From positions 13,856,633 to 13,920,632 of the forward strand of contig OZ037769.1 in NCBI GenBank assembly GCA_964035545.1: a stretch of DNA of 64,000 bases. The letters run 5' to 3'. Numbering within the stretch: the first letter of the stretch is position 1; every line of letters starts with the position of its first letter. The stretch is from Bugula neritina. Taxonomy: Eukaryota; Animalia; Bryozoa. The notes below the pieces were generated by a model that was given only the letters and a program-made list of their open reading frames with translations, did not search any database and was not told where the DNA came from. The position numbers and the translations under genes were made by a program. Shown here piece by piece: positions 1-64,000 of this stretch.

Positions 1-203
1 TGAAAAGATCAAGCAACGTGGTTGGGGTGCGTGAATTAGACTTTGTGCACTCGGCGGATGAATTTTGTTTCTACTTCCGCCGATACAAAAGTTGATATTT
101 CCGTGGTGTTGACAACTCCCACATTTGCTCGATACTTTTCCCGTACGGTTTTCCCCTAGACTTTCATACGCGCCGCTTTTAATGCAGTCACATACGAAGT
201 CCT

Positions 204-3200
204 TCAAATATGCGGGGGTTGCCTCGTACGTTGTCCCCGCTCCAGGGGAGGTGACGCACTCGTCGGTGTAATAGTAGGGGCCTCTGGTGGCGTCTCTACT
301 TCACCGTTAGTGGTCACTTCTTCTTGTTCTCCGGATGGAGCCCCTCCCTCCGTGGGGGTTTGCACTTCCGGAACCGGCTCGGTTTCTGGAAGTGGTGGAA
401 TCAGACTTGGCGGTGGCGGACACGCTTCTGTTGGTAAAAGCGGTCGCTCTTCTCTCACCAATTCTTTCTCCCGCGGTATGACCACTTCATATTCAGGTCC
501 CTGCCGCCGTCGCCCGCGCGTTGTTGTCTGCCTCCTGGGCTCCAACAACGGGGGGGCTTCTCCCACTGCGTCGGGGCTAGCCCAATACGGCTTCAAGCGA
601 GACTCATTCTGGATAGACACCTGTCCTGAGCGCTCAATCTTGTACGTATGGTTGGCCATAGCCTCGACGACCACGTAGGGTCCCACGAACTTAGGCTGTA
701 ACTTAGCCGCCTGTCCGCGACGCCTACGGTAATTGACCATCCACACCTTATCTCCCGTTTGGTAGAGGGGTGGTTCCTCGGATTCTTCGTGTCGCACCTT
801 CCACTGCTGTTCGCGCAGTATATCGTGTGCGGCCTTCATCCGTTCCACTAGTTCACTGGCATACTCGTGAATCGAGTTGTTTAGCTCTGGAACGTGGTGG
901 TTGAGATGGTCAGGAACCCGGGTCTCTCTCCCGAGCATCAAGAGGTTTGGGGTCTCACCAGTACTGGTGTGTGGGGTGCTACGGTATGCACGCATGACTT
1001 GCGGCAATACCGTATCCCATTCCTCTTGGCTGCGTCCGAGGAGAAGACTCCGGAGCGCATCACCTAGCATTCGGTTGTTGCGCTCCACCATCCCGTTACC
1101 TTGGGGGTGGTAAGGGGTGGTCCTGCTCTGATTCACTCCCCAGAGGCGGCAAAGGTCGCTCATCAGTTGAGACTGGAACTGAGCGCCTTGATCAGAGTGT
1201 ATCTGTTCGGGGAGCCCGAAATAACAGAATACATGTTGGTCTAGCGTCCTGGCCACTGTTGGGGCTGACGCATCTGGGATAGCCAGAGCATCTGCCCACC
1301 TAGTAAAGTGGTCGGTCAGTACTAAGATCCAACTATTGCCTCTGGGGGTCAGGGGCATCGGTCCGACCAGGTCAACAGCTACCACTTGCCACGGCCTGCC
1401 AGCATATAGCCTCCGCCGTCCCGCTTCACCAGGGAGACAGCCATGCTTGCTGGCCTGGCAGATTTTGCACTGCTTTGCTCTGAGCCGGACATCCCGCCCC
1501 ATTTTGGGGCCAATACCACGGGAGTTGCAATTTGGAGATCACTCTCTTGACCCCTGCATGGGCCTGTTTGTGAGTGTCCCAGATTAACTCACGGCGTATG
1601 GCACTGGGGCAGACCACCCTCTTCCTCTCCGGGTGTCTGCCGTTGGCAGCTAGAGAAATGGTCAATAGACCATCCTGCCCGATCCTCAGCGAGTCCCAAC
1701 GCTGGCAGAGTAGCCGGAACTCGGCGCATCCCTGCCGTATGCGTTCCTCGCTGGGTCGTCGCCCGTCCGTTTTGGCCCGATATATGTCTGCCACTACCCC
1801 AGGCAACTCCTCTTGGAGCTTCTTTAGCTCCTGGACATAATCGGCCCGTACAGGATTGGCGCGGAGATTTTGTACAAACTCCGGGGACTCGTCAACTTCC
1901 TGCCTGAGATGACCCTGGTCCCAGTCAAACGGTGCTCCGTGGTGAGCCAATGTCTCCAACTCCCATCGCGGGGGACCTCCGTCCCTCCTCTCGATGTTGA
2001 GACACTGTTTGCAGCCCCCATCAGGTCGGCGGCTCAACCCATCCGCATTGCTGTGTCTCTTGCCCGGTCGATGTTCGATCCGGTACGAGAACTCAGCTAG
2101 GATTTCGAGCCACCGGGTGACCTGACTAGAGGGCTCTGCTTTCTTGCACAACCAGATCAGCGAGGCATGATCCGTACGCAGCCGGAACTTCCTGCCGTAT
2201 AAGTATGGTTTGAAGTGCTTCACTGACTTGATTACTGCCAGCAGCTCCTTGCGGGTAGTGCAGTAACTTCGTTCAGTGGGTGAGAGAGACTTGCTGTAGT
2301 AGGCTACTACTACCTCTCGGCCTTCCTGCACTTGAGACAGCACAGTGCCAACATTTTGGTCACTGGCGTCAGTGTCGAGGATGTACTCTACAGTGGGGTC
2401 TGGGTAGGCCAAGATGGGCGCCGTTAGTAAGCAACCCTTGAGGCGGTCGAACGCTCCTTGTTCGACTGGGGGCCACTGCCACGTCACTCCCTTTGCGGTG
2501 AGCCGGTTTAACAGCTGTGCTATGCCCGCAAAGTCTGGTATGTATTGCCTGTAATACCCTACCAGCCCCGAGAAAGCCCGAAGTCCGGTCAAGTCTTGGG
2601 GGTGACCCAGTCTTCTATCGCCCGTACCTTTTCGGGATCCGTTGCCACGCCGTTTCGACCGACAACGTGCCCCAGGTACTTGACCTCCGGCTGCAATAGA
2701 GCGAACTTGGAAGGTTTCAGCTTGAGACCGGCACCTCGGAGTCTCTCGAAGACCTCCTGCAGACGACTGACATGCGTCTCGAAGTCTGGAGAGATCACGA
2801 TGACATCATCGAGGTAGATCAGCAGTGTTTTCCAATGGAGCCCGCTGAGGACTTGCTCCATCAGCCTCTGGAAGGTGGCTGGGGCGGAGGTTAACCCGAA
2901 AGGCAACACCTTCCACTTCCACAACCCGTCCCGTGTGATAAACGCCGCTTTCTCCTGGGCGTCGGGACTCAGAGGAACTTGCCAGTACCCACTCAGCAAG
3001 TCTAACGTACTGAAGTACCTGCTGCCGGCTAAGGCATCCAATGACTCATCAATACGAGGTAGAGAGTAGGCGTCCTGTATGGTTACGCTATTGAGTTTGC
3101 GGTAATCCACACAGAACCGCCAACTGCCGTCTTTCTTCCGGACCAGTACGACCGGCGAGCTCCACGCACAATGGGCGGGCTCTATGAGGCCGCGGTCCAG

Positions 3201-4175
3201 AAGATCCCGTACTTGTCGGCTAACCTCCTTTTCTTTTTCCGGCCCCAGCCTGCGTGTGGGTTGCCGAATAGGGACCGTCCCTGCAGTCAGCGGTATTTCG
3301 TGTCTGACAACTCCAGTCAGTCCCACGTCATGATCTCCGCTGCTGAACACATCACCGTAGTCGCGTAGCAACTTCGCCACAGCTTGGCATTTCTTGTTAC
3401 TCGCGCAGCCGCTACAGGCTGTTTCATATGACTCTCGGAGATGTGCTGGGACTGTCCGTCGCCCTGGAGTAGGGCACCGAGGGGATGCCTCCGTCGCATC
3501 ACCCAGCGACGGGCCCACGTCCTCCTCCTGAACGGAGTGAAAACGGCCCAGCATAGACCCAGCCGGAATCTTGACAGACTCGGTAAAGGGGTTGACGCAC
3601 TGCACTAAGATCTCCCCTTGCTCAGTCAGCTGATTCAGACTGCTGGCAAGTTGGATCCTTTCGTGCGCGCCTTCGACTACCCCGAGTCCAGAGATCCGGC
3701 TATTGTTCACACTGCAGTGAATGGTAGCCCGGGAGCGGCCTGGTATGGTACGGTTGCGTACCACCTGCACACCTCCCACTAAAGGGCGGCCGAACTTGTC
3801 GACGCAGGCGAGTTCCCGCCTGGACATCACCATCGCAGATTTACTAAAATCGATGTGACATCCGTGCCGTTTTAGAAATGGCATCCCGAGGATGGCGTCC
3901 TCCTTGAGCTGACTGACGATAAACGTCTCTTGGATCGTTTGATCACGGACTCGTCCCGTCAGCTCAATTATACCATAGAAGGGAAGGCATGACCCGTCAG
4001 CTAGGGTGCCATACTCCCCCTCGTATGGTTCCATCTCGCCCCTGACCCTAGTGCTGAGGGTGTCGAAGAGTTGGCGGCTTAGGAGGTTCGTGGTACAGCC
4101 CGAATCAATGAGAAAAGTAACAGCTTTGCCTTCCAATTTACCGGGCAAGAAATAGCTGTTCCCATGGGGCTGCAC
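204..4175 (-). pseudogene. pol: pol of element A (protease, RT, RNase H, integrase), frameshifted
   Basis: Motifs FLIDSGC, RFCVDYRKLN, YLDDVIV, LDTDAS, HHCC and VAVDLVGP...HSDQG...ERNNR are spread over ORFs 2589-4175, 1426-2592 and 204-1502, with frameshifts near 2590 and 1500. Confidence 0.93.
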
Positions 4176-4865
4176 CTGAACTCCCTCTTCAGGCCTTACT
4201 CTCGCAGAGAGTACCTCCCTTGTTTGGGTCGCGAAGGAGGTCTCTTGGTGTCACATATTCTGAGTGGACATATACCTATAGACTTACCGGGTTTTTCCTA
4301 ATGATTATACACGAATGTTCATAAATATTCTAGACTGATCAAAGAGATGGGTCATTGTTCATTGTTATTGTTTTCATTAGTCATGTTAACTACTGCCCAG
4401 CAATGTAAACAAGGTGTTGCGCAATAATTGCGAAATAACCATGGAAATTCCAATGTTTTGTTTTGTTTTGATTTTCTATAAATAGTATTGGCATGTGGGG
4501 AATGTTTTCTACTAGAATCTTCTATACTGGAATGCTTGAGAATGTTCTAGAGTGTTTTGTTTACTATAAATACTGAGGCAGTTGCGTTTACAAATCAGTT
4601 CATTTTTATAAATTCATCTGTGCATATCTTACTAGAGAAATAAAGTCTACTCATATTCACAACTCTATATACTCTCAACTGGATTAGCAAGCTGTATGCT
4701 ACTTGTCTATACACTTCTGACTACCAGACTTTTCGAACTCGTCACACTGCTACCAACAGTTTTGTGACAATTGGGGGCTGCTCCGGGAAGTCTCAGTCGC
4801 ACACAGGGAAGTTATTAGTTACAACGTGAGTATACACAGGATTAATTAACAGTTGTTGAGACATT

Positions 4866-7800
4866 ATGGCGTTGTTGGAGAGAGTGACACAAATGGGTAA
4901 AGATCTTGGATTGGTGGAGGACAAGCTCATAGCTTTTGTTGAAAAGAACCTACCCATTGTTGCTGCACAAGAAGAAAAAGAAAAGGACCGAGAGGAAAAA
5001 GAAAAGGACCGAGAGGAGCGTAGATTAGAGCGTGAGGCAGAAAAGATGAGGCAAGAAAATGAGAAAGCCCTAATGGAGATGAAGATAAAAGCTGATCAGG
5101 AGGCAACGGCATTCAAGGTTAAAGCTGATCAGGAGGCAATGGCACTCAAGGTTAAAGCTGACCAGGAGGCAGAAGAGAGAAAACAACAACATGAATTAGA
5201 TATGGAAAAGCTGAAAGCTGACACAAGTTTGGAGCACTCAAGACATGAGAGCACCAGGTTAGAAATAACTAACAAACCAAAACCAAAAATACCATTCTTT
5301 GATGAGAAGGTGGATGAAATGGATAGCTATTTAGAGCGGTTCGAGTGGGTTGCCGAAGGATGTAACTGGGACAAGGGAGATTGGCCCTACCATCTCAGTC
5401 AGTACCTAAGGGGTACAGCAACAGAAGCTTACATCCGGTTGTCACCTACCGATCGTAGAGATTATAAAAAAGTCAAAGAAGCCTTATTGGAGCGCTTTAA
5501 CTTGACTCAAGCGGGCTACAGAAAAAAGCTCAGAGAAGCAGAAGCTTACGAGGATGAAACTCCTGCCCAACTGTTCACTAGGATAGAAACTTATGTGCAC
5601 AAGTGGGTGGAGCTTTCAGGGGGCATGGACATAGCCAAACTAGTGGCGACTGAACAATTTATATCATCATGCCCAGACGACCTAGCTGTGCATTTAAAGC
5701 AAAGTTCCTACAACAGCAGTGAGGATATGTGTGATGCAGCGTCACTGTTTTTGCACGCCCGTGGAAGGAAACTAGCAAAGACAAAGAAAACTAATACAAA
5801 AAGGATGGAAAACACACCTGCTGATAGCATGCATGCTGAACAAGGAAGTAAAAGCGATGGTGCATGCTTCATCTGCAAAGATAAGTCACACATTGCTCGT
5901 AACTGCCCACGGCAAGGGAAGAAGTACTGTTCACATTGCAAGATGAACAACCACAATACTTCAGACTGCAGAAAGTATGGTGGGAGGTCAGTGCATGCTG
6001 CTGCTGCAATAGCGACTACTCAGAATAAGACTGTGGTCACAGATCCAGGAATTTCATCTAAAGTGGAAGGACCTACGGAAATCACAGTTAATGGTAAAAA
6101 GTTTGTCAACGCTGCTGTCTGCAAGAATGGACCTAAATTCAAAGATGGGGGCACAGCGATATTTGATGCGGAAGTTAATGGCCAACGAGCTACTGTAATG
6201 CGCGACACCGGCTGCGGTTGCATTGTAGTCAATGCAAAGTATGTGCAACCTCAACACTTAACTGGAGAATCAGTTTATCTGAAAATGGCTGATGCAAGTG
6301 TTAGGGAGGCTCAGTGGGCACTTATTTCAGTGCGCTCACCATTTTACAATGGTGTCGTCAAAGCTGCAGTAATGGACAAGACGATTTGTGACCTGCTTAT
6401 TGGGAATGTGGATGGAGCGAGATCAGCTGACCAACCGCTGGAAAACTGGAAGGACTGCGCCGTAACCACAAGAGCTCAAGCTGTCAAGGAGAAGTCAGGA
6501 GACAAACCACTGATGATTGATTCAAATGCTAACCCATTAAGTATAGGGAAAGATGAGATAGCCAGACTGCAGAGGGACGACCCCACATTGGAGCGTTTCT
6601 TCGATGCAAAAGAAGTGAAGGAGAAAAAGGGATGCACCACTAGGTTTGTGGTGAGGAATAAGATTCTGTACCGTGAGTACACCGACTCGAAGTCTGCCAG
6701 TGTAAAACCTGTTAAACAACTCATGGTACCCAGTTCACTGAGGAACGAAGTTTTACAGAAAGCTCATGACTGCATAATGAGCGGACACCTAGGAGTAAAG
6801 AAAACCACTGATAGAGTGCTTTCCAACTTCTTCTGGCCAGGACTAAACGGAGATGTCGTACGTTTCTGTCGGTCATGTGACATTTGCCAGAAGACGGTGA
6901 AAAAAGGCTCAGTCATGAAAGTTCCAGTACAGGAAACTCCGCTAATTGACACCCCATTCAAGAGATGTGCAGTAGACCTAATCGGACCAATTAACCCTCC
7001 AAGTGAGAAAGGACACCGCTACATCCTAACTTTAGTTGACTATGCTACAAGATATCCTGAAGCTACACCATTGAAGAACATTGACTCAGCTACTGTAGCT
7101 GAAGCGCTGCTTGACATATACAGTCGTGTTGGGATACCAGAGGAGGTGATAAGCGATCAAGGAACTCAATTCATCTCGGACTACATGAAAGAGTTTACCA
7201 GATTACTTGACATGCGGCAACTTTCTACCTCACCATACCATGCAATGGCCAATGGACTTGTGGAAAAGTTCAACGGAACCCTCAAGAGTATATTAAAAAA
7301 GTTGTGTGCTAAAGAGCCAAGACAGTGGCATCGGTTCATCAATGCGGCTCTATTTGCATATAGAGAAGTCCCACAGGAATCAACAGGCTTCGCCCCATTC
7401 GAGTTACTCTATGGAAGAACTGTGCGTGGACCAATGTACATCCTGCGACAACTTTGGACAAAAGAAGACACTGCCGATGAAGTCAAGACCTGCTATCAAC
7501 ATGTTTTTGAATTGAGAGAGCGTTTAGATGACATGATGGAAATGGCACTAGCTTCGTTAAAAGACAGTCAAAAAAGATACAAACACTATTTTGACAAGAA
7601 AGCTAAGCAGAGAGACTTCAAATCTGGTGACAAAGTGCTCATTCTTCTACCTACGGATGGAAATAAATTGCTGATGCATTGGCAAGGACCATTCAATATT
7701 GAGGAGAAAGTCAGACTGAATGACTACATTATCAACATTAGAAGCAAGAGGAGAACATACCATGCCAACATGCTGAAGAAATATTTTGAGCGGGAGACAC

Positions 7801-8027
7801 CTACCGACCCTATGACTGTTGGAGCTGTGATGACTCTAGATGCTGCTGGTGATAGAATTATTGATCACGATAAGGAAAGAGAAGAATGCCAAGATGATGT
7901 GTTGGACCTGTACAGTAAGAAACAGCAGAGTGATGAGATGGGCTATGTATTTACAGAACTTCAGAATCAAGGTGGAGTCAATCAAAGGAAAGGACAATGT
8001 TGGAGCCGATTATCTAAGCCGAATTGA
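4866..8027 (+). CDS. Gag-protease-integrase polyprotein of element B (no RT)
   Basis: 1053 aa: coiled coil, gag core, CFICKDKSHIARNC knuckle, MRDTGC protease, HHCC, AVDLIGP/ISDQG/EKFN integrase. No YxDD. RNase H C-terminal tail (NSRVMRWAMYLQ...GKDNVGADYLSR) lies in another frame at ~7910-8040. Confidence 0.9.
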   Translation: MALLERVTQMGKDLGLVEDKLIAFVEKNLPIVAAQEEKEKDREEKEKDREERRLEREAEKMRQENEKALMEMKIKADQEATAFKVKADQEAMALKVKADQEAEERKQQHELDMEKLKADTSLEHSRHESTRLEITNKPKPKIPFFDEKVDEMDSYLERFEWVAEGCNWDKGDWPYHLSQYLRGTATEAYIRLSPTDRRDYKKVKEALLERFNLTQAGYRKKLREAEAYEDETPAQLFTRIETYVHKWVELSGGMDIAKLVATEQFISSCPDDLAVHLKQSSYNSSEDMCDAASLFLHARGRKLAKTKKTNTKRMENTPADSMHAEQGSKSDGACFICKDKSHIARNCPRQGKKYCSHCKMNNHNTSDCRKYGGRSVHAAAAIATTQNKTVVTDPGISSKVEGPTEITVNGKKFVNAAVCKNGPKFKDGGTAIFDAEVNGQRATVMRDTGCGCIVVNAKYVQPQHLTGESVYLKMADASVREAQWALISVRSPFYNGVVKAAVMDKTICDLLIGNVDGARSADQPLENWKDCAVTTRAQAVKEKSGDKPLMIDSNANPLSIGKDEIARLQRDDPTLERFFDAKEVKEKKGCTTRFVVRNKILYREYTDSKSASVKPVKQLMVPSSLRNEVLQKAHDCIMSGHLGVKKTTDRVLSNFFWPGLNGDVVRFCRSCDICQKTVKKGSVMKVPVQETPLIDTPFKRCAVDLIGPINPPSEKGHRYILTLVDYATRYPEATPLKNIDSATVAEALLDIYSRVGIPEEVISDQGTQFISDYMKEFTRLLDMRQLSTSPYHAMANGLVEKFNGTLKSILKKLCAKEPRQWHRFINAALFAYREVPQESTGFAPFELLYGRTVRGPMYILRQLWTKEDTADEVKTCYQHVFELRERLDDMMEMALASLKDSQKRYKHYFDKKAKQRDFKSGDKVLILLPTDGNKLLMHWQGPFNIEEKVRLNDYIINIRSKRRTYHANMLKKYFERETPTDPMTVGAVMTLDAAGDRIIDHDKEREECQDDVLDLYSKKQQSDEMGYVFTELQNQGGVNQRKGQCWSRLSKPN

Positions 8028-8524
8028 CTCAGAATTTTAAGTAGTAAGGAGAAATTATCAAAATAATTTCTCTTAGAATGGGGGGTTGTCACAAATTCTG
8101 AGTGGACATATACCTATAGACTTACCGGGTTTTTCCTAATGATTATACACGAATGTTCATAAATATTCTAGACTGATCAAAGAGATGGGTCATTGTTCAT
8201 TGTTATTGTTTTCATTAGTCATGTTAACTACTGCCCAGCAATGTTAACAAGGTGTTGCGCAATAATTGCGAAATAACCATGGAAATTCCAATGTTTTGTT
8301 TTGTTTTGATTTTCTATAAATAGTATTGGCATGTGGGGAATGTTTTCTACTAGAATCTTCTATACTGGAATGCTTGAGAATGTTCTAGAGTGTTTTGTTT
8401 ACTATAAATACTGAGGCAGTTGCGTTTACAAATCAGTTCATTTTTATAAATTCATCTGTGCATATCTTACTAGAGAAATAAAGTCTACTCATATTCACAA
8501 CTCTATATACTCTCAACTGGATTA

Positions 8525-9280
8525 CACAGGATAGTTAAGGGCATCCTCAGCAAGAATATCATAAATTTCTCTCAAAATGTAGTTCAGGTTCTTGAATAAC
8601 ATTGCTCTGCGGGTGGCATGCGTGTTGCCTACTTGCAATTGTTTAGCCTAAGATTAAACTACAACCAATAAGCAGCAACCTTCATTAGGGCTGCGTCATC
8701 TATCAACATTCCATTATTGGTGCTACATAAACACAGCACCAAGCAAGCTATTCATTATAGCCTGCCAGCTAGCAAGCCTGTAATTATTATGTACGCGCCA
8801 ATATCTTCTCATCCCTACGTGCTCATTGAAGCGTGAAGCACTGCGCGCTGCTAGTTTCTTATGAAAAAATATGACATTTTCAGTGTATAAATCACCAATT
8901 TGTGAGCAATCTAGCAGAGTTATTGGAAAAAGAAAAAAAGTTGCACTGGAGAAATATCTTAGGATTCCAGCAATGCAATTTTTATTCAGATATTATGTTT
9001 TGCTGCTGAGATATTTTACTGGTACTGAATAGTCAGCTTTTCTGGCAAAATTGGCCAAAATTGGGCAGTTTTTTGTCTATAACTTTGCAAAAAAAATGAA
9101 AATTGAAATTTCCAAAAAACTTACACTGGGGAAAAAGAAGATCTACAACATAGTTTTTGAATTTTGACTCTAGCACAATTAGGTGAGATTTTATTTTACT
9201 GGTACTGAATTCTTATATGATTACAATGCAAACCTCAGCAAGGCAGTTGCAGCTAAAAGGTTGCCCTTAACTATCCTGTG
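8525..9280. mobile_element. Non-autonomous TIR element (MITE; TA target, Tc1/mariner-like)
   Basis: 19-bp TIRs CACAGGATAGTTAAGGGCA / TGCCCTTAACTATCCTGTG with TA duplication; the empty site GGATTAGCAAG is visible in the 5' LTR at ~4681. Confidence 0.92.
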
Positions 9281-9598
9281 TAGCAAGCTGTATGCTACTT
9301 GTCTATACACTTCTGACTACCAGACTTTTCGAACTCGTCACACTGCTACCAACAGTTTTGTGACACTTGGGATGGTGGTAAGTGGGCCTCGGAGGTGCCG
9401 AGGCTAGATTTCCGGCTACCTTTGCTGGCTCCCATCCAGATTCTTGGGCTGGTAGCCCGTCGAATCGATTGTGGAGGGGCATGGAGAAGGTAGCGGCGGG
9501 GCGGAGCCCCTTGCTGGTCCGTCGCGGCTGTTGCCACTTTTGGTTACCAGCACGCGGCACCCGTCTGGGTGACCTGCGTTTCTTCTTCCCTGGAGGTT

Positions 9599-10552
9599 TC
9601 ATCGTCGGCTCGCAAGAGGTGGGAACATCTGCGGGTCGCGGTAGTTTAACCCCGGAGTTAGGAAGGGACAGTACCTGCGGAAATGTCCTTGATTTCCGCA
9701 TTCCCAGCAAAAACTGACCGTTTCCCCCCGTGGCGGCGCCGGTGGCCGTACGGGCTCAGCGGCGGTACCTACTGGGATTTGGGGTGTCAGTGTTGCTATC
9801 AGTTTGGCCAGCATGTCAGTCAGTTGAGTGACTTTCCATGCTGTCGCTAACTGAGCCACGGCAGCCGTCGCGGAGGTTTCCTCCTCTCGTCCCGCTGCCG
9901 TGTCCGGGCGGTCTACCTCCACTTGACGGGAGTTCCCGCGACTTTTATGCATCTGATTGGCTAAGAGGTAAGCTTCCCCCTCTGTCAGAGCATCTTCAAC
10001 GGTGGTGACTCCCCTAGCTAGAAACTGGTGGTGGAGACCCAGATCGTCGACAGATGCTATGAAGGCGTCCAGGGTATACCTCTCGCGGTTGGCTGGGGGC
10101 ACGTCGCTGTACGCGATCTGTGCCAGCTTCATGACCGCGGCGGCATGTTCCCGTAGCGGGGTGCGGAGATCACGCCGCAACCTTTGTAGTCGGGCCCGGG
10201 CATCTGTAGCAGAGCGGCTGAAGCGGGCCCGCAGAGAAGCAAAGATTTTATCGATGTCTACGCCCAGCCCATAAGGCTTGGCTTTGTCCATCAATGCCAT
10301 TCTAAGCTTCAGCAGGGCCACCCTAGGGGGCCACTGGGCGACGTCCATTACGTCGCTAAACTCTTGGATGAATTGCTCCACCTCTTCTTCACCCGTGAAG
10401 GTGGGCGCCTTTAACCGGTAGCGGTCTTCAGTTAGTTCCCGCAGAACCCTTCGCTCTTCTACTACATGGTTGACAGGCATTGTCTCTACAGCATTGTCTC
10501 TGCGCTCACCTTCTACTGCCGGTGGTTGCATTCCAGCATTTTCAGTCTCCAT
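9599..10552 (-). CDS. gag: gag of element A with CCHC zinc knuckle
   Basis: 317 aa ORF starting just after the PBS; CWECGNQGHFRRYC knuckle; homologous to gag at 38950-40617 and 51692-52297. Confidence 0.88.
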   Translation of the reverse strand: METENAGMQPPAVEGERRDNAVETMPVNHVVEERRVLRELTEDRYRLKAPTFTGEEEVEQFIQEFSDVMDVAQWPPRVALLKLRMALMDKAKPYGLGVDIDKIFASLRARFSRSATDARARLQRLRRDLRTPLREHAAAVMKLAQIAYSDVPPANRERYTLDAFIASVDDLGLHHQFLARGVTTVEDALTEGEAYLLANQMHKSRGNSRQVEVDRPDTAAGREEETSATAAVAQLATAWKVTQLTDMLAKLIATLTPQIPVGTAAEPVRPPAPPRGETVSFCWECGNQGHFRRYCPFLTPGLNYRDPQMFPPLASRR

Positions 10553-10585
10553 CTTGGATGTGCACTATCCCACTGCTGCCACCAC

Positions 10586-10891
10586 TGTTATGATTTTCAG
10601 AATTAGGGTCGATATGTAATCCAGAGAGTCTAATTACTTGCTAGAGAACTCCACCAGGATAAGTCGAGTGAACGAGTATATATTTTAAACACAAGAACAC
10701 ATTACAAAAACGATACAAATACATTTAATAATTCACACATCTAGACTATTCAACACTCTAACTTCGACTAACTAACAGCGGGAAAACTACTACTGCTAAT
10801 AACTATCAAAGCCGCTAATTGGCTGTCATTGTTCCGGGTTAATTACGCGACTCTGCGTATCGTGCTGCTGGTAGCTCCACGAGCCACCACA
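10586..10891 (-). repeat. 5' LTR of element A (306 bp)
   Basis: TGTTATG...GAGCCACCACA; same boundaries as related LTR copies at 50930-51238 and 52331-52637; PBS adjacent. Confidence 0.88.
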
Positions 10892-12156
10892 CTAGCACTG
10901 TCCGAGATTAGCTGTGCGCGCCGGAAGGCGTTACCTATATACATGGAGTGGATCCTGATTGGACGACACAAGATTCTGGCAGTGTCGCCCGTGGTCACTG
11001 GCATGGCACCGCATGGAGATGCGGCATGACTCGGATTTGCCGTTCCTGACCATAATCTATTGAGTCAAGTTTAGCAGGGGGTACTGGGGGGGGGGGGGGG
11101 TGTACTTCTACTAGCCATTGCATTAACTAGAATAAAAACAATGTTGAAATAAGTATCAATTATATATAAGAAAACTTTCTGTCAAATGTCATTGCTTATA
11201 TATTTTGTATCAATTATAGCCAATATTTCTAACAATATTATAGTTATTCAGAGGATTTCTTTTAAACCTTTTGATATTTTTTTAATCTTCAGTACTATAT
11301 TAAATGTGCAATGCGTGCAATATCTTTGTTATCATACTTTAATGATTTATACTTAATAAACTAATTATCAAAATAATTAAACAACGGTTGATGGTTTTAG
11401 TGTTTCATTGGCACATTTATAAATTAAAATTTAAGGTATTGAAAATGCGTTCATTGAATTTACAGTGCATGAAAATTGAGCTGCTAACTATAAAATTATT
11501 GACTATGTATATGTACAGGTATATTATAGCCTCAATGTTGATAGATAATAAAAATAAATACTTTTTATTAATTCCAAAGCTAGCTTAATTCTGCATCTTT
11601 TGGTTTGCTAGCTATAAAGTATCAAATTCTAGCTGTTATAATGTGAGTTTAGTGTATAATCAGTGTATATACTTCAAAGCATGCTGTAGTCTGATCTGCT
11701 AATGTCATTACAATGTAATATGTTATTGCCTAAATTTATATAGGTTTCAGAATATTTACCTATATAATTTGTATAGAGAACAAAATTGTATATTTAAAAG
11801 AAAAATTAAATTCGATTTATTGTAATTTATTGATAGCTTTATGGTTCTAATTACAGTTGTACTTATCTACTAACCATGCATAATGTTTCCTAAATGTTTC
11901 CTTAAATGTCATAATCATTTTGTTCACTCTGGCAAATTTAAAAAATATTTTGTTAAGTTATCAACATTATCTTAACTGTGTAGCCTATATAAAATTAAAG
12001 CTTTACTATTGTTGTGAGTTTTAGCACAATTATCAAGCGTGGATTGCCTGCGTATTTAATGTCAATTTAACTAGCAATTACTAGTCTGGCTTGCGTACGA
12101 TAACCTTTATTTAACTCGATAAACATGATTATAACAACGCATCAAATTACTATATA

Positions 12157-13874
12157 CCGTAAAATGGGGTAACTTTAGCCACTTGGGGTAACTTTGGCCA
12201 CTTTGGGAAAAATGTTTAAAATGTAGCTGGTGCTAAATCTATGGAGTCTAAAGATATTTTAATTGTATATATGCACTGACTGTAGATTGGTGCATCCTAT
12301 TCCTGAAAAATAATTGATATACTTATTTGCTGCTTCTTGCTGTCAGCCATTTTCAATTTCCTGTTTGACAACAAGATTTTCAGCGCTGTCCAACTTTAAT
12401 CTATTTGAAGGCATTAGAAAAGCTGGACTCATTTTCTTTTTTGTATTAAAGAACTTTGGTAAGTATTTAACCAGGATATTTGTAATTTAGGTAAATAAAT
12501 TGAAATCCAAAATTAAAATATGTGTCTTGAATTCACTGTGTACAATTTTTGACGAATTTGGGGTAACTTTGGCCATGACTAAATGGTACTCCAAAGTAGG
12601 TTTCTGGCAGCGCTGCGAATTTTCTGTTACTTCAGACACATAGTACATTACTCTCTAAAGGCACAATCATTTGATTTACCTATACCCAATGCTTTAGTTA
12701 TATATTTGAAACAACTTAGAGTTCGAAATATGAAATAATTACATGGGGAATTATGCATTTTTGTTCCCAGACAGCAATTTTGTGTTTAATGTTTTTTTTT
12801 ATATAAGAATTTGACCATGCATTGTAAAATGTATTTTTCAAGACAATTATACTCAGAAAATATTAAAGAAAAGTAACATCTCCAAGAAATGGTATATCTG
12901 AGGAGATCATTGGTTTTGCTTTATTCACAAGAATTGGCAGCTGGAAAGTCTTGACAAGAAGTGGCTAGAAATATGATATTACCAAAGGAACACTACAAAA
13001 CAGAGCCGCATGAAGACACAAGCTGAAGCCTGGACACCAAACTGTGTTATCACAAGTAGAGGAGGTAGCCATTGTTGACCATACCTACTACAAAGCTGGC
13101 TCAATGGGGCTTTCCATTAGATAAAACAGACTCTCGAATAATAGTCAAGACCTATTTTGACAAATGTGAGAGAAGAGTGCAACATTTCAAAAGCAACTAC
13201 CCTCAAGATCTCTGGAGTCTCAGTTTTATGTCAAGACATAAAGATAGCTTGTCTCACAGGTTGTGCCAAAACATAGCACCGGAATGGGCAACAGTTAATT
13301 CTGAAGACATTATGCATTATTTAAAAAATCTACAGGCAACTGCCACAGCCTATAGTTTGAAAGGGCATACTTGAATTTAAGATTAAATTCAATGGAATTT
13401 GAAGTTGTACAGTGATTTATTCAATGTTGCCAGCAAAATACATGATTTTTTATACATATACAAAAGTTTTTACACTTATTAACAATGTACCTCGAATAGC
13501 TGTGGTTTCAATGCAATAATTACACTATTATAGCTTACATTTTGTCTAAAATAATTTTTTTTTGTAGTAATGAAGTTGAATAATGTTGTTCTTTAATTTC
13601 TAACTGGCTAAAAAAGCTCCAAGTGCTGCTAACTTTAGCTACATGGAGAATAACGACACCGGCCAAAGTTACCCCGAAAATAGGGTAACTTTGGCCACCT
13701 ACTTTTTTTAATACCACAGGAGATCTAGCAGTCCCAAACTGCAAATGGTTCTTTCATTTAGTGCATATGTTGATAAGCTTCATTTAGCATCCAAAAATTT
13801 TAAAGAATATTGTAATCCTTTCATATGACACCCAAAATAAGTCTCAAAACGGCCAATGTTACCCCATTTTACGG
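12157..13874 (+). mobile_element. Decayed pogo/Tigger-like DNA transposon
   Basis: TIRs CCGTAAAATGGGGTAAC / GTTACCCCATTTTACGG flanked by TA; repeated GGGTAACTTTGGCCA subterminal motifs; remnant HTH/CENP-B-like transposase (WGFPL...F..RH..LS.R..QNI) at ~12900-13340; no DDE domain visible. Confidence 0.85.
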
Positions 13875-14037
13875 TAACACCAATCAATTATAAACACATG
13901 TTACTACTACGAGTCCCTGCTCTCAACAACACATGGTTTCTGCTGGCTAACCCGCGAACAGTCACTTGACAGGAAGCTTGCCTTCCGGTCCCTCTGGTTG
14001 GCTCGTAGCACATAGCTATAAGTATTCCCATACAGGA

Positions 14038-17000
14038 TGTTCGGTGTTCATGTAAACATTTATTTCTAATTTGTTATTTTATTATTTTACTATTTTTTGT
14101 CATAATCTTAATAATTAATTGTATCACTTATTGTAATAGTTTTAGTATTTTCGTGTATATATATTGTGGTAATAAATCACGGCTTCGGCCTCTTACGTTT
14201 ATCAACTAACTCGAGCACGTTCTGTCTTTTCACGATAGCTGAAATAATATCACAAATCAACATAAAACATGGTGCCCCGAGTCTAATTATTATTAATATT
14301 ACACTGAAATAACATGGAGCAATTACTAGCGCCAAAACCATTAGCAGATGGACCGAATTTACCTGAGGAATGGAAGATTTTTAAACGTGACTTCGAACTT
14401 TTTTTAACGGCCACATCGAAAGATACAGCCGAAGGCAAAGTGAAAACTGCATACCTACTTAGAACTATCGGTCGCCGAGGCAACCAAATATACGACTCTT
14501 TCAACTGGACTGACAACAATGACAAAACTGACTATGACAAAGTTGTGACGCAGTTTGATGACTACTGCAAACCAAGAATAAACTTAGTGGCTAAGACTCA
14601 CTCACTACTGACTTGTAAGCAAGGAAATAGAACTATTGACGAATTTTTGACTGAACTACATACCATTGCAGGACTATGTGACTTAAAAGACATGTACAAC
14701 CGACTGATACTACAGGCACTGATACTGGGAATTGAAAGTGACAAGATTAGAAAGAAACTGTTTGACTTGACTGACTTTGACAAAGCAATTGAACTCTGCA
14801 GACGAGAAGAAGCATCGGCTATTGACTACAAGACTATGACTAAGGATAACACATATGGACTCGAACAAGTGAACTTGGTAAAACATAGACCTCCGACTCA
14901 TCAATATCACTCTAATGACACTCGTAACACTGATAAACACAGAGGACAACTTTCACACACTCACTCTCAGCCCAACGTCAGAAAATCAGTTGGTGCTTCT
15001 AGGTGTGGAAACTGTGGAGGCAATCACCCACCTCGAGCATGCCCAGCATATGGGAAACAGTGCAATCATTGCAAGAAATTTAACCACTTTGCTGCATACT
15101 GCAGGTCACGCATGCATCATTATCGCGACTCAACCGAAACAGCCAATCAAGTCACCTGGAATTACTCTTCAGACAGTGACTCTCAACATGTAAGTACTAT
15201 CTCCACTACTGTACGAGATCGTAAATTATTAGCGATGCTCACTGCTAAGCAAGCAGATACTATTTATGACATTGAATTCCAACTTGACACTGGTGCATCA
15301 TGCAATACTTTGAATACGATCGACTACGACAAGCTAGGTAGACCGAAACTTACACCGACTGATACTGTACTAACTTTGTATGACCAGAGCAAGTGTGCAC
15401 CACTAGGGTGGACACGGATACAGATACTAAACAAGCAAGGATGTTACACTACATTAAAATTCCTAGTTGTGGAAACCACCCAACATAGCTTGCTGTCATG
15501 GAAATCATGTTTGCACCTGGATTTATTACAAATGCCCAGCACCAAAAGCGAGAATGTAAACTTTGCCACTACTGACCCAGACCTTCAGACTTTACTGACT
15601 AACTTTGATGACATATTTACCGGACTTGGAAAGTTTGAACAGGAATATAGGATAGAGCTAAGACCTGAAGCTGTACCAGTGCAAGTCCGACCGCGGAAGG
15701 TGCCCTTGTCGATGAAATCAGATCTCATCAAGACTATTCTTGAACTAGAACAACGTCAAATTATCGCTAAGGTAGAAGCACCTACAGACTGGATAAGCCA
15801 TCTACAACCAGTGCGCAAGCCTAATGGAAAGATACGCATCTGCATAGATCCGCAAAATCTCAATCAAGCAATTAAACGAAACCACGCTGTCATGCCAACA
15901 TTGGAAGATGTTTTGCCACAACTCAACGGTGCCAAGTTTTTCTCCTTGTGTGACGCCAAAGAAGGTTTCTATCAAATTCCCCTAGCTGAGGAATCTACAG
16001 ACTTGACAACTTTCTGGACTCCCATAGGAAAGTACAAGTACCTAAGGCTACCCTTTGGAATTGCATCAGCGCCGGAGGAGTTTCAGAGAAGGCTCACGGA
16101 AAATCTTGCTGGTCTTGATGGCATCACCATAGTTGCAGATGACATCCTAATTTTTGGAAGCACAAGGAAAGAGCATGATAGAAACCTTGAAGCGCTCTTC
16201 AAACGTGCTCGACAGACAGGACTGAGACTGAACAAGGAAAAATCCCGCTTCCTTCAGGACGAACTACCTTACATTGGACACATACTGACAACTAATGGAC
16301 TTAAACCAGATCCTAACAAAGTAAAAGCCATTCTTAAGATGAAACCTCCCTCATCTCCACAGGGAGTAAAACGATTCCTTGGTCACATCACATACATGTC
16401 AAAATTTATTAGCAACCTAGCATCGGAATCTGAACCATTACGACGTTTACTGACACAAGACAATGCTCAAGACTTTCACTGGACTGACGACCAAATGAAC
16501 GCTTTTAATAGACTGAAGACCTTACTAACTGACTCAGAAACTCTACAATACTTTGACTGCAACAAGCCAGTAACTATACAAACTGACGCTTCAAATGCTG
16601 GTGTGGGTGCAACACTCATGCAAGGAGGCAAGCCTGTAGCATATGCATCTCGCAGTTTAACAAAATCGGAACAGAACTATGTGCCACTAGAGCTTGAGTG
16701 CCTTGCCATAGTGTTTGGCACTGAACGCTTTGACCAGTATATCTTTGGTCACCATGCTGTCACTATCCAAACTGACCACAAACCCCTTGTATCTATTTTC
16801 AGGAAATCCATTCATAAGGCATCTCGGAGGTTGCAGGCTATGCTTCTTCACTTACAAAGATACCCCAACATTAAGGTAACTTGGCAAAAGGGTGCTGAAC
16901 AGATCACGGCTGACTTACTCTCAAGAGACTCATACTTTGACTCCCCCAACTATCAACAACTACCAGAACACATTTTTCACATTGACTCTCAAAATAATGA

Positions 17001-18537
17001 TGCTCCTGTTTGTGACGACTTAATTGACAACATTAGGACTGCTACTGCACAGGACAATGAACTTATGACACTGACAAACCTTATTAAACATGACTGGAAC
17101 ATTGCCAACTGCACAACTCACGACAAGTACAAACACTTTCAGGACGAACTATCTATTGACAATGGCATTGTTTACAAAGGACTACGAGCCATTATTCCAA
17201 AGACACTCCAGAGAAAGTTTCTCCAACTACTTCACACCGGCCATAATGGGATTAACTCCACACTAAGACGTGCCCGCCACACAGTGTTTTGGCTTGGCAT
17301 CACCAATGACATCAAAAACAATATTGCTAACTGTCGACAATGTCAACTGGATGCTCCCCGGCAACAGAAGGAAACACTTTTACTCCACACAGTTCCCCAA
17401 CAACCCTGGACCAAAGTAGGAATTGACTTGTTTGAATACAATCACACTCACTACATTACTATTGTTGACTATACGACTGACTACCTTGAATATGACCGAC
17501 TGGACAACCAAACAGCAGAGGCTGTTATCAACTCCATAAAGCGCTGTTTTGGACGCCTGGGAATACCCAGACAGGTTCACACTGACAACGGACCACAGTT
17601 TACCTCGCACCAGTTTTCCACTTTCAGCCAATCATGGAATTTCACACACACCACCAGCTCTCCATATCATCCTCAGTCCAATGGGAAGGCAGAGTCTGCT
17701 GTGAAGATAGCCAAACGTATACTCCGCAGATGTGAAGAGCCCGAACTTGCGTTACTGGAACATCTCAACACCACCAAAGAAGGCCTGACGGCCAGCCCAA
17801 TTCAGCAACTTATCGGAAGACCCACCAGGTCAGTACTCCCACAAGTTCGGCCAGAAACAGAGAACAACCAAGGTTGGTGGGAAAAGCAGGGCCGCAATGA
17901 AAAACTGCAGCAGAGATGCAATGACGGTGCAAGAGATTTGGCAGTGCTGAAAGAAGGGCAACCAGTTTTGGTTCGAGACTGGAGTCAGCACCGGAGAAAA
18001 TGGCAGGAGGCGCAAATTAACAAACAATTGAGTAGCAGAGCCTATGCCATACAACTTAACAACAACCTCTTTCGGAGAAACCGGCGAGACATCAGACCAC
18101 TCGTCACGGAGCCAGCGAGTCCTGAGACACCAAAGGATCCTAAACAAAACGCTAGTAGTACCCAGGTTGACACCACCGAGAGCGCCAATCATAGCGACAA
18201 TCTAAGACGTTCAACCAGAGAACGGAAGCCACCTAGTTGGATGGCAGACTATGTGCCCTCTTAAAACAATCATATCTAAATAGCTTTTTTCTATTCTGTG
18301 GGAGATGTTCGGTGTTCATGTAAACATTTATTTCTAATTTGTTATTTTATTATTTTACTATTTTTTGTCATAATCTTAATAATTAATTGTATCACTTATT
18401 GTAATAGTTTTAGTATTTTCGTGTATATATATTGTGGTAATAAATCACGGCTTCGGCCTCTTACGTTTATCAACTAACTCGAGCACGTTCTGTCTTTTCA
18501 CGATAGCTGAAATAATATCACAAATCAACATAAAACA
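14038..18537 (+). mobile_element. Intact Gypsy (Mag-like) LTR retrotransposon C
   Basis: 232-bp LTRs 14038-14269 and 18306-18537, identical by eye; TSD CAGGA; PBS TGGTGCCCCGAG (elongator tRNA-Met type); single ORF. Confidence 0.96.
14314..18264 (+). CDS. Gag-Pol polyprotein of element C
   Basis: 1316 aa uninterrupted: two Cys/His knuckles, FQLDTGA protease, IRICIDP/ADDILIF RT, QTDAS RNase H, HHCC and GIDLF/HTDNG/NGKAE integrase. Confidence 0.96.
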   Translation: MEQLLAPKPLADGPNLPEEWKIFKRDFELFLTATSKDTAEGKVKTAYLLRTIGRRGNQIYDSFNWTDNNDKTDYDKVVTQFDDYCKPRINLVAKTHSLLTCKQGNRTIDEFLTELHTIAGLCDLKDMYNRLILQALILGIESDKIRKKLFDLTDFDKAIELCRREEASAIDYKTMTKDNTYGLEQVNLVKHRPPTHQYHSNDTRNTDKHRGQLSHTHSQPNVRKSVGASRCGNCGGNHPPRACPAYGKQCNHCKKFNHFAAYCRSRMHHYRDSTETANQVTWNYSSDSDSQHVSTISTTVRDRKLLAMLTAKQADTIYDIEFQLDTGASCNTLNTIDYDKLGRPKLTPTDTVLTLYDQSKCAPLGWTRIQILNKQGCYTTLKFLVVETTQHSLLSWKSCLHLDLLQMPSTKSENVNFATTDPDLQTLLTNFDDIFTGLGKFEQEYRIELRPEAVPVQVRPRKVPLSMKSDLIKTILELEQRQIIAKVEAPTDWISHLQPVRKPNGKIRICIDPQNLNQAIKRNHAVMPTLEDVLPQLNGAKFFSLCDAKEGFYQIPLAEESTDLTTFWTPIGKYKYLRLPFGIASAPEEFQRRLTENLAGLDGITIVADDILIFGSTRKEHDRNLEALFKRARQTGLRLNKEKSRFLQDELPYIGHILTTNGLKPDPNKVKAILKMKPPSSPQGVKRFLGHITYMSKFISNLASESEPLRRLLTQDNAQDFHWTDDQMNAFNRLKTLLTDSETLQYFDCNKPVTIQTDASNAGVGATLMQGGKPVAYASRSLTKSEQNYVPLELECLAIVFGTERFDQYIFGHHAVTIQTDHKPLVSIFRKSIHKASRRLQAMLLHLQRYPNIKVTWQKGAEQITADLLSRDSYFDSPNYQQLPEHIFHIDSQNNDAPVCDDLIDNIRTATAQDNELMTLTNLIKHDWNIANCTTHDKYKHFQDELSIDNGIVYKGLRAIIPKTLQRKFLQLLHTGHNGINSTLRRARHTVFWLGITNDIKNNIANCRQCQLDAPRQQKETLLLHTVPQQPWTKVGIDLFEYNHTHYITIVDYTTDYLEYDRLDNQTAEAVINSIKRCFGRLGIPRQVHTDNGPQFTSHQFSTFSQSWNFTHTTSSPYHPQSNGKAESAVKIAKRILRRCEEPELALLEHLNTTKEGLTASPIQQLIGRPTRSVLPQVRPETENNQGWWEKQGRNEKLQQRCNDGARDLAVLKEGQPVLVRDWSQHRRKWQEAQINKQLSSRAYAIQLNNNLFRRNRRDIRPLVTEPASPETPKDPKQNASSTQVDTTESANHSDNLRRSTRERKPPSWMADYVPS

Positions 18538-18683
18538 CAGGAGGGGACGAACCCATTATTATACTACGTAATCCCATTACACTATTGCTTTGATGTAATA
18601 CTGAAAACTGAATTTCCTAGATGTTATATTGTTGTAATTTTGCGGGTTTAACGAAATAGACAAGTAGTCTGCATGCCAATACT

Positions 18684-18948
18684 TGTAATTGTTAAATAAA
18701 AGTCTTTGTAAAATGTTGATTCTAATAGTCTTTATTGATGTGTCCTCTGCGAGCTCCAGTGTTAGACTGATTTAATACAAAAATGCTCGCCCTTATATAC
18801 TGCCAGAAAAGTGCCTGCCACGTAGGGGTCCGAAGTCGGCCGAATTCGGAGTTCCGTCGCCCGAATTCGGGTGGGCTCTGCCCGAAATTCGGACAGACTC
18901 CACCCGAAATCGTGCCCTGGTTCCGAATTCGGCCGAATTCGGCTCACA
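18684..18948 (-). mobile_element. Solo LTR with palindromic CCGAATTCGG motifs
   Basis: TG...CA ends, 4-bp TSD TACT (18680-18683 / 18949-18952), minus-strand TATAA (~18795) and AATAAA (~18733). Confidence 0.7.
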
Positions 18949-19122
18949 TACTTATTTGTTTAATTTACACAGAAAAGTGGCAGGGGAAAATAACTCGAAA
19001 CAGTAACAGTAACAAAAACAAGTGTGCTTGATTTCCACAACACTATATTATTGAGTTACAAAGGTGTTTCAAGCACATGTTTTTAGTAACTTTATACATG
19101 CCACTATAATAATAATTCATAT

Positions 19123-21179
19123 TGTCGAACAAAAATTTAAAAATAATTAAAATAAAAATTAAAAATAAACTTTGCAATTTATAATTGATAACTGAATTAA
19201 ATAACTGAATTAAATAATTGAATCGGATTAAATTGAACCTCTGGTTTAGTCAGATTGGTCAGTTAAAATGAAGCGAAGTTACTTATTAGCTTTTAGTTTC
19301 AAAATTTCTATATAATTTGCAATTGATTAATCAAAAACAAGAGTTATCTTTGCTCGACAAATATTATGGTTTGGAAATCATGTAGTAATGTATATATGTG
19401 GTTCTATGTATATTGTGTAATGGTTAGCACTCAGGCTAATATTCTGTGAGACAAATTTGGGATTTGCTCCCTCAGAAGAATTGAAATTATAATATATATG
19501 TGTTGTATAATATGTATATCTATTTGATAATAATATTGAAGCAAGCAAATTACAATAATAAAATATTACAAGAAATTAGCCAAACCAAAACAAAGATTGT
19601 CCTAGCGACCCTTTGAAATCTTGCTGTGTTATACTAGCAACAGAAATAGCTAAGTTTGACAATTGGGATAGAAAGGCTTATACAAAATTGAATACACAAT
19701 GAGAATTGCAAGTAGAACATCAATATTAAAATATATGCTTTAACATAAACTCATACAGCCTTGAAATAAATTCTTCAATATAAATTAGTGCAGCTTTAGA
19801 ATTCAAATATTTTCTCAATCCAAATATTTTCTCAAGTATAAATTTGTGCAGCTTTAAAATTCAAATATTTTTTCAATGTAAATTTATGCAGCTTTAAAAT
19901 TCAAATATTTCTTCAATGTAAATTTGTGTAGACTAGAAACAAATTTCTCAATTCAAATATAAATTTATGCAGCTCTTTTTTTTTTAAATTCAAATACTTT
20001 CTCAATCCAAATATTTCTCAAATATAGATTTGTGTAGACTAGAGACAAATTTCTCAATTCAAATATTTCTCAAATATAAATCTGTGCAGCTTTGACATAA
20101 ATTTTCTCAATTCAAATGTTTCTCAAATAAATTTGTGCTGCTTCAGAATCAATAAATCAAATCAACAGATTTCTTAAAATAAATTTGTGCTGCTTCAGAA
20201 TCAATAAATCAAATCAACAATTTGTGCTGCTTCAGAATCAATAAATCAAATCAACAATTTGTGCTGCTTCAGAATCAATAAATCAAATCAATAATTTCTT
20301 AAAATAAATTTGTGCTGCTTCAGAATTAAAAGAACATTGATAAACTTGTTAGTTCAAATAGCGTAGTACAAGAAGTTAATACATAAACATATCCATAAAA
20401 AAAATTGTAATATTACTTACTGCAATCAATATGTGTATTGTCAGTCTCTTGAAATTTCCCTTAGCGTTAGCAATTACTATTATTACTGTTATTACTAATA
20501 AGTATATATTTTGTATTCCGATTATCTTTGTATACCAATTAATTAATTACTCGATTACATGATTTTCCAGAGACCCGGTGGCTCCTTTTATATCGGATCT
20601 TCTTGGCGGTGGTTCAGATTTCAAGGATACCGGCAACAACTGGTGAAAACTGGCCGACGAAAACTGGCGGCAGAAATTGACGCAGAATTCGGTCAGGTAT
20701 GTTGTTGTTTACAGCCAAGATGGGGATTGACGTAAGAGGATCTGCTGTTGTTGACTCATCTTTGTATTTTGTAGGCTATATCATCGTTAATTGTACCTCA
20801 GTCTATAATTTGAAGAATAATTTTTGACTATAATATGGTAAAATATATCAGCCAATGGTCACGTGTTGATCTCTATAATAGGCTATATTAATGTTAAATA
20901 ATTTATTAAGCATCTAAATTGTTGTATATCATCTATATGTTGGCATGAATAAATATTCACACATATACATGTATATCTCTATTTGTAAACAGCATCTATT
21001 ATATGTTTCAGCTTTTTACCTATTTCCATTTGTTCAGCAATTAGTGTTTTATTTCAAAAGTCAGTATCACAAATTTCAACACGTGATCATGGCATGTAGT
21101 ACTGTAATTACTTATCCAAAAAGCCACATACTACTAGATAATATTATTTGCATTGCCACAAAGCTATAAATTCATGTGC

Positions 21180-21218
<39 letters not shown>

Positions 21219-22140
21219 AATGTATTAATGCATTCTTTGTTTAGAGCAACTTCTGTGCAAAACCAAGATGTCTAACTCACTCAAAACTTGTACATTTAAA
21301 CATTAACTTTACTCAATTATTGAGCCTCATGTATCCTATTACTTGAATGTACTTATACTCTTTCTTGAATGTTGTAGATAAATTGTAGTCTACATACCGT
21401 GATGGAGCAGATATAATAATTTATAATTGCATCAACCTGCTACAGCAGCTATCTCACTGAAAGTCTCAAGCAAACGTCAGCATCGCCGAAGCCATATTTT
21501 AATAAGCTGGCAGAACATCTCAGATACACAACTTGTGAAGTACAGAAGTAAGAATTAACATAAGAGAACAGTATATGTATAATCATGCATCCTACCGAGA
21601 ATATAGTTTTTTAAGAATTTTCTGAGAACAATGGTAATATATATATATCAATACTTTTAGTTTAATCACTTATGACATAATTTATAGAAATTCTACTTCT
21701 AACATTATTGCAAAATGTTTCCCGCAATCCTTGCAAACTTGTAGAAATGAGGCTATCTAACATTTCTATTTTGTTTATATTAGCGAATAGTTTCAGTCTT
21801 TATATCGGTCACCATGAGGATACAATTGCTTTGACATTTCTATTCCCATCAATAAAATAAGCATTTTCTACGTAAGAGAGAAACTATGTCTATTTACCTG
21901 GTAGACTATTCTGCAAGGCCATGATAGAGTTTTGACTTTGCAAGTTATTCTGCAAGGCCATGATAGAATTTTGAATTTCCTCTCCACTACTTTTACTAAA
22001 ACTCTTAAGCTATACTCCTATATTCAAACCATTAGTTCTAATCATAACTACTATTAGCATATCATTCTGTAAAAACATTAAGTTGCTGTGCAGTATCTAC
22101 TCTGCAAAATATAAAGTACTGTGTAATCTCTGATCTGACA
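19123..22140 (-). repeat. 3' LTR of element D (~3018 bp)
   Basis: Near-identical to 28944-31964; the only difference I saw is a small indel/substitution in the first ~40 bp. Confidence 0.92.
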
Positions 22141-23534
22141 AATCCAGTATCTACTCTGCAATCAGAACGGCCTCGTTCTGAAATATCATACTTAGGCAAC
22201 ACTAACTGTAATACTTATAATAACTCAAGCTGTGTAACTTAAACTTGTAAGTGTTGGATAAAAATAAAGGTAAAACTAACAATAACTGATAAGTATTAGT
22301 ATAACATAAGGCTAAGACAAAAGTAAAAGTAAATCATAATCAATAACTGCAAAATTACAAATATTAATATATAACATAAGCAACATCTAGGTTTAAATCT
22401 AAGTCTAATGATAATATAATTATATGTAATTGTATAAATCTACTCACTCTCACATCTATATTGTCATCCTGTAAGTATATGATGAATGAATAATAAAAAT
22501 CGTACTCCTATTGATAAACTTTCCAATCATAGACTAAGGACCGAATGCTAGTAATCGTGCTAGTAACGTGGACAAGTCATTGTAAGCTCTTTAATAACAA
22601 TAATAGTGTTTTTTTTTTAACTAGTTCTAAGCAATAAATCTACTACACCAATCAGAGAGGGCCTTTGTATCGCAAAGGGAGACAACTGCATGTGCATTCG
22701 TAGTCCTAATATTGTGCGCAAGCATAATAATTATACTATTCAGTTCTCATTAGTGGTTATATTATATTGGTATACTAACGCCTGACGTTCGCATTCTAAC
22801 ATTGATGCTCTATCATTAATATTATAATGGATTAACAAGTTAAACCGATCTCAATTCTGAAAGCTTAAATTACTGAAATCCTAAAGAAAAGGTGAGCATA
22901 CTCTATTTATTGTTATTATTAAATTTCTGATTATCATGTAATGTGTTGTAATTTAATTTTAGTTTGGGCATAACTATCAAAATAGTAAAAGTTATTAGGT
23001 AACACTCGTACTCGTAGTCATATTCATATTCATTTTGATATTTAATTGCATTAATTTCAACAAGAAATAACCATATTGATATTGATATTCAGCTAGTTTT
23101 ACTTTAAAATTAATTGTAGTCAAACTTAATAAATCAATCATAGTCATAGTGTTATGCTCCTCGTAATAGTCATAGCGATTGTAGATATAAAATCAAATAA
23201 TAAATTGACAACTTGAACTTATTCATAACCAATAATCATATAGTTATATTGATTAACTTCAAGTGATAATTACTTTATGGCGATGGCAATAATGCCCGCA
23301 ATGCATTAAGTTATACTTATAAAGTTGTAGTTATCATAGATTATTAATATCAGTGCCATAGCATCAGCCTAGTGAGTAGTTTCGCTTGTTTACTGTATAA
23401 ATTTAATATGGTTTTAATCTCATCAAAATCTATTTAAGCAATAATTATCTTATAGTTATTAGTCGAGTAAAACTTAAAGTGAAGTAACATCAAAAATATC
23501 TTTCCCAATAGAATTATCAAGAGTTTATCTTAAC

Positions 23535-23900
23535 ATCATCTATCATCAAGAACATTGTCTTGGAATTAAAGAGACTGCAGTAAAATTAGAAATTAAAATA
23601 TTATATCACCAAGAACTCAGCTTGGAAATAATAATCATCAAGAACTCAGCTTGGAATTAGTAATCATCAAGAACTCAGCTTGAAATTAGTAATCATCAAT
23701 AATTTTATCATAAATTGAAAACACTGCAGCAAAATTAGAAACTCAAATATACCATCAAGAACTCAGTTTGGAAATAATAATAATCAATAATTTTATCATG
23801 AAATCGAAACACTGCAGTAAAATTAGAAATTCAAATATACCATCAAGAACTTAGCTTGGAAATAATAATCATCAAGAACTCAGCTTGGAAATAATAATCT
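23535..23900. repeat. Degenerate tandem repeat inside element D
   Basis: About 7 copies of CATCAAGAACTCAGCTTGGAAAT interleaved with ACTGCAGTAAAATTAGAAA units. Confidence 0.8.
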
Positions 23901-25646
23901 TATCTTAAAATTAAAATAACTACGACAAAAACCGAAAGTGGAAAGATACATTGGGAACATTCAAATAAAAGTTTACTCTTCACTTCAAAAGATAAATTCT
24001 TACAAAACTATGATTTGGTAATATTAATCATCATATGAAATTATTATAAAATTTTGTTACTCATTTTAACTGGACACAAAGGGTTATTTCATTTGATTAG
24101 TTTACATACAGCTACGAAAATAATAAAATACTTGCTTAACATTATCAACCAAATAAGCCTATTTTTTTACATTGCTTTACATTTTTCACATAAAGAATAT
24201 TGCTGTCATATAACTATTTGATTTTACTCTAAGCCACTGTTGTTGTTAGTCATGGAAGCCACTTTACTTGCAAGGTAGAAAGTTTTATCTTAATAAGTCA
24301 ACAGTCACAATGGCATAACCAAATCAAAATATCCCTCAAATACTCCAACAGGCAACTCTGCTCAACCATTAAGTATGCTTAGGTTATTACTACTTTATTA
24401 ATTCACATACTTTTTAGTCAAGCTTAGGATAAGAATCAGCAACTATATACCTAAAGATTATATGTAAGTTCCTGTAAGAATGCAAATTGCACAGTGATCA
24501 AATTTGCAATAGAGTTGGAAAAAAAACCAGAATTTTGTTGGTTTAAAGGTAATGACTGTGGTTTGCCACCAAAAATTTGGAAAGAAAGCTAGAACCTTTG
24601 TGTAATACTGACAGCTCTCATAAATTGAGGTCTAGGTATTTAAGATAAAACGTGCTGTTGGATGTCTACAGCAAACATTTGACAAGTAGATCTCGTAAGA
24701 TCTCACATCCATGCAGGCCAAGGAAGTGCCTGATCAGGTGTACAGGGATTAGCATATTAGATTTCTTTTACCTTAAAACTTTAGGCATTTTAAGTGTATG
24801 TAACCCCACCTTCTGTACGAATTTTCCAGTCAAATGTTAGGTAATACATAATATTATCATACCTTTCAGACCGAAGATGGAATTCAGCTGTTAAGTTGTC
24901 CATTAAAGGGCTTTTGTGAAAGTAGTACAACTTAGGTCCAGCCATTCATTTACAATAAAACAAAGATAATTAATAAAGCATTTTTTTCAAATTTGCAATT
25001 TTGATTTGGATATGTGCACTATGCATACATGTAGCTATCTTTAGCAAATTCTATTGATTTGATAAGTATAGTAATATAATAATAGCTATAATAATTAATA
25101 CAATAATAGCTATAATAATTAATACAACAAGGAATATAATATTGGGTATAATAATAGATTAAAATACTGGGTATAATATTGAATATAATAATAAATATGG
25201 ATGCAGTTTAAAGTCTTGGCCCAGGACTATAGCACTAATTTGTACAAGGTGTAACTAATGATCTCTGTTTTAGTTGACTGAGCAGAATGACCTACCAAAG
25301 CAGATGATAGACAAAGAGACAAGCCCATACCATAGTACTGCGACCTCAGTTCAGGTGTCGAGAAGGATCGAACAATAACCAATTGGTAAGTTTCAAGTGT
25401 ATCAGGTTACCATTCATAACTAGTAAACAGCATCCAAATTATAACCATAGTATAGAAGGTCTAGAATGATAATAGTTTGATTAAATATAGTAAGCAATGG
25501 CTGTAATTTGCAGGGTTATAAATGTAATTTAGATAAATATATTATACTACATATGTTGCTGGGTAATATAAACAATGCTCCTTTGATTCAAACCTCAAAC
25601 CCTGTTTCTTGTTCAGTCTTTCATCTCCAAGGAAGTGGAAATACAT

Positions 25647-28367
25647 TTAGATTGTTGCTTCCCATCGAGAACAGAGATAGGCTTTCTCCTGTAGTATCAG
25701 AGGCTTTGGTTTGTAGAGCTGTACAGTCATGGGAATTACCTTCTCCGTCGAATTTCCGGGATTTGGGCAGTCAATTCTTTCTGGCAGATTTAGTATCAGC
25801 GCTGGTTGGAATCTTCTGCTGTTAGCGGTGCTACATAACATTGGTTCTTCGGAATGGCCTTGAACTTTAGCTAGGCAGATTGAAATTATCATTGTCAAGG
25901 CAATGACAAATGGGATCCAGTTTGAAAAGGTCAGTCTGTTTCCACCTCCCGTGGTTTGTTGTTTTTCATCATCGTGTTTCCTGGACAAGTGTGTCAAGTT
26001 CTCCTGGTTTGTGCCTGTATCTGAGATGAGTTTTCTTTTGGGTGGATCTTCAGTAGTTGTTATTGCTTTCTTCATCTTCTCCCAACTGATAGGTGTTACC
26101 GTGACAGGCGATGTTCTGGGTGACTGAGCATCTTTTGAAGTTGGTGTATCAGGTCTTGCAACGCTGGTGATTGTTGGTATGTCATTGACTGTGCTAGAGT
26201 TGGAAGGTGTGTTTCTTGTGTAGAGATTATGCTCATCTATGAATTGTACAACACGGTCTCTAGGTTCGTTTGGTTGCTCACGTCTGCTGCGGCATGTGTA
26301 GTGGTGGTGTCCTCTTTGACCGCAATTGGTGCAGACAGGTCTTCCGTCTATGTCAAATTCTCCTCCATTGTGTTGTTGATTGTATTGGTGTGCCTGTTGG
26401 AATCTACGTTGATGTTGTTGAGATCCCTGAAATCTATTTGGAGAGGGTTGAAATCTGGCTGGTGCTTGGAATCTTCCTCGTTGCTGGAATCTAGCAGGTG
26501 GTCCTTGAAATCTGTATGATGGCTGTTGGACTCTGTATGAATGATGCTGGGCTGGCATATAACGTTGAGTTCCGGATGTATTTCCTTGGAAGTTATCTCT
26601 TCTGTTCCTCTGCCATGTAGTGTCTGGTCCTCTATAGTATGACTGGAACCTTTGCCATGTGTCTGGATCCGGTTCTCTGCTGTTGTGTTGTCTTCTAAAG
26701 CGGCTAGAGTCCTTGTGAGAGTAGAAGTCCCGATTAGGTCCAAGGGGATTCCTTCTCATGTTATCATCTCTCCATCTGTGTCTGGCTACTTCATTAGCAT
26801 AGTCTGCCTTTTCTTTCTCCCTCAGCTCTAAGGCTTTCAAGCTTCTTTTGAGTGACTCAATCTCCTGGTCCTTCTTCTTATCACTCTCAATCGTGTTGAT
26901 AGTTGTTTGGTTAACAACATCCTGCAATAACAATTGATTGGTATGCTCGTATCTCTGAGCAACCTTGAACGCTTCATCAGAGGAAGTGATTTGGCTATTA
27001 TTTAGCATCCCACGCTGGAAAGTGATGGGGAGCCCTTTTATGAATTGGGCCAATATAATTTGGTCCCTGGCATGTTCATCAATGTTAGGATAAGCTCGCT
27101 TCGCCATTGCACATATAGTGGAGTAGAACTTTCCAACTGACTCTGTATCCAGCTTCTTCCTGCTATTCAAGTCAAAGCTTGGCACTACTCCTCCTGAGTT
27201 GATGAACTCTTGATCCATCTCCTGTATTAGTCCGTAGAAGTCTTCATTGAGGCTAGGATATTGGTTTATTATCTTAGTGTAAGTTATCTTAGCACCATCT
27301 TTAAGATATAGTGCTAGGATCTTGGGCCAGGATTCTTCTGGGATAGAGAGAGCTCTGGAGTGCATGATGAAATTCTCCTTGAACTCGTTCCAGGTCAACT
27401 CGTCGAGTGGACTGTTGGCCCATTTTTCCACATCTGGAAGTCTGTTTGTCACTGCGATGATCTGTTGCTTGACTGGCATTGTTTGAGATATTGGAGTGAC
27501 AGATCTTGCTCCATAATGGGCATTTCTTCTGTGTTTGTAATCATCTTCTTTGTATCTCCTGTCATCTTCCAATGAGAGCCTGGGATAGTGGGAGTTGCCC
27601 TTCTTTGCCGAATGTCTGTTATCATGTTCTTGCGAAGGGAGATAATGTTGGGATTGGGGAAACAATTCCATGTCAGGTGAAGGTTGTCTTCTCTCATCAG
27701 GTTGTGAGCTTCTGTGTTTACTGGGATTAAGGGGTAGCCATTCATCCTCGGAGTCGTCTGAAAGACATTCATGTAGTTGTGTTCCATAATAATAATCCCT
27801 CCTCTTTGAAGGCTGGGCCAGCATATGGCTATATTCGTCTCCTTCACTTCTATGTTTCAAGATAGATTGTCTTTTCCTTTTGGATTGATGATATTCTGGC
27901 TCTTCCTTGTCAAGGGAGTGAGATGACCTTGATGGATGATTAATTGCTTCTGGGTATTGGAAATTCCTCCTTGTAGTTTTGGGCCTGACATCTGGTTCAG
28001 GAGAGTTGTCCCGGAATAGATCAGGGGAGTTGTCCCGGAATAGATCTGGGGAGTTGGCTTCTGATCGGTGTTGCCTTCTCCTGGGAGATGGGGATGTTTC
28101 ACAGTTGTACTCATCTACGGTCAGGAATCCTTCATCATCCTCATATTGTTGGTCACGTTCCAAGTCAGTTAGTTGTGTGGGTGGTAGTTGCGGTGGAGCT
28201 GGTACATTAGTGTCATGTTGTGGCTCCCTATAGGCATGGCGGTGTGCTGCAGCCTCCCTGGCTAAGCTTTGAAAGCTGGTAGGGGCTTGCTTTTGTTTTT
28301 GGGGCTTTTCTGGGAGTCCGGTGATACGGCGGAGCAGGTTTGATACTCCTCTGCCAGGTTTACTCAT
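25647..28367 (-). CDS. Gag-like protein fused to an internal signal peptide and truncated Env-like domain (element D)
   Basis: 906 aa from the first ATG (MSKPGRG): disordered N-terminus, gag core (WNEFKENF...LYLKDGA...ESVGKFY...FIKGLP), CTNCGQRGHHHYTC knuckle, hydrophobic WIPFVIALTMIISICLAKVQG, then Cys-containing PMLC...LPERIDCP...AYLC. Confidence 0.85.
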   Translation of the reverse strand: MSKPGRGVSNLLRRITGLPEKPQKQKQAPTSFQSLAREAAAHRHAYREPQHDTNVPAPPQLPPTQLTDLERDQQYEDDEGFLTVDEYNCETSPSPRRRQHRSEANSPDLFRDNSPDLFRDNSPEPDVRPKTTRRNFQYPEAINHPSRSSHSLDKEEPEYHQSKRKRQSILKHRSEGDEYSHMLAQPSKRRDYYYGTQLHECLSDDSEDEWLPLNPSKHRSSQPDERRQPSPDMELFPQSQHYLPSQEHDNRHSAKKGNSHYPRLSLEDDRRYKEDDYKHRRNAHYGARSVTPISQTMPVKQQIIAVTNRLPDVEKWANSPLDELTWNEFKENFIMHSRALSIPEESWPKILALYLKDGAKITYTKIINQYPSLNEDFYGLIQEMDQEFINSGGVVPSFDLNSRKKLDTESVGKFYSTICAMAKRAYPNIDEHARDQIILAQFIKGLPITFQRGMLNNSQITSSDEAFKVAQRYEHTNQLLLQDVVNQTTINTIESDKKKDQEIESLKRSLKALELREKEKADYANEVARHRWRDDNMRRNPLGPNRDFYSHKDSSRFRRQHNSREPDPDTWQRFQSYYRGPDTTWQRNRRDNFQGNTSGTQRYMPAQHHSYRVQQPSYRFQGPPARFQQRGRFQAPARFQPSPNRFQGSQQHQRRFQQAHQYNQQHNGGEFDIDGRPVCTNCGQRGHHHYTCRSRREQPNEPRDRVVQFIDEHNLYTRNTPSNSSTVNDIPTITSVARPDTPTSKDAQSPRTSPVTVTPISWEKMKKAITTTEDPPKRKLISDTGTNQENLTHLSRKHDDEKQQTTGGGNRLTFSNWIPFVIALTMIISICLAKVQGHSEEPMLCSTANSRRFQPALILNLPERIDCPNPGNSTEKVIPMTVQLYKPKPLILQEKAYLCSRWEATI

Positions 28368-28943
28368 TTTTTTTATGCTGCAAATGTACTTAGCAACACA
28401 CAAACACAATGCAGCAAGTAGCAAATAGAAGAATGTGTATATATATTGTATTTATATTTTGTGAACAAATAATTGTACTGATAAATATTTGTTGCTCTTA
28501 TTATATCAACTCTTTAATTGCAAGCAACAAAAACTGTTGGACTGGAAAAGCATGTATATACATATATAAAAATTAGTATACAGCAGTATGATAATTTTAA
28601 GTAGCTGTGTGTAGAAATATTGTTAAACAGCACTATATTATGTTTATCATACAAGTTTCAAGAATAGCCAATATAAGATAAGGTAACTCTAAACTAGTTA
28701 TAGGGTAACTCTAAACTAATTATAATTATTACATTGAATATTTTAGTATATTTAGCATTAATTAGTTCACAGGATATATGATTTGCAGACAATGTAGCAG
28801 TAATATAAAAGCTTAGAGGATAAATATACATATATGTATTAATCAATCAAACGCAAGCAATTTATCACAGGCCCTATTAAAGAAAACTGGCTAGTATGTC
28901 CTACACAGCAAGATTTCTCTAAGCCCAACAGAAGCTCCAAATT

Positions 28944-31003
28944 TGTCGAACAAAAATTTAAAAATAATTAAAATAATTAAGATTAAAAATAAACTTTGCA
29001 ATTTATAATTGATAACTGAATTAAATAACTGAATTAAATAATTGAATCGGATTAAATTGAACCTCTGGTTTAGTCAGATTGGTCAGTTAAAATGAAGCGA
29101 AGTTACTTATTAGCTTTTAGTTTCAAAATTTCTATATAATTTGCAATTGATTAATCAAAAACAAGAGTTATCTTTGCTCGACAAATATTATGGTTTGGAA
29201 ATCATGTAGTAATGTATATATGTGGTTCTATGTATATTGTGTAATGGTTAGCACTCAGGCTAATATTCTGTGAGACAAATTTGGGATTTGCTCCCTCAGA
29301 AGAATTGAAATTATAATATATATGTGTTGTATAATATGTATATCTATTTGATAATAATATTGAAGCAAGCAAATTACAATAATAAAATATTACAAGAAAT
29401 TAGCCAAACCAAAACAAAGATTGTCCTAGCGACCCTTTGAAATCTTGCTGTGTTATACTAGCAACAGAAATAGCTAAGTTTGACAATTGGGATAGAAAGG
29501 CTTATACAAAATTGAATACACAATGAGAATTGCAAGTAGAACATCAATATTAAAATATATGCTTTAACATAAACTCATACAGCCTTGAAATAAATTCTTC
29601 AATATAAATTAGTGCAGCTTTAGAATTCAAATATTTTCTCAATCCAAATATTTTCTCAAGTATAAATTTGTGCAGCTTTAAAATTCAAATATTTTTTCAA
29701 TGTAAATTTATGCAGCTTTAAAATTCAAATATTTCTTCAATGTAAATTTGTGTAGACTAGAAACAAATTTCTCAATTCAAATATAAATTTATGCAGCTCT
29801 TTTTTTTTTAAATTCAAATACTTTCTCAATCCAAATATTTCTCAAATATAGATTTGTGTAGACTAGAGACAAATTTCTCAATTCAAATATTTCTCAAATA
29901 TAAATCTGTGCAGCTTTGACATAAATTTTCTCAATTCAAATGTTTCTCAAATAAATTTGTGCTGCTTCAGAATCAATAAATCAAATCAACAGATTTCTTA
30001 AAATAAATTTGTGCTGCTTCAGAATCAATAAATCAAATCAACAATTTGTGCTGCTTCAGAATCAATAAATCAAATCAACAATTTGTGCTGCTTCAGAATC
30101 AATAAATCAAATCAATAATTTCTTAAAATAAATTTGTGCTGCTTCAGAATTAAAAGAACATTGATAAACTTGTTAGTTCAAATAGCGTAGTACAAGAAGT
30201 TAATACATAAACATATCCATAAAAAAAATTGTAATATTACTTACTGCAATCAATATGTGTATTGTCAGTCTCTTGAAATTTCCCTTAGCGTTAGCAATTA
30301 CTATTATTACTGTTATTACTAATAAGTATATATTTTGTATTCCGATTATCTTTGTATACCAATTAATTAATTACTCGATTACATGATTTTCCAGAGACCC
30401 GGTGGCTCCTTTTATATCGGATCTTCTTGGCGGTGGTTCAGATTTCAAGGATACCGGCAACAACTGGTGAAAACTGGCCGACGAAAACTGGCGGCAGAAA
30501 TTGACGCAGAATTCGGTCAGGTATGTTGTTGTTTACAGCCAAGATGGGGATTGACGTAAGAGGATCTGCTGTTGTTGACTCATCTTTGTATTTTGTAGGC
30601 TATATCATCGTTAATTGTACCTCAGTCTATAATTTGAAGAATAATTTTTGACTATAATATGGTAAAATATATCAGCCAATGGTCACGTGTTGATCTCTAT
30701 AATAGGCTATATTAATGTTAAATAATTTATTAAGCATCTAAATTGTTGTATATCATCTATATGTTGGCATGAATAAATATTCACACATATACATGTATAT
30801 CTCTATTTGTAAACAGCATCTATTATATGTTTCAGCTTTTTACCTATTTCCATTTGTTCAGCAATTAGTGTTTTATTTCAAAAGTCAGTATCACAAATTT
30901 CAACACGTGATCATGGCATGTAGTACTGTAATTACTTATCCAAAAAGCCACATACTACTAGATAATATTATTTGCATTGCCACAAAGCTATAAATTCATG
31001 TGC

Positions 31004-31042
<39 letters not shown>

Positions 31043-31964
31043 AATGTATTAATGCATTCTTTGTTTAGAGCAACTTCTGTGCAAAACCAAGATGTCTAAC
31101 TCACTCAAAACTTGTACATTTAAACATTAACTTTACTCAATTATTGAGCCTCATGTATCCTATTACTTGAATGTACTTATACTCTTTCTTGAATGTTGTA
31201 GATAAATTGTAGTCTACATACCGTGATGGAGCAGATATAATAATTTATAATTGCATCAACCTGCTACAGCAGCTATCTCACTGAAAGTCTCAAGCAAACG
31301 TCAGCATCGCCGAAGCCATATTTTAATAAGCTGGCAGAACATCTCAGATACACAACTTGTGAAGTACAGAAGTAAGAATTAACATAAGAGAACAGTATAT
31401 GTATAATCATGCATCCTACCGAGAATATAGTTTTTTAAGAATTTTCTGAGAACAATGGTAATATATATATATCAATACTTTTAGTTTAATCACTTATGAC
31501 ATAATTTATAGAAATTCTACTTCTAACATTATTGCAAAATGTTTCCCGCAATCCTTGCAAACTTGTAGAAATGAGGCTATCTAACATTTCTATTTTGTTT
31601 ATATTAGCGAATAGTTTCAGTCTTTATATCGGTCACCATGAGGATACAATTGCTTTGACATTTCTATTCCCATCAATAAAATAAGCATTTTCTACGTAAG
31701 AGAGAAACTATGTCTATTTACCTGGTAGACTATTCTGCAAGGCCATGATAGAGTTTTGACTTTGCAAGTTATTCTGCAAGGCCATGATAGAATTTTGAAT
31801 TTCCTCTCCACTACTTTTACTAAAACTCTTAAGCTATACTCCTATATTCAAACCATTAGTTCTAATCATAACTACTATTAGCATATCATTCTGTAAAAAC
31901 ATTAAGTTGCTGTGCAGTATCTACTCTGCAAAATATAAAGTACTGTGTAATCTCTGATCTGACA
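28944..31964 (-). repeat. 5' LTR of element D (~3021 bp)
   Basis: Copy of 19123-22140; contains a minus-strand TATAAAAGG at ~30407-30415 next to a GC-richer patch. Confidence 0.92.
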
Positions 31965-34035
31965 ATATTTAGGGCTTGTAGATTAAAGATTTTATACCTA
32001 CACAGAGACTGCTGAATACTGATGACATTTGTATCTGGGCATTATAGCACACGAGCTTTCTGGGCTGTTTTGTATATAATTTGCATGTGCCAAATTAATA
32101 AAATATTTTATAACAATCCACAGTTCTTCAAAATATGAAAAGTTACCTTTAGCCTAGCTACAAAAATGAATTTTATTATCGCATGGAAGTATGTCGTGGT
32201 GCCAAACGTTTGCAAAAGCATTATGTTATCGTTGCCATTAGTAGCAAACATTTATTATGCAGTGATGCGACAGTCATCGGAATTTCCCCAAACATCGAGG
32301 GAATTTCCGTAGTGGCGACTTTCCACCTTATACGCAGTGGTTTTTCCTCCGCTTGGGAAATTCTATTATAGCATATTATAGAACGACCGTTTATCAATCC
32401 AAACATTTTCACTTGTAGTAAATATCCGCCTCTCCAAACTGAATTGCGCGTAAGAACATAACAATGGACCTTGTTTTCTGAGCCTTTGTTAGTATGAAAA
32501 ATTATTCTGGTTGTATTGTTTATTTTTGTTTACAGAGATAGTTATAGGGGGGTTAAACTCATGTGATTGCGGAATACAACTGTTGATACTCAATTCGTTT
32601 TGTTTTAGTTTTTTCTTCAACTTTTCGTTTTAGTTTAGGCGTTGCCGATTGTCACTATCACTGAGAGTGAGTATCAGTGTATCACTATCACTATGAGTAT
32701 GATTATGACTTTCACTATGATTATGATTGACATCATGATTGTGATTATTATTATCAATATTATTATGAATATCATGATTTAGGTTGTAGTAATCTTATTC
32801 AGATTTATTTAGTTTTTAGTAATAGCTCTGTTAAACTTAATCATAATGTTATATACTGATACTTATTTTATTTTTATTCACATTAACTTTGAGTTTGACA
32901 TTAGCGTTGCTATGCCTATAGCCCTATAGTAATAGTTATAGTATAACTATACGTAGTACTAATGGTAATAGTAATAGGCAATTAAACTTATTGTGATAAT
33001 AACAATAGAAATAACAATTTAAACTAGAGATTGCCATTCTGATTCAGTTAGTGGTCGTTTTGCTATTAAAAGTCAAAATGATAATCAGAATGTAACACTA
33101 ACAGTGGTAACTGTAGGGCTAAGTGTAACTGTAATTAACTTCTAGGCAATTTCAACTGGCTATATAACTATAGTATACTGTATACCATAGTTTGTATAGT
33201 ATAACTATATGCCATATATAGTATATGCTATATTCATTAGATACTTGAGAAAATTTATGTAGTTTAAAATTGTTACTTGACATGCATCTTCTCATCTGCC
33301 TTAAACTCTAGTAATCTTCCACATGTAGGTTTAGTAATTTACTGTAAGTTCCAATGAAATGGAAAGTTGTGTAGTGTTGTTCGAGGCCCAATAGTTATGT
33401 GGGCTTTCTAGCGAGTCTAATTAGCATTTAATCACCGATAACTCAAGGGTAGTTTCGATTAGAAGCTTTATTAAATTATATAATACAATGCAAAAAAATA
33501 TCTCTATGTATCACGGAACTTGCTACTTTACATCACTGTAATTACGCTCCAACTAACTACTGACTGTCTGTATGGCTTAATACGATTGTTATCTATAACT
33601 CTCTGTGATTGGCAGGGGGTGCGCGTGACGTGTAAACCACGCCCAATTACACCGCCCCCCCCCCAGCAGGAAGCATACCTTCCTGATATTTACCCAACAA
33701 CAACAAAAAAAATATAAAACAAAATAATAAAAAAAACAAAAATATAAAATCTGAACATCAAAAATATCACGTATAAGATTGGCATATTCCCAAAAAGAAA
33801 TTTACATGTTTGTGAGCAAAACTACGTGGGGAATGACACAATATAAACCCACGGTTTATCTACATATTGATATAAGAAAGAAAAATATAAAATAATATCC
33901 ACGTACGAAGATCATGTAGCACCGAGATCAGATACGGCCGGAGAGGGATGAGTGTGGGGAGAGAGATAACGTGTCACCACCTGCAGGTGTGAAGGGTCGG
34001 AAGAAGTGGGGAAGGAGAATAATGTCATTAAGGGT

Positions 34036-35130
34036 TCAGTCCTGGTCACCTCGCTTGAGTAGAGCCACAGAGGCTTTGAGAGTTTTAAGCTCTGAGCCGG
34101 CGGCAGCTACTCTAGGAGTTAGTCGTTGAACCTCGGCCTCCAGGTCATATACGCGGAGTTTAACTTCTTTTAAGTTGCGAGCGGTGGGAGCATGCCGTTT
34201 TGGAGAGGATGAGTGCCAGCGGCGTTTAGTAGAAGGTTGTACAGAAACGGGGGAGGGGGAGCGTCGTTTTCTAGGTATTTCGACTCTCTGGAGGAGGACT
34301 CGTGGTAGGGTGGTGGGTCGAGGTACAGTTTGTGCTGGAGGAGAGTGGGGTGGCTTTGCAGATTTCCTGTGTCTAGGGGGTTTCGGACACGGTCCATGAG
34401 TGATGAGGCGAGGGGATGGGAATCCTTGTTTCAGTCGCTCGAAACGGGGGAGATCTTTGATGAAGGGCTTTATTAAGTTGAGGAAGGTGGGGAAGTTATA
34501 CTGATCCACGTCATATAGGTGCCCCACATGGCATTCCATGGTGCGCTGGTGTCTGAGGATGTAGTCCCTGTGGTAACTGAATTCACCACAGGGACAGAGG
34601 GTGGTTAAGAAGTGTTGCGGTACATGGACGCGCAAACGGCGATGAGTAGAGAAGTGCTGTTGACACAGCCTGCAGGTGGTGCATTCATCATGGCCGCGGT
34701 GTATCTGGATCTGTTCTTCTGTTTCTTGTGCGACCCAGCTATGCCGTTGGAGTAGCGTGTCCGGCAGGGAGGTGGGAGGTGTTTCGCCGTTCCAGGCTAG
34801 CTCTAGTGGTGGCATGTCTCCGTAGTTGGAAGAGCGAGTGGCGTCTAAAAGAGCAGAATTATTGTTAGATCGAAGTTGATCTTTACAGCATAATTCTGAT
34901 GACAATCGACTGTTACTAGTCTGAGAGTCATGCATCTTTTTGTACGGCACTCGAGAGACTGTGTCAGAACGTGTAAACTGACTGAGAGACATAGTATCAA
35001 GCTCCAGATCTAGTAGATCGTCCGCCATTACTATGTCCTCGTCGTCATTCACGTGTGACTCTGTCTCCAGTAACTGTGATTCAATCAGATCGATTAAATC
35101 AGAGTTGACTGAGGTGAGATCTATTTCCAT
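34036..35130 (-). CDS. Accessory ORF of element E: C2H2 zinc-finger protein with C-terminal coiled coil
   Basis: 364 aa ATG-initiated ORF between pol and the PPT; CRLCQQHFSTHRRLRVHVPQH (C-x2-C-x12-H-x3-H) and CPCGEFSYHRDYILRHQRTMECH; acidic N-terminus, basic RKRR/KRR, heptad Leu/Val tail. Confidence 0.78.
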   Translation of the reverse strand: MEIDLTSVNSDLIDLIESQLLETESHVNDDEDIVMADDLLDLELDTMSLSQFTRSDTVSRVPYKKMHDSQTSNSRLSSELCCKDQLRSNNNSALLDATRSSNYGDMPPLELAWNGETPPTSLPDTLLQRHSWVAQETEEQIQIHRGHDECTTCRLCQQHFSTHRRLRVHVPQHFLTTLCPCGEFSYHRDYILRHQRTMECHVGHLYDVDQYNFPTFLNLIKPFIKDLPRFERLKQGFPSPRLITHGPCPKPPRHRKSAKPPHSPPAQTVPRPTTLPRVLLQRVEIPRKRRSPSPVSVQPSTKRRWHSSSPKRHAPTARNLKEVKLRVYDLEAEVQRLTPRVAAAGSELKTLKASVALLKRGDQD

Positions 35131-35407
35131 TAGTGGAGGTGTTAGATCTAGGCAAGCTTACCTTGGAACTCGGTATTTGTACTCATACTCGACGTTCAAG
35201 CTTGGATGTGGATGGATTAAAAAGCACGTCTACTCTTGACCGCGTCAGCGTAGGAAAAGGCTGGACAGCGTCTTTGTTGTGCGAGACCGGAACTGTGTGC
35301 CCGGGGAGTGGTAATTCCACTCGCTATTCCGTTTTCGCAAAACTTGGTTTTTCCGTGGTGTTCATAACTCCCACGCTTTGCTGCCAGTCTTTCCGTACGG
35401 CGCCCAG

Positions 35408-38400
35408 CTAGACTCTCATACCTGCTGCTTGTAACGCGGTCGCATACGAAGTTTTGGAGATAAGCTGGTGGTCGTCTAGTACGTTGCCCCCTTTCAAGGG
35501 GGGAGATGTACTAGTGGTAGACGCCGGAGAAGGTGGGGTAGCTGGTGAGGGAGGTGGTGTACTCACCAGTGGGTTGTTACACTCTACTGGTGGTGTTTCC
35601 TGCCTCCCGTCGGCTGTCATTCCCTCGTCCCCTCTGTTCCCTCCGGACGGAGCCCCTCCCGTGGGGGGGTTTTGCACTTCCGGAAGTATATTTAGTTCTG
35701 GAAGTGGTGGTGGTAGCCTTGGGGCCGGACGGCTTGGCGCTGGGGGCAGAGGGCGCGTCCCCGTTGGAGGGGGTGGCCTCTTTTGCCTTGCCAAGTCTTC
35801 TGTCCGTGGAATGACCCACTCATCATTGGGTTTATGCCGCCGCCGCCTGCGCATCGTTGTCTGCCTCCTGGGCTCTAACAATGGGGGGCACCCTCTGCCG
35901 CACCTGGGCTAGCCCAATAGGGTTTCAAGCGGGCTTCATTCTGGACAGATATCTGTCCAGACCGCTCCAGCTTGTAAGTATGATTGGGCATTGCCTCAAC
36001 TACTACGTAGGGTCCCACGAACTTAGGCTGTAGTTTAGCTGCCTGTCCTCGACGCCTACGGTAGTTGATCATCCAGACCCAGTCTCCGGTCTGGTAGAGG
36101 GGTGGCTCGTCAGCGTCTTCCTGTCGCACCTGCCACTACTTCTCCCGCAGTATTTCGTGTGCGACTCTCAGATGCTCTATCAATTCCCCAGCGTACTCGT
36201 GGACAGAGTATTCTGGCTCCGGAATATGATAGGCGAGGTGGTCGGGCACTCGTGTCTCACGACCGAGTGTCAAGAGGTTGGGGGCCTCGCCGGTGCTGGT
36301 ATGTGGCGTGCTGCGGTAGGCCCGCATGACCTGTGGTAAGACAAGATCCCATTCCTCCTGGCCTCGGCCGAGTAGTAGACTGCGGAGTGCATCGCCCAGC
36401 ATCCGGTTGTTGCGTTCGACCACCCCGTTACCCTGGGGGTGGTATGGAGTGGTCCTGCTTTGGTTTACTCCCCAGAGGCGACAGAGGTCGCTCATCAGTT
36501 GAGACTGGAAATGCGACCCCTGATCCGAGTGTAGTTGCTCGGGCAGCCCAAAGTAGCAGAACGCACGCTGGTCTAGTGTGCTGGCCACTGTCGGGGCAGA
36601 CGCATCCGGGATGGCCAGAGCGTCGGCCCACCTAGTGAAGTGGTCGGTCAGCACTAGGATTCAACTGTTTCCTCTGGGGGTGATGGGCATGGGTCCGACC
36701 AAGTCAACAGCTACCACCTGCCAGGGCCTGCCAGCATATAGCCTACGTCGTCCCGCTTCTCCAGGGGGACGGCCATGCTTGCTGGCCTGGCAGATTTCGC
36801 ATTGCTTGATCCTTAGTCGGACGTCACGCTCCATGTTGGGCCAATACCACCGGAGCCTTAGCTTGGTAAGCACCCTCCGGACTCCGGCGTGAGCCTGCCG
36901 GTGAGTGTCCCATACTAGCTCCCGGCGCATGGCGGCTGGGCAGATCACTCGTTTTCGACCAGGATGTCCCCGGCCGGCGGCCAAGGTGATGGTCAGCAGA
37001 CCATCTGGCCCGATCCGCAGGGAGTCCCAGCGTTGGCAGTACAGCCGTAATTCGGCGCACTCCTGCCGCAGCTGTTCTTCGCTGGGTCGTCGCCCCTCCC
37101 GTTTAGCTCGATATATGTCGGCTACCACCCCAGGGAGGTCCTCCTGGAGTTTCTGCAGCTCCCTGACATTACGAGCTAAGACAGGGTTGGCTCGGAGATT
37201 GTTGACAGCCTCCGGTGGGTTGGGAATCCTTGGTTTGAGTTGACCTTGGTCCCAGTCGTAGCTCACTCCAGGGTGGTCCAGTTTCGCCAACTCGGATCTT
37301 GGGGGACCCCCATCCCTTCTCTCGATGTTGTGACACTGTTTACACCCCTCGTCCGGCCGCCGACTCAGTCCGTCCGCGTTGCCGTGTTTTCTACCGGGTC
37401 GATGTTCGGTCCGGTCTGAAAACTCGGCCAGGACTTCGAGCCATCGGGCGACTTGGCTGGACGGTTCAGCTCTCTTACACAGCCAAATCAAGGAGGCGTG
37501 GTCCGTCCGCAAGCGGAACGGCCTACCGTAAAAATAAGGCCGGAAGTGTTTGACTGACTTGATTACTGCCAATAACTCCTTGCGGGTAGTGCAGTAATTG
37601 CGCTCAGGGGGTGAGAGCGATTTGCTATAGTAAGCTACGACTACTTCACGGCCCTCTTGCACTTGCGACAGCACAGCACCAACGTTCTGGTCACTGGCGT
37701 CCGTGTCAAGAACGTACTCCAGAGCGGGGTCTGGGTAGGCCAGAATTGGAGCCTCTAGAAAGCGGCTCTTGAGACTGTCGAATGCCCTTGATTGGACGGA
37801 TGTCTACTGCCAGGCCACTCCCTTTGCGGTGAGCCGATTTAACGGCTGTGCAACCCCCGCAAAGTCTGGTGTGTATTGTCTATAATACCCTACCAGCCCC
37901 AGGAAGGCCCGGAGTCCGGTTAAGTCCTGGGGGGTGACTCAGTCGGCCACAGCCCGCACCTTTTCCGGGTCCGTCGCCACGCCATTACGGCCGACTACGT
38001 GCCCCAGGTACTTGACCTCCGGCTGCAAAAGAGCGCATTTGGAAGGTTTGAGTTTGAGACCGGCACCTCGGAGTCGCTCGAAGACCTCCCGCAGACGACT
38101 GACATGGGTCGTAAAGTCTGGGGAGATTACGATGACATCATCGAGGTAGACGAGCAGCGTCTTCCAGTGGAGGCCGCTGAGAACCTGTTCCATGAGCCGC
38201 TGGAAGGTAGCAGGAGCGGAAGTTAACCCGAAGGGCAGTACCTTCCACTTCCACAGCCCATCTCTGGTGATGAACGCCGCTTTCTCCTGGGCGTCGGGAC
38301 TGAGGGGGACTTGCCAGTAGCCACTCAGCAAGTCTAAAGTACTGAAGTACTTGCTGCCGGCTAAGGCGTCCAGGGATTCGTCGATCCGAAGTAGAGGGTA

Positions 38401-40617
38401 GGCGTCCTGTATTGTTACGCTATTAAGTTTGCGGTAATCCACACAGAACCGCCAACTGCCGTCTTTCTTCCGGACCAAAACGACCGGCGAGCTCCACGCA
38501 CTATGTGCAGGCTCTATGAGGCCGCGGTCCAGAAGATCCCGGACTTGTCGGCTGACCTCCTTCTCCTTTTCTGGCCCCAGTCTCCTAGTGGGTTGGCGGA
38601 TAGGAAGAGTCCCGGCCGCTAGCGGTATCTCGTGACGAACGGCTCTAGTCAGGCCCACATCCTGGTCTCCGTTGCTGAACACGTCCCCATACTGGCACAG
38701 CAACTGAGCCATAGCTTAGCGCTCCTTGTTGCCCACGCAGCCTTCACAGGCTGACTGGTATAGTTCTCGGACGTGTTCCGGGACGGTCCCCCGCCGTACA
38801 GACGGGCGCTCTTGGGGACCCTCCGTCGCCTCGCCCAGCGACGGCCCTATGTCTCCCTTTTGGACCGTGTAAAAACGGCCCAGTAGGGATCCGGATGGTA
38901 GTGTCACCGACTCTGAAAAGGGGTTGATACACTGCACCAAGATCTCCCCTCAGTCAGTCAGCCGGTTCAAGCTACTGGCAAGTTGGATTCTCTTGTGCGT
39001 TCCTTCAACGACCCCTAATCCAGGGAGTTGGCGGTCATTCACCCTGCAGTAAATGGTCGCCCGGGAGCGGCCGGGTACTGTACAGTTGCGTATCACTTGC
39101 ACGCCCCCGACCAAGGGACGGCCGAACCTATTGACACAGGAAAATTCCCGGCCCGCCATTAGTATGGCGGACTTATGGAAATCCATATGGCATTGGTGTC
39201 GCTTCAGGAACGACGTCCCCAGGATGTGATCTTCTTCCAGCTGGCTGAGGATGAAGGTTTCCTGGATGGCCTGGTCGCGGATGCGACGAGGCAGCTCTAC
39301 AACATCGTAGAAGGGAATACGCGACCCGTCTGCGAGGGTGCCAGGTTCCCCGGTGTAGGGAGCTAGTTCCTTCCTCACCTGGAGAGGGAGAGCATCGAAG
39401 ACTCGTCTGCTGAGGAGATTCGTGTTGCAACCGGAGTCTAGCAAGAACGTGACAGCCTTGCCTGCCACCTTCCCGGGTAGGAAGTAGCTCTCTCCATGAG
39501 GTTGCAACCTTACTTCCCCAGCATGCATAGTCTCGGGCAAACGGCGTGGTTTCCGTTTGGTGATTGGCTGGTGCCGCTTTTTAGGCGGAGGGCTGTTTGA
39601 CTCCACTCCGATGTCCAGATGGACCTCGCCGGCCAGCTCCGTTTCCGGTAGCTGGCTGAAGCGGTTGGTGATTGGTAGCCTGAACGGTTCCCGCCGCCCG
39701 TTGGGACGGCTGGTCCGTCGTGGTGTCTGCCATTCACGGGGTGCTTCTCGTGGTTGCTCTCTCTTCGGCTCGTGAGGCCTTCTCCTGGATTGGGGGTCTC
39801 TTGGGCGGGGAGGCCCTGGTTTGCCGCTTTTCTCACCTCGAGTAGTTTTCTCTGAGGTCTCTCCTTTCGGTCCTCTGTTGGGGGGCCCGGCATCGGTGAG
39901 GGTCTTCGCCATCTGTTTCAATTTGATGCTCAGCCGGCCCATCTTGTCCCCTAGCGACTGAGCGACCTCCGCAGTGACTCGCGTGCCTCTTGCTTTCTTC
40001 GAATATAACCGCTCGGCCCGGAGATAGTCTTCTCCGACTTGCAGGGCACTTTCTAGGGTGGTCACTCCCTTCGCCTGTAATTGATGGTAGAGGCCCACAT
40101 CTTTAAGGGACTGCATGAAGTCAATGAGAGTAAAGTTCTGTCGGTGTGTTTCTGGCAGGTCGCTGTACGCGCTCCGTGCCAGTCTCTTCACTAAGGCAAC
40201 GTGGTCGCGGAGGGGTGTGTCTTCCGCCTGTCGTAGTACTTGCAGGCGGGCCCTGGCTTCCAGGGCGGAGGTGCCAAAACGGCTCCGTAGTGCAGTGAAT
40301 ATTTCCGCCACGCTCCGTCCTTGTCCGAACGGTCTAGCGCGCTCCGTCAATACTTCCCGCAGTTTGATGAGGGCTACTTGTGGCGGCCACTGAGCGACGT
40401 CTGTTACTTTATGGAATTCCTGGATGAATTGTTCTACATCTTCCGTACCCGTGAAGGTGGGAGCGGTCAGTCTATCTCTATATGCCTCCTCCATGTATAA
40501 GAAATTGACTGGCTTACCTCCTGGGTCTTCTGTTGTATGTTCTGTCATATTTCCCGTCTTTCCATTGTCTCGGCTAGAAAAATCCCACCGCCGCCACCAC
40601 TGTTGTGCGAGGCACAA
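35408..40617 (-). pseudogene. gag-pol of element E with stops/frameshifts
   Basis: gag-PR (FLLDSGC) 38950-40617, RT 37939-38712, RH 36661-37674, IN 35875-36654, broken by in-frame stops and frameshifts. Confidence 0.93.
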
Positions 40618-41693
40618 TAGTTATGTGGGCTTTCTAGCGAGTCTAATTAGCATTTAATCACCGATAACTCAAGGGTAGTTTCGATTAGAAGCTTTATTAA
40701 ATTATATAATACAATGCAAAAAATATCTCTATGTATCACGGAACTTGCTACTTTACATCACTGTAATTACGCTCCAACTAACTACTGACTGTCTGTATGG
40801 CTTAATACGATTGTTATCTATAACTCTCTGTGATTGGCAGGGGGTGTGCGTGACGTGTAAACCACGCCCCATTACAGTAGCACAGTTTAACGTCTGTTTA
40901 TAAGAATAAGCCAGGGCCCCGGTGGTAGTATTTTCAGGTAGTCTATAATGAATAAGTTATTGTTAAATGCTGCCAAATTCAACACACAACTACTGAGTGT
41001 TGATCAGCCACTGATTGGTGATGAGTAAATTTATCTTGGAGTGACTATACAGTCAGAGTTAAAGTGTACTTATTATACACAATCAGCAAAGTAAGCAATG
41101 ATAATAAAGGTTCTGAGTTGTATAAAATATGCTCCTGTTGATTTGCTCTTGACTACAAAGCTGATCAAATAGCCGAGGTTATTTCACTGAATACTTGAAT
41201 ATGATTGATGTCTTGCAGTTTGATACAGAAATGTTGTCTTACAGAAATAATTCTGATTATATGTAATCTTACAATGATATCGCGTTAAATTGTTAATTTC
41301 AAGTTTGTATTATTTTTGTAGTTTTATATCTTTTCACCCTACATTTTGTGACCTAAATTTTTACAGATATTATTCCACATAGAAATATTTTTGTTTTTCT
41401 CGGTTATTATGCAATAATTTTGATATAAACTTGTTCTAATTAGGTTTAATGAGAATATGTGTAGTTTTTAGTTAAAATGATCCTAACAAAATCAAGCTTT
41501 GAGCTGTGGTACAAAGGTATTTAGAATAATCAAAAAATCTTGATGTTTGAAGAGAATAATTTCAGTTCACACTACAGTTAAAATAAGCTTTCTTTTAGCT
41601 GTAGTGTGAGCAGCACATGATGCATGATTTACTGTAATGTTAGTAATTTTAGAATATTTTATTCTTAGCTGGATGATGTGGTAGGGTAGTGCA

Positions 41694-43787
41694 ATGGCTG
41701 AGGGTTACTCCACAGCAGATCTGGATATGAATGGTTTGTTTGATATAATATAACTAATTTTATATAATATTAATTAAACTTGTGCAAATATTTTAGCTGA
41801 AGTGTTAGCATAAAGCAGTTTCATGTCTATACTTTTGGGCTCCTGTATTTGTAACATTTGTATTTATTGTTTGATATTTATGGCGTACAAATTATCAAGT
41901 CTGTCAGAAATAATAAACAATCAATTTTCTTATGCTAAATTAAGTACATCAGGCATTCAAGATTACTAAAAAATTGTGACATGACACTAAAATAAGTCAT
42001 TATTGTGTTTCAGGAGAGACTCAAGATGCAGATTCTCCATTTAAAGGTAAATAACAACTATTCTCAGCTTCAAGTATAGTGACGATAATGATTCTGGATT
42101 TTAGATTCATTGCTACATTATGTGGCTGTTGCTCTTTAGTATAGTTTATATTGTTTTACAGCTTCTTTCACCAGCAAAGAACTTCTTGGTAAAGGTAGTT
42201 TTGGGTTTGTCTACAAACGGTATGATGAACTGAGTAAGCAATGCATGGCTTGTAAGGAGGTGGACTTGGGTTTGGTTACTAACGCAGGATATCAGAAGGT
42301 ATTTCTTTATTTATGAGAGTTCATTATCAAATTAGAAATTTAACCTAAAAATTTAGTTGATGTTGCCAGTAGTCAAAGTGTAGAGAAAATGGTGAGACTA
42401 AAAAACCGTTAAAACTTAATTACTAATTTTCGTGCCTCAATTCTGCTATGTAAGTTTTATCTGTGCACCCCTCATCTAGACAACTTGATGGATCTGTTAG
42501 ATACAAGGGTGGTTCAAAAAGTAACGCCTGTTGTGTAAGATCAGAGAATTTTTATTTTCTGAATACTTAAACTATATATCAAAATGATCAGCAACAACTT
42601 AGGAACACACTTTATTTCTCAATATAGTCTCCTCCATTGTCCACAGCTGCTGTCCATCGTTTTATGAAAGCATGTATTCCTGCCTCGTAAAAGGAGGATG
42701 ATTGTGAGCGCAGCCAAGACCGTACAGCCGTTTTAACTTCTTCGTCAGTAGAGAATCGCTGACCTCTAAGTCCTTCCTTCATCGGACCAAACAAATGAAA
42801 GTCTGATGGAGCCAAGTCAGGGCTGTATGGTGGATGAGGCAATGTGGTCCACCCATGACGGGTGATTTCCTCTCTTGTTCTCAAACTTGTGTGGGGACGG
42901 GCATTGTCGTGCTGAAGGAGCACGTTAGCCACGTTGACATTTGGTCTGCAACGCTCAAGTCTGGTTTTCAACTTCCTTAGATTCTCAATGTAGGCTTCAG
43001 AATTTATGGTAGTGCCTTTGGCCATAAAGTCAATCAGTATCACACCCTGATAATCCCAAAACACAGTAGCCATCACCTTGCCAGCGGATGGCTGAGATTT
43101 GAATTTCTTCTTTCTGGGTGAGTCTGCATGTCCCCATTCCATTGACCTTCTTTTGCTTTCTGGCTCATAATGATGAACCCAAGTTTTGTCACCAGTGATA
43201 ATTCTTTGCAAAAATGTCTCATCTTCTGCATGCATGCTGAGAAGCTCACAACCATCCTCCTTTTACGAGGCAGGAATACATGCTCTCATAAAACGATGGA
43301 CAGCAGCTGTGGACAATGGAGGAGAATATATTGAGAAATAAAGTGTGTTCCTAAGTTGTTACTGATCATTTTGATATATAGTTTAAGTATTCAGAAAATA
43401 AAAATTCTCTGATCTTACACAACAGGCGTTACTTTTTGAACCACCCTCGTACTTACAACTAAAGGCTCAGCTGATGCTCATCATGATTGAAAGCTCTTAC
43501 TATTGTACCTGCTAAATGCCTTGTTGTTTTGGCATTTTTTTTATCAAGCATGTTTGTTGTTAAAACATTGAATATAGTTTTTCTTTATTTAATTCATGAA
43601 GCTGTTAGTTTTAAAAACTGGCCTTAGTTAGTGGATTTTTATCAAGTAAAAGACCTGCTTGCGTTTCCTGACTTTTAAAAACTGTTTGGAACAAAATATA
43701 ATGCTTGGTTTTAACCCAAACTGACTGAAACAGTGGTTTGTGCATCTAAATATTCTATTTAAGCAAAAACCTCATATATATACACAC

Positions 43788-43852
<65 letters not shown>

Positions 43853-43912
43853 CGTATATATACGTATATATACGTGTATATATGTATATATGTATATATG
43901 TATATATATGTA

Positions 43913-44009
<97 letters not shown>

Positions 44010-45843
44010 TAGTAAAATGAGAGTTTATATAACGTTACAAGAATGCTCTATAGAAATAATTCTAGAGCATAAACATTAGAAGAAACGAGATGAGATTTGA
44101 TTAATATAATGACATTTATTACTATTAGTTTCGTATACAAAACGATGTGCACTCGTCAGATAAAATTGCCATTATCATTGCTCACAACTATAAAATATTT
44201 TTATATGTAAATATACACAGAATAAGCTAGAGGATTAAAATATAACAAAGAGGTAGCATAGAATGTAATTGGCTATGTCACAGCATTCTTGAGTAGGAAT
44301 TCACTGCTATGTCTGCATATGGATAAAAAGTCACTGCGCTTATTGAGAGAAGATAACTGTGGCTTGTAAAGGATAAAATATTTTTCCCATAAGCATAGCT
44401 GACAGCTTTTAGTAATGTTATTGTATGGCTGGGTTTTTTTGAGAATTCTCCAGGATATTGTGAAGTCTAGGCCTCTGTCTTTTAAGGACCAGATGTGTTT
44501 GCTTAGCTCAGTTTGTAAGCGTTTGGTAGGGTGCCTGAAGGAAGCAAGGTGGTTGTAGTATCTTGCCTTGAATGCAGTAGAAGAAATTCCTACATATGTT
44601 TCAACAGCACCGTTTGATGGGACAGATACATTGGCCTGGTACACAATGTTTGGGGTTGTGCATTCTCCTGGGAGCGGGCACAACTCTACGTTTCTACAGT
44701 TACAGCCTGCCTGTGGTGTAGGGGCAGTGTTACATTTAGTCACATTTTTGTTGTGAGCAGTGATAGTTCGCTCCAAATTTGGGCAGCAACTGTAGCTGAG
44801 TTTGAGTGTGTTCTTGTTAAATATTTTGTACAGTGGGTGTTTGCTGTGGAATGTATCTTTTATTAGCTTGAGAAAAATGGAGCCGATTTTTGTCTTTACA
44901 TTACGGCTATAAAGTGGGTTGTACCAGATGACTTGTCTTTGTAGTATAGGTTTAATGCTTGTATTGGTGTTGTTAGTGTAGTCTCTGTATTTGAGCTGAT
45001 AATTATATCCACTTTTAGCTAACGCATCTTGATATTGTGGGATGGCATTGTTGAAAATGGTCTCATTAGTAGATATATCGCAAAGTCTGCGGTTTATGGA
45101 TTCTGGTATGTTTTTCAGTATGCTAGGGGGATGGTTAGAGTCTTTGTGTACATACAGAGGAATGTTGTTGGGCTTAGAGTATGGTGTATGTTGTTTCTTT
45201 ACCAGATCTAGGGTGACATCTAAATAGTCCGTTGTTTTTATTTTAACATCTATGGTGATCTTTAAACCGTGTGATTGAAATAGTGTGCAAAGGTCTTTTT
45301 TCAATCTTTCAGCTAGTTGGGGTTTGAGATCTGTGACTCCTAGCCCATCATCTCTATATAGACCAATGTTAGCTTTAAACTTTTTTGAGATTGTACTTAA
45401 TAAAAATAGTCTGACTAATTCACATGTTTCAGCACCATCGTGTGAGCCCATGGTGACGTCAAACAAATTATTTGACGATCTTTCACCCCAAAATGAGTTG
45501 TCATGCACCAATATAGATTTTTTTGTGTGCAGTATGGGAAAAATATTTTATCCTTTACAAGCCACAGTTATTTTCTCTCAATAAGCGCAGTGACTTTTTA
45601 TCCATACGCAGACATAGCAGTGAATTCCTACTCAAGAATGCTGTGACATAGCCAATTATATTCAATGCTACCTCTTTGTTATATTTTAATCCTCTAGCTT
45701 ATTCTGTGTATATTTACATATAAAAATATTTTATAGTTGTGAGCAATCATAATGGCAATTTTATCTGACGAGTGCACATCGTTTTTGTGTACGAAACTAA
45801 TAGTAATAAATGTCATTATATTAATCAAATCTCATCTCGTTTC

Positions 45844-45894
<51 letters not shown>

Positions 45895-48800
45895 GAGTTA
45901 AAATGTCACAGTTAAATTTGGTAAAACATTTTATTACTAATAGTTTCATGCATATTAATATATACACTCTTCAGACAAAATGTTTAAATCTACTAAAGAA
46001 TATAATACGTGATACGATTTAAATAGTGAAAAGCTGAAAAGCTGACGGATTAATATTTAAAATAGGCTGGTAAGCATAATATGTGGATTATAAAATGCTC
46101 ATGTAATGCTTTCTAAAACAAATGCCAGTGCATACCTACATGTAGAAATAAAGTCACTTCTGGTGTTTAATGAAGCGTACGTTGGCTTATATACTATGAA
46201 GTATTTCTCCCATAGACATAGGTGGCAGAGGGGGGAGTTTTTATTGCACGGCCGAGCATGTTTTAAAATTCTCCATTGTATATTATAATCCATATTCTTG
46301 TCTTTTAAAGTCCAGACATATTTACTGAGCTCAGTGGAGTTGCGTTTACTATTATGTTTAAAACTGGCTATATGGTTATGATATCTAAATTTGAATTTGC
46401 TCCATTTTATGATATGCTCTGTTTTAAACATTGAGCTCTTTTTAGCAGCACACTATATCTCACAGTCATATATATATATGTGTGTGTGCGTGTACACGCG
46501 CACGCGCACACATACATGCTTTTTTTAGAAAATTGAAAGGGCCATGAAAGAAGTAAGTGCAATGAAAAAATTGGACCATGAACATATAGTAGAGTATTAT
46601 GGGTATGAAATAACAGCGGGTGAACACAGACCAGGTTTGTCTATAGGCATGATAATGAATTTTGTGTCCATGTGTGCAATTAGTGTTTATTATTGGCGAA
46701 CACTATAATAAATAAACTTCCAACTTGTATTATATATTGTATTGTTAACTTTTTTCTGTGCCAAATTATGCGCAATTCATCTTGTTTAAGTACACTATTC
46801 AATGCATTAGCAAATATATTAGTAGTAAATCAATCTTTATATCATCAATAGAGACCAGGGTACTATATATTTATATGGAGTATGCCTCGGGAGGGTCTGT
46901 AAAAGACCATTTGAAAGTAGAAGGAGCTTTCAATGAGATTCAGGCTAAAAGATACACACGACAGATGTTACTTGGTGTCTCTTACCTTCACACACAACAT
47001 ATCATACACAGAGACTTGAAGTGTGAGCCCTGTTAAGTTTACTCTTTGCAGAAAAATAGTGTTATATAAATAATTGTTGTTGTTTTTCCAAAATATTTCC
47101 TCCTTTTTCTAAGTGAACGAAGCAATTTGATTTTTTCAAGAAATTTGTAAATTTTGCTAATTTGTTGTGATAATTTTTTAATCCAGGTGCCAACATGTTG
47201 CTAGGTGGTAATGATAATATAAAACTAGCAGACTTTGGAATAGCTAAAGAATGTCATCATTCAACACATGAAAGTAGAAGAACACTACACACTGAGGCTT
47301 GTGGTACAGCTCATTATATGGCACCAGAAGTTATGGCTGGAGAGGAGTATGGCCGGAAATCAGATATTTGGTGAGTCCATTTTTTCTCGGTTTAATACAT
47401 TCTCTTGCGTTTTAAGCAGCTCAACTTTCTATCTAATCATTTTCGTTTTAAACAGGAGTGCTGGAGCTACTGTGGTGGAGATGTTGACCACACAACCACC
47501 ATGGTATAATCTGAAAGATTTCCAAGTTATGTTCAAGATAAATTCGAAAGTCAAACCTGAATATGTCCTTGACTCTATTCTAAGTCCCAGAGTTAGCAAG
47601 TTCCTAGACGTGATATTCAACTATGATAGCCAGAGTCGACTTTCAGCCCCAGAGCTTTTGGAACATGACTGGTTTACGGAAGATATAACAGGTTCGCAGG
47701 TTTTTCTTATCAGTAAAATTAGCTAAAATGATGATAAAAAATGAAAAATTCATTAAAACTGCACAAAGCTAATGGGTTGTGCAGTTTCTTGAGTTAGTAA
47801 CAGCGGGATGGTTGTCTAATCCTGACAAATAACATTTAAATTGTTGTATGAATCTTTGCACTCACACTCAGTCACACACAGACACACACACATGACACAC
47901 TCACACTCATTCACCAGATACTTGGGCACTGTTGTACTGCAAAATAGTGTGTTTTTGTGTTGAAAACACTTTCTTGCTTGAGTAAATCTCAAGACTCCGT
48001 AAATATTACACTTTAAAAACCGCTGCTTCATAGAAAAACATCGAATTATTGCATTATGTAATGATCCTTCTGTGGTCACTGAAAAGGTCACATTACAATA
48101 AATTGTGGTTTTATAGCTTTCTAAAAGATGATACCAAAAAACGATTTATAATTCAGTTTTATATAATATCTTAGCTTACCAAGATGCAATTTAATTGCAA
48201 TACCTAGAGGTGCTTAATGTTTTGTTGATATGAAGTTATAATTATTCAAGTTTTTGGATTTTTCAACTTTTTGAAGCAATTTTACTTCTAGACAAGTCTC
48301 CTGGTAAAGTTCTAGTAAAATATTCTAATTAGGAATATAACAACCTAACATTTTCAGTCTCGTGCTTATATGAACCGTTAATAATATGGCACTCAGTTGA
48401 TACATGTATGTATTTTAAAAGATAAATATGATGAATTGTTATCATTTCATATCAAACTCAGCCAATTTTTTTAACCTTCTTGTTTACAAAAGTATATATT
48501 TTGTTTGAAATGTGGAAGTAGCTATATTTAAATTTTACTACTGTTATACCTAGTTACAGCACGTCTATAATACATTATTTAGTTTTATTGGATTAATTTT
48601 TTATATAGTATTCACATAATTATATACTGTTTTAATTTTCAGACACACCTTCTATTAATCATCTAATTTTGTCTCAAATCTTAAAAGTCCCTGATATTAT
48701 TTTTACTTTGAAAACTTCATGTTATGATATTTTGGCTATGTTACAAAACCTCTTAATTTTGCGATTGTCTTCTAGGATCATTATTTTTAAATTCATGCAC

Positions 48801-49568
48801 TTTATTCTCTATCACTTGACAACAATAATTGTGTCTCTGATAGACTTGAGAAAATTTTGAAACATTAAACTGACACATTAATTTTAAATATAAATCACGA
48901 TTTAGCCTAAGTTATCTCACGTAAATAGAAAAGCAGACAACTTCTATGTTTCTATATTATCTTATTTTTCTTGTCAATTTCATAAAATTGATTCTTTTTT
49001 AGATCGTACATATCAGTCAAAAATGAAGCATTCCGATCCTTGGGTACGTATGTAATTCAGTTGTAAGTTATTTTTGCTTTCAAGAAAGGAAACTCTTAAT
49101 AGCCAGGAGTTTCAACTTAAGTCTAATGTTTTGCAGGTTCCTGTGTCAAGATCATTTTTAAATTGCAAATGCCGAAAGCACCTGAAAAAGCGGCAAGAGC
49201 AGCTGAAAGAGAAGCAGCTGAAAGAGAAGCAGCTGAAAGAGCAGCAGCTGAAAGAGCAGCTGAAAGAGCAGCAGCTGATAGAGCAGCAGCTGAAAAAGCA
49301 GCTGCTGAGAGAGCAGCTGAAAGAGCAGCAGCTGACAGAGCAGCTGAAAAAGCATATAATGAAGCAGCAGCAACTGAAGAAGCGACAGCCATTAACGAAG
49401 CAGCAGCTGCTGGAGAAGAAGAAGCAGAAGCAGCTGATAAGAAGTGTGAAGAATAACAAAGAGAAGTTGAATCAGATAGAGGAAGTGAATAAGCTGTTGA
49501 AGGAGCACCTCAAAGAGCATTTCCTAAAGTACAACAACAAGAAGCAATGTTTGAGCACTGTCTGCTGA
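41694..49568 (+). CDS. Ser/Thr kinase, MAP3K2/3 (MEKK2/3)-like STE11 family, multi-exon
   Basis: Phase-consistent GT-AG exons 41694-41733, 42014-42046, 42162-42298, 46529-46634, 46852-47022, 47187-47370, 47456-47691, 49003-49043, 49137-49568. Motifs [61 protein letters not shown]. The first and last exons are less certain than the kinase core. Confidence 0.88.
42504..43449 (-). mobile_element. Mariner derivative with inverted duplication of its 3' end
   Basis: TA-flanked TIRs C(A/G)AGGGTGGTTCAAAAAGTAACGCC; arms 42504-42700 and 43253-43449 are inverted copies; ORF 42612-43235 has [22 protein letters not shown] (mariner D,D,D catalytic domain only). Confidence 0.92.
43775..44010. repeat. (TA)n microsatellite with TG/CG interruptions
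   Basis: Direct reading. Confidence 0.97.
44115..44164 (-). ncRNA. Type I mini-hammerhead ribozyme (Penelope pLTR)
   Basis: Minus strand TTTAT-CTGACGA-GTGCAC...GTATAC-GAAA-CTAATAG-TA-ATAAA. Confidence 0.85.
45760..45810 (+). ncRNA. Type I mini-hammerhead ribozyme (inverted pLTR copy)
   Basis: TTTAT-CTGACGA-GTGCAC...GTGTAC-GAAA-CTAATAG-TA-ATAAA. Confidence 0.85.
45895..46400 (-). mobile_element. Second Penelope-like fragment (GIY-YIG C-terminus and 3' UTR)
   Basis: ORF 46099-46431 FKFRYHNH...TELSKYVW...[11 protein letters not shown]...LNTRSDF is paralogous to the end of 44273-45511. Confidence 0.85.
45929..45980 (-). ncRNA. Mini-hammerhead ribozyme of second Penelope fragment
   Basis: Minus strand TTTTGT-CTGAAGA-GTGTATA...TATGCAT-GAAA-CTATTAG-TA-ATAAAA. 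Confidence 0.72.
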
Positions 49569-49878
49569 AAGTCAAATGACAAGATCTCAGTGAATTTGAT
49601 CACTGACTCCATTATCTAAAATGATAACAATAAGTATTTATAGTCAATAAAAGTGTGTATAATTAGTGACATGGTTTAACAGGATCAAGTCAGCAGTCAT
49701 TTCTTTGTAGGAGATGTAACTGAGGTGTCACTGTTTACTAATTCTAAATTGTTTGTATAGAAATGCCATGAAAGACTCAACCTAATTTTATTTCTCTGGG
49801 TAAACTAGCATGATTAAATTAATGTTGAAGTAATTGAAACTTCAAGTTTAGCATTATTTGCTTGTTTTAACAAGATAG

Positions 49879-50199
49879 TGTAGTAGATTTGTGGGTTATA
49901 GAATGAAATCAGGCAGAGAACATAACTCCTTGTTATAGAAGAGACAAGAGAGAGAGGTTGCTGTGTGCTTGCAGTACTTTATTGTAGTAGAGAGAAGTGT
50001 CCAGTGTGAGCTCCAGTCCGCAAGTGGCTGAAGCTCTAAAATGTGTGTCCTTTTATACCAGTGGAACAAAGGACTTCTAGAACCTTCTACCGACAGCGGG
50101 CCGATGTTCGGCAGGGGATACCGACATTCGTCATGTCGGTAACCGACATTCGGTCTGCCTGCATCCACCTGCCGAAATCGGTCCAACTGTCGGTTTACA
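49879..50199 (-). mobile_element. Probable solo LTR
   Basis: TGTA...TACA ends, minus-strand TATAAAAGG (~50053) and AATAAA (~49980), CCGA..TCGG palindromes like 18684-18948; no TSD found. Confidence 0.45.
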
Positions 50200-50504
50200 T
50201 GAATCAACAAAAATGAACCCAACCAAGTGTATGCTATTGTAACTTGTAATTGGGGGAAAGGGGATTAACTATTTACTATGTTAAAAGCTCAACATTAGCC
50301 ATAGTGTTTAAGGTATTAGAAAGTTACGCTACAGACTTAGCTATAACTACAGTATTTAGAAAAATAGCCATAAGTAATGTGTCAAGGGGGATAAGTCTTA
50401 ATATTTACCACAATAGTTCATGTAAAGATAATAACATTGTTATAATTTTCACAATTATATTGAGTATGGGGATTCGTGTATACTATAATTATCCACGTTG
50501 CATT

Positions 50505-50929
50505 TGTTCGGTGTTTATGAAAACATTTATTTATAATTTGTTATTTTATTATTTTACTGTTTTTGTCATAATTTTACTAATAAATTGTCTCACTTATTGT
50601 AATAGTTTTAGTATTATCTTGTCTATATATTGTGGTGATAAATCACGGCTTCGGCCTCTTCCGTTAATCAACTAACTTGAGCACGTTCTCTCTTTTTTAC
50701 GATAGCTGAAATAATATCACAAAATAACATAAAACATGGTGCCCCGAGTCTAATTATTATTAATATTACACTGAAACAACATGGACCAATTACTAGCGCC
50801 GAAACCATTAGCAGATGGACCGAATTTACCTGAAGAGTGGAAGATTTTTAAACGTGATTTCGAACTTTTTTCAACTGCCACATCGAAAGATACAGCCGAA
50901 GGCAAAGTGAAAACTGCATACCTACTTAG
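50505..50929 (+). mobile_element. Truncated copy of element C family (5' LTR, PBS, gag start)
   Basis: LTR 50505-50736 similar to 14038-14269, PBS TGGTGCCCCGAG, MDQLLAPKPLADG... cut off at 50929. Confidence 0.92.
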
Positions 50930-52637
50930 TGTTATGATTTTCAGAATTAGGGTTGATATGCAATCCAGAGAGTCTAATTACTTGCTAGAGAACTTCACCA
51001 GGATAAGTCGAGTGAACGAGTATATATTTTAAACACAATAACACATTACAAAAACTATACAAATACATCTAATAAATCACACATCTAGATTATTCAGCAC
51101 TCTAGCTTCGACTGACTAACAGCGGGAAAACTACTACTACTGCTACTAACTATCAAAGCCGCTAATTAGCTGTCATTGTTCCGGGTCAATTATGTGACCC
51201 TGTGTACCGTGCTGCTGGTAGCTCCACGAGCCACCACACCGCCCCCACCAGCAGAAAGCCCTCTTTCTGATACAGAAAATATTTCATCATTAACCACGTA
51301 CATCAGTAGACCAAAGGAAAAGACATAACATATATAAAGATACATAATAACAGAGAGATTCATTATAACAGCAGGTTACATACAATTGGCCAGCTATAGA
51401 GAAGGAATACCGGCCAGTTGTGGTATTGGACAAGGACTCGAGCTGTCGAGCAGTCAAGCATTTGCATGATAGTCTTGGATCCCCAAGAAGACGAGGCTTG
51501 TGGATCATTCCGGCAGCAGAACCAGAGTTAGTGTTGGGCTCGCCAATGTTTGGCCTGGCATGTACGTAACTTCCTTTTAATCCGGCCAACCGAGCCTTTT
51601 AACTGAAAGAGTCCCGTCGTGGTATTAAGCAGATCCGGTGCTAACTAGGTAAACTCAGCCTGCAGTCGGAGGAGGCGTTCTTCCACTGTGGCTAAGCGAG
51701 CAGGGTCTGGTTCCCCTTTTCTCTATGCATTTGGGTAGCCAACAGATAAGCTTCTACAGCCTTTAGGGCGTCTTCTATCGTGGTTATTCCTTTAGCTCGT
51801 AGTTGATGGTGTAGGCCCAGGTCATTCAGTGACTGGACGAAAGCGTCGTAGGTGTAACGCTCTTGGTGTTGTGCTGGTAGGTCACCATATGCAATTTGTG
51901 CCAACTTCTTCACCGTCGCGGCATGTTCTTGCAGCGAGACCCGTGGGGCGCGGCACAACCTCTGTAAACGGGTCCTAGCGTCCACTGCGGAGATGCCAAA
52001 ACGGGCCCGCAACGCAGCCAATATCCCGTCTACGTGCGTTCCTACTCCGTACGGCTTGGCTTGCTCCGTCAACGCTCTCCGCAATTGGATAAGGGCCACT
52101 CTATGCGGCCATTGGGCAATATCCATTACTTCTCTAAACTCTTGTATAAACTGTTCGACATCTTCTGACCCAGTAAGGGTGGGGGCTTTCAAGCAATATC
52201 GATAAGCTTCTTCTCCCACATGATTCACATGATTAACATCATTTCTACGCTCACCTTCTACTGGGGGTGGTTGCATTCTAGCATTTTCAGTCTCCATCTT
52301 CGATGTACACTATCCCACCGCTGCCACCACTGTTATGATTTTCAGAATTAGGGTTGATGTGTAATCCAGAGAGTTTATTTACTTGCTAGAGAAACTTCAC
52401 CGAGATAGGTCGAGCTAATAAGAGTATATTTTGAGTCTAAGATACATAGTAAAAATGGTACAAAACATTCAGAAAGCTACACGTCTATTCAATCTATTAC
52501 ACTATTCACAACTGGCTAGTAGCGCGAAGCTAACTACTGCTACTCACTAGCAGCTTCGCTAATTGGCTGAGTATATTGTTCGGGGTCAATACGCGACCTT
52601 GCGTATTGTGCTGTTGGTAGCTCCACGAGCCACCACA
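50930..52637 (-). mobile_element. Short gag-only element of the A family (probably chimeric)
   Basis: LTRs 50930-51238 and 52331-52637, PBS TGGTGGCAGCGGTGGGAT (52312-52329), PPT GGTGGGGGCGG, gag ORF 51692-52297, no pol. Confidence 0.85.
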
Positions 52638-53965
52638 ATAGAACCATCAAACTGCTTTAGCCTTGTCCGGTTGTTGTCAAGCTTTGGCTTACCGAGATCA
52701 ACAAAATCTTTGTGATTGAGAATGTTACAGAATGCTCCTGTGTCAATCTGAAACTGTGTCGGTTTGTGACTATCATTCACACTGGCTCTTATAGTTTTCA
52801 TCAACTTTTTGTTCTTTCTGACTACCTGTATGCTCAACAACGATTCACTTGAGCCATCACTGTCTTCTTCTACCATGTTTACTTGCTTCTTTGAGCGACA
52901 TTGAGATCTCCAATGGTTATACTTTTTGCAGTTATGACACTGGTGACCGTATGCAGGACACTTTCTGGGAGGGTGAGACTGCCCACAGTTGCCACAACTT
53001 CCTTTTGAGAAGTTTCCTGTTCGAGTGGACCTCACTGCATTATCATCATCATCTTTGCTTGGCTTATTAGGCTTCTTTCTGGAACTGATGAACTGCACTG
53101 ATTCTTCAGACTGGATTGCAGCCATGTCATTCCTTGAATTCTCAGCAATGCGACATTTCTTTATAGCTTCTTCTAGTCCTAAGCCAGTATCCCCGCTGGC
53201 ATCATCAAATAGCTTTCTTCTTAGTTGGGCATCGTTCCCAGGAGTAAAGCTTGAAGCATGAAATCGTCATACATTGTGTTCAGTTGACACTCTCGAGCGA
53301 TTTTGTGAAGCGAGGTGACATATTCATCAATGTTCATGGTATTCTGCTTGGTTGATAACAGTTGATGTCTTTTGACTACTTTATTAGTGCCTCGTTGACA
53401 AAAAGCATCAAACTTCTCCACAACATCAGCATAGACTTCTTTTGATTTACCATCTGAGAAAGTGAATGTTTTGAATATGTCGTTGCCTCTTGGGCCTATG
53501 CATCTTAACATAATGGCTACTTTGACTTTGTCATCAGAATTTGCTTTCTCAGCTGCTGTGAGGAATAGCTCAAATTCTTCTTTAAATCTCGTCCACTGGT
53601 TGGACAAGTCAGAGCCATCTTGAATAGGCTTGGGGGCTAAAAGTCAACACTGATACTCATCTTGATATTGTGATTTTTTGTTGTTTTTGATTTAGTTGTA
53701 TTGTTTGTTGTCTTTCTTTCCAGCAAACACTTTTACTTTTAGTTTCTTTAAGTCCTCACTCGGGGCACCATGTTTATGCTATGTTTGCTTTATAGATTCA
53801 GAGACCAGTCAAAGAGTTTAAGATAGTTTATTGCTCAAGATATTAAAGGTCCACTCTGGATAGATCTAAAAGCACAAACTGACTATTATTAATAACACGA
53901 ATAACATAGTATAAAGTATAAACCTTTACAAACAAAGACAAAGTTTATTCAGCATATCATCAACA
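52638..53965 (-). mobile_element. Truncated Mag-like Gypsy element (LTR, gag, protease start)
   Basis: LTR 53771-53965, PBS TGGTGCCCCGAGTGAGG, frameshifted gag homologous to element C (CGNCGQSHPPRKCPAYG), FQIDTGA protease, cut at 52638. Confidence 0.88.
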
Positions 53966-54387
53966 GTGTATATCTTGGTATTTTTTTTATGTGTGTATAT
54001 TTTTTATGTTGGTTGTATCGCTCTTGTTTTTTTATACATATATTTGTGTTCTTTTATTCTACACTTCCCTCCCACTCTATTTTTTAGCAGAAAGTAGGCT
54101 CCCTGCTGGAGGGGGCGGTGTAGTGGGCAGTGAAGCGTAAGGCTACGTGCTCACTAACCAATCATCATTAAAACACGTGATTACCCCCCCCCCGCCCCCC
54201 CCCCCCCGCGGCGAAGTAGAAAGGTTTCCGGACAGTAATTTTAGATATATAACAGTTAGAGCGTGATGCTGATTGTGATAAGACACTTTTTATATATGTG
54301 TGTTATTAAACTTGTGCTAATTTTATTCGCTACTTAGTACATTCAATAAATCTTCTTCTATCTCGATTTCCTGTCTGGTGTCTAACA
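53966..54387 (+). mobile_element. 3' end and LTR of another A/E-related Gypsy element
   Basis: CCTGCTGGAGGGGGCGG PPT region like that of E, followed by TGTAGTGG...CTAACA (54119-54387) with AATAAA. Confidence 0.65.
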
Positions 54388-54934
54388 ATGCAACGTGGAT
54401 AATTACAGTATACACGAATCCCATACTCAATATAATTCTGGAAATTATAACAATATTACTCACAGCGTTTTTAATAGTTTAAACTATATTATGTTTCATA
54501 AGTTAACATGTCTATGATCATAACGATAACAGCAAAATAAAGTGAAAATTGAATTTTTGATGAGGAAAGATAACTCTTGATAAGTTCAATTTTCGTTATA
54601 ATTATTTCAATTTTGTCATTATTTATTTATGTTTTTTGGTTTAAACGATTGTGAAATGTTCATTATTCACTGAAGAATAATTTTAAAATGGTTTCAATGA
54701 TTACAACTGTCTAAAAATGTGAAAATAAAACGGACATTGTTCGCGACACCCATTTTAGTTATAAGGGGGGTTTTGACTAAAATGGGTATCACGGACCGCG
54801 ACACCGGGTGGCCACCCATTTTAGTCACACCCCTCTAGGGTATGAACTTAGCTGAAGAAGGCGTTTTTAGTCCGATCGCCACCATATTTAATTGGCCCAC
54901 ACTCTTCAAAAAACGTCCGCACAATTGGTGGAAA

Positions 54935-55089
54935 ACAACCAATGACTGTAGGGATATTTGACCTATTTAATAACGACATTATATCGGTGTGACGTCAGGT
55001 AAATTTGGCGTAATCTCCGCCATTTTCTTCTACACATCCAGCTAGCGTTGATCACCATAGCAGAGGAGAGAACTCCTTCCAAAAATCAG
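54935..55089 (+). promoter_or_regulatory. Putative promoter/non-coding first exon of the zinc-finger gene
   Basis: CCAAT (~54939), CRE TGACGTCA (54990-54997), YY1-type CCGCCATTTT (55017-55026), CpG enrichment, candidate donor CAG|GTTTG at 55089. Confidence 0.55.
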
Positions 55090-56591
55090 GTTTGTGCAGA
55101 AAAAAGGTTGATAATGTTATGAATAAATTTGCGATGGTAATGCACGAAGTTATCAATGATTGACATTATCATTATGTAGTGTTTGTTTCTAAAAGCGTCA
55201 TATTCACATTGGACTTGGTTATACTTATTGTCATTGTGATTGTCATTGACTCATTCAGTCATTGTGATTGTATTTGTGGTGGCCTTTGGCCTTACTATAA
55301 CTATTACTTATACTATCAGTAACACCAACAGTAACTGCCATACGCCTACGGTAAGACGTACACTTAGTCTTACAGTTAGTGTTACTTTTATTCTTAGACT
55401 TAGAGCTAGGGTCTTACTGTTACCCATTCTAATTCTTATTCTCGTTATGATGAATAATAAATATTTATACTATGCCATTCGATTCAATTTCATACTCATA
55501 CCCATACTGTCATACTCATAGTATCACTTATACTTATAGTTATTAGTTATTTACTATTACTCATTTACTGTTAGTATTACTATTACTATTAGTGTACAAG
55601 TATTACTATTACTATTAGTAACACTAACATCATTCTCACTTCTCAGACCGATATGGTGATGGTCAATGGTAACTCAATCACAATGTCAATGTGATATTCT
55701 AATTCCGTATTCATGGTGATAACTGATGGTGAATGTGAATTCCATAGTCATACTAATAATAATACTGATAGTAATAGCAATATTATAACTATAAGTATAA
55801 GTATAACATTAAGTTTAGCTTTATAATAATAAGTATAAGGTGAACTATTACTAATAGTAATACTGTTGGTATTACTATAGTCGTAAAACGTAGAAACTGA
55901 AATCACTGCTAAAAGTAAATCTAAGACTAATTTTTACATTAAGACTTACTGGAAACCTTAATTATAACTTTTACTAGTGGCATTTCTATTAGTATTACTA
56001 TTGTCATCTAGTTCTATTAACTGTAACTTGACGTTATAGTTCTTCCCAGTCATCACCATTATGATTATTCCTATTATCATCAACATCAGGTCAATAGAAA
56101 TTGCCTACCAGTGTTCATTTAGGCTTTAATTTTAACTTTAAGTATGAGTTATGACGTGCAACTGTAGGTACGAGTGCAACATCAATATACTTATAGCTAT
56201 ACATAAATTATAGGTGATAAGTCATAGCAATTATTACAAATACATTTAAATATCACTCATCATAACCAAATTTAATCACTGGTTCAGTTTGCGAAAATGT
56301 TGATTAGTGCGTTACACCTTACAAGTACATTTATAGCTCTTATTTTGTTAATTGAAAGTGTTGCACCTCAAAGTAGTTTTCGGCTAACTCTTCACTATAG
56401 TAAAATATATTTTTATTGTTTGGTGTTTAGTCCTACAATACAAAGATAGGTTTATTTTCCTACGACCTGTAGAAACGACTCAATGAAATCAAACCTATCC
56501 CTGAACCATACTTGTGATTAACTAGATTTGCTTTATGCTGTATATTTTGTCAGCTCAGACCAAAATCACCATCAGTTTGTTACCCACAAAA

Positions 56592-59500
56592 ATGCCTCCT
56601 AAGAAAGCAGCAACCACAAAGACTGAATCACCTCCTCGTAGGAAGGTTGGCAGACCTAGAAAGACCGACATTCCAGTTGAAGGTATAGCAACTTGGAATA
56701 ATTGATATAAAATATCTATTGGCTGATAGATGTTTTGAATAATTTTGAAGGAAGTCACTAGTCAGATGGGTTTGTAGTATATTTGTCTCTTCAGTTCCAA
56801 ATGCTGGGGTTTGTGTTAACCAACCGAAAATATGGTTTGTAGAAATTGAAGCAGAGCCAGCCGAAGAAGCTGCTCAGGCAGAAGAGATCGAGGCTGAGCC
56901 AACAGAAGAGCCAACAGCAGTAGTTACCCCCTCCCGTAAGTTACGCCGCAGCATATTAAAAGACGTTATATTAGCAGGCTACAGACTGTATGTATCGGAT
57001 ATAGCAAGTGAGTTAAGGACTGTATTGCTATTTTTTCGTGTTATGTAGCTCGAAAAAGGGGCCGCCCCAGGAAGTCGAAGCCTCAAATAGAAAGTGTAGA
57101 AGAGGAAGATGGAATCACTACCATCACTCTAAATATTGACGATCTCATAAACATGCCAATAGGAGATGCTGCGTCTCCAGCCACTCCTGGAGGGAGGAAA
57201 AGAAAAGCCCCAAACAAGTCTTCTACTACCAAGTAAGTCTGAGTTCTTTCTACTGGAGATCAAGTAGGAGTGTAAGACATCGTCTCCTTAGGCTTGACCT
57301 AAGTTGGCTACCAGCTTGAGTCACCAACACAACATTTACTTTCATTATATATAAATAAATATATATTTATCTACTTATATCTTTACAGGCCAGTAACTTC
57401 ATTAAAAATAAATATATGAAAATTGATTTTGTTGACTGCTTTATTTATATGAATAATTCAGTCAACAACAAAATATTTCTTGTTTATTTTATATACATGG
57501 AATAAGATGCATGGTGTGACAAAGGTTCATACTAATATGTTTCCTTACAGGAAGAATAAGTCAGATAATATCATCAAAGAGATTGGAGGGGCTGGTGATG
57601 GGGAGAATCTAATACAGTGTACTCTCTGTGATGCTAAGGTTAGTTCCTCCCCTCTGTATCAGTCTGCCCCAATAGCTTATTCTCTTTACTCAGCACTATT
57701 TATGCTACTCTATCTGCTAAATGTACAAGTTTCTATGGTTTTATAGATAATACTGCCAATATATCGTGTATGTATATTAGCTCTGTGTTGTCTCCATGTC
57801 TAAGCTGTGTACCCACAGGTTGTACAACTGGTCCGCCACATCAGGGCTCAGCACGGTGATGATCCTGACTATGATAACAAAATCAAGGAGGCCAGGCTGT
57901 TGGAGGCAAAAGTGCAGAGCTCCGGCCCTCGCAAGGTACAGTAAATCATATGATATAGTATAGGATAGTATGTTATAAGATAGTGTAGTGTGTAATACTG
58001 TATTTTGATATAGTATAGTGTGTAATACTGTATTATAATATAGTGTAGTGTGTAATACTGTATTATGATATAGTATAGTGTGTAATACTGTATTATAATA
58101 TAGTGTAGTGTGTAATACTGTATTTTGATATAGTATAGTGTGTAATACTGTATTATAATATAGTATAGTGTGTAATCCTGTATTTTGATATAGTGTAGTG
58201 TGTAATATTGTATTATAATGTGGTGTAGTATGTAATACCATATTATAATGATGTATAGTGTGTATACTTTGCTGTGACATGCAGGCTGCCAGCACCATCC
58301 TCGATGACTTGACTATCACTGTCAGCAAGATGTCCAGAGAGCCAGTGGTGGACAGAAGAACCATCCCCAGTGAGAGAGGCAACAGTCTGGTGAGACCCAA
58401 GAACACGCAGTGTCCCATCTGTGAGAAGGTAACTCCTCGCTTATATGACTCATCGCCTCTACAGTCCTTACCTGCCAGTGTTATATGATGAAACAGGCCT
58501 TTTTGTTGAATGTGGAAATGAAATCTATCCCCGCACATGTGAGCAGAGTTTGTCAGTGTCTTATAGCTACACGCTCATGTGTGTGAATTGCAGGTGGTGA
58601 GACGCTATGACCTGAATAAGCATATTAGAAACGTACACTCTGGTGAGAAGCCCAACAAGTGTCCCTACTGTGAATACGCCTCTCCTTGGAAGGGCAATCT
58701 CAACACTCATATTGCAGGAGTCCACACCAAGGTACACCCTCTCACAGTCTGCCAGTGGTTGTTCAGTCAGTGAAGTAGTTGAGGTGTTCTCGGCTATATA
58801 CCTCTCTACACTTGTGTGTGGCGTTATGTATCCAGTGCTCTGTGGTACAATGTTTGCCAGTTTTAGTGGTGATATGCTGATAGTTGGGTAACGTATTCTT
58901 GTAATCATTATTTTGAGTTTTGCTGTGTTTTATTTTCAAGGCTCGCCTGCACGACTGCATCCGATGTGGCTTGTCTTTCAAGACGAGAAGCGCTATGATT
59001 GGTCACGTGCGTAAAGTTCACGACAAGATGTACCAACCCAAAGAGAGGCTGTTTGAGTGCGAGGAGTGTAACAAGAAGTTTTATAAAAAGTTTCACCTGC
59101 AGAGGCATATCCGCGTGCACACTGGTAAGCTGATGTTTGTTCATTCGAGTCATTTCTCTCCTGTAGTTTACACTGTGGTCTATGCAATATCAGGCTGTTG
59201 ATAAACTTGTATGGTTTTCTGTATATTCGAGACATTTTATTCACTTAAAGTTTTTTGGCTTTTTCTATGAATTTACATGAAATATGAATCATGAGCTGAT
59301 GAGCTGTTAGCTCTTACTAAATGTTGTTATTCTGATACAGTATGTTATCTGTGTACTCTGTAGTCATACTGATACTGATTATATTCACGGTGTACTCTGT
59401 AGTCATACTGATACTGAGTATATTCACTGTGTACTCTGTAGTTTTACTGATACTGAGTATATTCACTGTGTACTCTGTAGTTTTACTGATATTGAGTATA

Positions 59501-62500
59501 TTCACAGTGTACTCTGTAGTCATACTGATACTGAGTATATTCACTGTGTACTCTGCAGTCATACTGATACTAAGTATATTCACTGTGTACTCTGTCTACA
59601 GGTGAGAAGCCGTTTGTCTGTGCCTTCTGTGAGAAAATGTTTGCCAGTAAAACCAACATGGACTCCCACATACAGAGTGTACATCTCAAGATCAAGCCTT
59701 TCAAGTGTGGATACTGCGAGAAGGTTAGTGACTCACTGAGACTCACTGAGTTGGGAACATCTAACTGTAGACTAGTGTGGGTACTGTGTATTGGAAGTCT
59801 ATTACTCTAGATGGTTATTGGAATAGTCATTCAGACTTTCTCTAACAGAAGTTATAAAGTATTATAAGGTTCTTCAGTATTTTTATATTATGCCTACATA
59901 GAATAACTTCTTATAATTACTAATCACTAATTAGTTTCAATTTCTGTTCACTCTTTTGACTCATGGTCACTCAAGCTTGTTGTAAGCCGGATTATTTTAT
60001 CCTATATTCAGATATAGTTTAAAACGTAAATCCTCTTTTAATTTGGTTTCAAAATTAATCATCACTTGGTGTTAGTATTAAATTTATATCTCTAGTACCA
60101 AACACATTGAGTTTTTTTCTGTTAGTAGAATGTCATAGTTTAGATATTTCAAACCCAAGCCTACAACTTGAAAGGTTTTCAGTAAAAAGGTTATTGGAAA
60201 TAGTGTTAGTCTAGAGGTGTTAATACCGTGTTTGTGTGGTCATCAGGGATTTGCTAGAAAGAAAATGATGTTGCTGCATATTAGAAAGAACCACATGGCC
60301 AAGGACGACAACTCCATTGGGCTGAGTAATCTCATTGACATTGATGACGTGACGCTGGACGACAACCTGGACAATGAAAGTAACGCCAGCATCGAGAGCG
60401 GCGAGATCCTCGGTGGTGGTGATTCAGGAATGGTGAGTGTAACTGTGTATGTTGTACCTACATTCTATACTTACTCTTTTATACTCTATACTTGCTCTTG
60501 CTATACTCTATGCTTACTCTTGCTATACTCTATGCTTACTCTTGCTATACTCTATGCTTACTCTTGCTATACTCTATACTTTCTCTCGCTATACTCCTGC
60601 TATACTCTATACTTACTCTTGCTATACTCTATGCTTACTCTTGCTATACTCTATGCTTTCTTTTGCTATACTCTATACTTACTCTTGCTATACTCTATGC
60701 TTACTCTTGCTATACTCTATGCTTACTCTTGCTATACTCTATACTTACTCTTGCTATACTCTATACTTACTCTTGCTATACTCTATACTTTCTCTTGATA
60801 TACTCTATGCTTACTCTTGCTATACTCTATACTTACTCTTGCTATACTCTATACTTACTCTTGCTATACTCTATGCTTACTCTTGCTATACTCTATGCTT
60901 ACTCTTGCTATACTCTATACTTACTCTTGATATACTCTATACTTACTCTTGCTATACTCTATACTTACTCTTGCTATACTCTATACTTTCTCTTGATATA
61001 CTCTATACTTACTCTTGCTATACTCTATACTTACTCTTGCTATACTCTATACTTACTCTTGCTATACTCTATGCTTACTCTTGCTATACTCTATACTTAC
61101 TCTTGCTATACTCTATGCTTACTCTTGCTATACTCTGCACTTTCTCTTGCTATACTCTATACTTACTCTTGCTATACTCTATACTTACTCTTGCTATACT
61201 CTATGCTTACTCTTGCTATACTCTATACTTACTCTTGATATACTCTATACTTACTCTTGCTATACTCTATGCTTACTCTTGCTATACTCTATACTTACTC
61301 TTGATATACTCTATACTTACTCTTGCTATACTCTATACTTACTCTTGCTATACTCTATGCTTACTCTTGCTATACTCTGCACTTTCTCTTGCTATACTCT
61401 ATACTTACTCTTGCTATACTCTGCACTTTCTCTTGCTATACTCTATACTTACTCTTGCTATACTCTATACTTACTCTTGCTATACTCTATGCTTACTCTT
61501 GCTATACTCTATACTTACTCTTGATATACTCTATACTTACTCTTGCTATACTCTATGCTTACTCTTGCTATACTCTATACTTACTCTTGCTATACTCTGC
61601 ACTTTCTCTTGATATACTCTATGCTTACTCTTGCTATACTCTATACTTACTCTTGATATACTCTATACTTACTCTTGCTATACTCTATACTTACTCTTGC
61701 TATACTCTATGCTTACTCTTGCTATACTCTGCACTTTCTCTTGCTATACTCTATACTTACTCTTGCTATACTCTGCACTTTCTCTTGCTATACTCTATAC
61801 TTACTCTTGCTATACTCTATACTTACTCTTGCTATACTCTATGCTTACTCTTGCTATACTCTATACTTACTCTTGATATACTCTATACTTACTCTTGCTA
61901 TACTCTATGCTTACTCTTGCTATACTCTATACTTACTCTTGCTATACTCTGCACTTTCTCTTGATATACTCTATGCTTACTCTTGCTATACTCTATACTT
62001 ACTCTTGCTATACTTTACTTTCCAGGTCCTTATCAAGATGAGAGATGATGATGTGGCGGAGAACGACGACGCTGTCAAGCAGTACATGTTTGTTGCTAAC
62101 GACGACCTGCCCTCAGATTTAGACAACACAATGGACACTACAGCCGTCGGGGACAGGACCACAGACAGCCTCGACCAGTCGGCTCTAGACACGAGTTCTC
62201 AGGCTACCCCTGCCACCACCACCACTAACCTCGCAGACGTTACCGCGGTTACTGCTGCTGTGACCGAACCTGCTGCTTCAGTGCCTCTTTCTTCAGGTAA
62301 GTTGCCAGTATACTTGTCTTCTCATAGCAATTCAAGTGTTTCATCACGCGTCTGGCGGCTGCTAACTGATTGTCACTTTCTACTTTGCAGTGAACAGCAC
62401 CAGTGTTGCCCTGTCTACTAGCACGCCTAAGCCATCGCAACCAGTTGTTATCAATGTTGGGGTAAGCTCTACTTCTATTGGTCAAACGTTGCTGAGATAA

Positions 62501-63958
62501 TTATTTCTGTACTGGTTTGAATGTAAAGTGAGTTCAGTATTTTGTAGTGCATGTAGTAGGTTATGTACTGTACCCTGTGGTCTGTTGTCACCAATTTACA
62601 TTGTCGTGCCTGTGGTTATTTTTCTATGCTGTTGCTATGGTGGCATACTGTTGCTATGGTGACACACTGTTTCTATAGTCACATGCTGTTGCTATGGTGA
62701 CATGTTCCCGGCATATTTACAGTCTGGTCAAGTGGTGCAGGCCCTGCAAACCACTCAGGGTATCATGTTGGTCACCCAATCAGCCACAATCACGGACAAT
62801 GTCAGCAACGCAGCTGCTACTATTCTCACAGACGTTGAGCCGGCTCCCATAGCCGCCATCTCTACCCAGGCCGCTGGCGACAGCGCCGATGTTATTGCCA
62901 AGGACCATGTGGCTGCTGAGGCTAGTGTACCTGCTGCTGAAGAGGCCACCCAGGTGTGTACTGCATTAGTTAGCTGCTGAGAGCTGCAGTCTCTTGCTGT
63001 GTGCTGGTGCATCCTTTACCAGAGCATGTTTAGTAGTGGGGGAAATGGTTGTATTGATGAGTTTTTTCAGTTTGTTTTTCATATTTGATCAGAATAAAAG
63101 AAAAAATCATTAAACCAAACAGATGACTATTGCAAGGCTCTATGGCACAATAGCACTGCAGATAGTCGAGGCGCACAAGCTACTTAGTTGTTGGTCCAGG
63201 GGGTGCAAGTGTATCCCCTAGTCTAGCAGGTAGATGTGTAGCAGGTTTATTTCCATAGTCACGGTACCTGCTGTATATATACCTACTTTCACACTCTATA
63301 TATATATATGTCTCTACCTACTTACTTACAGGCTGAGGTGATGACTGCTACAGTCACTCCTGACTTGGTTCAACAAGCTCTCAGTCAGACTGTACCAGAG
63401 GTCACTCAGGTCACTGCTGAGTCAGAGGCCGAGCTGGCAGCCACCACTGAAAAGGTAGGAGTAGAGTGTAACGGGGGGGGGGGACAATGTAGCCCGTCTT
63501 ACTGTTGGTTCAAAGCTACTGAGTTCTATGGCTATCTGTATAGTGTAGTCAATCTCTCCCAGTCTGTAGTAAATATTCTCAACTTTATATCTTAACATAG
63601 CCCCAGAGCAGTTGCACTCTGGTAACTTTCCTGCTATTTTTACTAAAGTCGTATTGAATGTGTTACAGTATTGATAGTATTCCACGTAGAGTGTTTAACA
63701 TATTGTGGATATATTAGAGAGTACTATAATTCTGTATTGAATGTATTATATTATAGTATATGGTATGTTAAGTATTGAATATATTATAGTATATAATGTA
63801 CTAGAGTATATATGTTGTAGTATATAATATACATGTATTGTGCTATAGTATTGCATATGTTACAGGAGACCATGGCCAAGGATACCGTCATAAACACCAC
63901 TTCTGAACTGACTGATAGTCTACCAGCCAGACTCTTGGCTACAGAAGAAGTTGACCAG
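56592..63958 (+). CDS. AT-hook and C2H2 zinc-finger transcription factor, multi-exon, 3' end beyond window
   Basis: Exons 56592-56682, 56843-56935, 57049-57232, 57551-57638, 57819-57935, 58285-58428, 58594-58731, 58941-59124, 59602-59723, 60247-60432, 62026-62296 and later Thr/Ala/Val-rich exons. Two GRPRK AT-hooks and ~7 C2H2 fingers with HSGEKP/HTGEKP linkers. Confidence 0.88.
57960..58262. repeat. Intronic minisatellite, 30-bp unit
   Basis: TAGTGTAGTGTGTAATACTGTATTATAATA and variants, ~9-10 copies. Confidence 0.92.
59345..59595. repeat. Intronic minisatellite, 39-bp unit
   Basis: TATTCACTGTGTACTCTGTAGTCATACTGATACTGAGTA, ~6.5 copies. Confidence 0.92.
60462..62015. repeat. Intronic minisatellite, 22-bp unit (~70 copies)
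   Basis: CTCTTGCTATACTCTATACTTA with recurrent variants. Confidence 0.96.
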
Positions 63959-64000
63959 GTAAATCTATTGAGATAGTATGGGGGGGGGGGCTTGTTTGTA

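Follow-up and report, generated by a model that had tools for sequence, protein, structure and literature searches.

Several LTR elements without a complete set of genes have been described. Chicken EAV-HP proviruses carry gag and env but no pol between their LTRs, and plant TR-GAG elements encode gag only. For bryozoan errantiviruses, the gene order GAG-ENV-POL has been published together with an Env of the HSV/gB type (C2b); in the available part of that study, no LTRs were called for Bsto_errantivirus_2 and Cpal_errantivirus_7, and the LTR limits applied (3-kb flanks, a bit score of up to 5,000, 14-kb spacing) could miss long LTRs (PMC13524379). In the planarian element Burro, env likewise sits between gag and pol and shares their frame, within one polyprotein (PMC6431247). 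Mouse IAP 1-delta-1, ETn/MusD, and MaLR are deleted derivatives mobilised in trans, although the fusion protein of IAP 1-delta-1 works in cis (PMC6466679).

The window analysed here is a stretch of 64,000 nucleotides from Bugula neritina; it contains an LTR element on the minus strand which shares gag-only coding with TR-GAG, a plant element without env ancestry. The nearest published Envs are those of Bsto_errantivirus_2 and Cpal_errantivirus_7, which come from the same host phylum and have gag followed by env; compared with the bryozoan errantiviruses, the window element has lost pol entirely and env for the most part, and its LTRs are 3.0 kb long vs. 326–1,397 bp in the six of ten bryozoan elements with LTRs listed (PMC13524379). 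LTRs of similar length (1.9–6.5 kb) occur in plant Ogre, which has no env ancestry; Burro, which is likened here by layout and not by sequence, differs in being autonomous, more than 30 kb long, and equipped with many extra domains (PMC6431247). The mouse elements are deleted derivatives as well, but they derive from Retroviridae and have a Gag-Pol fusion or are non-coding, whereas the window element encodes Gag with an Env signal helix (PMC6466679). Galliform LTR-gag-env-LTR proviruses are also pol-less, but they lost pol from between gag and env, whereas here the join is ancestral and the loss lies downstream (PMC10820513). Non-autonomous LTR families and pol-less gag-env proviruses are known in animals (PMC6466679, PMC10820513); an earlier note on this DNA had placed gag-only non-autonomous elements mainly in plants. 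The word "Bugula" is absent from the available text and genome list of PMC13524379, and "fused" and "non-autonomous" are absent from that text. In the literature searched, which largely excludes subscription papers, no publication was found on the window element or on non-autonomous GAG-ENV-POL derivatives.

The element is bounded by a 5' LTR of 3,021 bp (28944–31964, minus strand) and a 3' LTR of 3,018 bp (19123–22140, minus strand), which enclose an internal region of 6,803 bp. Both LTRs begin with TG and end with CA, and the target-site duplication ATAT flanks the element on each outer side (19119–19122 on the left and 31965–31968 on the right, neither assigned to a strand); by arithmetic, a random 4-bp match at about 70% AT has a chance of about 0.7%. 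Global alignment of the LTRs revealed no substitutions and three gap letters near one end, so the insertion is recent. The earlier description of near-identical repeats of ~3.02 kb with TG/CA ends and an ATAT duplication around 6.8 kb agrees fully with this alignment. On the minus strand, the 5' LTR has a GC/CpG-rich patch with TATAAA at 30416–30411, a candidate promoter, and it also contains tandem arrays with units of 37, 40, and 52 bp (29641–30121). A candidate primer-binding site (28928–28939, minus strand) begins with TGG 4 nt past the 5' LTR; compared by eye with the tRNA-Gln 3' end of PMC13524379, a tRNA that may not be that of the host, it has 8 of 12 positions identical, three G-U compatible, and one mismatched, i.e., four strict mismatches. 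A 17-nt copy of LTR positions 34–50 lies immediately ahead of the 3' LTR (22145–22161, minus strand). No canonical polypurine tract was found by the 3' LTR, where there is no purine run of at least 11 and the best stretch, at the border, has 11 purines of 15. Contig depth in run X1 was about 122 in the flank, 280–500 in the internal region, and 2,200–4,150 in the LTR; these values are not copy numbers, and they hint that LTRs far outnumber internal regions. The right flank had no contig cover in three of four runs, which is uninformative on empty sites.

The sole frame of more than 135 codons in the internal region is on the minus strand (28451–25647, 934 aa from stop to stop). Read from the Met at 28367, the start common to all seven close Gag-bearing relatives, it comprises 906 codons (25647–28367), and the proteins nearest to it are from Bugula neritina. 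A disordered N-terminus is followed by the capsid, a Q/R-rich stretch, the knuckle, a linker, the signal helix, and an Env remnant. The capsid domain (residues 327–510; 26922–27473, minus strand) matched Retrotrans_gag at 0.92 in the Atlas. Its fold model had a pLDDT of 56; the top 28 structure-search rows include retroviral and retrotransposon capsids, the best match having a Z of 8.8 and an rmsd of 2.4 over 77 residues, and Foldseek concurred, but with E values of 0.03 or worse. Also on the minus strand, a coiled coil or long helix follows the capsid (26772–26921), and further on are the CX2CX4HX4C zinc knuckle of the CCHC type (residues 707–720; 26292–26333) and a low-complexity linker (25926–26276). 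The knuckle-to-signal distance is 138 aa in the window copy vs. 72–360 aa in relatives. This anatomy bears out the claim that one long ORF leads from a Gag core and CCHC knuckle in frame into a signal-like helix.

The internal Env signal helix (residues 843–865, hydrophobic at 845–863; 25857–25925, minus strand) is in frame with Gag and continues into about 85 codons of a class III (gB/rhabdovirus-G type) Env ectodomain (25601–25856, minus strand), with a premature stop at 25649–25647. The element retains about 85 residues of an Env about 560 long, or about 15%, without a membrane anchor; the full gB-type Env with its set of cysteine bridges and membrane anchor is absent from the element. By eye, the Env stretch matches published Envs at 19/43 positions for Bsto_2, 16/43 for Cpal_7, and 8/43 for Bsto_1. 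In the Atlas the remnant gave only leads below 0.9, searching PDB sequences with this profile of Env returned a chance match only, and the Env fold model was of low confidence (pLDDT 31). The Cys-patterned domain noted previously is homologous to Env, but only to its first 85 or so residues, broken by a stop and cut near 25601. It is a decaying fragment and, having no anchor, cannot serve as a fusogen.

In place of the remaining env and all of pol, there is an AT-rich non-coding 3' region of 3.46 kb (22141–25600, minus strand) with tandem arrays at 23574–23899 and 25072–25198; it is covered in other runs as well. No Pfam family was detected in any of 12 X-read frames over 22141–25649 and 28450–31964, nor in the ORF itself. 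With eight Pol-bearing proteins of the window as tblastn queries, nothing better than E 0.25 was obtained against the element; the same queries do match other elements of the window. Both the six-frame Pfam search and tblastn therefore uphold the reported lack of protease, RT, RNase H, and integrase.

Related loci (L001–L011) were found by an Env-alignment search, and their hosts may not be bryozoans. In L001, a single frame interrupted by two single stops encodes knuckle, signal helix, Env, anchor, protease, RT, RNase H, and integrase; in L002, Env through RNase H occupy one open frame of 1,212 aa. Knuckle and Env are both present in 5 of the 11 loci, always in one frame and with no pol motif between them, and the three loci reaching far enough beyond Env all have RT and RNase H. 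One locus, L006, exceeded the Pfam Monjiviricetes_fusion cut-off (39 bits vs. 27). Protein record P0018 matched the window element twice, in Gag at 37% (E 1e-78) and in the remnant of Env at 39% (E 6e-20). Searches for related loci with P0001, P0018, or a Gag alignment gave no match; word-based protein searches found no longer relatives, which is weak evidence, and the Gag search gave P0002 only. Our first idea, an in-frame pol deletion fusing gag to a downstream env, was ruled out by the P0018 match, L001, and L002. Judged from these alignments, the Gag-Env join is inherited and not produced by pol loss, and env before pol, in frame with gag, is the normal state of this lineage. The general statement that env follows pol does not apply here, as seen in L001, L002, and other loci, and the Gag-Env fusion loses its novelty, since relatives have env in the same position and this order is published (PMC13524379).

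The 25600/25601 junction was bridged by contigs in all four runs, from three studies, and run X1 contained three variants of the sequence. Six of the eight related records (P0002, P0005–P0008, and P0016) lose Env homology at the same place, while P0003 and P0004 shift frame before the common break; the B. neritina records, being gene models, could conceal frameshifts. Because the same break recurs in the four runs and six records, the family probably spread in the pol-less state, as the earlier note had suggested from near-identical LTRs; the shared break stands beside zero LTR substitutions at this locus. These copies also make it a multi-copy, pol-less, Gag-coding family, and they contradict the possibility that all other copies keep pol. 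Seven of eight Gag-bearing copies, the window copy included, keep the frame open through the signal helix, and the 3' region of the window copy is about 10% diverged from that of other copies. Dispersal by retrotransposition is likely, on the basis of one insertion and four contigs of another assembly. A sister family in the same species, present in 4/4 runs and 81–85% identical, diverges from the window sequence at 25601 and runs 1,174 nt beyond it; one of its contigs links the knuckle side to the Env side over 887 nt vs. 314 in the window. Its pol and LTR ends were not seen on its contigs of 1.2–1.4 kb. With its longer Env region, this family is a candidate for the helper that had been postulated.

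Divergence was unequal among domains. Between the window copy and P0005, 12 of 183 capsid positions and 19 of 69 Env remnant positions differed (Fisher p 2e-5), with 10 of 56 in the downstream non-coding-derived sequence. When compared with five other copies, the signal helix differed at 1 of 23 positions, vs. 18–23 of 69 in the Env remnant. A mosaic make-up of the window copy is suggested by P0016, from which it differs at 1 of 184 capsid positions and 21 of 69 Env remnant positions, and the contrast between capsid and Env is possibly inflated for this reason. Among other copies it was weaker (capsid 4–12 of 179, Env 2–10 of 80), with Fisher p of 0.20, 0.004, and 0.04 for three of six non-independent pairs and one pair reversed. 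The substitution counts indicate a conserved capsid and a drifting Env remnant.

We consider it probable (about 80%) that this element, which encodes Gag and the first ~15% of Env, had as its ancestor a bryozoan errantivirus with Gag, Env, and Pol in a single frame, and that it uses the RT and integrase of an intact relative. One old loss likely removed the remaining env and all of pol from a bryozoan errantivirus ancestor. RNA from the 5' LTR would be translated into Gag with the Env signal helix attached, and because Gag keeps this helix, it is predicted to start anchored in the ER membrane, as the Gag of the parent would; such tethering through the helix is plausible. Gag may package its own RNA in cis, as in mouse IAP 1-delta-1, with Pol of the helper; priming would occur at the degenerate tRNA-Gln-like site, and the helper integrase would create the 4-bp duplication. 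Since all copying enzymes are lost, spread was likely by borrowing from an intact relative that belongs to an already described family. The element is a genuine non-autonomous derivative of a known kind.

The element could instead be a cooperative partner and not a parasite, supplying extra membrane-anchored Gag needed for the capsids of the parent. It would be kept because the parent, encoded in a single frame, makes Gag, Env, and Pol 1:1:1. Capsid conservation fits this reading, and is equally explained by selfish cis-packaging; the helix varies less than the Env remnant (1/23 vs. 19/69, Fisher p 0.02) and the frame through it is mostly open, yet the helix comparison has a small sample, with mosaicism as a confounder, and P0003 shifts frame ahead of the helix. 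We regard such a partnership as unlikely, and similarly doubtful is its extension to a long-lived two-part system, in which a single-frame errantivirus is accompanied by a satellite that is under selection to retain membrane-anchored Gag, provides the surplus of capsid which an equimolar polyprotein could not, and rides in the enveloped particles of the helper.

Copies might also have multiplied within a region dense in transposons, through gene conversion or through duplication of a tandem or segmental kind, instead of by pol-less retrotransposition. The window is crowded with nested elements, two B. neritina records lie on contigs of equal size (23.9 kb), and there is no clear polypurine tract; the target duplication is clean, however, and the 3-kb LTRs are identical while the 3' region is ~10% off other copies, so that we find this origin quite improbable. 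A one-off deletion at the locus after insertion of an intact element has only the general frequency of such deletions in its favour, and is very improbable given that the break and the downstream sequence recur, at ~10% divergence, in further copies, in other runs, and in an assembly made independently, against no LTR substitutions here. An assembly artefact, which the near-perfect identity of the 3-kb repeat might suggest, is hardly credible: the ends are TG..CA, a target duplication is present, one junction has a candidate primer site, the LTRs differ by 3 letters, and an X1 contig crosses the junction at 22141.

The concept itself is already known, as both non-autonomous Gag-coding LTR elements and the gag-env-pol order have been described. 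At loci of this clade, a single reading frame specifies Gag, Env, and Pol, and membrane topology alternates; this poses a testable question about the control of Gag-to-Pol ratios. For this little-studied clade of animal errantiviruses, the element amounts to a natural deletion experiment: the fusogen and the enzymes could be lost while the element still spread, and the capsid, the knuckle, possibly the signal anchor, and the 3-kb LTRs were kept.

The element at window 19123-31964 lies on the minus strand and is bounded by LTR repeats at 19123-22140 and 28944-31964. Alignment and reading of the ORF confirmed the near-identical LTRs of about 3 kb with TG..CA ends, the ATAT target site duplication, and the single long ORF described in the earlier note. 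The LTR pair showed 0 substitutions and 3 gap letters across 3,018 aligned bases, with ATAT on each outer side. A candidate primer site, imperfect and starting with TGG, was located 4 nt inside the 5' LTR (minus strand). It is followed by a 577-nt leader, the ORF of 906 codons (28367-25647, minus strand) and, 3' of the ORF, a 3.5-kb AT-rich non-coding region. No clear polypurine tract was found at the 3' LTR border; the expected position holds 17 nt that duplicate the beginning of the LTR. The impression that pol motifs are missing was upheld by a frame-wise domain search: Pfam detected no family in the ORF and none in any of the 12 frames read, with X at stops, across the remainder of the element. 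No trace of pol was found in the element by tblastn with eight Pol-bearing window proteins; the same queries did match other elements of the window.

The closest protein cluster contained five Bugula neritina and two JGI records, and one more B. neritina record was found separately. In all seven Gag-bearing records the knuckle was joined to the linker without pol, and in six of eight records the Env homology ended at the break point of the window copy; an earlier frame shift was present in records P0003 and P0004. Four records run on further, and 45-46 of 56 residues there match window 25397-25230, which indicates that they have this downstream DNA in common with the window copy. Contigs bridged the break at 25600/25601 in four of four sequencing runs from three studies, with three sequence variants in run X1, and every bin of the 3' non-coding region was covered in all four. 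Since the break variants are about 10% apart, the truncation is old, and since the LTRs are identical, the insertion is young; the sequences therefore point to a young insertion of an old truncated family. This age difference and the recurrence of the break in other records and runs exclude a one-off deletion at the window locus and bear out the proposal that the element moved in the pol-less state. Contig depth at window 25300-25410 was about 10x that of the adjacent sequence in X7 and X8 (guessed to be RNA runs), not in X1 or X4, and an exon is joined at 25397 in B. neritina gene models; these observations hint, weakly, at an RNA that is spliced or separate.

The search with the Env remnant matched seven representatives. 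P0018 (1,533 aa), a protein from one of the clusters found, matched both Gag (37%, E 1e-78) and the Env remnant (39%, E 6e-20) in a single chain. A profile scan with the Env alignment yielded 11 loci (L001-L011). L001 encodes, in a single frame with two single stops, a knuckle, linker, signal helix, Env, membrane anchor, protease, RT, RNase H, and integrase; L002 is open from Env to RNase H (1,212 aa). Knuckle and Env were both present in 5 of the 11 loci, always in one frame and 72-360 aa apart, with no pol motif between them in any of the five. Three of the 11 loci extend far enough downstream, and all three contain RT and RNase H. The in-frame Gag-Env join held, but the usual order with env after pol did not apply to the relatives, as L001 and L002 have Env and then pol. 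The Cys-patterned domain noticed after the signal stretch is indeed homologous to Env, but only about 85 residues are retained, without a membrane anchor, of about 560 from signal to anchor in L001. L006 scored above the Pfam cut-off for the Monjiviricetes fusion protein and L005 weakly matched herpesvirus gB, so the Env is a class III fusogen. A second signal-like helix and Cys-patterned stretch follow the integrase of L001 in the same frame (~7350-8078) and may represent another glycoprotein, now decayed, placed after pol where env usually lies. In another subgroup (P0023, P0025), a weak RNase H-like match (E 0.04-0.07) was observed upstream of the Env signal.

Bryozoan errantiviruses with a gB-type Env and GAG-ENV-POL order are described in PMC13524379, with ten bryozoan elements in its supplement. 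Compared by eye, the Envs of Bsto_2 and Cpal_7 were closest to the window remnant (19/43 and 16/43 vs. 8/43 for Bsto_1; seven further bryozoan rows were inspected and uncounted), and the P0018 Env matched Bsto_2 at 29 of 44 positions. In that source, no LTRs are called for Bsto_2 or Cpal_7, the limits used could miss 3-kb LTRs, and B. neritina is absent from the genome list. The planarian Burro is reported to have env in frame between gag and pol (PMC6431247). Non-autonomous LTR families in mouse (PMC6466679) and pol-less gag-env proviruses in birds (PMC10820513) are likewise reported. The literature, incompletely covered, yielded no description of a non-autonomous derivative of a GAG-ENV-POL errantivirus.

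A sister family, 81-85% like the window, parts from it at 25601 and continues for 1,174 nt (X7 record 19). Shorter pieces were found in X4 and X8, and X1 carries related loose ends at two positions, 25646 and 25868. In X8 record 29, the knuckle side is joined to the Env side over 887 nt (314 in the window, a difference of 191 codons), and hence the sister family is likewise without pol between gag and env. This related family with a longer Env region is the candidate helper; its pol is predicted, by analogy with L001, downstream of Env, beyond the reach of these short contigs.

The capsid was assigned to Retrotrans_gag by Atlas (0.92). Its fold model was middling (pLDDT 56), the top 28 structural matches were all capsids of retroviruses or retrotransposons, the best at Z 8.8, and Foldseek gave E 0.03 or worse. 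Protein differences between the window copy and P0005 numbered 12/183 in the capsid, 1/25 in the knuckle, 12/117 in the linker, 1/23 in the signal helix, and 19/69 in the Env remnant, and 10/56 in the downstream non-coding-derived sequence. A cysteine and a tyrosine invariant in distant Envs are lost from other copies, and the Env remnant of the window copy carries a premature stop. The capsid is thus under constraint and the Env remnant in decay, as judged by protein counts, which are not dN/dS; comparisons of the remaining copies with each other show less contrast, and one of six pairs goes the opposite way. Compared with P0016 (window 25650-27473), 5/399 positions differed from the capsid through the knuckle and 33/185 in the linker and Env remnant; the window copy is likely a recombinant between subfamilies, and this mosaic look calls for caution with the contrast. 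The signal helix was less changed than the Env remnant (Fisher p 0.02, in a small, confounded sample); the helix may be retained for a purpose or may be a mere leftover frame end.

Other elements were observed in the window. At 4249-8524, a second enzyme-deficient element with 438-bp LTRs (99.5%) has a 1,055-aa ORF with a SCAN-like Gag, protease, and integrase and no RT or RNase H match; it resembles an RT-less Gmr1-type derivative. A Gypsy element (14036-18537; identical 234-bp LTRs, open 1,318-aa Gag-RT-RNase H-IN frame) sits 585 bp from the studied element, and its Gag was unrelated to the studied Gag by tblastn. Two further Gypsy copies (329-4174 and 35641-39506) are 78% alike with frameshifted pol. 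Inverted repeats of 324 bp (97%) at 44069-45856 enclose a frame of 424 codons that Pfam did not match convincingly, adjoined by a fragment of a mariner-like transposase that is flanked by 208-bp inverted repeats (42502-43451). At 60464-62014, a 22-bp unit is repeated in tandem about 70 times.

The structure of the element, the common truncation, and the gene order of the parent were observed. Without a full Env and without pol the element fails as an intact errantivirus. Like a Gag-coding non-autonomous LTR element, it has LTRs, a target site duplication and gag without pol, and several copies have the same deletion. We conclude that this is a genuine, recent insertion belonging to an old non-autonomous family, which descends from a clade already described. 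The parent polyprotein would keep Gag and Pol on the cytosolic side, with Env between them in the ER lumen; the Gag of the derivative would end in the Env signal helix, and the derivative would package its own RNA and take Pol from a helper.

Follow-up and report, generated by a model that had tools for sequence, protein, structure and literature searches.

Genes for nuclear control are familiar from complex retroviruses and have hardly been described in Gypsy elements. The Tas/Bel1 protein of foamy viruses is a 3'-encoded nuclear transactivator with an acidic region, which is expressed from spliced RNA and acts on the virus's own promoter. Extra ORFs without known function are common in the env slot, and C2H2 zinc-finger proteins are usually regarded as host weapons against retroelements. 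The only animal Gypsy precedent for an element-encoded regulator in the literature searched is CERV of the C. elegans element Cer1, a spliced product of gag and env-slot sequence that is needed for export of genomic RNA (PMC10309623). In the accessible part of that report, CERV is described as a nuclear protein with H, M and G domains, a Cys-rich loop of C4 type, a putative zinc site, a leucine zipper and a nuclear localisation signal (NLS), which is encoded partly in frame with the polyprotein and has no homology outside nematodes (PMC10309623).

Like CERV, the ORF examined here, termed ORF3, takes the place of env in an animal Gypsy element without being an env gene (PMC10309623, accessible part). 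It lies within the 64,000-nucleotide stretch of DNA that was analysed (the window), where an earlier note had reported an open, 364-aa sense ORF between pol and the polypurine tract (PPT); this was confirmed at 35130-34036 of the minus strand. The element that houses ORF3 is 7.5 kb in length, occupies positions 33375-40876 on the minus strand and has the attributes of a Ty3/Gypsy (Metaviridae) element. Its 5' LTR (40601-40876, 276 nt, TG...CA) and 3' LTR (33375-33651, 277 nt) are 98% identical, with four substitutions and one indel over 277 columns, and a 4-bp target duplication is found at 40877-40880 and 33371-33374. A primer-binding site, which we take to be of the Leu-tRNA type, is located at 40581-40599, the same motif occurring in the related loci L003, L004 and L007 and in elements A and D of the window, and the 3' end has a PPT with a G-run at 33652-33664, preceded by a T-rich 3' untranslated region of ∼370 nt. 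The intervening gag-pol (35217-40548) comprises a CA-like segment, protease (PR), reverse transcriptase (RT), RNase H, integrase (IN) and a long tail, with Pfam matches on successive open segments following the Gypsy order of PR-RT-RNase H-IN. The contrast previously drawn between an intact ORF3 and a lesioned gag-pol stood only in part. Indeed, gag-pol is a single but broken frame of 1549 codons, interrupted by six premature stops and by two frameshifts, one near 35900 and one near 35510. However, only 1.4-1.9 lesions would be expected in ORF3, and an ORF free of lesions would arise by chance with a probability of 0.14-0.25; openness was therefore rejected as a sign of selection. The pol frame stops at 35217, ∼90 nt upstream of the ORF3 ATG.

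The features that had been attributed to the ORF3 protein, namely an acidic N-terminus, one canonical and one atypical finger, a Pro-rich, basic linker with an RKRR motif, a coiled coil and the absence of a transmembrane segment, were all recovered. ORF3 (34036-35130, minus strand, in the same sense as gag-pol) begins with an acidic, disordered region (residues 1-120), the first 50 residues of which include 16 Asp or Glu and no Lys or Arg. This is followed by a double-C2H2 domain at approximately 120-245, by the linker (246-314), with 17 Lys or Arg and 16 Pro, and by the coiled coil (315-363), which is modelled as a helix with pLDDT above 90. The signal peptide and transmembrane anchor that characterise the env proteins of errantiviruses are both absent from ORF3, in which the highest 19-residue hydropathy is 0.77 and the model has no membrane helix. 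The AlphaFold2 model comprises one 120-aa finger domain (pLDDT 94.8, pTM 0.85) and one long helix, the remainder being disordered, and is devoid of the H, M and G-protein-like domains of CERV. Thus, while the nuclear location, putative zinc site, NLS and leucine zipper of CERV are matched by predicted features of ORF3, the two proteins have no domains in common (PMC10309623, accessible part), ORF3 being set apart by its tandem C2H2-derived domain, acidic head and C-terminal coiled coil.

The finger domain, which is unnamed (34387-34782, minus strand), consists of a W-x4-T helix, a C2H2 finger, a CxC-H-C/H finger, a VD strand and two helices. Finger 1 (C153-x2-C156-x12-H169-x3-H173) conforms to the canonical C-x2-C-x12-H-x3-H pattern, and finger 2 reads C179-x-C181-x12-H194-x5-C200. 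In the canonical finger 1, and in the superposition of the fingers as a pair, the domain resembles Kaiso, SALL4, HIC2 and CTCF. It differs from tandem C2H2 domains in the CxC of finger 2, the variable last ligand and a 5-residue inter-finger linker that is not TGEKP-like, and in the flanking helices and strand that extend it to 120 aa. No Pfam family, C2H2 families included, was above cut-off for the ORF3 domain, and PF13894 was matched in 26 of 70 members only at E values of at least 0.018. When compared by VIA, both fingers superpose jointly on the DNA-bound pairs of Kaiso, ZNF524, SALL4, ZBTB20 and CTCF over 50-57 residues (rmsd 2.4-3.9 Å), with Z scores of 3.0-3.5 that are weak; the best sequence match in the PDB is to the tandem fingers of HIC2 (E = 2e-5). 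Foldseek searches of viral and PDB libraries returned nothing at E≤0.001 (E > 0.7), a VIA search with full-length ORF3 returned only generic coiled coils, and the matching Atlas rows are unnamed or C2H2 clusters, to be treated as leads only. On the basis of the model, the two fingers are predicted to be arranged like DNA-bound tandem C2H2 pairs. Directly after the domain, 36 of 70 close proteins carry a PxVxL-like motif (P/L/S-x-V-x-L-[QRH]-R), presumably of the HP1-binding type, and a related pattern is present in 8 of 41 diverged proteins compared to 2.3 after shuffling.

A word-based search identified 69 homologues of ORF3, 50-86% identical, among 3583 candidates, and a HMMER search of 1.84 billion representatives identified 166 at E≤0.001 (150 of the 166 listed). 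The core common to these proteins corresponds approximately to ORF3 residues 120-245. In 76 domain copies of less than 60% identity, C153, C156, H169, H173, C179, C181 and H194 are conserved at 89-96% (the ligands of finger 1 at 91-95%), the wider set of W132, T137, finger ligands, V208 and D209 at 82-96%, and R165, which is position +3 of recognition helix 1, at 71%; the ligands are nearly invariant in copies that have diverged to 25-35% identity. In alignments, conservation is lower in linker and tail than in the finger domain. The order of acidic head, fingers, basic tail and terminal coiled coil is kept in diverged homologues, with a net acidic head in 21 of 36, a basic cluster in 25 of 41 (17.5 after shuffling) and a terminal coiled-coil score in 30 of 41 (3.8 after shuffling). 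Two pairs of related loci differ in the finger region by 12 synonymous and 4 nonsynonymous changes (7:1 and 5:3), from which this region is judged to be under purifying selection. Similarly, 16 of 38 variants in the N-terminal region of family contigs are synonymous (22-30% expected) and none introduces a stop, indicating that this part of ORF3 is still protein-coding. Direct scans for ORF3 DNA were negative in 31 metagenome contig stretches and in 110 prokaryote genomes, and the sole viral match, L001, was dismissed as a chance match in a giant-virus-like contig. A search for long fusions (2005-5000 aa) was positive in 0 of 4642, which is weak evidence.

The best 80 of 442 integrase relatives were retained for an analysis of linkage, and a quick tree of 83 integrases was constructed, from which L029 and one window element were left out owing to short alignments. 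The tree consists solely of unnamed loci, as opposed to references for named clades such as Mag, CsRN1, Gmr1, MolGy and PolGy. Among the best 80 of 442 relatives, the domain profile matches only L003-L008 and ORF3's own element, all of which fall in a single 13-row clade (SH-aLRT 99). The module is located behind integrase in 7 of the 13 rows, i.e. in all seven tree-placed members with enough flank, the flanks of the remaining six being no more than 1189 nt each. Conversely, it was found in none of the 71 sequences outside the clade, 23 of which have at least 2.2 kb of flank. The seven module-bearing rows represent five lineages, whose integrases are only 58-61% identical to that of ORF3's element. 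The finger pair has been kept in the env slot across ∼40% integrase divergence, and the unnamed domain serves as a clade marker. L029, a 58% integrase relative outside the tree, showed no finger match in its 1858-nt flank. The 69 close and 166 wider homologues, together with this clade-wide linkage, support the view that ORF3 is a genuine accessory gene of the element, conserved and distinct from env.

The module is fused in frame to the C-terminus of Pol/integrase in L004/5, L006/7, L008 (with a lesion) and P0206, whereas it forms a separate ORF behind a stop in ORF3's element, in L003 and probably in L010. The split and fused states show the gene moving between the Pol tail and a separate ORF. 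Linkage in L003 depends on a 55-nt overlap between the contig and the pol end. The L003 contig (1-1390 and 7336-7440) has both an ORF3 path and a path that skips ∼1.25 kb of ORF3, so that an ORF3-less deletion variant exists in its family. In the long ORFs P0195, P0197 and P0216, the finger domain is joined to a Gypsy protease, and neither RT nor integrase is evident in between; these are perhaps non-autonomous elements that retain the regulator. The extra integrase C-terminal module of the fused members is comparable to the integrase C-terminal chromodomain of chromoviruses (PMC2774666, accessible part), except that in this clade zinc fingers and a coiled coil replace the chromodomain, often in a separate ORF. 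No chromodomain was matched by Pfam in ORF3 or in the open pol-tail segment at 35408-35908.

Organism names were associated with members of four clusters among the 20 homologues looked up, and all are bryozoan genes, the domain being present in Watersipora XP_067940964.1 and XP_067944745.1 and in Bugula KAF6040922.1 and KAF6040923.1. This suggests that the hosts of the clade may be spiralian. The bryozoan genes (P0188, P0214, P0242 and P0213) have one or two copies of the domain each, and three of them share an N-terminal segment that was not seen in element copies, which suggests that the sharers could be host genes conserved between Watersipora and Bugula. Their existence prompts one to ask whether sequences have been exchanged with host transcription factors. 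In the domain tree the bryozoan genes are scattered, with too little resolution to give the direction of transfer between gene and element. That named Watersipora and Bugula genes carry the domain would be in keeping with ORF3 as a host zinc-finger exon that was captured recently and has no function. However, occurrence in five lineages at the integrase distances given above, purifying selection, and divergence of the domain to 25-35% identity around nearly invariant ligands have largely refuted this idea, which retains hardly any probability; any capture would be old, despite the unresolved positions of the bryozoan genes. The earlier note had itself envisaged that the ORF might be absent elsewhere or a one-off exon capture, and the homologues, clade linkage and selection indicate otherwise.

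Splicing to gag exons has been shown for CERV and is predicted for ORF3 (PMC10309623, accessible part). A predicted donor in early gag (G/GTAAGC, 40512-40520, minus strand) has its first intron base at 40517. This motif occurs at two of the nine GTRAG sites on the sense strand of the element, at 40517 and at 35161, the latter being the first intron base of a second predicted donor, within a short upstream ATG frame (35156-35186, minus strand). A predicted branch point (CTAAC), pyrimidine tract and acceptor are located at 34845-34873 (minus strand), with the last intron base at 34845 and in frame with ORF3 codon 96/97; this is the top-scoring of five candidate acceptors that passed a branch-point and pyrimidine filter. 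A weaker candidate acceptor is present at 35121, and both donors and both acceptors are predicted to be of phase 1. Elements A (10509) and D (52254) have a phase-1 donor at the same place, despite gag starts that cannot be aligned, the gag donor thus being kept in three window elements (A, B and D). In L003 and L007, no gag donor of the GTRAG type was seen. At the highest depth in family contigs, for which 40 of 54 variants are listed, 34844-34873 is without variants, and a similar gap is seen at 34889-34923. Joints in run X1, which consists of contigs of unrecorded kind, are unlike the predicted introns and have no bearing on expression.

The 5' third of ORF3 is also predicted to form a three-hairpin RNA structure (34833-35113, minus strand, over codons ∼6-100). 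The fold of 34790-35170, with three long hairpins, has an energy of -125.9 kcal/mol (z -6.3, matched by 0 of 100 shuffles), and 34832-34961 has the lowest z of 114 element windows; the opposite strand of the fold core folds also (z -3.8). Pairs are broken by 8 of 34 family variants as opposed to 16.8 expected (P 0.0002), and four pairs are compensated as opposed to 0.7 expected (P 0.003), in each case from unphased variants, with kinship uncorrected and 40 of 54 listed. Bases derived from 84 homologous proteins, likewise uncorrected for kinship, gave 79 cells with double changes compared to 32-38, whereas the share of kept pairs was not significant under a stricter null (P 0.12), and the compensated pair 34946/34842 is mostly broken at the protein level (4 keep, 37 break). 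Rfam returned no match for the RNA element, and no comparable fold was seen between integrase and fingers in L004, L007 and L008; hence the element may be family-specific, with a role in packaging, dimerisation or splice control. Since it lies upstream of the 34845 acceptor, full splicing would remove it. HIV Rev/RRE is similar in having a structured RNA in coding sequence within an intron, here a predicted one, and a basic, oligomerising protein (PMC10309623, accessible part). Rev differs in having no zinc fingers, and its leucine-rich nuclear export signal (NES) is unsupported in ORF3.

The function tentatively preferred for ORF3, at a little under an even chance, is that of a spliced, nuclear, oligomeric transactivator that binds its own LTR and drives or protects transcription, a reading suggested most simply by the combination of an acidic head with a finger pair of the DNA-binding type, a basic linker and a coiled coil. 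In this scheme, the phase-1 donor in gag, or else a short upstream exon, would be spliced to a phase-1 acceptor of ORF3, use of that at codon 4 yielding a long form that includes the acidic region and use of that at codon 96 a short form that lacks it. The basic linker would then direct nuclear import, the acidic-hydrophobic N-terminus would activate transcription, and the protein would assemble via its coiled coil on the DNA of the element's own LTR as the putative target. Placement and acidic region are as in Tas/Bel1, and by analogy splicing and action on the promoter may be so too, although Tas/Bel1 belongs to vertebrate Retroviridae and has no C2H2 fingers. Several observations count against such a transactivator: structural similarity is weak (Z≤3.5; Foldseek E > 0.7), a common LTR motif across the clade was not found, L003 and L007 showed no GTRAG-type gag donor and the 1858-nt flank of L029 no finger match, and splicing to codon 96 would drop the acidic region. 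Moreover, C2H2 fingers bind RNA and protein too. The structured RNA within the predicted intron would better suit an export system, in which the spliced ORF3 protein oligomerises on the folded RNA and licenses export of the unspliced genomic RNA or blocks splicing. Such a regulator, of the kind represented by Rev and by CERV of Cer1 (PMC10309623, accessible part), would accord with the strength of the fold, with variants that respect pairing, with the compensatory changes and with the position of the RNA upstream of the 34845 acceptor. It is nonetheless thought somewhat unlikely, as ORF3 has three matches to an NES pattern but the heads of its homologues show no enrichment of such patterns (11 of 29 compared to 14.7 after shuffling), the fold has no counterpart in L004, L007 and L008, and the variant counts carry the limits stated above, including the mostly broken pair 34946/34842. 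A broader proposal, deemed unlikely, is that an undescribed invertebrate Gypsy clade is 'complex' in the retroviral sense, with a single gene that both encodes a C2H2 regulator of the element and contains an RNA switch acting in cis. Alternative splicing from gag would then generate two forms, a long one that activates and a short one lacking the acidic region, with feedback on LTR transcription as well as on the export of unspliced RNA; in bryozoans, the domain may have been domesticated as host genes.

The occurrence of the module in frame with Pol in L004/5, L006/7, L008 and P0206 also weighs against a transactivator, and would fit a tether that, with or within integrase, steers insertion to DNA motifs or chromatin in the manner of chromodomains in chromoviruses. 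The predicted DNA-binding type of the finger pair and the PxVxL-like motif after the domain are compatible with this. However, a stop makes the module an ORF of its own in ORF3's element, in L003 and probably in L010, the acidic head and splice signals would be superfluous for tethering, and CERV is likewise partly in frame with a polyprotein (PMC10309623, accessible part); tethering is accordingly rated as quite unlikely. The PxVxL-like motif could also belong to an anti-silencing decoy that titrates host repressors, such as HP1-type readers or zinc-finger repressors, instead of recruiting polymerase. The top structural rows are indeed repressor fingers, including Kaiso, SALL4 and ZBTB, and the fingers are better conserved than linker and tail, but the motif is short and not clade-wide, and a decoy seems improbable as compared with the transactivator that is preferred here.

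No paper on the finger domain or the clade was found in the literature searched, although Repbase, GyDB, subscription journals and supplements may hold annotation. The word 'zinc' occurs 0 times in the accessible parts of PMC13524379, PMC8556966 and PMC8220671, and the accessible parts of PMC13269885 and PMC2774666 contain nothing relevant to the ORF3 domain. A C2H2-based, clade-defining env-slot gene in split and fused forms did not appear within the literature searched and to that extent seems new. Here, it is a retroelement clade itself that keeps the finger pair, in a small system of one ORF, a 277-nt LTR and a 280-nt RNA element that should be useful for studying self-driven transcription or the export of unspliced RNA in LTR elements.

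Elsewhere in the window, a homology between element A and sequence 3' of pol had been taken as a hint that A carries the ORF. The stretch concerned (A 14-263 versus 35266-35515, 66-74% identical) proved instead to be the C-terminal tail of pol, a frame that runs to 35217. Presence of ORF3 in A's family has indirect support, since element D, whose 3' LTR is 93% identical to A's LTR, keeps what by its sequence is the coiled-coil end of an ORF3 homologue (51546-51713, minus strand, 77% to P0129), between a truncated gag and the PPT/3' LTR. Element D (50930-52637, minus strand) is a 1.7-kb, internally deleted clade member comprising LTR, primer-binding site, partial gag, the ORF3 coiled-coil end, PPT and LTR; its two LTRs are only 75% alike, and it is possibly a recombinant. 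Its gag-to-ORF3 junction was considered as that of a spliced retrocopy, which was rejected because no GT is present at the matching place in A. Element A (1-10892, minus strand) is split by a nested LTR element (4249-8524, 438-nt LTRs, 99.5%), whose 1055-aa ORF has SCAN, protease and integrase matches but no RT match, presumably a Gmr1-like domain order. At 19122-31965, two 3-kb copies that are 99.9% identical flank a 934-aa ORF (25647-28451, minus strand) in which gag-like motifs and a CCHC knuckle precede a signal-like hydrophobic stretch and a segment containing Cys, and for which Pfam gave no match; this may be a young LTR element that lacks pol and has very long LTRs as well as an env-like part. 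A further Gypsy element (14036-18537, plus strand) has an open gag-pol of 1318 aa and terminal repeats of 234 nt with 100% identity to each other, and an LTR-like copy related to it lies at 50505-50929. Inverted repeats of 253 nt at 44139-45785 surround a 424-aa ORF, taken by eye to be a Penelope-type RT end with GIY-YIG, and inverted repeats of 208 nt at 42502-43451 surround a mariner transposase fragment. Several tandem arrays, with units of 30, 39 and 11/22 nt, are present at 57900-62000.
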